This document shows positions 1 to 64,000 of a stretch of 64,000 bases of DNA, one piece after another. The notes below the pieces were generated by a model. The model had not been told where the DNA came from. It was given only the letters and a program-made list of their open reading frames with translations, and ran no database searches. The stretch spans positions 248,001 through 312,000 of the forward strand of contig JAPETS010000012.1 in assembly GCA_026023565.1 (NCBI GenBank), in the 5' to 3' direction. The translations under genes were made by a program, and so were the position numbers. Source of the stretch: Cirrosporium novae-zelandiae. Its lineage: Eukaryota. How positions within the stretch are numbered: position 1 is the first letter of the stretch; each line of letters opens with the position of its first letter.

Positions 1-1135
1 ACCGGCTGTGGGGTGAAAAAGTCATAGGGTACACCCTCAATACCATCGTTCTTGTTGAGACGAGCAGCTTCAACTGCATAAGGAAGCTCTTGTAAGATCA
101 GCCTTCCAGGAGCATCTAGGAATTTTTCCTTGAATAACTTCAAGTACTTCCCTTGGCCTCCCCCAATATCAATCAATAGCACATCACTTTGTTTTGCATC
201 AAATCCGTCAATCAGTTGGCGTTGAATGGGGAACCAGTCCACCCAGTTTGGCTTTCCTCTTTGATTAAGTTCCATCCAGGCATGAAAATCCTTGGTCATG
301 CCGTGCTTATCCGCGTAAGGGAAATAATCCATATCGGTATTGAAAGCGAGTTGGAAGGGCGTGTCAGAAGAAGTCGTCGGATATTTGAAACCCTTACGCC
401 TAAAGAATTCGGGGGCTTTTGCTACGCAGAGGTTTCCGATATCGAAACTAAATCATTGATCGCAATGGTTCAGTGGTCTATCCTCATAAGAGGTGATAGG
501 TAAGATTTACCAAATTTTGACGCTTGACTCAATCAATGGATCGGTTAAGGCTTTAGTAAGGGCAGAGGCCTTGTATCTTTCCACCCCGATTTCTTTAACA
601 TGGCCTGTGGCAGAAAGTACTCGTAATATTTGGACTGAGTGGTAGCAAATTGCTTATCAGCTATTTAAAAATCGGAAATGACATGGGTGAATCATCCATG
701 ATATCCATATGGAACCATTTTTGGAAAGGACAGTCACCCGTACTCACCAACCAGTATATAGTCGGCATCAGCAGATGCAGCCAACGATTTGGCTGTGGAA
801 GGATTGTCTCCACTTGCGCATATGTTTCGAAATATTTGTAGGTCGACACCCATCCTCAAGCACATATTTGTTGGGAGGTCCTTTTCATGATAACATCAGG
901 AACCTACTATCAAGAATATCTACTCGGAGAAGAAAGGGATTGATACCGTTACGGCATGGTCAAAAATGACATCCATAGGAGTCTCCAGCGCTCGTGTCAG
1001 CTTCTTTGAAGCTTCTAAAGCCTTCATCCGAGCATTATTATCACCAAAGACATCGGCTTTATCCAAGGCTGCTGTTGCGGAATTGACCTCTTTGACGAGG
1101 GTTGAGACGTATTCATTGTGATCCGAGGAGTTCAT
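1..1135 (-). CDS. SAM-dependent O-methyltransferase (fungal class II/COMT-like), multi-exon, 3' end outside window
   Basis: Exon 1 MNSSDHNEY...ALETPMDVIF. The last visible exon translates to LLIDIGGGQGKYL...GRLILQELP...GVPYDFFTPQP, matching the SAM-binding DxGGGxG, LQ(D/E)LP and DFFxPQP motifs. Confidence 0.88.
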
Positions 1136-2245
1136 GATTACTTGTATAAAATTGGGTTAGTTTGAAGAGCACACACTCATCAGGGATTATTAAGAGATGG
1201 ACTTTACTTGATGGTTCTCAGATCTTAGCGAAATTGATCTACAGAAATCTGAAGTATATTCACCTAATTGAAAAGAAATTCCCTGTTGTGCCTGTGCATT
1301 CTGTGATCCTCTTTTTCTATGTCGGTAGGGTCCATCGGGGTACTTTAGTTCAGTTGGAAAGGGAGGCTATCTGAACTATCTGGAGCATCTGGGCTATCTT
1401 GATTCTTGAGCCTTTGCTAGACTAAGATCCGGGTGGAAGCTCAGACGAGTTGTTAGTACGTAAGTTCACTAATCACTTCTCTCGGAAAGGCTCCCGGTTC
1501 ATGTCACAGTCAAATGCATCTCTGGATGCTAAAGTGTAAAGTGGTAATATCTCCTGATACGGGGGTTCGTCGTTTAGGGTGCGTTTGGTGGCTCTAGTTA
1601 GTTTAAGTCAATCCAAAAATCCTATTTTTTCTTTTCCGTGGCTGTCGGCCCGCACGCATCCTCTTCTAAACTTCTTGGGTAAGTCTTGGCTAAAACATCT
1701 CGATGGACCAACCCTCACAACCTCAAGGACTACCAAGGACCATATCTTCATCGCTCACTTCCTATCGTTTACGCTAACCCGTACGGCCATGGACCCAATA
1801 CTGTTAATTCTTCTCAATATTTTTTTACCAAGTAGATTGAGTCGGATATTTGGGACCGAATAGTTTACCTACTACATTATCCTTGTCTTAACGTGGTATA
1901 ATAATTATAGTCTTTAGGTCGAGAATAGCTGTATAATGTGCTTGTGTGCGCCACAAAGTTTCAAAGTCTCCTTCCACGGCCACCAGCAATAGCCTGAAAG
2001 ACATCCTTGTGTCCTTACGCCATGGATCCCAGCTTCTGCATCTTTCGACCCTTGTTTCCTTCCTCAGAGGACGTGTCTCTGTTTGCATTTTCATATTATA
2101 TCATGGACCCTGAAGCAGCCTTTGGGGCTGATATTCATCCATCCTCTTTATTTCTTATATAAGAAAAAAAAAACGCTTTTCATCTTTTAATAACTCGCTT
2201 TATATTCCTCTTTGAATCATTTTACACATTGATTGATGGACTGAT

Positions 2246-3693
2246 ATGGCCGCCTCCACCTCAACCGGAGCGGGCTCCGATGCATACAGGGGAGACCAGG
2301 TGATAGCCACATCGATTTCAATGGCTATACTTCAAATAATTGTGGTTCTTCTACGTTTCTATGCTAGGAAAATAAAGAAAGTGCCATACGCAATAGACGA
2401 TTATTTGATCGTACTAGCTCTTGTACGTGAGAACTTTCCCCACCCCATTATCAATTCTGAATAGGTCTTATGAATTATAGCTCGGCAGTCTTGGACAGTG
2501 TGTAGTATATATTATCAGTATGGTATTCTCTATATCCCTTCCATGGCCATTTGTGACTGACTCACTATGCCAGTGGTTCAACTAGGAGGGGTTGGATACC
2601 ATATGTCTGTTGTTCAGAAAACTCCTAGTAAACTGGTAATCCTCGAGAAGGTATTTCCTTATGATGAACGAGAACTTGGTAAAATCACGTTTAGGACGTT
2701 CTTGGCTAATACTACTTTCTAGACTCTGTTTATCGATGAGATCCTCGACTTTCCTTTCTCGGTCACCCCCGCCAAATTATCACTTATATTCTTCTACGTT
2801 AGGATTTTTGACGCTTTCGGGGAATTCAGAATCTGGGCAGCTATTGTAGGCTTTGTCGTGGTTGGCTCAGGGGTGGGAACTCTTTTCGCCGCTATTTTTC
2901 AATGCTCGCCTGTTTCATATGCTTGGGATAAAACTATTCCCGGTGGAAGCTGTTTCAATCAAATAGCTTTCTATAGATGGGTATCGCTCCCAAACATTGT
3001 GACAGATGTTGTGTTGATGATCCTTCCCTTACCCTATTTGTGGAATATGCATGCATCAACGGCTCAGAAAATTGGAGTATCGGGGATATTTCTCCTGGGT
3101 AGTTTGTTAGTGTTGGAAGCCCCAAGAATTCTCCATACCCTGCTAATATCTGAGATAGAGGAACTATTGCCAGTTGTATCCGTTTCAGTATCTTCTTTCA
3201 GAACAATGCTCTTATCGATGCAACCTGTACGTTGCTCTACCCCTTGATTATTCGACTTATAGACTTAAACTAGCCAGGGACTTCTGTTGAACTGGGTGTA
3301 TGGACTATGGCTGAAGCTGGCATTCTCATAATTGCCGTTTGCTTGCCTTCTTTATGGCCGCTCGTCAAACGAATTATACCTCATTGTCTTCTCAGCTACG
3401 CATCGGCTTTTGATAGTACACCTAAGACTCCGTCGAAGGACCGGTCCACTTTTCTTAGCAAGCAATCAACCCTCAGAAGGAAAACTAGTGCACAAAGCGA
3501 TTCTGTGGGTTTTACTCGACTGGGTATGCTGCCAGCCGATGACTGGAATGCTGCAACAGATATATCTGCACATGTGCATGACAGCGAGAATGGTTCTCAG
3601 AGGAGCGAATCAATTCCAATGGATAGAATTACTGTCAGAAAGGAAGTCCACTTGAGAACCGGACCAAGTAGTCATTTACCCGATTCCTTCTAA
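2246..3693 (+). CDS. Pth11-like / fungal rhodopsin-domain integral membrane protein (multi-exon)
   Basis: LRFYAR...DDYLI, IFQCSPVSYAWDKTIPGGSC, NIVTDVVLMILPLP and AEAGILIIAVCLPSL motifs; several GT-AG introns; Ser-rich cytoplasmic tail. Confidence 0.85.
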
Positions 3694-4702
3694 TCATCTG
3701 CCCGATAGTTTGTTAATAAATCCACTTCTATTTAAAATAGAAAATATGACTTTGATGATATAATCTAAGGGTTTCCGTCTAATTTAAATATACTCCTGGA
3801 ATTGTATATGATAAATGTTCGCCTTAAGGTACTTAGGTAATTATGCTTATGAGATATCAGTGATAAGTGGTCACAAAAGGTCTAGCTAGATTCGTTTCCT
3901 CCACGGCCTCAACACCCTTGTATAAGGCTCCTCCACCTAGGTTATCGGGTACCTCAAGATAAGAAGCCCCAACTCTGAGGCTATACCACAAACGGCTTAG
4001 CATACTTCGGATGTAACATTCAAGCTAATTTGATTGGAGTTCGGGTGACATGAACACGACCTACTACCAACGTTTGATATTCATACACAGTAGTTATATA
4101 CAAGTTAAAGTACAGTTGAGAGGTCAACCATGCTTGGGAATTAGTGTCACCAAGACGCCTTGATTCATAATTGAGTATTATGCGTCAAATTCTCATGCAC
4201 CTGCAGTCATCCAATTGCAGCCCGAGGGCAATATCAAACATGGCGCAAGGCTGAATCTCAACTGGAGGCTATGCTTACGGAATCCCGTCCTCATTCTTTA
4301 GATTCTCTTCTCATTTGTTTCCAGGCTAATTAAATACCCACCTAGCTGTATCTGCTCGTTGTTTTGGCTCGTGAGAGTAGTATTGTCTTTCCTTGTGATT
4401 GTTACCACTGACTATCTCCCGGGAGCTAGGTTCTAGATTGGTTCTTTCCCATGAGTTTTCCTTAAACAATATCGAGCCTTTGTGATGTGTTATCAACTCG
4501 TCGAACGATACTCGGGCTGTCGGTGTCTTTACTATAGGCATTCTGTTGACGTGTGTGGTAATTACGGACAGTCTTGGCATCCGATTGAAGAGAAGACTGT
4601 TTTGGTTGGATTCTACTGTCAAGAGCATCTAAGAGCACGGATAATAATATAAATACAAACTCTACGTCAAATTGATTAGAAAAGCCGAGCAATGGCGATC
4701 CA

Positions 4703-7700
4703 ATGGAGGTTGCAGTGGCGTTTAAAATTTCCTCGGAGTTATGGGAGGAGAAGCAGCCGGAAATCGTCCGGCTTTATCAACAAGAGGGATATCCACTGCG
4801 AACATTGGCGAGAATTACACGGTCGGAGGAGTTCCACCCTAGGTAATAGGTACATATCCTAAATCGAGTTGCATAAGCCCTGCTGATTCCAATTTGGTAG
4901 CGTGTCCCAGCTTCGGAGTCGGTTAAAACGTTGGAACATCCGTAAACGAAGCAATAATAAAACCTGCCCAGAGAATCCAGTACAATTCAGGGGGGATTCT
5001 CCAGTTACAGGTTCAACCTCTTCCCGCAAGCAAGGGTCTTCAAATCTAGAGGCTAACCTAGAGATAAAAGCAGGAGCATTTATATTGGATGGGTCCTCTA
5101 GCGAAGGCGATGAGGGCTCATTTGAAGAAGTCATCTTGACTCCAAGACGGATTTCCCCTACTGGCGGGTTGAAGAGGTCCTTGATCCATGGCAGGAAGCA
5201 TGCTTCATTGAAATTTGACCTCTAAACTGAGCGGACAAGAGATGGAGATGCTTTCGCGATTAAGGCCGACAAGAAAGAAGTATTCGAAAATACAACCAAA
5301 GATGGTATCAAAGCTGTGGGTTCGAATTATTTCGCTTCCGGGGGTGAGGAATCAGACTTAGACGAGGATAAGCTGAGATTTCCACGTATTAACTCAACAG
5401 AGAGCTTACGTAGCCGACGGCCACTCTCAGCCGACTTGATTCTTCAATCTAGGAACACAAAATTGGAAACTGGACAAACTACAGATGATCACTCAGAGCT
5501 CTCATGGCTATTTCACGAAGAACATATGATCAAGGGAGATATTGCGCTAGATCTAGTCGAAGTAAATAATATATCGAGGGCCGTGGAATCCTCACCTGAG
5601 TCTAAGATTTCGCTTGAAAAGCTACTATCTAAAACGCCACTCCTGTTGCCGGATGATAACTCTGAATCGGATGGTGGGGTTATCATGATGAAGGAGATGC
5701 CACACAGAACACTAATAAGCAACTGAAATACATCTAAGAATAGCTTTAGCAGTAATAGTCTTGGAGAGTATTTCCCCGGCTCATATCCGCTAAAAGTTGA
5801 AGAAAAATACGATGAAGAAAATGCCTCAAACTCTGATACAGTGTCAAATTCGACATCATATGCACAATCCATCTTCTCCATTCCAGATTCTATTGCGTCA
5901 GATGACACGCTAGTTGACTTTGGGGATCTCGCGCTGATCGCAGCTAACGAAATCATTGAAATTATGCTTAAGGACGAGGGATTAAAGTCTTTATGTTTAG
6001 ATGCCGTTTATAGTGATAGAGTTGGAGCAGATCGATTTGAGAACAATTTTCGTCGTCTATTGAAACAATATTCGATGGACCTAGAAAGTGAAGCCCAAGA
6101 TGAGAATGAGAAAAAAGCCATGTATATCATCCATAAAAAGTCGAGATACATGGCTCAGGCAATCAGACGAAAAGCTAATGAAGAAGGGGGATACAAAGAG
6201 TCCGGGAGCCAGAAGTCAAGACTCGAAGATTACTTGAAGCATCAGCAACCCTCTCAAATAGGACGATAACTGGAAACAATTCCCTGAGTTGTTTCATCAG
6301 AGATTTAATTATCTCTAGCGGGGCTTTCACCGTGCTTCGAATTAATCTTCACGATTTCATCTGGCCTCCCTTTGACTCGACTCTCGAGAGGCTACTAGAA
6401 GGGTATTCAATGTCGAGGTCTGATTCACCCCCTGCAGCATCGGTGTTAAAGCTCTAGAGGCTTGTTGTAGGCTTGAAGAACGTTGCCCCTAAAAATGTGT
6501 CGGTGACATATGAAGACAATACCCGTATTTTAAACAAACTCAAATGTAAGGTTGAGGAATTAGCCAATGAATATTGGGAATGGTGACCGTTGAAGCGACC
6601 GACGCACCCTTTCTCTCGGAACTGTGCTCGCCTACGTTGGCATTGTGTACGTTTGGCGATCCAATATTTCCGTATCGTATACAGATTAACTAACAAAACC
6701 TAGTCTTGTGGCAAAGAACTTTGCGAAGAAGTCCCTTTGAAGTTTGCTGAAGAATTAGATCGGTTGTTAAGGCATTATACTCGACAAAAGAGGGGCAATT
6801 CATATCGTCCCCATAACGATAATACCAACTCTGGGGTTACATCTCACGCGTTAGATACCCCTAGTGGTCAGGGGGTTCAATGTCGAGACATGCATAATCA
6901 ACAGGTAGGCCAAGACCCTTTAACGCCCCCTTCGGAACGGGGTGGGGTATGTTCGTTTAACAGGGCAAGTGTTAATAATTCTAGCCTTGTCCCATAGGTT
7001 GTGCACTTGGGGGTTTGGAAAGGAGCTGATCTACGTCTGGCGATATTTGAAGTTCAAGGCTATAAGGACAACCAGTTCTATAAAGAACTAAGAGAGAGGT
7101 ATACGATACTTCGAGGATTCTGGAGGACATGGTTTAGCCTTTGGCAATATTCCGACAGCGATTTTGTCAAGGTAATCGATCCTAAAATCGTATTTGAAGG
7201 TTACTATGCATTAATTGCGAATTGCACCAGTTTGAAAAGTTTGCCAGCCGTGGAATAGCACTTCTAGGCGAAGATCACCCGGACCCCGATCCAAAGTCCG
7301 AATATGACTACGCACCAAAACCACTGCAGTTCAAGCCGCTTATCAGCAAGCATGAATTCAATTGGGCATTCTACGCTTGTCATGACCTCTGTCCCATCAA
7401 TTCCTTCATGCGACTGTTCCACGCGTGCAAAAAGATAAACCATCATTCGCGAAGAGCACTTGACCATATTCCCAAGAAGCAGCACTGGGATATCGAAGAG
7501 GACGGCGACGAAGAAGAAATCTTCTGGGGCATCCAGGCCGTTGAAAAACCTAGACTCGTTACCGGCGCGGTATATCTACTGGCGGTCCTCATACCAACCA
7601 TCATCTTTTCATTTCTGTGGCTTTTTTCCTGGGGACACTCTGGGGATTTGCAAAACGCTTTTGTGCCTATTATGGTTGTGGCTCCGTTCCTGCAACTTTT

Positions 7701-7752
7701 TATGCGGTGGTCGCACAAGAAGAATGGAGACCAGGGAGTCAAAGTAGGTTGA
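4703..7752 (+). pseudogene. Decayed Clr5-domain protein gene with C-terminal transmembrane segments
   Basis: N-terminus WEEKQPEIVRLYQQEG...[intron 4843-4900]...SQLRSRLKRWNIRK is Clr5-like. The reading frame continues across stops at 5223, 5724, 6455, 6584 (WEW*PL) and 6995, with apparent frameshifts near 6260-6300. Confidence 0.7.
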
Positions 7753-8166
7753 CTGTTGATGCAAACTTGTGCACCGTTGAAGGAATAAGACACATCAAAC
7801 AATACTGTTAATATTGTTATTGCTCTTATTATTACAGCAGACATCCCTCCCTAGTAGAAATCCAAGAAGGATGAGGTTGTGGTTTTGATTTTTGATTTTA
7901 ATATTTCGTAAGAAGGTAATGTTATAGGCTATGGCGCAAAAGGGTGTGTGATTCTTTGATAGTGTGTGTACATTTCATCCTGTCCCAAGATAAATAAATA
8001 GGACTTCCAACTAATTTCAATCAATCCCTTCCATTTCTGTCTAGACATAGGCCATACTTTCTGCCCCCCAAAAACCAATTTTTGTTGCACTCCAAATTTT
8101 AGAATTCCTACCTAGGATAGCGTATGTGTGGAAGTGACAACCCCACAATATTTATACTCCCGTTCT

Positions 8167-10695
8167 TCATTCTTCACTCTTCTTGAAATTCCTGGCTCTC
8201 GCCTGCGGACCCCAATTCGCGTGCGGATTCACCTGGTATCTCACTAATGCGATTTTCTTCTCCTTGCCTAGTTGTTCGTCGAATACGATTTTCAGTTTGT
8301 GTAGGTCGGATGGGGAGGGCGATTGGGAGAGGTAGGTAGCTGGTTTAGCGTTGGGGTCGGGTGATGGGAGGGGATGTGCTTGGTCTGTTGTTGATGGGGA
8401 AGATGGGGATAGGCCTTTCGGTGGATGGGAGGATGTAGAGGTGTCGAAATTGGTAGTGGTTGGGTTTGTGGTTCGATAGAGGAGGGCTTCGAGGCTTATT
8501 TTTAGGGATGAGAGAGATGTGGAGGAGTTGATGAGGGTAGAGGCTTCTGTTTTTAGTTGTTGGAGGGAGGATGCTTCAGTCCCTTCTTCTTCTTCTTTTT
8601 CTCCGGGTGGAGTTGTGGTATCGGAATGTGTGGTCGTTGTAGAAGGTCGACTTTTCTTAAGGATTTCATAGCCTGCGGTTCCTTCTTTGCATTTTCCGAT
8701 GGGCCCTTTTGCTTTTGCTTCTGGGCTTACTACCCACTCACGCATGATTTCCCAAATGACAGACCACGGCGCATCGGTGATTATGGATCCAGCTTTTGTG
8801 TGAGAGCGGCCGACGTTGTAGCCTAGGTGTTTCAGAGCGCCGCGCATGGACGCCTCGGTAGGCGTTGTGGTATGAAGGATTCTGGAAAGGTTGCTAGGGA
8901 TTAGGAAGAAGGGATGATTGTTGTGGAGATGGGGTGGAAGTTTCGGGATTAGGTTGGTGCTGGAGGGTTCATCGATATTATTTCCATTTTTGTCTTTGAG
9001 GGTTCGGGAGTAGGAGGTAAGGTCCTCTTCCAGGGCCGTGGTTAGCATTCCCTTAATACGGGGAATAGTGGCGTAAACGGATTCATCGAGCATGGGGAGG
9101 TAAGAGAGGACTCGTGAGATAAATTGAGGGTTGTGAAGCGGCCCACCCCACATGGGACCTGCCATATGGGTTTTGAAGCCGCAGTGCTCGCACCGAGGAC
9201 TTGCGGCAGGGCCTTGGGCTAGAGAATGTTTGAACCAGATTTCGCCATTTTTATTCTCTCGGGCTTGATCCCGTGAGAGGCGTTGGATCGTCCATGAGCC
9301 ACACCCTGTGTCACAGTTATGCACGATGATGGTCTTTGCGGCGAGGAATTTCACATCTGCCGGGGAGCGGTGGACACGGACGAAGAGGCGAGCGTAGTAG
9401 TCGATAGATAGAGAAAGAAGGGGCTCAACAGCTAGGCCGTAGCGCGCAGCAACAGTGGCAATGGAGTTCAGGATTAGACGAAGTCCTGCCTCGTGTGATA
9501 TGAGTCCTTTCATAGGAACGCCTCCATACAAGGCATATGCTTTTTCTGGGTAACCGTTTGAAGCGAAGACGCCGGCATCTGTGCAAGTGACTGCGAGGAG
9601 GCCGTTGTCTCCAATTGCCTGGAGTGCTGAATCGAAAAACGGGGCAGCGGTACCATAAGGATCAAGATCGATAACTTGATATTTCTTCCCAGAATACATA
9701 TGACTGCGGGCGTCACCTGTGCTTGGAACAATCTTATCGACGAGGCTGTTGTGGATAATATTGAGATTGATGGACTCGGTGGCGGATGGAGAAAGGTCGT
9801 TGGCAGTTATGGAAGTGGCAAAAGGGATTTCGTGGGCATAGCGGAGAGCTCGAAGACCAGTTGCTGAAAGGGCATCTAAAATGGAAAAGGAATATTTTGT
9901 GGAGGTTGGTTGAGAGATCTCGTTAGGTATGCTGACTCCTCCAGCTTCTGTGATTGGGGTTTTGGAGTCCCCTGTATTTGTGCTTTCAGTTGCAGCCCCA
10001 GAATCACCATTTACTGTAGGAACCTCTGTCAAACCTTGCACAGATGTATCAGTCAAGTCTAGCCCATCTCGGTTTGCTGGCCTTTTAGTTGCAGATTCAT
10101 CCCCAATTTCCTTCTCTAGATCGTCTTTGGCACTGTCACCTCTCTTTCTCTTTTTTCCTCTTTGGCCTCTTTCATGTTTCCGGTCCTTCTCAGCTTTCCG
10201 TTTAACCAAGTAATCCTCCCCGAAAGCACGAATAGCTAACACGCTCAGATCTCGGTTGAACTGCTGAATAGGATTATAGAAAACTGATTGAGAGGATCCA
10301 TCTTGTCTAGGGTTGGTAGATTTTGACTTTTTGCCCAGTTGCTGCGGAACCAAGATATGGGCGAGACCTTCTTTGACCGTGGTATACACTTTACCTTCAT
10401 GATGAATTATTTGACTAGCGTGGGGTGTAGTGTTTAATCCATTCACAGAAGATTCATTTGACTCTTCATCTATTGGTTTGGTTTCCATCTGGTTAACTAC
10501 AGATGGGTCATTCGGTCTCGAAACAGAGAGCTCCTGCTGCTTTTCTTGATTGGACATGGTCACTATGGGAGCCTGGAAGCAAGAATGATAGAAATGTCTT
10601 GGTATTTGAGATGGATTTCTGAATGATCTGAGTATAATTTCAACTGTTGTTATCCTTCCCAGAGAAAAAGAGGGAACGAAAAAGATCCCTCTCAT
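8167..10695 (-). CDS. TRM1: tRNA (guanine26-N2,N2)-dimethyltransferase
   Basis: VFYNPIQQFNRDLS, ILDALSATGLRALRY, IDLDPYG, CxxC pairs, GPMWGGPLHN and C-terminal RYQVNPHANWGP motifs; single long ORF with first ATG at 10695. Confidence 0.95.
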   Translation of the reverse strand: MRGIFFVPSFSLGRITTVEIILRSFRNPSQIPRHFYHSCFQAPIVTMSNQEKQQELSVSRPNDPSVVNQMETKPIDEESNESSVNGLNTTPHASQIIHHEGKVYTTVKEGLAHILVPQQLGKKSKSTNPRQDGSSQSVFYNPIQQFNRDLSVLAIRAFGEDYLVKRKAEKDRKHERGQRGKKRKRGDSAKDDLEKEIGDESATKRPANRDGLDLTDTSVQGLTEVPTVNGDSGAATESTNTGDSKTPITEAGGVSIPNEISQPTSTKYSFSILDALSATGLRALRYAHEIPFATSITANDLSPSATESINLNIIHNSLVDKIVPSTGDARSHMYSGKKYQVIDLDPYGTAAPFFDSALQAIGDNGLLAVTCTDAGVFASNGYPEKAYALYGGVPMKGLISHEAGLRLILNSIATVAARYGLAVEPLLSLSIDYYARLFVRVHRSPADVKFLAAKTIIVHNCDTGCGSWTIQRLSRDQARENKNGEIWFKHSLAQGPAASPRCEHCGFKTHMAGPMWGGPLHNPQFISRVLSYLPMLDESVYATIPRIKGMLTTALEEDLTSYSRTLKDKNGNNIDEPSSTNLIPKLPPHLHNNHPFFLIPSNLSRILHTTTPTEASMRGALKHLGYNVGRSHTKAGSIITDAPWSVIWEIMREWVVSPEAKAKGPIGKCKEGTAGYEILKKSRPSTTTTHSDTTTPPGEKEEEEGTEASSLQQLKTEASTLINSSTSLSSLKISLEALLYRTTNPTTTNFDTSTSSHPPKGLSPSSPSTTDQAHPLPSPDPNAKPATYLSQSPSPSDLHKLKIVFDEQLGKEKKIALVRYQVNPHANWGPQARARNFKKSEE

Positions 10696-11073
10696 CAAGG
10701 ATATAACACTGGTCAGCTGGTTAGAGTAAAAACATATATCTTAGATGTCTTCTAAATTGAATAAACAGCCTTTTAGATTCCAGTGAGGTGCATGTTTTTA
10801 TGCAAGCCAGGAATAGTAAATAAACAGATGTATAGCAATTAATTTATAGAAAAATATTTGAAGTTGAATATCGGAAGTCGGGCTAGAGTCAGAAGTAAGG
10901 CTGAGCTAAACCATTTCTGTCTCATCCCCAGACCAAAGCTGCCAAGACCAAGCTCCAGTTCGTGAACTTGGACGCGCTCTATCATTGACAATTTCACTAC
11001 GACCTAGCTCTTATTTCATACCAACGGTTAACACCGATAAATATTTGGTGGGCTTGCCCTACATTCGCCCAAC

Positions 11074-13304
11074 ATGCCGGCTTTCAAAGATGAACATGTT
11101 CTCGTAAGTCCACTGAAGAGCAAACTCTAGAACCAGGTTATACTGACCTCTTGATGCTCTAGATCATCGTGCCTGGCTCGCATACAACCCTTGCGCAACT
11201 TGGTATTCCTGAATCCTTGACGCCTGCAAGCTTTCGCATGCGCTCGTGCATGTTTCCAGCGGAAGTGAAAGGTCAATGGGAACCTCATAAAGTCATTAAA
11301 CGGGTCACAGAGAGCACAACGCAAAGTAATGGAACGAGTAAAGATATCGAGATGAAGGACGCCGAGGAGGCTATAAATCAGGAACCCGGTACAGGGGAGA
11401 AACCGAGTGAGGGTAATGCTGAAGACCCACCACAGGCCCCCACGAGCAAAACTGGGGATGAACAAAAGGTAGATGAAAAGGGAGATGAAACCAAGCAAGA
11501 AAGCAGCGTAATCTACGAGGAGGATATTACATCTGACGAGGGCGCTGTATATCCAATACAACAAGGGCGAATTGTCAACTGGCCATGCTTTTTCGCCCTA
11601 CTATCACACGTCTACACCTCTCTAAGTCCCCCTTTTCACACGCCTGTCCTTCTTGTTGCCGAGCCAGCGTGGACCCTCCGAGACCATGAAATGATTACAC
11701 AATTTATATTCGAAAAGTTTAAGCCCCCTGGTTTTTGCTTGATCGATTCGGCTCTAGCGGCTTGTTATGCCTATGGTGTCTCCCATGCTACAGTTGTGGA
11801 TGTTGGCTACCAGAAGACGGATGTCACCGCTGTGGCTGACTTTTTGGTGAATGATCTGGGAAGAGAAATAGCACATATTGGATGCGGTGGGGATGCGATG
11901 ACTGAACAGTTATTCAAGCTTCTTGGACCAAAAGGTTTTACCAAAGACATGTGCGAACAGTTGAAATGTAGCAACATATGCGAGATTCTTCCTCCAGGCA
12001 CCCCATTACCAGGACAAGCCCAGAAGAAAGATGAGGTTACAAACCCTGCTGCTGCTGCTTCAACCGGCGCTCTCGGATCAGGCCCAGGCCAAAGACAAAG
12101 TTTGGCTGCGCAGGGGAGTGCCCCAAGAGGGCCAGGTGCAGACACGGATGTCGAAGGGGACAAGGATGTGCATGAAGATGAGGGTGTCCTTGATGTTGCT
12201 AGTATCGTTGCAAGTGGCAAGACGAGTGAATTTCTAGCTCGTAAGGAGAGGGAAAAGGCTGAGAAGGCTGCTGCTAAAACAAAATCTGATGCAGCAGGTC
12301 CTAAGCAAGCTAGATTACGAAATTCAGAGAAGGAGAAGACCGTTTTTACTTTTGAAGAACGTGTATCGCTGGATGAACTCAAGGAACACGAGACCCCTAA
12401 TTTGGCAAATAGTACAGCCAATGAAGCTGGCTCGGAGCAGCAAAAACCTGACTCTACCCAGGAAAAACCTGCCACTGATCCATTGGCAATCAATGAAGAG
12501 ACATCCGCTCCAGCCAAACCAGAAAATCCAGAAACCCAGTCTTCATCTGCGTCTTCAACAATTATTCGCAAGGATATTGAAGTGGGTACAGAACGATTCT
12601 TGGCTGCAAGTGGAGATATATTAGAGACTATTGCAGACGTAATCCATCGTGTCGTGCTTTCTGTTCCGGATTTGGGGAAACGCGCCGAGCTGTGGGATTC
12701 TTTAATAATCCTCGGAAATGGGAGCAAAGTAAGAGGTAGGGAAATCCCTTATCTGATCAACGCTTTATGTGGGCTAATATATGTACTGGTGCTCATAGGC
12801 TTTACCCCTGCTCTGCTACACATCCTTAACACCAAATATCTTGTTTCTCCTTCTAGTGCTACAATTTTTACCTCTGAGCTTCCCTCAAACCTCTCAACGC
12901 CAGCCGCAACTGGTGCGAATACTCCAAATCCTCGCGAAGGAGGCAACTCTTCACATGGACATGGTGTGAACCCTCTCCTCCTAGCAGCCACTACTGCGTC
13001 CCACCCCGGTCTTGTGAGTTCAACCAGTAACTTCCGAGATTCATCGCATTTCAGTGATAATGGAATATCTGGACATCCACATCATTCTGGCCATGGGCAA
13101 ACCCCAACTAGTATCAAGATTGCAAAGATTCCGGAGTATTTCCCCGAGTGGAAGGAAGCAGGATTTGAAGAAGCAGTGTTTTTGGGAGCACAGGTAGCTG
13201 CAAAAGTGGTTTACGTAGTGGATCAAGGGGCCAGTAAAGGGTACATGGCCAGAGCAGAATACAACGAGCTAGGTCCACAAGGCATTCACGAGAGTACCCT
13301 ATAA
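11074..13304 (+). CDS. ARP9: Actin-related protein Arp9 (RSC/SWI-SNF subunit)
   Basis: MPAFKDEHVL|intron 11104-11162|IIVPGSHTTLAQLG; GAVYPIQQGRIVNW; VVDVGYQKTDVTAV; KIPEYFPEWK; FLGAQVAAK. A probable 63-nt in-frame intron lies at 12736-12798. Confidence 0.85.
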
Positions 13305-13863
13305 TGTGGACTTGTAAGAATTTAGAGGCTATGCATCGGAGTTATGGAAGAAGGAGATATACCAGGGCAAGACCTTTTCAGTGCAGTGAGAAAGGCTATG
13401 GGCGTTTTAGTAGAGGGCTTGAAAAAGGTAAGACATTGAATGATGTATTGTAGCTGTTGAAGTAGCTGGTCACTCATTACAGGTATATGTAGTATATGAC
13501 AAAAATAGTTATATGTTGTAATGATAAAAACCATTCCAGTCAGTAATATATTGTGTAACTTCAAGACCAAATGATTACTTGTAATCGGTCTAGAACTAAT
13601 CTGGCTAGCACAACATGTGTGCGGTAACGGAATAATGGAGAGATACGGAAAGATACGGGGTTTCCTTAAGGCGGTGACGGGAGTCATAATTACATTAATC
13701 CACCAGAGCTACTGACCTTGATACACCAAAATTAATTTGTGACTCTTGTTAATAATTTCTTCCCAGGCATTTCATCAAATATCGATCAATTGTTTCTATC
13801 ATAAACTTATTCTAATATCTGTCCCAGGCTATCATGACCTTGGCCTGGATATAAAAATTATAC

Positions 13864-16800
13864 ATGACATTAGCAACATCTGGAGCCCTGCTCCGGCATG
13901 GTGCTCGCAGGGGTCTCCTCCTCCACCAAAAATCCACCTCTCGTCAAGCATTAGCATGCCCGCCATGCCTCACTTCTGCTCGAATATTTCCAGTGGTTAG
14001 GACCAGGTCTTTTCATAAGGATATAGATGTAGGCGAGGTGTCACATCCAATTGTTCGCCTAAAAAGATCCCTTAGACCATCTAGCACTGAATTCACTCGC
14101 CGCCATATAGGGCCCTCCGCAGATTCGACCAAGCAGATGCTTGCCGCCCTCGATCCTCCTGTCAAAGCTCTTGATGAATTTGTTCAGCAAGTCCTACCTG
14201 CAGATGTTCTCCTTGAGAAGCCACTTATTCTAAAGGCATCCTCTACTGAAAGTGACATGTTGGCGACTATTGACGGGTGGACTCATTCTGACAACAGACA
14301 TCAAAAAATAAAAAATTATATAGGATGTGGATATTATGCAGCAACTGTCCCTGAAGTCATCAAGAGAAATGTCCTGGAAAATCCTGGATGGTACACAAGT
14401 TACACCCCTTACCAGGCAGAAATCAGTCAGGGACGCCTGGAGTCTCTTCTCAACTTCCAGACAATGGTCAGTGATCTTACAGGGCTAGATATTGCCAATG
14501 CATCGGTTCTGGATGAACCGACTGCAGCAGCGGAGGCAATGACGATGACCTTAAATTCTGTGTCAAGGGTAAAACAAAATAGCCCCACGAAAACTTTTGT
14601 CGTCTCGCACCTCTGTCATCCTCAAACTCTTGCGGTTCTGCGATCTCGAGCTGAAGGTTTTGGGATCAACATTGTTGTAGGAGATGTGCTGGCCAATGGC
14701 TCTAGCCTGGTAAAGGACATAGGAGATGATCTAATTGGCGTTCTTGCCCAATATCCTGATACAGAAGGGGGAGTGTACAATTTCTCTAGCCTTGCTGATA
14801 CTGTCCATCAGTATGGGGGGATATTCAGCACCGCCACTGATCTCCTTGCGTGTACCATCTTGAAACCTCCTGGCGAGTTCGGAGCCGATATCGCCTTCGG
14901 GAACGCCCAAAGATTTGGCGTCCCTTTGGGAAATGGTGGCCCCCACGCAGCTTTCTTTGCATGCACCGAGAAACTCAAGCGGAAGATTCCAGGGCGATTG
15001 GTTGGGATTTCCAAAGATCGCCTGGGACAAAAGGCAATGCGTCTTGCATTACAAACTAGGGAGCAACACATCCGAAGGGAGAAAGCAACAAGTAATATCT
15101 GCACAGCTCAAGCACTCCTAGCAAATATGAGCGCGTTTTATGCCATATATCATGGCCCTTCAGGTCTCAAAGAAATTGCCGAAAGGGTAGTCAGACTGAC
15201 CAGAGTCCTAGAAGAGGGACTACGAAGACGAGGGTACGAAACGTCGTCGCGAGGCCTAGGCGACGACGGGAGGGTTCTATTCGATACAGTTGTAGTTAAA
15301 ATTCCGGAGATTCCATTTCCCGTTATCCCCAATAAAAAAGTCGACATAAAAAAGGAGAAAGGTGATCCTGGCCTACTAAGCTTGACTAAAATAAAACAGC
15401 TAGCAACGCAGAATGCACTCAATTTCAGGTACTTCCCTGGCCCGGATAACAAAATAGGAATTTCTCTTGATGAAACAACATCCCCTAGCGACGTTGCGAC
15501 GATTCTGACGTCATGCTTCCCCCCGAAGGTTGGTTCTGGAGATGGCCAGTGGGAAAAGAAGTCAAAAGAAGCATCAGATAATGAATCAATTACTGCGCTT
15601 ACAGATGGTATTGAGAAGATTGAGAAGATTAAATATGAACGCATGCTCGAGGAATCTCTAAAACCCTCCAATGAATTCCTCTCCAGGGCCCCAACGCCCT
15701 TAAGAAGAGAAACCTCTTATTTAACTCACCCCGTCTTTAACTCATATCATTCCGAAACCGAACTCATGCGTTATATCTGGCATCTCCAATCAAAGGATAT
15801 TTCTCTCGTTCACTCAATGATACCACTAGGATCCTGTACGATGAAACTTAATGCTGCCGCAGAAATGCGGACGATATCAAATTCCCATTTTGCAAATAAG
15901 CATCCGTTCGCCCCCGAATCGCAAAAGGCGCCATTTAATAAGATGAAAAAAGAGTTACGGAACCAACTTGCATCAATTACTGGTTTCGACGATGTAACTC
16001 TACAACCCAATTCTGGCGCACAGGGAGAGTTCACGGGGCTTAGAGTAATTAGAAAATATCAAGAACAACAACCAGGTAAAAAGAGGGATATCTGTCTCAT
16101 TCCCGTGTCTGCTCACGGTACAAACCCAGCAAGCGCAGCTATGGCCGGTATGCGCGTGGTATCCATCAAATGCGACCACATAACTGGGAACCTTGATATA
16201 GAGGACCTCAAGGCAAAATGCGAGAAGCACAAAGAGGAGCTTGGTGCCATCATGGTGACATACCCAAGCACTTTTGGCGTCTTCGAGCCCGAAATTAAAC
16301 AAATATGTAACATTGTCCACGAACATGGCGGCCAGGTTTATATGGATGGTGCTAATATGAACGCCCAAATTGGCCTTTGCTCTCCTGGTGATATCGGTGC
16401 TGATGTTTGCCACCTCAACCTACATAAAACTTTCTGCATTCCTCATGGAGGTGGAGGTCCAGGAGTGGGACCTATCTGCGTTAAAAAGCACCTAGCACCT
16501 TTCCTCCCCGGTCATCCCGAAATCTCAGAAACAACTGAAACCGCAATCTATCCCGTTAGCGGTGCGCCATATGGAAGTGCGAGCATCCTCCCCATTAGCT
16601 GGGCATACATCAAAATGATGGGCGGTAGAGGGCTTACCCAGGCAAGCAAAATAGCAATCCTGAATGCCAATTACATTCTTGCACGCTTGAAACCCCACTT
16701 TCCAATCGTTTATACTAACGCCAACGGTCGATGCGCCCATGAATTCATCTTGGACATCCGGCCCTTCCATGACACTGCTGGAATTGAAGCCATCGATGTT

Positions 16801-17290
16801 GCCAAACGGCTTCAGGACTATGGCTTTCATGCTCCGACAATGTCATGGCCTGTTGCTAACACCCTGATGATTGAGCCTACAGAATCAGAGAGTAAGGAAG
16901 AACTTGATCGGTTCTGTGACGCTTTAATTTCGATTCGAAAGGAAATCGAGAAAGTTGAGAATGGAGAGTGGCCTAGGGAGGAAAATATCCTAAAAATGGC
17001 TCCGCACCCGCAACAGGATTTGTTGACCGAAAAGTGGGATAGAAGTTATTCAAGGGAGCAAGCAGCATATCCGTTGCCATGGTTGAGGGAGAAGAAGTTC
17101 TGGCCATCCGTGGCCAGGGTAGATGACAGTGAGTCTTTCTTGCATCGATTTTACCCTGTTTATTATATCGTGGATAATTGGGGGGAGGACTAAACCAATC
17201 ACTAACACACCTTGTTCTATAGCGTACGGAGACACTCATCTTTTCTGCACATGCCCTCCCGTCGAAGAAATGGCTGAGCAGGAGGACTGA
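13864..17290 (+). CDS. GCV2: Glycine decarboxylase (glycine cleavage system P protein), mitochondrial
   Basis: WYTSYTPYQAEISQGRLE, REKATSNICTAQALLA and HLNLHKTFCIPHGGGGPG (PLP lysine); Arg-rich presequence; intron 17129-17222 then final exon YGDTHLFCTCPPVE. Confidence 0.97.
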
Positions 17291-18106
17291 ACCTAATCTA
17301 CAGCCATCAATGCCTCACATGATCTCTCCCCTCACGGGTCATCAACGCCCATTTTACGCAATCTACATATCAGAAAGATCTTGAATTTCCGGGCGTCTGA
17401 TAGGGCGTCTACACTGTTTATATGATACCCACTTCTGGACATCTTAACATCTGGAACCGCCTATCCTCATGAGACATTTCAACTGTCTCAAGCATACTTG
17501 GGAGTGATGACATGGCCTCAGTCTCCTCCTTAGCTCCGCTTTGTTTTAATTAGGTTGCCCTTCTCATTTTATCAGTTTCAACACAAAGAGATATATATAC
17601 CCCCTTGGAGTAGCGAATTAGGTTGGATTGGGTTAGACATTTGGCCGATGAAATTGGATGTGAATGAAGGGAAAATTGGTCATATATGATACTTTCTGAC
17701 ATCGAAGAGGTGGATTTGTACATGTACTATTGTACAAAAAAATCTGTCCATGTAGCTAAGTAGCTATATAGAAAGGTTAGAATAGATGAACACATGATGA
17801 CCAAATAGTTGAGAAATATGGAAGTGTAATGACATTAGATAGTGAAAGGCTCTGCAATCAAGATTCAAAATGTAAGCTTGATGATTGGTTGATATCGGTC
17901 ATCTTTTTGCCCGATAGATCTATTTTTGTATTCCTTTTCACCCCTCGGACTCCCAATAGTTTCAAAGTCGAATTGTTTGCTCAAGCGGGCTTCGTATTAC
18001 CTTGTGAAAGATCTACATTTATAGCTACCTTGTTTCAAGTTCTCACTTTCTTTTTCCCCTTTTCTTTTCTACAAGTGTTTATCATTATCTAACTTCAATA
18101 CCCCCG

Positions 18107-19986
18107 ATGACGGAATCAAACTCCCCCGGCATTCATTCCACACCCGAGCCCCACGCGTTCCAACCGCTCCCACTAACCATCTATACCGGCATCTTTATTC
18201 ACTGTCCCTCTCTCAATCAACTATCCATCAATAAAGGATATGTGTGCGTTAACGAGCACGGAAGAATTGCCTACACCGACTTGACGAAAATCGACGAGGG
18301 ATATGTGCCGAGTCAAAGCAACTACGGGAAGGAGGAAAATGATGTTTCCTTGGACGTTGAAGCCATAACTAGAAAAGTTGGGTGGGAGGAAAAGAGAAAT
18401 GAAGTCAAAGTTCTAATAGCTGGAGGAAAGGAGGGTCACGGCTTTTGGTTTCCTGGATTTGTTGGTAAGCTACTTCTGACTAGACGTATATATATGCAAT
18501 ATTATAGATACCTTCCTTAGTACCGACTATAACTAATCTCTTCGCGCCAGATACCCATATACATGCCTCCCAAACCCCCAATGCGTCCTTTTTTGGTCGC
18601 ACCACTCTTCTCTCCTGGCTTGAGCGTTACACCTTTCCTCTGGAGTCTCTCCTCAACTCCCCCGATCACGCAAGCTCCGTCTACACCACCTGCATTCGAC
18701 AAACTTTGTCTCATGGGACCACAACCGCAGCCTATTATGCCACTATCTGCGCTCCCTCAACGAACATGCTCGCCGCCCTATGCTTAAGATATGGCCAACG
18801 TGCATTTGTTGGAAGATGCAACATGGATACGAACCTTTCACCCGAATACTATCGTGATATAAGTTCAGAAGAGGCCTTGAATTCTACAAAATCTACAATT
18901 GCATATTGCGACGCCATCGATCCTCATTCTGAACTCATCACTCCAATAATAACCCCTCGCTTCGCACCATCCTGCACCCATTCACTCCTGTCGGAACTCG
19001 GGTCGCTGTCAAATCCTTCTGCAAGCCACCCCAACGGCCTCCCAATCCAAACCCATCTCTCCGAAAACCTAGATGAAATCTCCCTCGTCAACTCCATGTT
19101 CCCCGATTCCCCGGACTACACATCCGTCTACGCATTCCACAATCTCCTCACTCAACGTACCGTCCTCGCCCATTCCATCCACCTCTCCCCCTCGGAAATC
19201 CGTCTCATCAAGAAGCACGACTCAGGCATAAGCCACTGTCCAGTTAGCAACTCTGCTCTGGGAAGCGGACTTTGCCACGTACGGTCCCTACTAGATGCGG
19301 GCGTCAAAGTCGGCCTTGGCACCGATGTCAGCGGCGGGTACTCAATGAGTATCTTAGAAGCCGTGCGACAAAGCGTGCTTGTTTCAAGGCTCGTGGGATT
19401 CCTTGCTAGCCAAAAAGAAACCTCTACCAGGGAACTTGAAATACAAAGCTTTAAGGAAGAATCACAGGGCGACATTGACATTAACGGAGAACCCAACGGC
19501 AGTAAAATAGATGCAGATGATTCCGGATCCCAGCACCCGTCCTCGTGCACGCACCCCAAACTCTCCGTCTCCGAATGCCTCTACCTTGCTACCCTAGGTG
19601 GCGCCTCAGTGCTCAACCTCTCTGACAAAATCGGTTCCTTCGAAACTGGAAAGTGCTTCGACGCCCAATACATCTCTCTTGCTCCCTCTCCCTCTCCAAT
19701 CCCCAACCCATCGCCTCCAAAAAAAGAAGACGAGACATTCTTCCCCGACCCCACAGTCAAAATCAAAGACCTCGATATTACAAAAGAATCAAACGGAGAA
19801 GCAGGAGAGAGTCTGAGAGTGGCGGGGAGGGGAAACGTTCGGTTGTTTTGGGATAGGGAGACATGGCATGAACGGATTGAGAAGTGGGTTTTTACGGGGG
19901 ATGATAGGAATACAGTTGGAGTTTTTGTGAGAGGGAGGTGCGTTTTGAGAAAGAAGGGGTGGGAATTGGAGGAGGAGGTTTTGTGA
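18107..19986 (+). CDS. GUD1: Guanine deaminase (amidohydrolase superfamily)
   Basis: PGFV|intron 18465-18550|DTHIHASQ, GTTTAAYYAT, ITPRFAPSC, QTHLSEN, HCPVSN, GLGTDVSGG and GDDRN motifs. Confidence 0.93.
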
Positions 19987-21304
19987 TATATGAATGAATA
20001 ATGAGCGATATGCGGAAATGAGAAATGTATATGTTTGTTGGGGAGACCAGGATGTAATAGAATTTATAGTACATATATAGAAATGAGGGTTTTTTGTCTG
20101 CTATAAGGTAAGTCAAACTAGATAGGTAAACTAAATAAATGGATGGATAGGTGAATGAATGATCTTGGATTATCTATTAGTATTTAGAATTAGAGACAGG
20201 TGTTTTTTACTACGAACTTGCAACCGATTTATCAAGAAGAAGTCAAAAACCCGCTCAAATAGTTGGGAGCTTGACGTTATGAGATTAGACTAGATATTGA
20301 TTTAGACTATTACTTTTCTTTGGATGGGTATTCATTTATATAAATACATACATATATATGTAAATAAATAAAAGCAACCAGGCCTAGAAAAAAATTACCC
20401 AAAGGAGAGGAGAGAGGGAAGCCTTCAATTGAAATTCCTCTAGCCCCCCCTAAAAAAAGAACAAAGCCTCCCCTGAAATACTACATACCGCTTCGCCACC
20501 GTGAGCCTGGCAACAATCTCTACCCATATATATAGATGACGTTCCTCCTTTCCCATGAACCTCGCTCCTCCAACTTTTATTTCATATCCCAGGATGTATA
20601 GTAGTAATTGAATTTGTAAAATAATAATAATAATGCTATCTATCTATATTTGGGCGTTAATATATAGCCCTACTGGAAACGGAAACCACAGGCATTCCTC
20701 TAGATATAGTGCTGGCACCACTCACACGCGGTTACGCTTGAGAAAAGGAGTTTCGATAGGGCGATGACGATCTCCTCTAGAATCAAAAGGTGTTTAGGCC
20801 TGTAGGCTTACTTGTATTTGAATTCCTAATAATATCAAGAATTCTAGTTTCCTCTATCTCTCTCATAGACTTCAAACTTCAATTTTTGGCTCTATGAGAC
20901 TTGAGAATGCACACTACTGATAACAGTCTAGCCAAAAGACTTATCAAAATGACCTAGACTTTTTTAGAGTATTTTCTCCTTGACATCAGTGTGTCGTTCA
21001 ATCCCCCCTCACATAGGATTTTGCAAACAGTATCCAGAAAGAGGGGAAGGTCTGTCCCTTGCGCCATAACGATCCAGCAGGCCCACTAAAAGGCACCTCT
21101 AATTCTATCCACTTCCCAAATCTAATTTCATTGAGCCCAAATCCCTCTTCGTTGGAAGCAATGTTTCAATCCTTCCAGCTGGTCTTTTGCTTAAACCTCT
21201 TTTCAAGGTTTCGATCATTACCATGTTTCGATTGCCATCGATTCTGAACAAGTCTTTTGTCATTCTTAGTTAGTTCATGAGCACCAGCGTATAGCGCTAT
21301 CTCT

Positions 21305-21945
21305 CTATTACACTGGGTCTTTTGTGGTACTAGATCTATGTTTTCTCCTCCCATCTGTGTATTCTGCGATAAGTTCTGCAGCGTTTTGGAGTTCCGATAT
21401 GGGATATTATCCATCCCACCCGGGTCCATAGCCTGTGAATCGTATCAAATATTCAATTCGTTCGGTTCTATTCTTTCCTATTCGACGGGTCTTTTCATCT
21501 AAAAGTTTTTCTAGTTTGAAACATCTCTAGCTTTCTGTATCGCCCTCAACCTCTACTGGTTCGGGGTGGTCAGATCGAGAACGCTCATATAGGTCTGACC
21601 CTTTTAAGGCTGATTTGAGGTTAGCTATAAAAAACACATCATGTATTTTCCAGTCTGCTGGGATAGCCAGCCTATAGGCTAACCGTCCAACTCGTTTGAG
21701 AACTTTAAACGGTCCTATATATTGTTGCGAGATTTTCTTGTTAATCCTAGAAGAGATTTTATATCCCTTATACAACCGTAGCAGTGCGAAATCCCCTACT
21801 CTCATGTACAATACATTGCTTTGTACGACCGGTCGTAGTAGCGTTCCGCCTCCATAGCTGCTAGAGCTAAAGTGTCTCGAACCTCGGTTTTCGTAACCAA
21901 CCGGTCATTCTCAAGATTTTCTCTGTAATCAAGCCATGCTACCAT
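21305..21945 (-). mobile_element. Degenerate Ty3/Gypsy (chromovirus) retrotransposon fragment: integrase C-terminus plus chromodomain
   Basis: RYYDR..., VGDFALLRL...QQYIGPFKVLKRVGRLAYRLAIPADWKIHDVF (GPF/GPY-SH3 region), then *RCFKLEKLLD...EYLIRFTGYGPGWDG*YPISEL (chromodomain) with in-frame stops. No RT domain or clear LTR seen. Confidence 0.88.
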
Positions 21946-24900
21946 TTGTTACCCTGGTCTTTTTGTATTGAACTTCTTGTTTTTTTTTACCTTGAAGGGT
22001 TGTTGAAACCCTTTGTATTCTAACTTGCTTAGTAAACCCGAAGGGTTCGTCTTCTTTAAACCCTTTCCTAACACAGTCTTCCTAATTTATTGTGATTAAA
22101 TAAAAGTAATGTAAAGCAAGAGTAAAATTATAGTTATAGCAAATGCAGGCTAATGATTATTTCGGAAACTCAAATCTTTGGATTGTTGGTAATAAACTTG
22201 TTAATTTGTTAGGAAACGATTATTAAATGATTTATATTATGTCCTACATCGTCTCTCGAGTTTAGTAGTCATATTGTATAAGAGTTTAGGTAAGATGTAG
22301 ATGGAAAAAATGGTGATGCTGGAAGGTTGTACTTGGGACGAGGTAAAAGTTCATACAACCATAGAATTGAAATTTTACGTGTGGTCTCCCGAGCCGACGT
22401 GTGCACTCAGAAGAGAACGCACGCTGCCCTGATTAGGAGTTGTCCTGCATATAGAAGAAATGAGACACACAAACACACACAACGAAAAGTTATTAAGAAT
22501 GAATTCCTAACCCTAGTAAGTCATGTGCGCTGCGAGAATCTGATGGGATACAGTATGATGCGGTCTAATTATGATGGGCATCGTATCACTGACTAGGACG
22601 TAGGTGATGATCAATCACTATAACCATAACTAATGACGTCTTGGGTATCTATTTGATATGGAACAGAGACTAATGCTGTTATATGCGCCACCACCTCGTG
22701 TGCTTATGTTCGCTCGTTGGTTATAGTTTACGAATTGTAAGCTATATAAGAATTTTATATTGTATTGTATTAAGGGAGCGTTTATATATGAGATGAGGTG
22801 CGGGACACACACCCCGGGAACAAAATGGGCGGGATTTATGATGGCAGAAAAGCGTTGGACGAGGGGGAACCCAACCGGGTTATAAGAAGGTCAAATAGAC
22901 ATTTACCTCTTGTTGAGGGCAGGAGTAGGTAGTGGTAGCGGTGGTAGTGGTGCAGGAGGATTCATATCTATTTTATTTTATTAGTTGCGAATACTTACGG
23001 CTCACACAAACACCCGATTGTCGCTTCTGAAAATAGGGTGCCTACGATCATGGAGGTCTGCTATGTGTAGCTCGAAGACAGCCGGTCCTTGAAACTCTTC
23101 TGTGGTTTGTGAGAATGATCTGTTTCCTATAAATCTCCATAGTTAATCACTAGGGGAGGAAGGGGGGGGCGGATTCTCAAAGAAAAGAATTAAAAATTAG
23201 GAACTTAGCATTCTCATGATCATGGTAGAAGAAGCTTCGCCTTCCACTCACTCGCCTCTTGATATTTTTTTCCCATATTCATCTATCTACAGTTTTTTTC
23301 TGCACAGAAAGATAAAGAAGGGTGCTCCCCCGAGAAGGACCTCGGCATCTGGTCGAATTGTTGTTTTTTGTTCTTGGTCGCATTATCTGTAAAGAATTTT
23401 TTAACTGCTGTTATCCTGTGCTGTCCACCTTACACTCTGAAAATGGGTGTATAGGTTTTTTTCTGTTCATTCATAACAGAGCGGAGAAGTTTGGTAAAAT
23501 CTTTGGATTCACTCGCAAAAGTCGCTACCTCTGAGACCTATCTCTCTAGCTAATGGTGTGGTGTATTGCTCAGAAGGGAATCAAAATGTGATTTTATTTA
23601 TGTTAATCTCTTCTAGAGATACGGTCTGCACATACTTAGAGCTTTCCATAATTCAGCAAATCCGGGAGCTGTGGAGTGGCTGTATGTCGTCTCGGGATGT
23701 TACCTTTTTAGTAGTTTGAAGGAGTTTAGGGTTTTGGATTTAGGGGGTTATATATATGGCTATATATTTTTTATGATGATGAAACCCTAAGCCTAAATCA
23801 AACCTACCGCTAGCACTTTTAGAGAAGATTGAAATCCTTGATTCTCAACAATTCTTCAAAGTTTGTTTCTGTTGATTAAGATCCAACCTCGTCATTTTAG
23901 GTTCGTGGTGGACCATCTTATAGGCTGCTCCGACGTAGTCTTTATCGGGAATTTGCCTTAAAGAGGCTACAATTTCTTGATGTTATATCCTATGATTAGC
24001 TGTAACAGCCTACCACTAGGGAATTTATAGAAGGAAATCCCATTGAGTTTTTGATTTGAAAATTCGTAAAGGAAGAAGAGCGGGGCAGTATCAGTTTTTT
24101 CTCGTAGTATAAGGATGTTTCTAAGGCGTCTGATATGATCTAATGTAAGATATTTAATATCCTGATTAGAGACGAAATATCTCAAGACGTTGGTCATGTT
24201 TTCCAATTTGGATTCATAAAAGGAGGAGGATCTCCTCTAACCCCTAATATCTACTATAATTAAAAGCCCTCAGTTATATAAAAAATGCCTTGTGGGAAAG
24301 CTGAACTTTTCTTTTTTCTTTCTTTTTGTTTTTTCTTAAAAAAAGGCAAGTAATGATCGAAATCTTTAAGAAATTCCGTTTGTAGTAGTAGCTTTCGGGA
24401 TCTGATTAATTACTCATTAATGCGCACAAATAGACAGACAGACAGACAGTGTAGTGAATGTTGAGTTTCCGCACTGTACTAGATTACTTGGTTAACCTAG
24501 ATAACTTTTGATAAGTTGATAGCGAAGTAAATAGGCTAGACTATGATTGTCTGAGGTCTATTTATTTATTTAGTGGATAAAAAAATACGAATTTTATGGT
24601 GAGAAGACAGAGCTATTGGTGTTATTGGTGTTAAGTGTTGACGTTTGTGGGGAGAAATTAAAGGCCAGTAAACCTGTAAAAGAGTGATGCCGAGATGCTT
24701 TTTCTGCTTATCTAGTGGGAGCTTCGTTGCCTATCTAAATAGAGACACACATGCACACACTTTGGCTGATTATATAAGTGCACCGAAGAGAGTAAAAAAA
24801 TGGAAGTTTGAAAGATGTTAGATTGCTATAGTCAGCAATAAAAGTTGTGCTGAAGAGTTTGTTTGTTTGGTGGGAGCTCGTCACAATATAAGTTAACTGT

Positions 24901-25599
24901 GCGCATGGTATGTAGTCCTGACATTCACTTTGGCTGCAAGGGATGGATGGGTTGTGAATTTTTTTAATAGCTAGATGCCTAAGGTATGATGGGTAGCGAA
25001 GTTGCGCGGTCGCATGAGGGAGGGAATCTGACGGAAAAAAATCATTTACTCACTCAGCAATCCGAGAAGACCCTGGCGGTCCAATTGGGGCTCCAATGCA
25101 AAGATGAATTACGTTCTAGAAAAGTTGTGGAAATTCTCTTCGGGGTTCTTATATTTCTTGTACCCAAATAAATGTTTCGAGACCCCCCCTCATGGGAATA
25201 TAAAAGTGGTGGTTAGGCATAGTACTCAAGGTAAGAGCCAATAAACAGGTTGTATTATGCGAAGACGAAAAGTCTGATGGAGTTTTAGACAGAAATGAAA
25301 AGTTCAACCTTATTGGCAGCCTCGAACCGTATGTTACTTCACGGCCAGTGCCAAATATTTCATAAGGAGACCAAAATGGCTTCCCCGAGGGATTAGCAAT
25401 ATCACCAGAAGAAGAGCGCAGATACATAGGAAAAGAGGAGGAGAACCATAGTGCGTTGAACACGGGAGCAAAAAGTGGTCCTGATACTATATGCTAACTC
25501 CCCTCTCCTTACATTTCCGCAACCAGTGCAATTAAATCTCAGGTTTAATTAGATTGAAGATTGTATACGCAAACCACCTATTCATTCCATAAATCCAAT

Positions 25600-27427
25600 T
25601 TACACATATTCAATCCGAGAAACATGCGCGGTCTTATCAGCAATACCTTCAGAATCCCGTTTCTCCTTCTCGCCCCCCATCTCCTCCACCTCGGTATTAA
25701 CCTTATCCAGCTCCTCTTCATCCATGCGAATATACTTCTCAGGCCGCCTAACGGAAGTCGCCTCCTTATCCCTAAAAACAAGTATCGGAAGTCCCTCCTG
25801 AAACATCCTATCCACATCCTCAAGCTTTCGGTTGGCCGTCTCCGGATAAAATAGATAGAGAATCGGCAAGGAAAACCAGTTCATAAAGACCCAGATCAAA
25901 TAGAATTTCCAGCGCAGGTTGTGGATACCTGTAGGGGTGATCTGTACGACCATGTAGTTGACGGCCCATTGGGCAGCGACGCTGGCGGAGGCCCCCTTCA
26001 TCCTCATGTGCAGAGAGTTGATTTCGGTATTGTAGAGCCAGGCGGTGCCTTGCCAGCCCATACCGAAGAAGGCGTAGTAGAGAAATATCATGGTGACGGA
26101 GGCGGCGCCATAACGGTAGGCTTCGTCGCCGGTACTATATTGATTAAATCGAATCAAGATAGCTAATGTGAGATAGCAAGCTGCGGAGCCGGTGGTGCCT
26201 AAAGATTATAGGTTAGTGTTGTTAGATGAAGGGGAATAAAATTTATAATATGTAATTAGAAGTTGAGTAGCATACCGAAAAGCATAGCGCCCCGTCGACC
26301 CCATTTATCAATCATCAACATCCCTGCAAATGAAAAGAACGTGTAAGGGATTCCGTTCACGGCTGTGAGCAAGCGTGCGAGCTTGTCCTCCATGCCCAGA
26401 GAGGAGGTCAGCACTATTGGAAGGTAGTACGAGGTGGCATTGATGCCGGAAAGTTGAACAATGATCTGAGTCCCAAGACCGAGCACAAATCGTCGCAAAG
26501 TGCCTGGCCCGCTTTTTTCTGTCTTGCCTCGTAGGAGATCCCACCATCCGAGCCCGAGTTCCTTTTCGGCGCGGTATAAGGTGAGGATGTCGTTTTTTTC
26601 CGCTACGACTGAGGGGGTCTCGGCAGTCGCACCATCCCCTTCAAGGTCCGCGAGGATCGTGGTGGCCTCTTCGAGGCGGTCGTTCGCTATCAGCCATCTA
26701 TAATAGTATTCGTTAGCTGCTGGAAGTGGGATTTAGCTCCATTAAAAGGAACCCCGACTCGCCTTGGAGACTCTGGTAGCCATGGAACGGTCGCTACAAT
26801 AATGATGCCAAAGAGAAGCTGGAGCGCGAGTGGGAACCGCCAGGCAATTCCTCCATCTAGATAAGAAAAGCCGAAGGTGACCCAATTCGACAAGCAGAAG
26901 CCAGCCACATTCAGCACCAGGCCAAGAACGACGAGCTTGCCTCTCCAGCTGGGTTTCGTAGTTTCGCTCTGCCATACGGGGGCCGTAGCCGTGTTCAAAC
27001 CGTTCCCGAGCCCCGCGACAAGGCGTCCTACAATCATGTGGGCTACACTGTAGGCGGAAATCTGAAGAATGGCTCCAATCATCATGACAACGGTTCCGAG
27101 GAGAATTGATTTCTTTCTGCCTAGGTGTGAGCCGCACCAGACTCCCATGACGGAGCCAAAGAAGCAGCCTACGTCGTAGAGCGAGGTGATGGTTCCCACG
27201 AGGTCGGAATTGGGGTTTCCCATAACTGTGAGAAAGTCCTCGGTGATGATGACACCGCCTATTAGGGGAGCAAGTAAGTTAGAACGAGAAGTAGCCTCTA
27301 GCGCGAACGAGATATACTTACTAAAGACACCTTGATCGTATCCAAACAATGTCATGGATGTGGTGCAGGCCACCGTTACCCAGAAGGTGAGCCATCCACC
27401 CCTACACCCGAAATATCGATCTTTCAT
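25600..27427 (-). CDS. MFS sugar porter family transporter (Stl1-like), multi-exon
   Basis: LFGYDQGVF, LGRKKSI, GRLVAGLGNGLNTATAPVWQSE, WRFPLALQ, LPESPR, QLSGINATSYY, DKWGRR, YNTEIN and PETANRKLE sugar-porter motifs. Confidence 0.93.
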
Positions 27428-27603
27428 GACGAATGCTTAGTTCTGTCTCGAAGTAACACTTCAGTGTATATGCTAGAGATCAAGCGAATCCAGGACAGTG
27501 GGGATTGCTGGTTGGAAGACTGGCTGATCTTGCAGGACTGTTTTGGGACAGCAAACAGCGACCTTTTTATATTGTTCGACTGTACCCATGGCCTCGGACT
27601 GCT

Positions 27604-27685
27604 CCCCGCGAAAATACCCCATACTACTTTGATCAGCAAGATGCTGTTGACATCTAGATGGAGCCAACCTAGTTAAGGTGCGGAG
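27604..27685. promoter_or_regulatory. Candidate CreA/Mig1 carbon-catabolite-repression sites upstream of the sugar transporter
   Basis: Two SYGGRG matches: GCGGGG on the minus strand at 27604-27609 with an AT-rich flank, and GCGGAG at 27680-27685. These are short motifs and could occur by chance. Confidence 0.35.
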
Positions 27686-28348
27686 TTGGGTGCTTGGTGG
27701 CCTGTCATTGCTAGTGTGAAGCAAAAGTGCAGTATGTATTATATCCATTGCCGTATCGTCACATTCTGTATCTGCTAATATCGGGTTGACGGGTAATTAT
27801 ACTAAACATTCTCGAAGTTCAAAACGCCGATAAACTGATCAAGCCTATTTTTAATAAGCATTATTATTGATGCTTTGTCAAAAATTGATAAAACAAACAT
27901 TATAATAATGTAATTAATTTTACTTAATAATTGATGTGATGTTAAAATTCTTAAAATATATTTCGGTGCTAACACATTACATCGGTTATTTTTCCTGTAG
28001 ATACGGTATTTGGCTAACATTAATACTGTATTACATGTATTCACAGTCGCCCACTTCTACTAGCGCAAATCCTCCGCGGCCCGTCTCTTCTCCGTCCGAA
28101 GTATGTCCGTCACCCTCCCACATAGAGCGGGCCATGTCAGTTCCCTGGCTGAGGGTGGATTGGGGTAAAGTTATGTGGAGAAAAGTAGAACAATAAAGAC
28201 TAAAGAAAAGTTTTTAGAGCTCGAACTGCTTTTCCAACTTCTCAACAACAAGATATATCGTTGATCCAAGAAAGAGCATCTGAGAAATGTGGTGTGAGAG
28301 CGGATAGGCTTTACTGGAGACATTCTCAGCGTATTGTTGCAAGCCAGA

Positions 28349-29165
28349 ATGGAAACGGAGGTAAAACGACTAGCAGAGAAAGTCTGGGGTAGGTCTCCTG
28401 GAGGCACTGGTTAAACTTTGTTTGAATTCGTTAACGAGACAGTACAGGAAGATATGAAGCAACCTCGCCATCGAAACGAATTTTGATCGCAATCTCAGGT
28501 ATTCCAGGCTCAGGTACTTAGATATTCCTGTAGCTGCACTGAACTTGAACCCCCGCCATTGACCGCCTACATCAGGGAAAAGTACGCTGGCCTCTAGAGC
28601 GGCGGAAGCGCTCAACAGCCTCTACCTAAACAAAAAAGGAGTCAGTGATGACACTTTCGCTGTTAACATCCCAATGGATGGATACCATTACACCCGGGCA
28701 CAGCTTGCGGCCATGCCCGATCCTCAAACAGCTATCTATAGGCGTGGTGCTGCTTTCACGTTCGACGCTGAGAACTTTTACAAGCTAGTGCAGAAACTCC
28801 GCGAGCCGTTGAACGCGGAAGGGAAGACGATATTCGCACCTAGTTTTGACCATGCTCTCAAGGACCCGGTGGCAGACAACATAAAAATTCATCAATCCAC
28901 ACACATAGTGTTCCTTGAAGGCAATTATCTGTCCCTGGACCGAGAGCCATGGAGGTCTGCAGCGCTGCTCATGGACGAGCTGTGGTTTGTTACTATTGAC
29001 AGAGAAATTGCTCGCCAGAGGCTGGCCAAGAGACATGTTATCAGTGGCATTGTTCCTAATCTGGAGGCGGCGCATCATCGTATCAAGACGACCGACTTCC
29101 TCAATGCAGATGATATCTTGCAGAATGGTCTGAAGGTGGACGAAGAGATTCGAGGAGATGTATAG
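28349..29165 (+). CDS. P-loop kinase, phosphoribulokinase/uridine/pantothenate kinase-like family (Yfh7/YggC-like)
   Basis: METEVKRLAEKVW|intron|...ILIAISGIPGS|intron|GKST (Walker A split by an intron), PMDGYH, RRGAAFTFD, APSFDHALKDP, LEGNYL, RLAKRH. Confidence 0.88.
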
Positions 29166-30199
29166 TTTCGTTAATTTTCATAGAACTTGATCGATTATTA
29201 GGCTATTGAACCATAACCCAGCTATAACACACGAAAAACTATTATATCCATTACCATCCTCAGGGCTTAGTACTCATACTCGTACGTGGTAGGCAGGGAT
29301 CATTAATAAAAATTATAACCCCAGCACTTGGTAACGTGCTACTTGCTTGACCACCAATAAACCCACCTCTACACTTAGGCGATGTGCGGGAGAGAGCCGG
29401 GGGGAGAGTTCAATTGAATTATTTGATCGCCTAGCTTAGTTCCTGGGGATCCCAAGTGGAGATCTCCACACAGGTGATTGATAGCTAGAGATATGGAACT
29501 AGGTGAGTGCAGGTGGATATATTTCAAAGATGCCTGGATCATCGCGTGGATAGGTGAAGTAAAGCACGAGATAAACCGGCTGCTAGATAGGATGATATTC
29601 CTGATGGACATTAATATATATAATCATCTGACTTTCATATCTGGAAGTCAGCGTCATTTTGGCTTAAGAATTGTTGGAATCAATTAATCCGGGCCGGCTG
29701 TCGTCCGACCTTGTTCTGCACCCCCACAAATCGATCAGCGGTGCCCTTGGTCTACGGGCCGTCTATTTCCCGACTCTCGGCCTATTTGAGTTAGTAAATT
29801 CAGTAAGGTACGGTGAGGTGTGGGTGCCTTGCTTTTGTAGTTTTCCGGGTTATTTTGTGACCGTGGGGTAACAACTTATCAAATGCAGGGCCGTTTCAAC
29901 CCCTAGATTCCCCCCCCCATATTTCCATATTTCCTCATCTTCATCCTGCTCCACAAACTTAGATGGATGGTGTTACTTTGTTAGAACCACATCCAAGTTC
30001 TTGGGATTTCCTCCAGTTTGCCATTATAATAATCCTATTATAATAATCCTATTATATGGTCCCACTGTACGGCCAACCCCGCTTTGAGGTTATCTTCGCT
30101 TAATAGATGGCCCGATGGCCTTTGCTGTTGTCTATCAGCCGACGGGGGAAATTCGATTTCCTTCAGCTATGATGATTCAAACCGCTAATCGCTGAGAAC

Positions 30200-32822
30200 A
30201 TGTCCACTCCAGAATCCGTTCGCAGGAATAGTACTGTGTATATTCCTCTTTCGCCACCATCCAATCCTTACTGACTTTCCTAATATAGCTGTCTCGTGTG
30301 TCGCCAGCGAAAGGTAGCTTGTGACCGTCAGCATCCGAAATGCGGTCTTTGTTTAAGGAACAACTTTGAATGTCAATATGTGTCACGGCAACGGCGTCCT
30401 GGGCTTCGTGCTGGGTTTGTCTCTCATCTAGAGCAGCGCTTAGGTTGATTCTCATTCTGTGGAACATGTCTTCCTCCTACTGATCTTATTAGGTGATCTG
30501 GAAGCGAGAGTGAGAGAGCTTGAGCTGGGGAATAGCTCTAACAATAGTACTTCTTGCATATCTCTACTATACATATTGTCATTTCTAAATTATACAGATG
30601 CTACCTCGGGAGAAGACCCGGGGCTCCTCCGCAGCACCCCTCCCGCCGATCTAACTCAACAGGTTACGGATATATCCTCGTCTCATTACCCTACTGATCC
30701 CTCCCACCACTCTAACGAATCGGAGCAGCATGATACTCTTAACACGACCCCAAACAGCATGGAAGCGACACCCGAAGACCCTGTCGTGTTCGACCCTCTA
30801 TCTTCTACAGTTATATCGGAGCTCTGTGGTGCTTGGTTTAAGGTCTACCACCCATGGTTTCCAATCCTGCACCAGCCATCGATGCGTGAAGCCCTTGAAA
30901 CGTCGCCAAACATAGAATATTCTAGTCGTTACCTAGTTATCAAAGCAATTGTGGCAGTTACTATTCACCATTGCCAGTCCTGTCCCTCAACCGCAGAACA
31001 GCGGCAACAATGGTCAGCTACGCTGAGGAATACCGTGGTGATGGAGAGTATGAGTCAAGTCTCTCTTCAGTCGGTACAGGCATTGTTAATACTGTCAAAT
31101 TTGGATTATGGTGAAGGCAACACAAGCCGGTTCTGGAACTTACTGGCACTTTGTAAGAGGTATGACTGACTTTTTCCTTCCCTTCAGTGCTGTCTGCTGG
31201 ATTGATTTCTAAGGCTCTGGTGGAAGCCCGAGGGAGGGTCGCATGTTTAAAGGTGCAGTCGCTTAAAAATGAAATGAAAGCGACCAAATATAGCAAAATG
31301 ACCTTGGGGAGGCCTTCAAACAAAATCAAATTTTAATAAAATTTCGATTTGAAGGCCTCCCTAAAGGCTAAAGGGCAATAATCAATTGCGGATATGTAAA
31401 AACTGATTTTGTTTGAAGGCCTCTCCAAGGTCACTTCTCTGGGTCGGGTCGCTTTCATTTTTATTTTTATCGAATGGTATATTAATGCTCCATCCATCAA
31501 ACATGCGAACCACCTTTGGCCTCCGTTCCTTCGGGTAGCTACAAAAGGTGTTTTCTCTGACAGGAATTAGGATGAATACGCATTTAGGCTTGTGTGAACT
31601 CGCCACCAACCAAGGAAGCAATATCAATCACACCTCTACCGTCCCACCACGCATGCTTCCTTTGCCAAACACCATCATCGATCGAGAGGAGCGAGTTCGA
31701 GCTTACTGGATGACAGAGGTGCTCGATAGTATGTCTACCATTGGTGCAGGCTGGAATCTAGGCATATTATCTCCCACGCCCAATTCCGTCTTGCCGTGTA
31801 GCGATTCGCTCTGGGCGTTTCCTGAGCACATCATTAACGTATGGTCCTTCGGTCATTTTAAGTATTCCTCAGCATTCTCTCTATGCATCATACTGGTTGC
31901 AAATGAGTTCTGGTCTGTACATAATTTCCTCCAAAAGTCATTCGACATGAGCATATCCGAGGAAAGACTCCAATGGCAAAGCGAGGCGCAACGAATCGAC
32001 GAACGGCTTACAAACTGGCGCGAGGAGTTTGTGGCTGCCGTGTTTCGTTTAATTAATGCAGAATTTGCACAGGAAGAGCGAGCGGAAATGGATCCTAACA
32101 TCGTACTTACAAATTGTATCTTGAACTCGTAAGTGACTAGCCGAGTCGCACGCCATTTAAGCTTTTCTAAGAAAGATTCGTTACCAGAGCAATCATCGTG
32201 CTCTTCCAGCAACGAGCTCCTTATCCTGAGGAGGTCGAATGTACCGTGGAACCCGTGAGACCTATCCGCTGTTCCCAGGCAGGACAAAGGCTAACCCTCA
32301 CATTAGTGGGCCTACGCCACAAACAGATGCGTCTACGCATGTGAAAACATAGCCGCCAAAGTCCGCCGAGTCCACGACGATGAACTGCTCATCAGCAATC
32401 CCCATCTCATACTCTCCATCTTCATCGCAGCACGTTTCTATATTGGTATATATACATTCCCAATCACAAACTACAAATCTCCCCCTCCCCCTAAAGCTAC
32501 TTGACTAAAGCCCATCTAATCTATCCACAAAACTACAGTCTACGCAAAAACCCTCAATGCTGACGTCCCGAGCAACCTGCACTCACTAGCCTACGCCCTA
32601 CATATCTGCGGCAAGCGGTGGCCACTAGCGCGGCGATACGAAACTGTCATACGCACGGCGGTGGTGGAGCATAGGGCCTCGGTATTGATGTCGTCGTTGC
32701 CGTTGCAGTTTTACGATTTGAGGTACTCGACACTGAATATCGACGATGCGCTGCGGGTTTGGGTTGAGAATCTCTTGCCGGACCTAGCATTGGGGGAATC
32801 GGCTGCTGTTGAATCTGCTTAG
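30200..32822 (+). CDS. Zn(II)2Cys6 transcription factor with fungal-specific middle homology region (multi-exon)
   Basis: SCLVCRQRKVACDRQHPKCGLCLRNNFEC at ~30288-30372; WFKVYHPWFPILH, SVQALLIL and EERVRAYW motifs; stop TAG 32820-32822. Confidence 0.88.
31227..31535. repeat. Long imperfect inverted repeat (MITE-like / hairpin) inside the 411-nt intron 31160-31570
   Basis: 31299-31328 TGACCTTGGGGAGGCCTTCAAACAAAATCA matches the reverse complement of 31404-31433 at 29/30. Outer arms AAATGAAAGCGACC/GGTCGCTTTCATTT and TCGCATGTTT/AAACATGCGA also pair. Confidence 0.85.
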
Positions 32823-33728
32823 TGATGGTTTAGTTAGAAGGAAGGGAGAAAAGTTAGAGGTATGATGATTATTGCTTGTATGTATGTATGTATGCATGTA
32901 TGATATACCCATTTTGTCTGAAAAAAAGAAAAAGCAAATAGTCTAGTCAAAGGTGAATTGAAATATTACTAGTAACCTTAGACCTTTGTAATAAATAACA
33001 CTAATATTCCGATTTACTCAAAACATATTCCCAGCTCTAGGTAGGGAGGTTCATCGTGGTCTAGTTAATGTGTCGAGGACGCCACCATTAAAGCACAATA
33101 ACCAAGTTGTATAACGTAGCTGTTGCACGTTCAGGAGGGGGGGGGGGGATTTCGATAATAAGCAAAACAAAAATAGAATATAAAATTGTGGCTGTTGGAT
33201 TAATGATGTACGAACTCTACGTTTGGTAGAGCTCATAGCTATCTACCTAGGTATATGGGAGGAAAATATTTGTAGCAAACAAAGTTAATGAATGTTGAGC
33301 AGTTTCCTCAACAATCAAAGCCAATACCTATTAATGCCTCAGGCTATAAAATGACGAGTAGAATGCACCATAGCTCCCGGGCATCGAGATCCTTCCTAAC
33401 AAGAACATTGAATCAAATTATAACAGTAGAATTCTTTTTTAATTATTGAGCGGCTATATAATTAGCAACACTCTTTGTAGGCGCTACCACCCATATTTAT
33501 CTATATGTGTATAGTGCACATGACAGCACCGAGCTTGGTGTCTAACGCTTTTGCGACTAGGACATCAAGAACAAAACTTCTTTTGAGCAAACACAACAAT
33601 ACACAAAGTTTAACCCCTATGAGAACTCCAGGATGACTCTATGACGCAAAAACAGAGAATCCCTCCCAAGAATCTTCGTATTACCGTAAGCTGGCCTCTT
33701 CCCATTTTCTATATTTTGTTTTCGAGCT

Positions 33729-36700
33729 CTAAGCTGCCTTTGCGGCACCGGCTGCGTTGGCTGCTGCGGCACCACCTTCTACATACTTCTCCCAGTTAGC
33801 CAACACGTGACCAATTTTTGGACTGTTGGTGAGTCTGTAAACATCCTCGAAATATTCCTTTGTCAATTGAAATGGTTTAGCAGTGACGTTGGGAATATAC
33901 TTCCCAATAAGCCTACTTGGGTCAATACTCGTTTTGTTAATCTTCTTGAGCAAAAAGCTACGGAATGGCTTGACACCAGACCGCAAGAAGGTGGAATGGA
34001 ATGGCACATCAATACCTCGGAGAGGAATGGTGGCAAATCCACGCTCAAGCTGGAGAGGCTTGGGCTTGGCTTCAGTTTGTTTGGCGCACTCCTTGATGAT
34101 TTGAACGAGGTGGGTTTTGACGTCTTCAAGAGACATGGTTTGCATGAGGGCTTGGATATCAATTTTTTGGACTTTAAGGTAATTGAGAACGTTGGCAAGG
34201 CAGTCAAGCGCTCGAAGCTGAGAAATATATTAGTACATGTTGAAAAATTAGGCCTGTCTAATAACTTACATCCCCTGCACAAACGTATTGCATGTTTGCA
34301 ATGTTGTAATTTACAATCTCTATGAGCCAGTTGGTATTCTCAGAGATATTTTCGACGACATATTGTAGAGCCTGTTCGGTCATGGTCTTGTTGATACGGC
34401 TTGGGTTGACAGCACACATAGAGTAATTGGAGCGACCTTGTTCGTCACGTTCTACAGCGACTTGCATTGTCAATCCACGGTAGAATACGACAGACACTAA
34501 ACTCTCGATGGGCATGACCTCTGCGAGAGCGGCAAGAGCAGAGTATTCACCCAAAGAATGACCTGCAAAACTGCTGTCACGTTGGATCAAACCCTTAGAG
34601 CGCATATCTTCATAACTAGCCTTTTCCATGAGGGTCAAAGCAGGTTGTGTGAATTGAGTTGCAGACAGCAGACCAGCTGGAGATCGATAAGTGTATGAGG
34701 TAGTATTCTCGTCAATATTCTTGAAGATTTTCTCTGACTTGATAGTACCGTCAGCGTTGACAGACTCAAAGGTCATGGCCATGTAATTGCGTCGAATAGC
34801 CTTGCCGCGAGGACCACCAAAATGGATCGTAAGCTCTCTGGGGTTATTCTTAACAATGTTGGTAATAGCAAAGCCGTAGTTGTCCATGAAGTGCCTGTCG
34901 GCTTTGTCCCAGACGTCCCTTGCGACCGGGCTGCTGGCATATAACTCCATACCCATACCTTGCTCCTGAGAACCTTGGCCAGTGAAAACATAAGATGTGA
35001 CGGGTTGCTCGACCTCGGCCTCACCAAGGAGAACCTTCTCTTCGGTCTCGGCATTGATCGCCTCAACAGTAATGATCTTACGACCAGCAACCATACCGAC
35101 ATGCTGGAGGTTGACCGTAATATCATCGTTAGGCAAGACCATTCCAACAAGATCGGCACGGAAGCTTCGGACACGACCGATATCGTTTTCAGCCGCCCAT
35201 GTCTCAACAAACTTTCTCACAGCGGCGCTTGAGAACATGCCATGGGTGATTGTGCCGGGAAGATTTGCATAGCTAGAAAACACTCTAGAGACGTGAATAG
35301 GGTTATAGTCACCAGAGACACGAGCATAAGTCTCGTTTGTTGCAGGCGCTCTCACTGACAATGGAGTTTTGCCATTGAGAGGAATTGGATTTTCAAAGTT
35401 AACAGGCTGTTCAATAGAAGACCCGTTTCTCTGAAGGTAGTCGATGACTGGGTTGCCATGAGATTCGGCAGCAGTATAATCAACTGACGCAACTTGAATA
35501 ATTTCCTTGGTAGACAATTCTAGGAGAACCTGACCAAAGGTTTGAACCCTGCTGAAGGTCGTCTTGTCCTTGAATTCGACATTAGTTTGCAGACGGAAGA
35601 TCAAAGTCTGGTCTAGAAGATCTGTGCTGGGCTCATCGAGGATGAACCATTCCTTGGACTTGAGTACTGCAACATCCTTTGACGAAGAAAGATGAACCTG
35701 CATTGGCGTCTCATGTTTACGCTGAAAGGTATTCTCAAAGTCGGTGTATGTGCCACGGTACAAAAACTGGCTAGTAACTTCCATAATAGGCTTATTGTCA
35801 CGTCTAATCGTCCCACAGACTTCAACCATCTTGCCAGAATCCTGATTGACAATGGCATTTATTTGAGCAGATGTATCCAAAACATCGCCCTTTTTGAAAG
35901 GGGAAGCACCGGGAACCATCCTGAAGCCATTGGAGAGATGCACAAGTTGTAGTAGGTCGCCGTCAATAGCCCTTGGGAAGATGGGCTTGGTAATAGCCTT
36001 CCAGCCAACAACAATCGCAAAGTCCATGGGTGCAAAGACTTCCTTATCTGACCGATCGACGAAAGCTTCGCCAGTGTTGTTCACAGCATATACGAAGTCA
36101 GCAATAGCTTGACTCGACACAACAGCACTGCCACCCTCGAAAGTACTTGTGATGGGAACGTCGAAGGGGACAGTCTTCTCGCCGAACCAAACGCGGTAAT
36201 AAAATTCCTTAATTCGATCATTCCGGTCTTCCATAACTTCACGGATGGGCGCATAACCAGTCTCCGGGTGATACGTGAACTTCAAGGGCAAACCAACCGG
36301 CCCACCTTCTGCTGTTCTATATTCTATCATCATAACGGTTATTTCATTCTTTCCCGTGAGACGGATATCAATAGTCTGATGCATCTTGCCAGCCCTTGAA
36401 GGTTCCTTGACCGAAATAATACACTGATTTGATTCATGAGGATTCGTAATTTCGACGAGCATTCCCTTTGTTGGCTTAAGGACACGCTTCATAGGATTGG
36501 ACTGAAATCTTTGGCCTTGAACATATACGTCCGCAGTGAATAGCGCATGTCTCCAAGAATGTTTCTTACCAGCAAGAAGTTGAAGCCAATCATCGACGGC
36601 AGGTAAAGTCGTGTTTGGCGCGTTTGAAAGGCGATAGGACATTTTGTTACCTTCTTCAAATCCCGTCAAGCCATCCATCTCTAGATCCTCATCGACATCT

Positions 36701-39700
36701 AGAGTCAATTTGCCACCAAAGTATTCAACAGTGGGAATGGCGAACTCCTTTCCATCGTATAAATCACGCGTAAGGTATTCGATGTGGCTGCCGTGAATGC
36801 CATCCAAGATGGATTTGATAGGCTCATCGATGGTCTTGGAGTATTTGGCGGCTGTCGGGCCTTGAAGAATGCAGGTTCGTCCAACATCCTGGCCGACAAC
36901 AGACTCAAGATCTTCAGATTGCCAGAGAGAATCCTTTTTGAACCAGTATTCAAAGTTCTCATCGAGAGAGGGTACGAAGGGAACAGGTTTCTGGCCTCGC
37001 TTTTGACATAGAAGAAGGAAGTATTGAACGTCTTGGGCTGATATTAACTGTGATTCGGCTTCGGGATAGGCATTCAAGAGTTTCTCGATCTCTGGAAAAG
37101 GATCGTCTAACTGAGAGGGCTTCTGAATCATGGCCAGTTTGGACCCAGTGATAAAACGCTCCTCCAAGCGATGGATGAAATCCGCAGTGAGTTTCTTAAG
37201 GGTTGGGTCTATCCATCGCTTTTGATCCTTCACATACATGAGCTCAACCATCCGCCGAATAACTTCCCCATAGGTCATATCTTCGAGGTCTACACTCTCG
37301 CCAGCGGAGTTACGACCGAACCAGACTTTCTGGAAGTCGTCATTCAATTTCTTGATGATATACTCGCGCTGCTTTCGCAGTTCCGGGATACGCTTGGTTT
37401 TATCAAGGTTGAAGATCTTCTTATCCATCTCGGCCCAGAATTTGACACCACGAGTAGCCAATTTGTGGATTGGCTCACCCATCTCAGACCGAACAGTAAT
37501 GACCCCTCCAGCAGGTCCTTTGTAGGTTTTCTCCCACTCACTGTCGTCGACACCTTCGGCTTCAACGATCGCCTTTTTAGCATCCTTTGACGTGTGAGCT
37601 TCCTTGGCGGTCATCATACGGCTACCAAACAAGCATCCGTCAAAAGGCATCGGGGGATACCCAAATCGACCAGACCATTTACCAGTCAGATAAGGATATG
37701 TGTCTTCAGCACCTCCAAAACCACTTCCAGCGACCAGGACTATATTATCGCATCTTCGAATCCTACCATACATTTGAAGAATCGGCTGATGGAAGTCCTC
37801 AAAAGAGTGATGGCCTCCACCACGACCGCCAGTCCATTGAAGGATGACGGGGAATCCAGGATTAGCCTTGGCAATATTGATGACTTGCTGAATGGCATCC
37901 ATGGACCCTGGCTTGAATGAAATATGTTTGATGCCAAGAGTTTCAATGTATTCGTTCGCAACCTCAATTGATGGGACCCCAGCGCCAATAGTTAAACCTT
38001 CAATTGGTACACCTTTTGCACGTAGTTCGCCAATAAGAGGGATTTGCCATGCCATGGCATGAGGATTGACATAAATCAAGTTGACCGAAATTCCACGACC
38101 GGGAGGAATGGCCACCTCAATTTTGCGTAAAGCTTCTGTCATCATCCCTGGCTCGTAGTACCCACCACCTGCAAGTTCAATGTGATATCCTGCATTCATG
38201 GTAGCTGCAACAAAGTCCCAGGGAACAGTGCAAGGAGTCATGCCGGCTACCATGATAGGTGGTACTCCGAGAAGCCTACTTAGCCTGGTATCAACAAAGG
38301 TTTGCCCAGCTGAATCCTTGATCAACTTTGGACCATGCTCCTTCACCCAGTCAACAGAGTACTTAACAGCATGTTCTTCATCGCGGTCGAATAATTCGGG
38401 CTTGTAGCCGACTTCCGTATTCGTTCCATCTATTGTCCCAGCGAGTATTACGCGAACACCTGTGCCATCTTTGTTGCGGTTGGTTAAAACACCTAACCCC
38501 GAAATACCTCCCGGGCCAAAATCGAGGACATGTGTTGCATTAGGGAACTCGGTTGCTTGTTCCCAATGTACAAGATCATGTGTAATCATGCGCACGAGAT
38601 CAGGAACCACATTGTCTTTCCCCGAATCTCTGATGTCTTTGCCGGTGTTGGTATCATAAACGGGAACGAGAAGATCTTTAGCCGCGATCTTCATATCGCC
38701 CAGATCTTCAATAACGTGGGTATAAGCAGGTTGGAGATAAGGGCTGTGGAATGGTGCTGTGATAGGGAGGAAACGATTCACAAAGCGTACTTTACGTTCT
38801 GTGAAAGGAATACGGTTCTGGTCGAGCCCAGTAGGCGCCTTGACCTTGCGGAGGCGCTGATTTAAACCATATAGAGAAAGGGGAGGGCCAGTAACGACGA
38901 AGTTCCGTGCACTGTTGTGAAGAGAAATGGCAATATGTCTTCCCTCGGGAAGATGCTGGTTTGTGGCATCAATATGTTCGTTAACAGCCTTAACCGACAA
39001 GTCACGGATGGAAAGCATTGGTGTTGGCACCCCTTCGCCATGTTCTAATGAATCTTGAAGAATGACGGGGGCAATAGAGGTTTTTGGATATGCTTGCTGG
39101 CTTCGTGAGCCGATCCAGAAAAGCATTGTGAGTGCTTTTCGAGAGGCTTTTTCGAAAGACTCCCAAGAGTCTGCTGTTGCGATAGCAGCTGCCGTTACGA
39201 TCCCTTGAGAGTGTCCAGTAGTTCCCCTAAAACCTTCAGTGACATCTCCCGGGGTTTGCCCAAGAGTTCTACATGCCACGGCATAATGTGCCAGTTGAAC
39301 CAATCCGATCAGGGGAAGACTGACAGGAGCTGAGATGAGGTATTCGGTATCAGGCTGGGCATCTCTGTCGTTGAGCCATCCCATCACATCTAGACCATGA
39401 GGATAGAGCTTCTCCGCTCGAGGATCTTGCGAGAGAGACTGAAGCAAGTCGGCTGAATCTTGGATAAGATCTTCGACGAAGGAGGTATAGGTGGTATAAA
39501 CTTCCCGCAATTCATCAAAATACTCTTCGATATTCCCTTGACCACCATAAATAGTGTAGATTTTGGCGTCTCCATCTCTGGCCGCCCGAAGAAGAGCAGA
39601 ATCGTACGGTCTCAACGGCCGTCCTACCGCTGCTCGTCCAGCAATGTAGGATTGCACAACTACCAACTTCTTTGCCGGTATTCCAGGCAAATTGGCAGCA

Positions 39701-40056
39701 ATTGCATGAACATCGTTGCCTCTCAGAAATGCTCTCTCGAATTCGTGTAGAGTGATCTTGAGAACTTCTAGGAAGAACCCATTTGATTCGGCTTCACCTT
39801 GCTCAACCTCATTGGCGACGTAACCAATGTATCGCGCAACCAGTTCTGGCGGCGAGGATGGTTCGTCATCCTGAGCAAGCTCATCGGTTGGCTCCGGAAG
39901 TGCGAGAGCAAACGAGTCTCTCAATTGTGAAGCTGTGAAATGATATGCGGTGGGGACGAGGAAAGAATAGTCGAGAGAGCCATGAGTGAGGGTAAGTGGT
40001 CGAAGAGAGGCAGAAGATCTTGGGGTGGAAACACCCGTTTGAGCTTCTGAATACAT
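33729..40056 (-). CDS. FAS1: Fatty acid synthase beta subunit (AT-ER-DH-MPT)
   Basis: YGGQG and GHSQG (AT), AGMTP and [10 protein letters not shown] (ER), SGDYNPIH and THGM (DH), FTGQGSQ, GHSLGEY and GIDVPFHS (MPT); intron 34218-34269. Confidence 0.98.
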
Positions 40057-40712
40057 TATTTAGGTGGGGATGTGAAGCTATTGTGGTTTTGGCAATATTA
40101 GTTTTTGGAAGTACAATTGAAACAACGAAAGATGCCTGAAGATGTAGGGGAGAACGATTGAATGTCAAATTGACTGATGGTTGATTGGGACGTATGATTG
40201 ATGTGTAGTGGTCGATGCTCACATTTTTTTCTCTGGTCTAAGATTTTCGAATTGCTGGCATCTGTGCCTAGTCGTAGACTGAATGAACGACTAGTGTGAG
40301 AGAGATTCGACGAGGAGCAGTAGCACAAACACAGGGAAGAGGGGAGTTTGTGGGATGAGAGAGAAAAATGGATGGAATGGTCAGAAAGATGAGAAGGAAC
40401 TGATGGAGTATTTCAGTTCGACTTCAATCTATATGCTGCCACTGATTCTTAATTTTTTTTGTTTTTGAATTTGTTTTTGTTGGAGTCGCAAAAGGTGAGA
40501 TAAGTTAAATCCCATGTATGCTGGTAATCTTTTGTCGAGGGGCGAGATTGATGAGTTAGGAAGTTTGAGAAAGTTTGATGAGGGAGCTGTCCGATCTGGG
40601 TTTAGCGTTGAGGGTCGAGCTTCCCCCCAACGGAAATGTGTCCGTAAGCAAAAGCCGATTGGGGTTCCAGAAAATTGAAACAATCCCGCATCTCCAAGGG
40701 CCCCTGGTCGCC

Positions 40713-40755
40713 TCGTAAAAACCATCGTAAAAACCATCCGTAAACACTTCGTAAA
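40713..40755. repeat. Short ~12-bp tandem repeat (TCGTAAAAACCA) in the FAS1-FAS2 bidirectional promoter
   Basis: tcgtaaaaacca tcgtaaaaacca tccgtaaacac ttcgtaaa read directly from the sequence. Confidence 0.7.
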
Positions 40756-41801
40756 TTCTGGTGTACACTGTACATGTACAATTGCACCACAATTGTCTCC
40801 GAAAGAAAATATTCAACTAACGTTCAACCCGCGCCCCCACTTATAACCAATGAACAAAAACCATATCAAATGTTTCAAAACAAAATCTTCTCTTCCCTTT
40901 TCTTTTTGAATAAACTCAAGTTTTTGTCGAGCCACGTAGCATTAAAACTGAATTGAGGAGACAAATTACTGGACGGCTATTGATCGAATGATATTGACTA
41001 TGAAAAGTAGACCAAAAGCTAAAATCGTGGGGAAGAGACTAAGGGGAAAAAGCTAAATGGTCATTGGTAAAGGAAGCAAAGAATGAAATTATACCACAGT
41101 AAGGCCACTTTGTACGTCGGCCATTGTGAGGCTATTTGCACCTGTAAACTAAAACTTCCTTTAGGCCCTATGGGATTATGGAACTATGGAAATATGGAAA
41201 CATGACCCAAATTGCATGACATAATCATTCGAATAATTAGCATAACCAAGTAGCGGCATAAAATTACTGTAGTGTCGCAGTGTGTGTGTCTTGCCTTGCC
41301 CTTGACATGCACGGTCGCTCAACATTAACTTCCAACCAACATCCAACCAAACTAAATTCAAACTAACTGATGCCTGCATCTGCAAGCTTTCTTTTCACAG
41401 TAACCACCCCCAACATCTTTTATCAGTAATCTTGACTTCTTTGACGCTTTCATCTCGTCCCAAAACATTTCCCAAAAGGCTTGAGTGAAAGATAAGTCAA
41501 TTGTCTTTCCCCGACGATTATCTACTCATATTTCCCTCTACCCCACCTTCTGTTACACCCTTCGTTCATCATTCGTCTCTCTCCTCTTCAAATTCTCTGC
41601 TCTTCCCCCGAGTTGAGATTTGCAACACCAACTACAAACAACAGATCAGCCTGTCCATTCTAAATCCCTCCCCTCTCAGGCGTTGGTGGATATATCTACT
41701 GTACCTCTCACCTTCTGGTCGCCCTCTTCATAGCAAATCTTATACCCTCATGATTCCTAATTTCTAGTTTTCGCGCCAATCTTTTATTCTCATCACACAC
41801 A

Positions 41802-44800
41802 ATGGGCGATTACAATGCACCTGGAGGCACAACCTCAATGAGACCCGAAGTCGAGCAGGAACTTGCTCATACTCTCCTTATTGAACTTTTGGCATACCAA
41901 TTTGCTTCACCAGTCAGGTGGATTGAAACACAAGATGTCATTCTTGGCCAAAACAACACAGAGCGAATTGTGGAGATAGGTCCTGCAGATACCCTCGGGG
42001 GTATGGCAAGGCGAACAATTGCAAATAAGTACGAAGCATACGATGCAGCTCTATCACTACAAAGACAAATCCTATGCTACAACAAGGATGCAAAAGAAAT
42101 TTACTATGATGTCGATCCTGTTGAGGAGGAGCCGGAAGCGGCCCCCAGTGTCGATTCTGCAGCTCCTAGTGCTGCTCCAGCTTCTGCAGCAGCCCCTGTA
42201 GCTGCTGCACCACCTCCTCCGAGTGCTGGCCCTGCCGCATCGGTTCCAGATGCCCCCGTTCAGGCAGTCGATATAGTTCGGTCATTAGTTGCTCAAAAAC
42301 TAAAGAAATCTCTGGCTGACATTCCATTGGACAAGGCTGTCAAGGATTTAGTTGGAGGTAAGCTATGCGCAATCGTAAAAATTTGTTATAAAGCTGACCA
42401 TCAATTCTCTAGGAAAATCAACTCTTCAAAATGAAATCCTGGGTGATCTTGGGAAGGAATTTGGTTCGACACCTGAAAAATCAGAAGATATTCCTTTGGA
42501 AGAGCTTGGTGCATCGATACAGGCTCTGTTCAATGGCCAACTTGGGAAACAGTCTTCTTCATTGATTGCAAGACTAGTATCTTCCAAAATGCCGGGAGGT
42601 TTCAACATCACTGCTGTGAGAAAGTACCTTGAAACAAGATGGGGTCTTGCATCTGGCCGGCAAGACGGTGTCTTGCTTTTGGCCCTAACGATGGAACCCC
42701 CTGCACGTCTTGGCTCTGAAAATGATGCCAAGGCCTTCTTCGATGATGTTGCTAATAAGTATGCCGCAAGCGCCGGAATCAGTCTCTCGACCACTACAGC
42801 AGCTGGCGAAGGCGCTGCTGTTGGAGGTGGAATGATGATGGATCCTGCTGCCTTGGAAGCATTGACCAAGGATCAGAAAGTTCTGTTCAAACAGCAACTC
42901 GAATTAATTGCCCGATACTTGAAGATGGACCTCCGAGCTGGTGACAAAGCATTTGTTGGTTCCCAGGAGGCACAGAAAGCTTTACAGGCCCAACTTGATC
43001 TTTGGAACGTTGAACATGGCGACTTTTACGCCACAGGTATTGCTCCATCCTTCAACCCCCTCAAGGCCCGAGTATATGATTCTTCCTGGAACTGGGCGCG
43101 TCAAGATGCTCTCAGCATGTACTTTGATATTATCTTTGGCCGTCTAAAGACAGTCGACCGAGAAATTGTCAGTCAGTGTATACGACTTATGAACCGCTCA
43201 AATCCCCTTCTTCTCGATTTCATGCAATATCACATGGACAACTGCCCCACTGAACGTGGAGAAACTTACGAACTAGCCAAGATCCTTGGCCAACAGCTCA
43301 TTGACAACTGCAGAGATGCTTTAGAGGAGGCGCCGGTTTACAAGGACGTTGGTATTCCAATGGGACCCCAAACCACCGTTGATGACAACGGCAACCTTGA
43401 ATACAAGGAAATTCCACGACCTGCAAGGAAACTTGAGAAGTATGTTCGAGAGATGGCCGATGGTGGAAAAATATCCGAGTATGGCAATAGGACTAAGGTC
43501 CAAAATGACCTTAATCGTGTTTTGAAGTTGATCCGAAAGCAACACCGGATGTCAAAAGCCTCAGATATGAAAATCAAGTCCTTGTATGCCGATATCTTCC
43601 GGTCCCTAGCCATGAACGAGAGCCAGATCATTCCTGATGCAAACGGCAAGGGAAATGGTCATACACGCAAGGGTGGGAGGAATGGCTCCCGACAAAACAT
43701 CAAAACCGGAAAGGTCGAAACAATTCCTTTCCTACATCTTAAGCGTAAAGATGACCATGGATGGGAATATAGCAAGAAACTTACCGGTATCTATCTTGAC
43801 AATCTGGAAAATGCCGCGAAAGTTGGTGTTACTTTCCAAGGAAAGAATGCTCTCATGGCAGGTGCTGGTGCTGGGTCCATTGGTGCTGAGGTCCTCAAGG
43901 GCTTGATTAGTGGAGGTGCTAAAGTCGTTGTTACCACGAACAGCTACTCCCGCCAAGTTACAGAGTACTATCAGGCCATGTATGCGCGACATGGTGCTCG
44001 TGGCTCTCAGCTTGTCCTCGTTCCCTTCAACCAAGCTAGTAAACAGGACGTCGAAGCTTTGGTCCAATATATCTATGACGACAAGAATGGTCTTGGCTGG
44101 GATTTGGATTACGTGGTTCCTTTCGCTGCCATTCCAGAGAATGGTCGTGAAATTGATAGCATCGACTCCCGATCTGAGTTAGCTCACCGTATCATGCTTA
44201 CCAACTTGCTGAGACTTCTCGGCTGTGTCAAGTCCGAGAAGCAGGCCCGTGGTTACGAGACCCGTCCAGCTCAAGTTATTCTTCCTCTATCCCCCAACCA
44301 TGGAACTTTCGGCAACGATGGTCTTTATTCTGAGTCTAAGCTGGCTCTGGAAACCCTCTTCAATCGATGGTATTCTGAATCCTGGGGCAACTTCCTTACT
44401 ATCTGTGGTGCGGTCATTGGTTGGACCCGTGGTACTGGTCTAATGAATGCCAATAATGTTGTTGCTGACGGTGTGGAAAGGCATGGCGTCCGAACGTTTT
44501 CTCAACAAGAGATGGCTTTCAATCTTCTCGGACTCATGAGCCCTGCAATTGTCGATCTGTGCCAAGTTGAACCAGTCTTTGCTGACCTCAACGGTGGTAT
44601 GCAATACATCCCAAATCTCAAGGACTTAATGACAGATCTCCGAAAGGATATCATGTCAACAAGCGAAATCCGAAAAGCAGTTGCAAAGGAATCGGCCATC
44701 GAATATAAGATTGTCAACGGCCAAGAAAGCGAGACATTATACAACAAGAAGACTGTCAATCCCAGAGCAAACCTCAAATTCCCCTTCCCCCGAATTCCAG

Positions 44801-47538
44801 ACTGGGAGAAGGATATTGCTCCACTTAATGAGAATCTTAAAGGGATGGTCGATCTCGAAAAGGTTGTCGTGGTTACTGGCTTCGCTGAAGTCGGCCCCTG
44901 GGGTAACTCCCGCACTCGCTGGGAAATGGAAGCCTACGGCAAATTCTCTCTCGAAGGGTGCGTCGAAATGGCGTGGATCATGGGTCTCATCAAGAACCAT
45001 AATGGTCCGCTCAAGGGCGATTCATACTCTGGCTGGGTTGATGTGAAGACCGGCGCACCGGTTGATGACAAAGATGTTAAAGCCAAGTATGAGAAGCATA
45101 TTCTAGAGCATTCTGGTATCCGCTTGATCGAACCAGAGCTTTTCTATGGTTATGATCCCAACAAGAAACAGCTTCTTCAAGAAATCCAGATCGAGGAGGA
45201 CCTTGACCCATTTGAGGCATCGCAAGAAACAGCCGAGGAATTCAAGCGCGAGCATGGAGACAAGGTCGAGATTTTTGAGATTCCAGAATCCGGAGAATAC
45301 ACTGTTCGCATCAAGAAGGGTGCCACTTTGATGATACCGAAAGCAATTCAATTCGACCGACTTGTCGCAGGACAAATTCCTACTGGATGGGATGCTAAGC
45401 AGTATGGCGTGCCAGATGATATTATTGAACAAGTTGATCCAGTTACCTTGTTCGTTCTTGTGTCGGTTGCTGAGTCTCTTCTTTCTGCCGGTATCACGGA
45501 TCCGTATGAATTCTACAAATATGTTCACATCTCTGAAGTTGGAAACTGCATTGGTTCTGGTATCGGTGGTACTCGCGCTCTTCGCGGCATGTATAAAGAT
45601 CGCTATCTTGACAAGCCTCTCCAAAAAGATATCCTTCAAGAATCATTCATCAACACTATGGCTGCTTGGGTAAACATGCTGCTCTTGTCTTCAACTGGCC
45701 CTATCAAGACCCCTGTCGGTGCATGTGCCACATCCGTTCAATCAGTAGATATTGGCTACGAGACAATTGTTGAAGGTAAAGCCAGGATTTGCTTAGTTGG
45801 TGGCTTCGATGATTTCCAGGAAGAGGGTTCATATGAATTCGCCAATATGAAGGCTACAAGCAATGCCGTGGAGGAAATTGCTCATGGCCGTTCACCGGCC
45901 GAAATGTCCCGGCCTACTACCACTACCCGGGCCGGCTTCATGGAATCTCAAGGTGCTGGTGTTCAGGTCATCATGAATGCTAAGCTTGCTCTAGACATGG
46001 GTGTTCCTATTTACGGCATCCTTGGCTACAGCAACACAGCTACCGACAAGATTGGTCGTTCCGTTCCTGCTCCAGGACAGGGTCTTCTTACCACTGCTAA
46101 AGAACAACAGACCAAGTTCCCGTCACCCCTTCTAGACATCAAATACCGCAGACGCCAGCTTGAACTACGCAAGAAGCAAATCAGGCAATGGGAGGAATCT
46201 GAGTTCCTTTTCCTCCAGGAAGAAGTTGCAGCCATGAAATCCCAAGGCACCCCCTTCAACGAGGGAGAGCATATGCAAGAGCGTGCTCGCCACATCCAGC
46301 AAGAAGCTCTTCGACAAGAGAAGGACGCCACGGATAGCCTTGGTAATTCCTTCTGGAAACGAGACCCCTCCATTGCCCCACTTCGTGGAGCTTTAGCTAC
46401 CTGGGGCCTGACAATCGATGATGTGGATGTTGCATCATTCCATGGTACTTCCACCGTTGCCAACGACAAGAATGAATCGGAGGTTATCAACCAGCAACTG
46501 AAGCATCTAGGCCGCACCAAGGGTAACGCTGTTTTAGGTGTTTTCCAGAAGTACCTGACTGGTCATCCAAAGGGTGCTGCTGGCGCTTGGATGCTTAACG
46601 GTGCTCTCCAAGTCCTCAACTCTGGTCTTGTCCCTGGTAATAGAAATGCCGACAATGTCGATAAGGTGCTGGAGAAATTCGATAATATTGTGTACCCAAG
46701 CCGAAGTCTTCAGACCGATGGTATTAAGGCTTTCTCCGTGACTTCCTTTGGTTTTGGCCAGGTCGGTGGTCAAATAATTGGTATTCATCCTAAGTACCTT
46801 TTTGCAACCCTTGATCAAGCACAATTCCAAGCCTACAAGATCAAGGTGGACGCCCGCCAAAAGAAGGCCTATCGCTACTTCCATGATGGTCTTATCAACA
46901 ACCGTCTCTTTCAAGCTAAAGCCCATTCCCCTTACACTGAGGACCAGCAGAACAAGGTCTTCCTTAACCCCAACTCCCGTGTGTCTCTTGACAAGAAGAC
47001 TTCTGAGCTCATTTACCCAAAGTCAACGCCTAAGAAGTCGGTCGACTCAAGGACGGAAAGCACACGCCAAATGGTCGAATCGCTTGCCAAAGCAACGGCA
47101 ACCGAGAACACTAAGATTGGTGTTGACGTTGAGAGTGTGGAAGCCATCAATATTGATAACAGCACCTTCGTCGAAAGAAACTTTACGGACAAGGAGATAG
47201 AGTACTGCCGTCACGCACCGAGCCCACAAGCCTCGTTTGCAGGAAGATGGAGTGCAAAGGAAGCAGTCTTCAAGTCACTAGGTGTCGAGGGCAAGGGTGC
47301 AGGGGCACCATTAAAAGATATTGAGATCACTAATGACGAGAAGGGCGCACCTGTCGTTACTGTAAGTTCCACTTATGATAACCCTTCTATATAGTTTAAG
47401 AGAATTAGTGGCTAAAATTTCAATTAGCTCTACGGTGACGCACTTGCGGCAGCCAAAAAGGCCGGTGTAAAGGGTGTTGATGTCAGCATTTCACACAGTG
47501 ATTCTCAGGCTATCGCCATTGCCGTGTCGAAGTTCTAA
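41802..47538 (+). CDS. FAS2: Fatty acid synthase alpha subunit (ACP-KR-KS-PPT)
   Basis: [42 protein letters not shown] (ACP serine across an intron), GAGAGSIG (KR), [13 protein letters not shown] and TGHPKG (KS), GVDVE...WSAKEA (PPT); last intron 47362-47427. Confidence 0.98.
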
Positions 47539-49047
47539 ACATGAATGAAATCCAAGGCATGAAAATAAAGAAGAAATAAAACGCAGTCCTTTTCTTGCAC
47601 AGTTCTATCGTATCTGCAGTCGTTGATTTGCGTTGACTGGATTGTCTGGAAAGGTATCAATTGTCTTTATTTATTTTTGTTCCTGTTTGTCTTCTCTATC
47701 AAGCTAGACTTACTTCGAGAGACGGAAAGAGTAAGCATTACAAGTGTTTTAATAATAGATGCTCAAGGAAGGGGGCTGGTTGGTTCGGTTGCGGTTGATG
47801 ATAGAAAGCTTGCAATAGAATAGCTGCCATCCCGTACGAAAAAAAAAGGATAGAGGGATGAAGATCTTGTTAAAAGGAGATTATGTTCAATGGGTTTAGA
47901 CGCTGGCCCCTGTCTTCGAGGGTTAACACGATTGATGGGTATGCTATGCGATGGAATGGAATGGTCAAATTAAAGAGCAAAATGAGCATTTTTAGCTTAC
48001 GTACGTAATAATAAAGATTTATATATATATGGCTCTGGTTCTTTTCTTCCTTTTCTTGACTGAAATGCCAACTTTCATGTCTTCCAGCCTCAAGGGATAA
48101 TCGAATGAGATAATGCACCTCCCCAATTGATAGTTCTGTGGGAATAAACCCTTGAGAGAGGAGGGGGAGTTAAGCTCATTATATAGATAGGCAAAACTTG
48201 CCAGAATAGGAATAATTAGTCTATGAAATAGTTGTGTACTAGTTTCCTTGTTGGCCGATACTTGATTCGAATTCCAGAGTTAACATGTGCCATGTTCTGA
48301 CTATATCCGATGCCTCATATAATATATACACAAATGATGAAGAAGCGCTGGTAACTAAGGACAAATAGAAGAAAATAAGGAATAAAAAAATATGGGCTAA
48401 GAAATACATGAAAGAATAAGAAAAAAATAAAGCAAAGCTAAAAATAGAACCAAAAAATTGAATGGTTGGAGGTTTTCGGGAGTAAATAATAATAATAATA
48501 ATAATAAATGGATGAAACCATGATTAAAATGAGTTATAAATAGTTATAGATAGTTATAGAGCCTTCTTCAAAGGGTGTACCATATTGGGCCAAAAAAAAT
48601 CACATTAGAAAAAAAGTGATGTAGAGAATGGCATCACGTATTCAGAACTGGGATTCCCTATTCCCCTGGATATGTACCTTTGTCAGTCATGTTCCTCGGG
48701 AGGGATATCGTTCCTGCTGGTCCATGCACCATCGTATTATGGTGTTTGATGTTCGGTGGTGGCTCGGGGGTAGATGGGACATTTCTCTGTTCTGATAACG
48801 CTTATATGGGAGACTTAACGGGCTCGTGTTAAATGGACACCGCAGCCGTCGTAATATTTATGAAAGCGCGACGAATTGCACCCGAGTTCTAGGTGCTGAG
48901 AGGCCTGACCTACTTGTCTGTGGTTGTGGATTTAATGAGAGCGGATGTAGGCTTGTTTCATACACCGTTTCTTTAGCCGGTTCGTGGCGACTTGGGGTTG
49001 TGTAGATTGTAGCACAACGGGATAAACTTCCTACTTTTTAGTAAAGC

Positions 49048-50662
49048 CTACACCACTGAAAGCATCCAGTTTCGCCGTTGCAGGACGTCTTTCCAATCCA
49101 CTCGTCTATTCCCACTACCCAAGGCTCCATTTGCGCGGACGCGCCACAGCTCTTCAAGAACGATTAATGCAGCTTCCACATTATGGAACTGTCGAAATTG
49201 AACCATATCTAGCATCCGCTGCCGGACGACCCGTATCTGGTCTTCTTTCTCCGCCTCCCCGCCAGCCATAAAAAGAGGGAATAGTAATGACGTCTCGGGC
49301 AGACAGCGAGCAGGCATTTCTTGGAACATTTTCACGATTTCGACTACCTGAGCAGACATCTTATTTGCAATGGCGACAGTAAATTGTGGTAGACGTAGCC
49401 GGATGGTGCGGTACAGGTGAATCAAAGCAGCACTCCGATAGGTTTCAGCCAGATATATTAACATTATATCCTCGGATGGGCCACACTTCCAAGACTTTAG
49501 CTCCTGCTCAATTGCACGGCCCCGTTCCGAGTAATTGTTTTTATGTTTATCATCTGGAGGGTGCTGTGCCATGTCAACATTCAGAATACTGATCTCTGAG
49601 ATCAGATACATGATTCGTGATGCTAATCCAAAATAAGAGTCCGCAACGGTTTCATCTCCGAAAGCCCAATATTGTCCGGCTATTAGAAACGGCTTTCTAT
49701 CCTCTACGACGGTCATTAATATGTCATGATAAGCAAAATTCCGAAGCAACCAGCGGCCTTCGTATGTTGTAGCAAAACAACCTAGGTCAAAACATGCAGT
49801 CCCATCGACCGTAGCAGCAGATCGAATTACCTCGTAGGCACCAACGAGATGTTTGAACCATTCAGAGGTATCCCCTGATATACTTTCCATGGCACAATGC
49901 ACCAAGCATGAAGCCAGTTCCATCTCAGTGCTTCGATGAGATGATGCCAGCGAGTCTGACAGAGATTTTAAAGCAGTACATCGATTTTGCAGTGCTATGT
50001 GTTCGTAAGCTTTGATTCGAAGAGCGAGATGGGAGGACGACCAGGCTAAAAGGGCATCGAGGAACAACGGAGACTCCATCGCCATGGGCATAAAAACTAG
50101 AGTGGAAAATTAGCTGAGACTCTCCGGAAAAATTAATATGATGAAATGTCCGCAAACCAGATAAAAAGCAATTGTTTTCTAAAGTGGTTGTTATGAGTGT
50201 CGTAAACGTCTGCGTATAGTAGCGGAGAATAACCCGACGGTCTGCAGCCGTCTGCTCCCCCCCATGTCCGTTTTCGAGCCAGAAGGCCGACAGGTCTGGT
50301 GTTCGAGGTATCAAAACACAAGCATGTGAGGAGGAGGATGGGGACGAGCATGATTGAGCTTGATGAGCAGCAGCATGCACCCGAGACTTTTCGCCAAGTT
50401 CAACGGGCTGGCGAGGATCTTCACGGCGGCATACAAAGTTGAGACGCCTACACTGATCGCAGATGGGGTATAATCCATCACATTTCTTTTTCCTGCAGGG
50501 CTAAGAGTCAGCCGTTTGGGGCGGATATAGATATTGCTGAAGGAAGCGGAGGCCGAACCGCTGACGACATGTCAAGCATCCTGTCCGTTCTCGACGGGTC
50601 CCTGTTCTCTTTCCCAGACGCTTACTTTGGGAAGTTGTGGGGTCAGCAGGGCTGCTGGCCAT
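49048..50662 (-). CDS. Zn(II)2Cys6 transcription factor with Fungal_trans_2-type (Uga3-like) C-terminal domain
   Basis: MASSPADP...RERTGCLTCRQR|intron|KKKCDGLYPICDQCRRLNFVC; then ALLAWSSSHL, WFKHLVGA, FAYHDIL, LLFPLFMAG, LEELW and VDWKDVL. Confidence 0.88.
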
Positions 50663-50842
50663 AGCGAAAGAGTGGATATAGTGGAAATGGGATGATGGCC
50701 TAGTTGAAATGATTTGATAATAGGAATAAAGTCCAAAGGCGTTAATAAAGTTGGTAACGGAAGCCGAAGTAAACGAAATAGCCAGGTAAGAAGGGGTTTC
50801 TGGCTTGACATTGCCAGATTGGAGAGGGAGAATTGGCTTTAC

Positions 50843-50924
50843 CCGAGGTATCTCTACTGGGCTTGGGGGCTACTGTGGGCCAATGTGACTCCTCGGACCC
50901 TGAAATTTTAGGAATCACCCGAGG
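50843..50924. promoter_or_regulatory. Three CCGAGG/CCTCGG hexamers, candidate Zn2Cys6 binding sites in the divergent TF/aminotransferase promoter
   Basis: CCGAGG at 50843, CCTCGG at 50891, CCGAGG at 50919; two occur as ACCCGAGG. Confidence 0.4.
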
Positions 50925-51449
50925 CTAAGGGCCATTGGGGGTAAACTTGGGCTTTACACAGCCAGGCACCAGGCACGATGGGGCTACAAAGTTAACCGCG
51001 ATTAGCGCTATCTTTTGTTACCTTGCTCGGCGTCAACGGCGGCCTCAACCTCTCTCTCGACCCAAAAATCGGAATTATGATCTACTCAAGGTCCAAATGT
51101 CCCAAGGATTTTTCCAACTAGTCAACCATCTGACCAAATGCAAATCATCCTGCAGGCAATCGCTTTCCTGGGAGGCGTCATGGGCGGTGCCAAAAGTCAT
51201 AAGATTTTCACCTACAAGGAATTTGCCTTCTGTGACAATGTCTAAATCAACTCCATTAGCAATGACTCCACCTGCTTCCACTCTCGAGACTCTTGACAAC
51301 AATTGAGGGGAAATTTATAGAGTGGGGCAGAGGCAAGATGGCCCCAAAAAATTTGGTTATAAATAGATCTAGGTGACGGTCTTAAAGAAAATACTGATGT
51401 TTTTTGTCAGAGCATATACATTCTCCTTTTATACTAAACATCAATAACC

Positions 51450-52887
51450 ATGACTCTTGACACCTTTTTTCAAGATTCCCATATCTTCCACCGCTCCCTT
51501 GCTCACAAACCCTTGAATGTCGTCTCTGGTTCTGGGCTAACCCTGACTCTGGATTCCGGAAAACAACTCATCGATGCCACTGGTGGCCCAGCAGTCGCAT
51601 GCTTAGGCCATGGCCGTGCCGATGTTGCCGATGCCGTAAGTCATCAGATCAAGCAACTTGCATACCTGTTTTCAGCGGGTGGATACAGCAATGATGCTAC
51701 TGAAGAGTTGGCATCAATTGTGCTCAAGAACAACCCCGGTGGGCTGAGCAAAGCCATCTTTGTGAACTCGGGCAGTGAAGCTACAGACACGTCAATTAAA
51801 CTTGTGACACAATATTGGCAAGAGAAAGGGGAATATCAACGCCGGAATTTCATTGCAAGGAAACAGAGTTATCATGGGAATACCATTGGAGCTTTATGTG
51901 TTTCTGGGCATGACTCTCGGAGGAACATGTACAAAGACTGGATATCAAATAACGTAACTTTTGTTGATCCTTGCTATGCGTATCGATGCAAACACAACGG
52001 GGAAACAGATGAGAAGTATGTTGCACGTTTAAGGCAGCAATTGGAAGATGAGTTCCAACGTCTTGGTCCTGACACTGTTGCTGCATTTTATGCCGAAACA
52101 ATTGTCGGATCAACACTAGGTTGTCTGCCTGCAGTCAAGGGATATTTCAAAGCAGTACGAGCGGTATGTGATAAGTATGGGGCACTCCTTGTTCTGGATG
52201 AAATTATGTGTGGAATGGGAAAAACAGGAACCATGCATGCTTGGGAACAAGAAGACATTCGAGGCCCTGATATTGAAACGGTTGGGAAAGCTTTGGGCGG
52301 AGGCTTTGTTCCCTTGTCTGGAGTTCTTGTTCATCAGAAGATTTTTGATGTTATAGCAAATGGATCCAAAGGATTAGCTCATGGCCACACCTTCCAGGTA
52401 ATTCTCTACCTGCTACCTTAATCTCTCACTTCCATTACCATGGGGTTGATCTCTGACTTGATCATAGGCTCATCCCGCTGCTTGCGCCGGCGCCTTAGCT
52501 GTACAGAAGATCATTGCACGAGATAACATTTTGGAGAATGTCCGACGTATGGGAGCTCTTCTTGAAAAACTGCTTAAAGAGCATATTGCACCTTTGCCGT
52601 ATGTCGGTAATGTGCGTGGCCGTGGTCTTTTCTGGGGTGTCGAATTTATGAAAGACAAAGAATCCAAGACGCCTTTTCCTCCTAAAGATAGTTTCGGTCA
52701 CAAAGTTAGAGAGGCGGGGCTAGATCTCGGTGTCAATGTTTTGGAACCGATGGGAGCCAGTGGAGCATTAAGTGTCGAGACGGTGATTGTTTGCCCGCCC
52801 TATATTGTTACCGAGAAAGAGCTGGTAAAGATTATAAATCTACTTAAGCAGGCAATCGAGAAAGTGAGCGCTGGTTATCGGGATTAG
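51450..52887 (+). CDS. PLP-dependent class III (omega-amino acid/amine type) aminotransferase
   Basis: DATGGPAVACLGHG, NSGSEA, QSYHGNT, LDEIMCGMGKTG, GKALGGG (PLP lysine), HGHTFQ|intron 52398-52468|AHP, VRGRGLFWGVEF. Confidence 0.93.
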
Positions 52888-53014
52888 GGTCAAGCATGAT
52901 GGCAATTGAGTTTTAGGATGCAAGGTACACAAAGAGCTTGAAGCGCACGAAGCCTATTTAACGTCTCTGTCAGCAGATTAAGTACAGTACTTAGGACTTA
53001 GGTACACAAGAGAG

Positions 53015-53434
53015 AGATAAGATCATTGCCCGTGTTCCAAACCATGTGCTGTAAACTATAGATATGCCTTGGTGCCCCCCTGGTAGCCCCTGATAGCCAG
53101 TCTATGATCAAAGTTGGCGCTTATCTTCAAACGCACGGTTAATTAAATACTTAGACGTAACCGGACCATGATCCGACCACGGCACCTTAAACCGGTTGGA
53201 TCCACTGATAACAATTCCACTGGAATTGAAAGAATTTGGACAAACCTGTTGAGAGTTTAACAGAGAGAGAGTTTGATCCTTTCTTTTTTTTCTTGCGTGC
53301 TTCACACTGTCCTGTCATCTTGCTTTTTTTGGAAGAATCGGAATATATGCTTTACAGACATGACGAAGAGACGTCAAGTTGTTGGAGAGAGTGGACAATA
53401 CACCGGAGCTGCCATGATAAGGATGCTCCGATAA
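53015..53434. promoter_or_regulatory. Cluster of HGATAR sites (AreA/NIT2-type nitrogen regulation) upstream of the permease
   Basis: AGATAA 53015, TGATAG 53091, TTATCT 53121, TGATAA 53206, TGATAA 53415, CGATAA 53429. Confidence 0.5.
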
Positions 53435-53681
53435 GCAAAACACCGCCAATAGCGCCCGGTAGTCAACCTCAATACCGCATGTAAATCGTTGCTAAGAAAC
53501 GACCTTTTACCTTATATTTGCTTTAGCCTCATATTCCTTGCAATGCTTTTCGTATATCGCCTCCTCAGGGCCATATATTCTCTCTCTACCCTCTCTCTCT
53601 TCTCTCTCTATTCACTTGATTTCTCTTGTACGGCTCCTCAACCCTACTGTAGGGACACCCAAGGCCAAAAATCTTGCCATC

Positions 53682-55970
53682 ATGACAGGCATCGCCACCG
53701 GAGTCAGCGAGGCTCCGCTTTCTGAAAAGGTACAGGAGCGAAAGCAGGCAACCTCCGCTATGACCCGCCCTAGCGAGTCTTCAAGTGATTCCGACAATGA
53801 AGTTGAGCGAGGAATAGCAAAGCCCGTGTACGACCACACACGTCGGAAATTGAAGCCAAGACACATTCAGCTAATTGGTATCGCCGGAACCATCGGAACA
53901 GCGTATGTCTCCCGATTTTCTCTGGGACGAGGGGAAAAGATTACCTAGCTAAAGCCTCCTGTGGACTAGACTCTTTGTGAATATTGGGAAAGGATTACTT
54001 AATGGGGGCCCTGGAAGCTTGTTTATAGCATTTACATTATGGTCAGTATCATTTATTATCTTGCCACGATATAAAACTAAAAGTTCGAAATGCCAAAACT
54101 TCAAGTCATCTTTCATTTATAGTTAGAGATGCCTGAATGATGAAGATACCAGAAATAGCCATGGCCTGAAGCGAGTTTATGCCACCTCTAATTTTATAAT
54201 GTATACTACGTCACCAAAGTTGGCTTGAGTTGCAGCAACCCAAAGTTCAAAAGTACTAATTTGAGATGAGGACTAACTATGATGTATCCAACTCACCAAG
54301 CTCCATCCATTGCCTTTGAGGTCTTACAAATCAAGTCTAGAGTCGAAATTCTGACATTCTTAAAAACTAGGTGTCCGGTCATTTTACTGGTTACATTCTG
54401 TAGGAGATCCCCTATTCTTACACTCCAAGCTATGCAGCTAGATTTTTTTTCCTAATGCTAATAGGCAACTTAGGTATGTCAGAGATGGTCACCTATTTAC
54501 CCATCTCTTCGCCTTTTATTCGGTTCGCGGATCGTTATGTGGATGAAGCTTTTGGCGTCGCTGCTGGATATAACTTCTTTCTATTCCAGGCCTCTCTAGG
54601 TATGTACTCTGTGCTATGGAACTTCAAACCCTATCTTCCCTAGGGTAAGCAGTGCTAATGACTATAAGTTCCTTATGAGATTACGGTCTGCAATACTATC
54701 ATCCACTACTGGACTGATAAAATCCCAGTCGTTGCCGTTGTTGCCATCTTTCTAGTTTTATACGCGTTCGTACCCCTCTTTGCATTACCCCTAAAGTCCT
54801 TCCTAATAATTTCCTAGTCTTCTCAACTTCTTCGCTGTCTCCTACTACGGCGAATCTGAATTCTGGCTCTCTATTGGTAAAGTCATTCTCATCACAGGCT
54901 TAATTCTTTATACCTTTATTACAATGCTTGGTGGTAATCCCGAGCATGACCGTTTTGGCTTTCGATACTGGCAGAATCCGGGAGCTTTTGCTGAGTACAT
55001 CGCCACAGGCGACGAAGGCAGGTTTCTCGGCTTTGTCGCCTGTCTAGTGCAAGCAGCTTTCACAATTGCAGGGCCTGAGTACGTTAGCATGACGGCCGGT
55101 GAGGCTGAAAATCCGAGAGAGGTACTACCAAAGGCGTATCATTCGATTTTTTATCGCTTGACTGCGTTCTTTGTTTTGGGCTCCCTTGCCGTTGGCATCA
55201 ACGTCCCTTATAATGATGCCAATTTGGAAGCAGCTTATGCCAATTCTGCTCCCGGAGCCGCAGCATCTCCTTATGTCCGCGCAATGACTCGTTTGCACAT
55301 CAAAGTTCTACCTGATATCGTAAATGCCATTATTCTCACATCCGCTTTTAGTGCGGGGAACAGTACGCTCTTCACCTCGACACGTTCTCTCTACGGCCTG
55401 GCACTTGAAGGCAAAGCTCCCCGTATTTTGACCAAGTGCACCCGCTCAGGAGTTCCTTATCTCTGTGTTTCGGTCGTCTTTGCCATCAGCATGCTTGCAT
55501 TCCTCCAGGTCTCAAATTCTTCTGCCGTCGTCCTAAATTGGTTCGTGAGCCTGGTGACAGCGTCACAACTAATAAACTTTTGCGTCATCACATTCACATA
55601 TACGCGCTTCTACGCAGCATGCAAAGCCCAAGGCATCTCCCGCGACTCCCTCCCTTACAAAGGAAAATTCCAGCCATACTCAGCATGGATAGCGTTTTGG
55701 GCCTGCTTTGTCATGACGTTGGTAAACGGGTGGACTGTTTTCACCAAGGGAAACTGGGGTGTTGCAGACTTTCTCTTTGACTATATGATGGTAGGAGTAT
55801 TCCCGGTTTTGTTTATTGGATGGAAGGTCGTTAAGAAAACAAAATGGAAGAAGCCAGAAGAAGTTGATCTGGTCAGCGGGGTGGACGAGATTGAGGAGTA
55901 TACGAGAAATTACGTGCCAGACCCAAAAAGAAGCAAAGCTGGGTTGATTTTGGATAAGGTTTTTGGATAA
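53682..55970 (+). CDS. Amino acid permease, APC/YAT family (Agp2-like), multi-exon
   Basis: RKLKPRHIQLIGIAGTIGTA, EMVTYLPISSPF, YGESEFW, GFRYWQNPGAF, GPEYVSMTAGEAENPR, SAFSAGN and LPYKGKFQPY motifs. Confidence 0.93.
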
Positions 55971-56329
55971 ATTCACGGGTATGGCATAACGTAGCAATCT
56001 AAGAGGTCTTGTGTAGTCGGTCATATATTGTTGATATTAGAATGCAAAGAGCTCAGAGACCTTTTACAAGTTAATATTGTCTTATATAAATTTCCAATTG
56101 ATCCTAAGTGTTGACTTGGATATCCCCCATTCTCACAGAAACACCAGACACTCATTCTTCCCCCGCATGAAATATCGAACACAAATTCCAATTAGTGACT
56201 ATTCTATCACCATCCAAAACTTACACTTTCAAAAATCCTTTGACCTCTCTCACAATTTCTAACATGGCAAACTTCATGACCTAGAATCGAGTTTGTAATG
56301 AAAATTTCGCCAAACAACCAATAATAAGC

Positions 56330-56441
56330 GGGCGTATGGTCTAGGGGTATGATATTCCCTTCGCATTCATAGTTATTTGCTATTATATAGCTTGAAGGTG
56401 TTGATTGGGAATGGTCCTGGGTTCAATTCCCAGTGCGTCCA
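56330..56441 (+). tRNA. tRNA-Ala(CGC) with a 40-nt intron (56366-56405)
   Basis: Acceptor GGGCGTA/TGCGTCC-A with the G3:U70 alanine identity pair, anticodon stem TTCCC/GGGAA with loop TT-CGC-A|T, T-arm CTGGG-TTCAATT-CCCAG, and downstream T-runs as a Pol III terminator; mature length 72 nt. Confidence 0.93.
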
Positions 56442-56736
56442 AATTTTACTTTTTGGTTTTTTGGAGGATGGGATAGGAAAGTGGAGGGGTTGGTTCTCGT
56501 CGTTTTCGTGGTGAGTTGAATGGTGTGGATAGGAAGCCCCGGAAGGTTCGGAAGGTACAAGTCATTCCTATCGCGGAGGACCTGTTTCCGTGCAGGTGCT
56601 GTGCTCTGAAATACTCAGAAGGGCTCACGCGTACACTGCTTATAAATAGCTTAATAACCATAGGCTATTCCTAAAGGAGCGTATGCTGAAGCATGCACGG
56701 CCGCTACTTAATTCACAACAATATCACACGAAATTT

Positions 56737-58012
56737 TTATTTCTCTGCAATTTCAGGCAATAGACTCGCGCCACAATGAATCAAAGCCATTGCGAGATTC
56801 ACATGGCTATTATGGAGGGCACAGGATAGCGGAGTCTGGCCGGAAATTGATCGAGCATCTATATTTGCCCCATGACTGACCAGAAGCATCGATGCAGCGT
56901 CGTGTCCATGTTCCGCTGCATGGTGTAAAGAAGTAGCTCCTTCTCGATCACACAAGTTGATGGATGCCCCTGCGTTCAACAGAGCTTCAATTATAGGAAC
57001 ATTTCCGCTCATTGAAGCATTATGGAGGGCCGAATAACCGTGAAGTGTGTCAAGATGGTTAATATCTAAACCTATATGCAGCAAGGATTGCAGTTTGGGA
57101 AGATTCTCCATGACTGCAGCTCTAGGTAGAGCATCTGGGCTTTTGAAGAGCCGTGGTAACCGACGACTAGTGGATGTTTTGGTATCTAGTTGAGAATCGG
57201 GGAATACGTCGAATTCACTATCCCGAATTTCAACGCTCTTGATGTCGTCCTTTCGATGCTGCTGCTTCTGCAGGGGTCCCTTGCTTTCCCCCTGTTTGGT
57301 CAGGGTTACTCCGGTCGGGAGTACCCTAACCTGCTGTGTGGGGAATAGTGAATCCGTGAGGTAATCACCACTTGACGTGAATGTCTCCTGCTTTGAAATA
57401 TCTTTAATCCAATATCTCGGAGGAGGATGTTGCAGTGCCTCGTCTTTAATTTGATAGGAAGGACACAAAATACTGGAGGCGGTACCAGGATAAGGACTGC
57501 GCCGAAAATGGCTGGCCTCTAGATTGTGTTCAGCAGAATGAATACTTGGTTGGAAGCAGCTAGCACTAACATTAGCTTCATATTTTTCTTGCTTCGCTGC
57601 GACAGGTGATGACTTACGTCTGCATGCTTATTTTAACTGCAGTCAATAGTGTGACGTTAGATACTAGGCGCAACCTGAGCGAATCTATATCCTGAACACC
57701 CCATCGAAAACGATCCCATAGCCGTGGTGTCTTCGTCCCCAGCGACGAAGATGTTGACAGGATTCTAAATATCTCATCCAAAATTCCTTTACAACTTCTA
57801 CCGACGCTGGTAAGTCCGGAGACCTGTTCTGTCGTTAACTTGTCTTTACCGGCCGCGAGCGTCTCACTCAAATCCTGGAGAAGTTGGCAAAGAGAATATA
57901 ATTCAGCAGAAAGATTTCTAAACTGTGTCGGCGAGTCCTTGCAAGTTTGATAGACATTCCATGCAAAAGTGGGCACGGTGATAAGGTCTCCTAAACTGAA
58001 ACCGAAACTCAT
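56737..58012 (-). CDS. HeLo-like/fungal STAND N-terminal-type helical domain + ankyrin repeat protein (two exons, no NTPase domain)
   Basis: MSFGFSLGDLI...VYQTCKDSPTQFRNLSAEL...LWDRFRWG...LRLRL N-terminus. An intron at ~57561-57617 joins in frame to a linker and ankyrin repeats (GYSALHNA, GATSLHHAA, GQTPLSCA). Confidence 0.8.
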
Positions 58013-58389
58013 CCTGACAAGATATACTTGCTGTGGATTATTAACTATCAGATAAGGATTACTCAGTAACCTTTGATAAAAGCCTACTGTATGTAATTAT
58101 TATATGCTTTCCCATCGCCCTCTAATCCTCCATGGCCCGTTGTTGGCAATTCTCTATTGGCTTCTCCTACCCCACTTCGCCTGCAGGGATATGGTGTATA
58201 AGGCAGCGCCATCTGCCTCATCAACCTGCCGTCTCTCTAGCCTTGTCAATTCCTTCCAGCCTTGCCACATTGTCTGCAGGAAAGAGATAAATAGGCAGAG
58301 GTGTACGGCTCGCCAATGCTGATTTAGGTTTCACATGTTGCTATGAGTAAGATATTGCATTCACCACCGGCTCTTATATAAGCTCTGCG

Positions 58390-60775
58390 ATGGCTACAAC
58401 ACTACTTAACGCGATCGAACCTCACGAATGTCACGATACCAAGGAACTGTCTTCTTTGGAAACACTGATATGTCGTCTTCGAGCGATCTCTACTGGACTG
58501 GAACGGATTCGCAGGCTCACAAAGTGTTGCCCCGATATGATACTTGCGTTGAAGAATGAGATCTCTGACCTTACACTGGTTCTCCCAGAAATCGAAGGAA
58601 TTGACAGAGATCTGGAACGAGGCAATACATGTCAATATTTGAGTATAACTAATATTCTGTTTCGTTTTCACACAAAAATCGAACAGTTCGAAACCGCTGT
58701 TAAGGAGTGCCTTGATACCTGTTCTACGACGTCTCATCGCCTGGCTCTAAATCGTATGAAGAAGCGAAGATTCTCTCGCTTATCGGATTTCCAAGGTGAC
58801 CTTCGGTCTATGCGCAATGATCTCAGTTCGGCCTTATCCGTTGCTTCTTCGTAAGTTTAGTGCTATCCATGAGCCTACCAAAATAATGCTGTTACAGGTC
58901 CGGTATTATAAGACTTGAACTTGCGCTTCTCGACATCACAAGAAACCCCAGAGCCGTTTCGGTCGCCCGGGAAAGAGTCAGTATTGATGAGATCAATACC
59001 GTTCTTCATAGAACTCGGGAGATGAAACAAGAAGGCTTCGCTGGTAGCGGGTTTTTTGAAACAGGACATAACCGTGCTCTAGAAACATCAAATACCGCAG
59101 CTGACCAGCAAATCGTATCATTGATGAGCAGTATGACGGGTCATAGTTTTAACATAGCCCAGACAGATGGGAAGAATGCGACTATCTCGCACATTGGCGT
59201 GACTGTTCGTCGGTACAGTCCAGGGTCATGTCGATCATGGTGTAGCTGCGTTTGCCACCAGAAATGTCGCTTCAATACGCCTCAAATTTTGAGAGATATT
59301 TTCGGGACCCTGTTCCTGGGATATTCTGGAGTCCCATTCGGACTACTGAAATGTTCTAAGGCTTCATGTAAACGGAATACGACCTTTAGCTTTCAGGCGA
59401 CGTATTATTTTCCTTCTTGGTATTTTTCACATTCAGTCTCTCTTGGACTAATTAATAATCTCTCTGGAACATCCCTTTCTATAACCATGAGACCTATTGT
59501 TCGAAGGTCAGAACTCTACATATTCGCCGCCCAGGGGAATGTTATGGCAGTGAGGAGACTACTTTCAAACCGGCAGGCTCACCCAAACGAGATTCATGAG
59601 AGGTTTGGAAATACGGCTCTTCATGTAAGATCTCAGTGATTCAATGATATCGTAAGTCACTGAAGCGACAGCTAGTACGCAATTGAGTTTGGGCATCCAG
59701 ATATCTGTGAAGCTCTCTTGACAGAAGGGGCAGATCCATATATTGAAAACAGTGTTGGAAGGTAAGAGTTTTTAGATTTTTTGGTGCTCAGAAGCTAAAA
59801 AATTTCATCCATAGCTCGGCCGTCGATAAGGCGTGGGCTCTCATTTTGACCAGCCATAATAATTCATCCCTCGCAAGTCGACTCAGAAGCCTCTTCGGTG
59901 ATGGGGATGTAGTAGAGGAGATGGGTTTCTCAATTCTTCACAAAGCTCTACTTGATCTCATTCCTCTAAGTTTCCAGTCGCTGCTTGAGGAGCCTAGTAC
60001 AGATGTTAATGCTGTTGACTCCGGAAATCGGACAGTACTTTCATGGGCTTCTCAGCGAGGGGACCTGGATGCTATTAGGCAATTGCTAGAGCATGATGCG
60101 GACCCTAATATTTGTTCTAAGCTACATGTCACCCCATTGCATTTTGCGTTGCGGGGCAACAATCCCCAGTGCGTCGAGATGCTCATTAGAGGTGGCGCTT
60201 CAATGTCCGCTCGGGACTGGGGAAACTGGCCACCAACTCATACTGCAGCCATGAACCAAGATGACCCCGCCTACATGGTTCCGCTTTTAAAGGCAGGCGC
60301 TGATGTTAACGAGTTGCTGACTAATGAGAGGTATGGGAAATCTGCGCTCCACAGAGCAGCCGTTGGAAATCGCCCCCGCATGGCCTCTTTTCTTCTCGAC
60401 AATCATGCATTCATTGACCGGCAAAGTACTGGAGGCGTCACGCCATTGATCGAAGGAGCAGACTTTCTAAGCATTGACGTTGTGAAAATTTTGCTCCAGC
60501 GCGGAGCTGATTATACGATCCGGGACCATGTAGGACAATCAATCCTACATCGAATAGCAACAAAAGCGGACCTTTCTCTCCTGCAAGCCTTCGCCGATAT
60601 CGAACCTATTGGTCTTAATATGGATGATCGCGATGCTCTCGGTTACAGTGCAATGGACATTCTCGGTGGGAATCGTGATGTTCCAATCACCCTAGAATTC
60701 CGATCTGCTTTTGAAATATTCGCCTCACAGCTCGAGGCCCGTAATACTAAGATTCCCGACAATTTCGGGGATTGA
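58390..60775 (+). CDS. HeLo-like N-terminal domain + Cys/His motif + ankyrin repeat protein (multi-exon)
   Basis: GLERIRRL...PDMILALKNEISDLTLVL helical N-terminus; CRSWCSCVCH...CSKASC; about 8 ankyrin repeats (GNTALH, RTVLSWA, VTPLHFA, KSALHRA, VTPLIEG, QSILHRI); introns at ~58851-58897, 59625-59675 and 59762-59814. Confidence 0.8.
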
Positions 60776-60929
60776 GGGCACCGGATTGTGTTAAAAACAT
60801 ATATTCTCAGCTGCATTATCAGTATAACGGCAATGAATGATGACACTCATGGGCCTTGGAACGTTTCTGGCGATTTCATTAATGATACAAATGATTTTTT
60901 CATGTTTATCGCCTTGAGGGGATGATGCT

Positions 60930-62056
60930 TCAACAATAACCCATTTCCGTTTGTCGCAATCTGATGTAATCCTGAAGCTGTTTATCCGTTTCATCTCCTT
61001 CTACCCCGCATCCGCAGTAATAAAAGGCTTCCCGTAGAGCTATCCTATCGAACTCTGCATCTTTTGGTAGTACGCCAGTAGGGTTGTTGTGTACCCTACC
61101 CAGTTGTGTCAGTTCAAGCAATAGCAGGGTATACGCTTCAGATTAACTTACTTCGCAAATTGCAGGTCAATAAGTACAACAAACCAATTATTATTGTGTG
61201 TCATATCACTGTTTTGATTGGCTTGCTGAGAGCATATGAGAACTTGGTCACTTTTGATGCTCCCATGAGAAACGTCCAACGAATGTAAAGTCTCCAGCGC
61301 CAGTGAAGCGCTTTTCCGAAGAACGTCAATGGATTCAGCTCTTATTCTGGAATCCATATACTTGAACACCGGAAATGGCAGGTACTCCATAATCATGAAC
61401 AAGCCGGTAGAAACGATAGCACCATCGTCTTGATACAAGCCGAAGACATATGGAAGTATTTCACCTTGAGCCTCTCTCGCAGCTGCGTAAGCGTGCACTT
61501 CGTTGAAAAACCGAGGGGTATTTTCATAGCCTGAACGCCGAGGGTCACGGGTGATGTCTAATGTCGAATTAAATTTTGCAATAACCATATAACCTTCATT
61601 GTTTTCCGTCTCATTCGGTCGTTTGCCGGCATAACTTTTCCTGTCATGGTCCAGTCGAATAAGCCCAACATTACCACTATTCGAAATCTCAGAGGCTCCG
61701 TCCACTATTGTACCCTTGAGCAACGAGTAGTCCTGAATAGGGGGGATTGGACGTTTCACGCCGTTCTGGGGACGCTTAGGGTGCTCCCGCCGGGCGCTGC
61801 TCCTACGCTGGCGACATTCTGGCAAAGCCTCTCTTGGTAAATCTCCTTGGTCGTTTGTGGCAAGGTTATTCAGACCGCCTTTGTCGTTTTCATAAAACCA
61901 AGCGCAGTCTTGCGTTGATACCTGTCGCATAGCGTCTGCGGAATGAAGATTAAGCTTTGAATCGCAGTATATTGACGTTGCATCAATCCGTCTCAAACTG
62001 ATTTCTCTCCCGCTAGGGAACAGTGCTCCCTTCTCATAGTATCCGATTCGAGGCAT
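60930..62056 (-). CDS. Divergent protein-kinase-like protein, predicted pseudokinase (two exons)
   Basis: VIAKF (beta3 Lys), FFNEVHAY (alphaC Glu), QGEILPYVFGLY, MIMEYL hinge, LETLHSLDVSHGSIKSDQV catalytic loop, VLIDLQFA; an intron at ~61097-61151 joins the 60930-61121 ORF frame. Confidence 0.7.
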
Positions 62057-62663
62057 GATTTGCTGCTTCCTGTCGTCCGATGTTGATATCCTAATAAAAG
62101 CCTCTCTCTCTACTAGTACACAAAAGCATAGAATCAAAGACCGCAGAAGGAAGGTGACCTTGTGCTTATTGCAAAAGAGGGCGCAGTTTTGGGGTGAAAG
62201 GGGGGGGGGTCATCCTAAGGTTTCTCTGTTGCTTAGATTATATTTTTTACGATGCAGCCTCATCCAGTTCACTGCGGCGGCACGCCATCCCCCCCCCTAC
62301 AGAGATAATAGGATGTTGTAACTTGCCCCACCTTGGAGAGGTTGTTGGCTCCTCGACCTTATCTGCTGTGCATTGGGCACCCTTACAGGATCTCGGTTGT
62401 ACAGCCGCATTACGATAGGTGATTCTCTTCTTAATCGATGAATAATTAATCCAAGAGGAGGGAGGATCTTTGATTCCTGTTAATTAGCGAACCGACCACC
62501 CTATGGGGGTTGAACGGATGCGGCTCAGACGACGTCACGATAACCCAGTCAGCCAGACGGACAAATGAGAACCCTGGGGTTCTTTAATAGACTATCACAT
62601 GAAAATTAATTTCCAGTTTTGGGAAACTTCGTCTTGGTCTTCGCTAACTTGGTCGCCCTCAGT

Positions 62664-64000
62664 TCAGAAAAGCAATGATTGGTTCATGAGTTCCTTCACC
62701 ACCCTCTGCGTTCCTTCTCCCACTTTATACCCTCCCACATTGGTCATACTCATATACGTCTCTGCCCGCCCCCCACCAATAACAGCCCACGCTGTCACAT
62801 AATTATATTTATTACTCCCGACATGTGTCAGCGTATATCTGGACCCATCTGGCGACCTATTAGGAGACCTCCAAGCGCCAGGGGTGTAAGGCTCCTCCCC
62901 CTCAGCCTTGAGATAAGGCATATGGAGGAAACGAAAATCTTCGGGCGAAAGGCCTAAGGGGGTCTCCTTTCCGCACGCGCCATCCACATGCACCCTTAAA
63001 AACTTATTGTACTGCTCCATGGGACAGTGGACCCTCCCCGCGGAATTAATGGCGGGAGGGCTATCCCGATGCCGTAGGTCCAGCTTTGTCATGGGGAGGG
63101 CAGGCGCGCCCGCAACGGGGTTCCGCTGGTGCGGCCACGGGTTCTCGATCGAGAACCGGCTGCTTTCGTCGTTGGGCCCGAAGCCGCAGTTGCCCATGTC
63201 CAGGGGTGCGAAAAGTCGGCTTCGGATGACAGCCTCCCACGTGCTGTTCGTGATGACATCGATGATCGCTCCCGCGATCACAAAGTTGATGTTGTCGTAT
63301 GCGAATGTTCCCAGCTGGCCTGCTGGCGGCTTGCTCATCGCTCGTTCTGTTATCAGCCACCGCCCTTCCCGCTCAGTGAGCAAGGGGTCATATAAGCTTT
63401 CGTAGAATGGAGCATCCTGGACGTAGTCCCCGACGAGGCCAGACCGATGCGCCGTCAGCATCTTCAGTGTCGTGTTCCGATGCGCATTATCCATTCCAGC
63501 TGAAAGCTCCGGCAGCGCCTGCGCCAGCGTAGTATTCCAAGACAGAACCCCATCCTTAGCTAGCAGTGCCACCAGCGTCGCCGTCATGGCCTTGGTGTTT
63601 GACCCAAGGTGGAACTGGTCTGATTCTCGGATTGTGGGAGGGGAGCCATTTCGTCTTAGGCCTGTCACGCCACAGGCGAAGCTTCCGTTCTTGCTGTGTG
63701 CGGCTGCGAGGCATGGGAAGTTGAGTTGCTTTCGGAGAGCTTCGAGGCGGGATGGGTTTACCGTTTGATGAGGGCGAGGAATTATTGAGAGGGGGATCGA
63801 GAGTCTTTTTTGGGGCGGAGGGTGGAGGGGGGGTTGGTTAGTGCATGCCTGAGAGAGTGGGGGGCGACTGGCTACTTGGGGGGATGGGCGGTAGTAATGG
63901 TGGTAATGGTAATAGCAGCAGTAACAGTAGTAGCATACCTCCAGCCCACCAACTCCCCGAGATTAACCGCACAAAAAACAACTGCGCAAAAGCAAACAAA
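62664..64000 (-). CDS. Beta-lactamase/AmpC-family serine hydrolase, 5' end outside window
   Basis: FHLGSNTKAMT (SxxK), LTAHRSGL, FAYDNINF (YxN), LFAPLDM, THVGS. A probable intron at ~63804-63938 (GTATGC...CACTAAC...AAG) joins an open hydrophobic exon that runs off the window. Confidence 0.88.

Follow-up and report, generated by a model that had tools for sequence, protein, structure and literature searches.

Two divergent genes, A and B, and a kinase-like neighbour, C, pose a direct question in Cirrosporium novae-zelandiae: does A kill, and do B or C stop it? The window, the whole stretch of DNA that was analysed, is 64,000 nucleotides long, and the features of the locus are listed in Table 1. 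The start codons of A and B lie head to head with a measured gap of 377 bp, a region that may form a bidirectional promoter common to both, and the stop codons of B and C are 154 bp apart (measured). An earlier note on this DNA, made from its letters alone, had given these gaps as about 377 and 155 bp and had read a helical head, a linker and ankyrin repeats in both divergent genes, an architecture that the splice models and profile matches bear out. A tRNA-Ala gene is found 295 bp from the stop of A. Among contigs from three runs, one spans the stretch unbroken with 0 differences, being possibly its source itself, and the other two leave these genes uncovered.

Table 1. Coordinates of the genes and predicted domains of the locus (positions in the window).
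Feature	Position	Strand	Description
Gene A	56737..58012	-	Exons 58012-57618 and 57565-56737; 407 aa; splice model
A ankyrin repeats	56767..57135	-	aa 276-398; Ank_4 E 3.8e-21
A head	57620..58012	-	aa 1-131, starts MSFGFSLGD; predicted HeLo-like/SesA-type, MLKL-like four-helix bundle
Divergent intergenic region	58013..58389		377 bp; distance measured
Gene B	58390..60775	+	Exons 58390-58850, 58898-59624, 59676-59761 and 59815-60775; 744 aa
B head	58390..58848	+	aa 1-153; predicted distant HeLo-like bundle without hydrophobic first helix
B Cys-rich domain	59181..59501	+	aa 249-355; CxxxCxCxCH...CxxxxC, then beta strands
B ankyrin repeats	59502..60676	+	aa 356-712, interrupted by introns 2 and 3; Ank_2 E 4.4e-38
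Gene C	60930..62056	-	Exons 62056-61152 and 61095-60930; 356 aa; agrees with P0004

The absence of a Walker A, NACHT or NB-ARC domain from A and B, also noted earlier, was confirmed by profile and motif searches. NACHT and NB-ARC families are unmatched in the exons of A, in B and in the B orthologues, and the NLR exons of the same genome, used as a positive control, do match NPHP3_N/NACHT. No coding frame of A, B or C holds a Walker A motif, the single Walker A-like match of the six-frame translation falling outside these frames. No NLR adjoins the locus within positions 50000-64000 of the window or the next 9 kb. The proposed analogy with plant sensor/helper NLR pairs therefore fails, as their defining NB domain is missing in A and B. 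Profile search found no kinase domain in A or B.

Gene A is interrupted by a single 52-nt intron, which has GT-AG borders and a CTAAT branch, and its product consists of a four-helix-bundle head, a variable linker and three to four ankyrin repeats. Neither the spliced product nor two unspliced variants were retrieved from the public protein collection; the gene model of A hence rests on the sequence and the Fonsecaea orthologue. Compared with orthologue P0005, identity is 45% in the head, 51% in the ankyrins and 18% in the linker. The head matches PF17111 (PigL_N in Pfam, named HeLo-like/Helo_like_N in PMC9815663) with E 4.4e-5 and SesA with E 0.0065, both under the cut-off, and an independent head profile built from the same genome gives it 57 bits, against at most 4.6 for shuffled sequences and 3.6 for the reversed one. 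In a structural search (VIA) with its predicted model (pLDDT 72.7), the MLKL N-terminal domain ranks first of 48,161 chains (Z 11.8, rmsd 2.2, 113 aligned), a score practically equalled by unrelated bundles (11.5 and 11.3) and lying below Z 13, the caution level for helical bundles. In Foldseek, the TM-scores of MLKL (0.63) are the highest of those listed, with no match at E <= 0.001. Taken from sequence and model, membership of the head in the HeLo-like/SesA/MLKL four-helix-bundle superfamily is supported, as the earlier note had suspected. The first helix is moderately hydrophobic (hydropathy 0.92, against 0.76-2.31 in other heads), and two NACHT-ankyrin NLRs of this genome bear the same MSFG-x-x-x-GD head type.

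The model of gene B translates open, and a public 744-aa protein (P0001) matches the exon-2 query at 100% identity, with ends that agree. The protein comprises a divergent helical head, a linker, a Cys-rich domain and about ten ankyrin repeats. No Pfam head family matches any of the six B proteins. Alignment of the head to the head profile by hhalign gives 3.3% with a poorer alignment and 93.8% after cleaning; the HMM score of 13-16 bits is above all 300 shuffles but is equalled by the reversed window sequence (14.1). The head of the one paralogue of B in this genome is matched with E 4e-8, and the Atlas score of 0.89 is a lead only. First-helix hydropathy is 0.04-0.64 in B and three orthologues, against 1.59 in the paralogue: the hydrophobic helix is absent. 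The two genes, called unrelated-looking in the earlier note, share their architecture and, judging from hhalign (93.8%), apparently also remotely related heads; the B terminus may be a distant HeLo-like domain, matching the head of the paralogue but lying outside the Pfam head families and lacking the hydrophobic helix. Since B has neither a Pfam head match nor that helix, two killers are unlikely.

What had been described as a linker in B is present, but it includes a conserved Cys-rich domain, 65-68% identical to all five orthologues and matching no Pfam family. Its Cys and His residues are invariant in the orthologues and the paralogue, and the domain is probably zinc-binding; the locus thereby points to an unnamed domain. 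A prokaryote scan with this domain gave one 24-residue match among 38, dismissed as chance. In the ankyrins, 25 of 42 surface and 81 of 112 framework residues are identical to those of the F. pedrosoi orthologue. The whole-B model is poorly determined outside them (pLDDT ~50-58 or less for head and Cys domain, the latter below 50), and fold searches with it match ankyrin proteins only. When the PDB was searched by sequence with the alignment of the head, ankyrin proteins again dominated. Metagenome scans with B gave 346 pattern matches, 0 of them confirmed.

The intron of gene C is backed by a relative, P0016, that reads through the same junction. The protein has a small Kdo/APH-like fungal fold (Atlas 0.97 by features to kinase-like clusters, TM 0.53). 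K161 and E186 are kept; within what we take to be the catalytic loop (motif HGS-x-KSDQ, with the register taken from an alignment to PAK), the catalytic Asp is replaced by Ser266 and the Asn by Gln271, and the presumed DFG reads DLQ. Ser and Gln stand at these two positions in 6/6 rows, from two independent lineages, and the one close relative cluster (49% identity) has the same motif changes. Pseudokinase status, proposed earlier, is therefore supported by the lost catalytic residues. The N-terminus of C does not score on the head profile. No paralogue of C was found in this genome, and no active kinase is encoded at the locus. Scans with C gave 77 pattern matches in metagenomes and 35 in viruses, none confirmed. 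Its close relatives are unnamed records without genomic context, and the locus tags predicted for C in Fonsecaea are absent from the full texts searched and from the supplements of PMC5358931 and PMC5640708; C may or may not belong to a module with A and B.

Orthologues of A and B carry consecutive locus tags and accessions in all three Fonsecaea species seen (A/B: Z517_12276/12275 in F. pedrosoi, AYO20_01521/01522 in F. nubica and AYO21_08261/08262 in F. monophora), adjacency being read from these numbers. The co-occurrence that the earlier note proposed as a check is found for A and B, in one lineage: the three species are siblings and amount to one independent comparison. As the host is an early-diverging Eurotiomycete according to the available text of PMC12238968, the pair appears to have been kept across a deep split. 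Five black-yeast orthologues of B are 49-50% identical to it. In two of these five genomes, those of Cladophialophora psammophila and C. bantiana, a search for orthologues of A came back empty, but it also missed the A of the window itself. The distance to the nearest relative is similar for all three genes: identity in the folded cores is 45-59%, except in the B head (~30%). At least 29 helical-head loci are present in the C. novae-zelandiae genome, and A-B is the only pair within 10 kb. Assuming 7,000-11,000 genes, the probability of any head-to-head pair arising here by chance is 0.02-0.03, a figure that is weak alone because the locus was chosen after the fact.

Together, these features suggest that A and B form an undescribed NTPase-less two-protein control unit. 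In the best explanation, which we favour but hold tentatively, A would be an executioner restrained by B as regulator or guard, with C as a possible switch in trans. Both genes would probably be co-expressed from the shared promoter. The MLKL/HeLo-like bundle of A may still act on membranes, and B, combining a disarmed bundle, the Cys-rich domain and a long ankyrin array, might bind A and so restrain or guard it. If B, or a conserved target that it watches, were disturbed, the bundle of A would be freed and oligomerise, leading to cell death or a stress response. C could serve as switch or decoy, like an MLKL split over two genes. This explanation draws on the A-B adjacency, on the first rank of MLKL for the A head and on the same head type in two own-genome NLRs. 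B is read as disarmed because the first helix, which it and its orthologues lack in hydrophobic form, plays an important part in targeting HeLo/HELL proteins to membranes, as stated in the available text of PMC12881547. The explanation is weakened by the single independent comparison, with consecutive tags only, by the tied Z score, the missing Foldseek match at E <= 0.001 and the modest helix of A, and by solo head+ankyrin genes without partner in this genome (C85, C38). A pair that has stayed together across a deep divergence, and in which one head is intact and the other disarmed, constitutes a small, directly testable system.

A and B could instead be co-regulated, non-lethal adaptors, whose bundles serve dimerisation and whose ankyrins bind fixed partners in signalling or development. 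Conserved adjacency and conserved ankyrin surfaces would fit such adaptors equally well, as would a B head without hydrophobic helix, a modest one in A, and a structural match of the A head that is not unique to MLKL. On the contrary, the A head groups with the effector heads of NLRs from this genome, and the distribution is narrow and patchy, a pattern seen more often in defence genes than in core adaptors. We regard adaptors as possible, though on the unlikely side.

Passive linkage is unlikely: an old inherited block, or a cassette moved beside the tRNA gene, would hold independent genes with C as a bystander, and the locus would then be just two unremarkable examples of an architecture common in fungi. 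The one independent comparison, with both lineages inside the Eurotiomycetes, the paralogues that stand alone and the proximity of the tRNA gene to A agree with this. However, both genes carry a rare head type and form the only close pair among the at least 29 such loci. Furthermore, GC3 of A, B and C (0.43-0.45) is within the range of the neighbours and no prominent terminal repeats surround the locus, hence there is no sign of recent horizontal transfer.

Quite unlikely, too, is the full extension of the favoured explanation, in which A, B and C would be a conserved three-gene death switch free of NTPase and amyloid, with a split MLKL (A and C) held by B. If true, it would be a third way to control HeLo-like domains in fungi and would offer a role for many orphan head+ankyrin genes.

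A polymorphic, het-like allorecognition pair of sensor and executor under balancing selection is very unlikely, despite the head-to-head layout, the NLR-type head on A and ankyrins like those of fungal NLR sensors. Tandem DNA repeats are absent from A and B, whereas an NLR of the same genome has 6.4 copies of a 99-bp repeat at 86%, and no protein of the locus has a PP-type motif (regex search). Linkers drift more while folded domains stay conserved: the ankyrins are 97-100% identical among the three Fonsecaea species (99-100% in A), one strain of each being compared. Such conserved, non-hypervariable repeats argue against a polymorphic sensor. Of the nonself-recognition module first proposed, the A head, the pseudokinase and the A-B adjacency stand, and the conserved repeats without internal duplication do not resemble a diversifying sensor. 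That both genes are decaying NACHT-ankyrin NLR remnants is barely credible: A resembles an NLR minus its centre and its head has full NLRs among its homologues, so that origin by NACHT loss is possible, but decay is not indicated, as the orthologues keep open frames, the same lengths and architecture, and an identity of 45-70% across most of their folded domains. No sign of RIP decay was seen.

A head joined to ankyrins in a solo gene is already known from PigL of Monascus, an ankyrin protein encoded by a single gene, for which the available text of PMC8241920 reports no role in pigment synthesis and shows no function. PigL likewise joins a PF17111-family helical head to ankyrins, and presumably lacks an NTPase; here, on the contrary, two genes of this kind make up a conserved pair, with one head devoid of the hydrophobic helix. 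In the openly accessible literature (bioRxiv supplements and subscription papers being outside the search), neither the A-B pair nor a function for NTPase-less head+ankyrin proteins was found. In reviews, in their available parts, HeLo-like domains are under the control of a fused NLR or of amyloid templating, or are part of kinase/pseudokinase fusions.

Like MLKL, on whose bundle the A head superposes, the locus combines a bundle with a pseudokinase encoded next door. Bundle and pseudokinase nevertheless sit in separate genes, unlike in MLKL or the fungal HeLo/HELL-pseudokinase fusions mentioned in PMC12881547, and C is a small Kdo/APH-like fold without a fused head. Fungal death pathways are, in the parts of the sources available, frequently two- or three-gene clusters. 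The amyloid-linked NWD2/HET-S and PNT1/HELLP clusters (available text of PMC5485727) are also small, with a HeLo-like domain, but the present locus has no NLR, no PP-type motif and no match to HeLo sensu stricto (PF14479; 10 matches across the genome, 0 here), and A and B end in ankyrins instead of a prion-forming tail. Head type and ankyrin C-terminus are those of fungal NACHT-ankyrin NLRs with HeLo-like or SesA heads, and the divergent arrangement is that of their rare head-to-head pairs. The C-terminal superstructure repeats, an NLR trait, are present in both proteins, where ankyrin families score well clear of the cut-off; the central P-loop domain, and with it the ATP switch, is missing, and the repeats are neither internally duplicated nor hypervariable. 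Among the two-gene NLR clusters of Sordariales, 13 of 225 are arranged head to head, according to the available text of PMC12258605.

Genes A and B, which lie head-to-head and each encode an N-terminal helical head and ankyrin repeats, are a genuine pair, conserved in one independent synteny comparison, and the two differ from each other in anatomy. The exon models (see the table) and the measured gaps, 377 bp between the ATGs of A and B and 154 bp between the stops of B and the kinase-like gene C, agree with the positions proposed in an earlier note. The B and C queries each have an identical public protein, P0001 and P0004, respectively, both assigned by their source to Cirrosporium novae-zelandiae and carrying consecutive locus tags; the spliced product of A was not recovered from the public protein collection. 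In profile searches, both A and B give strong ankyrin-family scores and match no nucleotide-binding family, and a Walker A motif is found in none of the three proteins, in agreement with the earlier note for A and B. Codon GC and dinucleotide indices of the locus genes are in line with those of their neighbours. The host species is placed under Xylobotryomycetes in NCBI, and as an early-diverging Eurotiomycete in the accessible part of a phylogenomic paper (PMC12238968).

Coordinates of the three genes and of other features in the window and elsewhere in the genome (G000)
Feature	Location	Coordinates	Strand	Description
Gene A	window	58012-56737	minus	two exons, 407 aa, canonical intron
Gene B	window	58390-60775	plus	four exons, 744 aa, canonical introns
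Gene C	window	62056-60930	minus	two exons, 356 aa, canonical intron
tRNA-Ala(CGC) gene	window	56330-56441	plus	intron-containing, 295 bp from A stop; ARAGORN intron mode and Rfam, missed by the default tRNA tool
Beta-lactamase-family gene	window	62664-63962	minus	E 3.3e-27; GC3 0.63, higher than in any intact neighbour measured
Presumed genes for the beta and alpha subunits of fatty acid synthase	window	34258-47394		divergent; identified by reading the sequence
L035, NLR and kinase genes	G000:C106	931-2101 and 2820-5649	plus and minus	NACHT-type NLR with PigL_N head, tail-to-tail with the gene of a small fungal kinase (Pkinase E 6.5e-7)
L038	G000:C56	5029-6717	minus	apparently two helical PigL_N-like domains, one per end
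L048	G000:C35 and C47	near 340,430		identical HeLo matches
L060, HeLo gene	G000:C119	838-2649	minus	C-terminal half of the protein pseudokinase-like
L060, partner	G000:C119	3315-7523	plus	intact-motif kinase fused to ankyrin repeats, head-to-head with the HeLo gene
L061	G000:C23	7267-9174	plus	second HeLo + pseudokinase-like gene; window's contig, about 145 kb away

The head of A (aa 1-131) matches PF17111 (E 4.4e-5) and SesA (E 0.0065), both under cut-off. PF17111, currently named PigL_N, is described as HeLo-like in the available portion of PMC9815663. Scored with a profile made from 13 further heads found in the same genome, the A head reaches 57 bits (300 shuffles, at most 4.6; reversed, 3.6), bearing out the helical HeLo-like N-terminus that had been proposed, and its homologues there include two NACHT-ankyrin NLRs with nearly identical first residues. 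Against 48,161 chains, the predicted structure (pLDDT 72.7) ranks the MLKL N-terminal domain first (Z 11.8, rmsd 2.2, 113 aligned); NRG1.1 CC-R and a further two MLKL entries follow lower down. MLKL also has the best TM-scores in the Foldseek listing. The family assignment is solid from sequence and only suggestive from fold, because unrelated bundles tie with MLKL (Z 11.5 and 11.3) and Foldseek gives no match at E <= 0.001.

No Pfam head family was matched in B (head, aa 1-153) or its five orthologues. Profile-profile comparison of the head gave 3.3% while the alignment still held full-length rows and 93.8% once cleaned. The head HMM scores 13-16 bits, above all shuffles; the reversed window sequence also reaches 14.1, so helix periodicity accounts for part of this score. 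The best support for a putative HeLo-like type comes from the single paralogue of B in the genome (contig C85), identical in architecture, which matches PF17111 (E 7e-4) and whose head aligns with that of B (E 4e-8). The paralogue begins with a hydrophobic helix (hydropathy 1.59), and the N-termini of B and the three orthologues measured are polar and charged (0.04-0.64). Since this helix is missing and the first hydrophobic helix is reported, in the accessible part of PMC12881547, as important for HeLo/HELL membrane targeting, the B head is probably disarmed. The architecture of head, linker and ankyrins described for B in the earlier note stands, except that the "linker" contains a conserved Cys-rich domain (CxxxCxCxCH...CxxxxC; 65-68% identity between this species and black yeasts), matched by no Pfam family and presumably zinc-binding.

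The most likely reading, though held tentatively, is an executioner-regulator pair. The A bundle would be kept inactive through B and released upon disturbance of B or of its target, while C might act as a switch in trans; A-B binding, co-expression and toxicity are presumed. That A and B form a non-lethal adaptor pair seems rather unlikely.

Five black-yeast species, two of Cladophialophora and three of Fonsecaea, have an orthologue of B (49-50% identity). The sole relative of the A head retrieved among 1,320 candidates, F. pedrosoi Z517_12276, adjoins the B orthologue Z517_12275. Both orthologues are also adjacent, with consecutive accessions, in F. nubica (AYO20_01521/01522) and F. monophora (AYO21_08261/08262). 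A lies next to B in three of the five genomes having B, according to locus tags, which give no orientation, and the three siblings count as one independent comparison; for A and B, the co-occurrence sought by the earlier note is found in one lineage. The search that retrieved no A orthologue from the two Cladophialophora failed to recover the A of this window as well. Of the 29 head loci found in this genome, no two except A and B lie within 10 kb of each other (chance of a head-to-head pair 0.02-0.03, gene count assumed); neither the C85 paralogue nor the other head+ankyrin gene examined has such a neighbour. Passive linkage of A and B is unlikely.

Tandem DNA repeats are absent from both A and B, unlike in an NLR of the same genome. 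Among the Fonsecaea siblings, the ankyrins are 97-100% and the linkers 91-97% identical (one strain per species). Across the deep split to black yeasts, B keeps 25/42 surface and 81/112 framework positions and A 8/18 and 33/48, with positions classed by the ankyrin consensus. Given the lack of tandem repeats and the conserved ankyrins, binding of a fixed partner would fit better than polymorphic nonself sensing, at one strain per species; the nonself-recognition sensor suggested earlier is not favoured, and a polymorphic het-like pair is improbable.

A-B is not an NLR pair, as the NB domain is missing, and it is very improbable that both genes are decaying NLR remnants. NLRs arranged head-to-head seldom occur in Sordariales (13/225 two-gene clusters, in the available part of PMC12258605). 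An amyloid cluster (partly accessible PMC5485727) was rejected, with no PP-type motif and no HeLo PF14479 match at the locus, as was an MLKL-type fusion. The solo head+ankyrin architecture is already known and resembles Monascus PigL, an ankyrin protein without a role in pigment synthesis according to the accessible portion of PMC8241920. A paired arrangement had no description in the full-text literature searched, most subscription papers and bioRxiv supplements being outside its reach.

Gene C belongs with the small fungal Kdo/APH-like kinase folds (Atlas score 0.97); against Pkinase, it reaches only E 0.02. With the catalytic-loop register fixed by alignment to PAK kinases, the catalytic Asp is Ser, the loop Asn is Gln and DFG is DLQ; at the Lys and alpha-C Glu positions the residues are retained. 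Among 1.84 billion representatives, four matched at E <= 0.001: the protein itself, a single close relative (49%) and two kinases matched weakly. The relative's cluster, five unnamed records without genomic context, carries identical motif changes, and the pseudokinase proposed earlier is confirmed. C is a possible third member of the A-B unit. Context searches with B (metagenome) and C (metagenome, viral), full texts and supplements returned nothing on linkage of C elsewhere. C is about as far from its nearest relative as A and B from theirs, which would fit a shared history without demonstrating one.

Elsewhere in this genome, the L035 kinase gene has the orientation relative to its NLR that C has to B. 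The HeLo-pseudokinase/kinase-ankyrin pair on C119 is a different system from A-B; near the L061 HeLo gene, no kinase-ankyrin partner is evident within the 10 kb read. The two L048 matches are probably an assembly duplicate. The C-terminus of this HeLo protein is a short N/G/Q-rich tail that may resemble a HET-s-type amyloid region.
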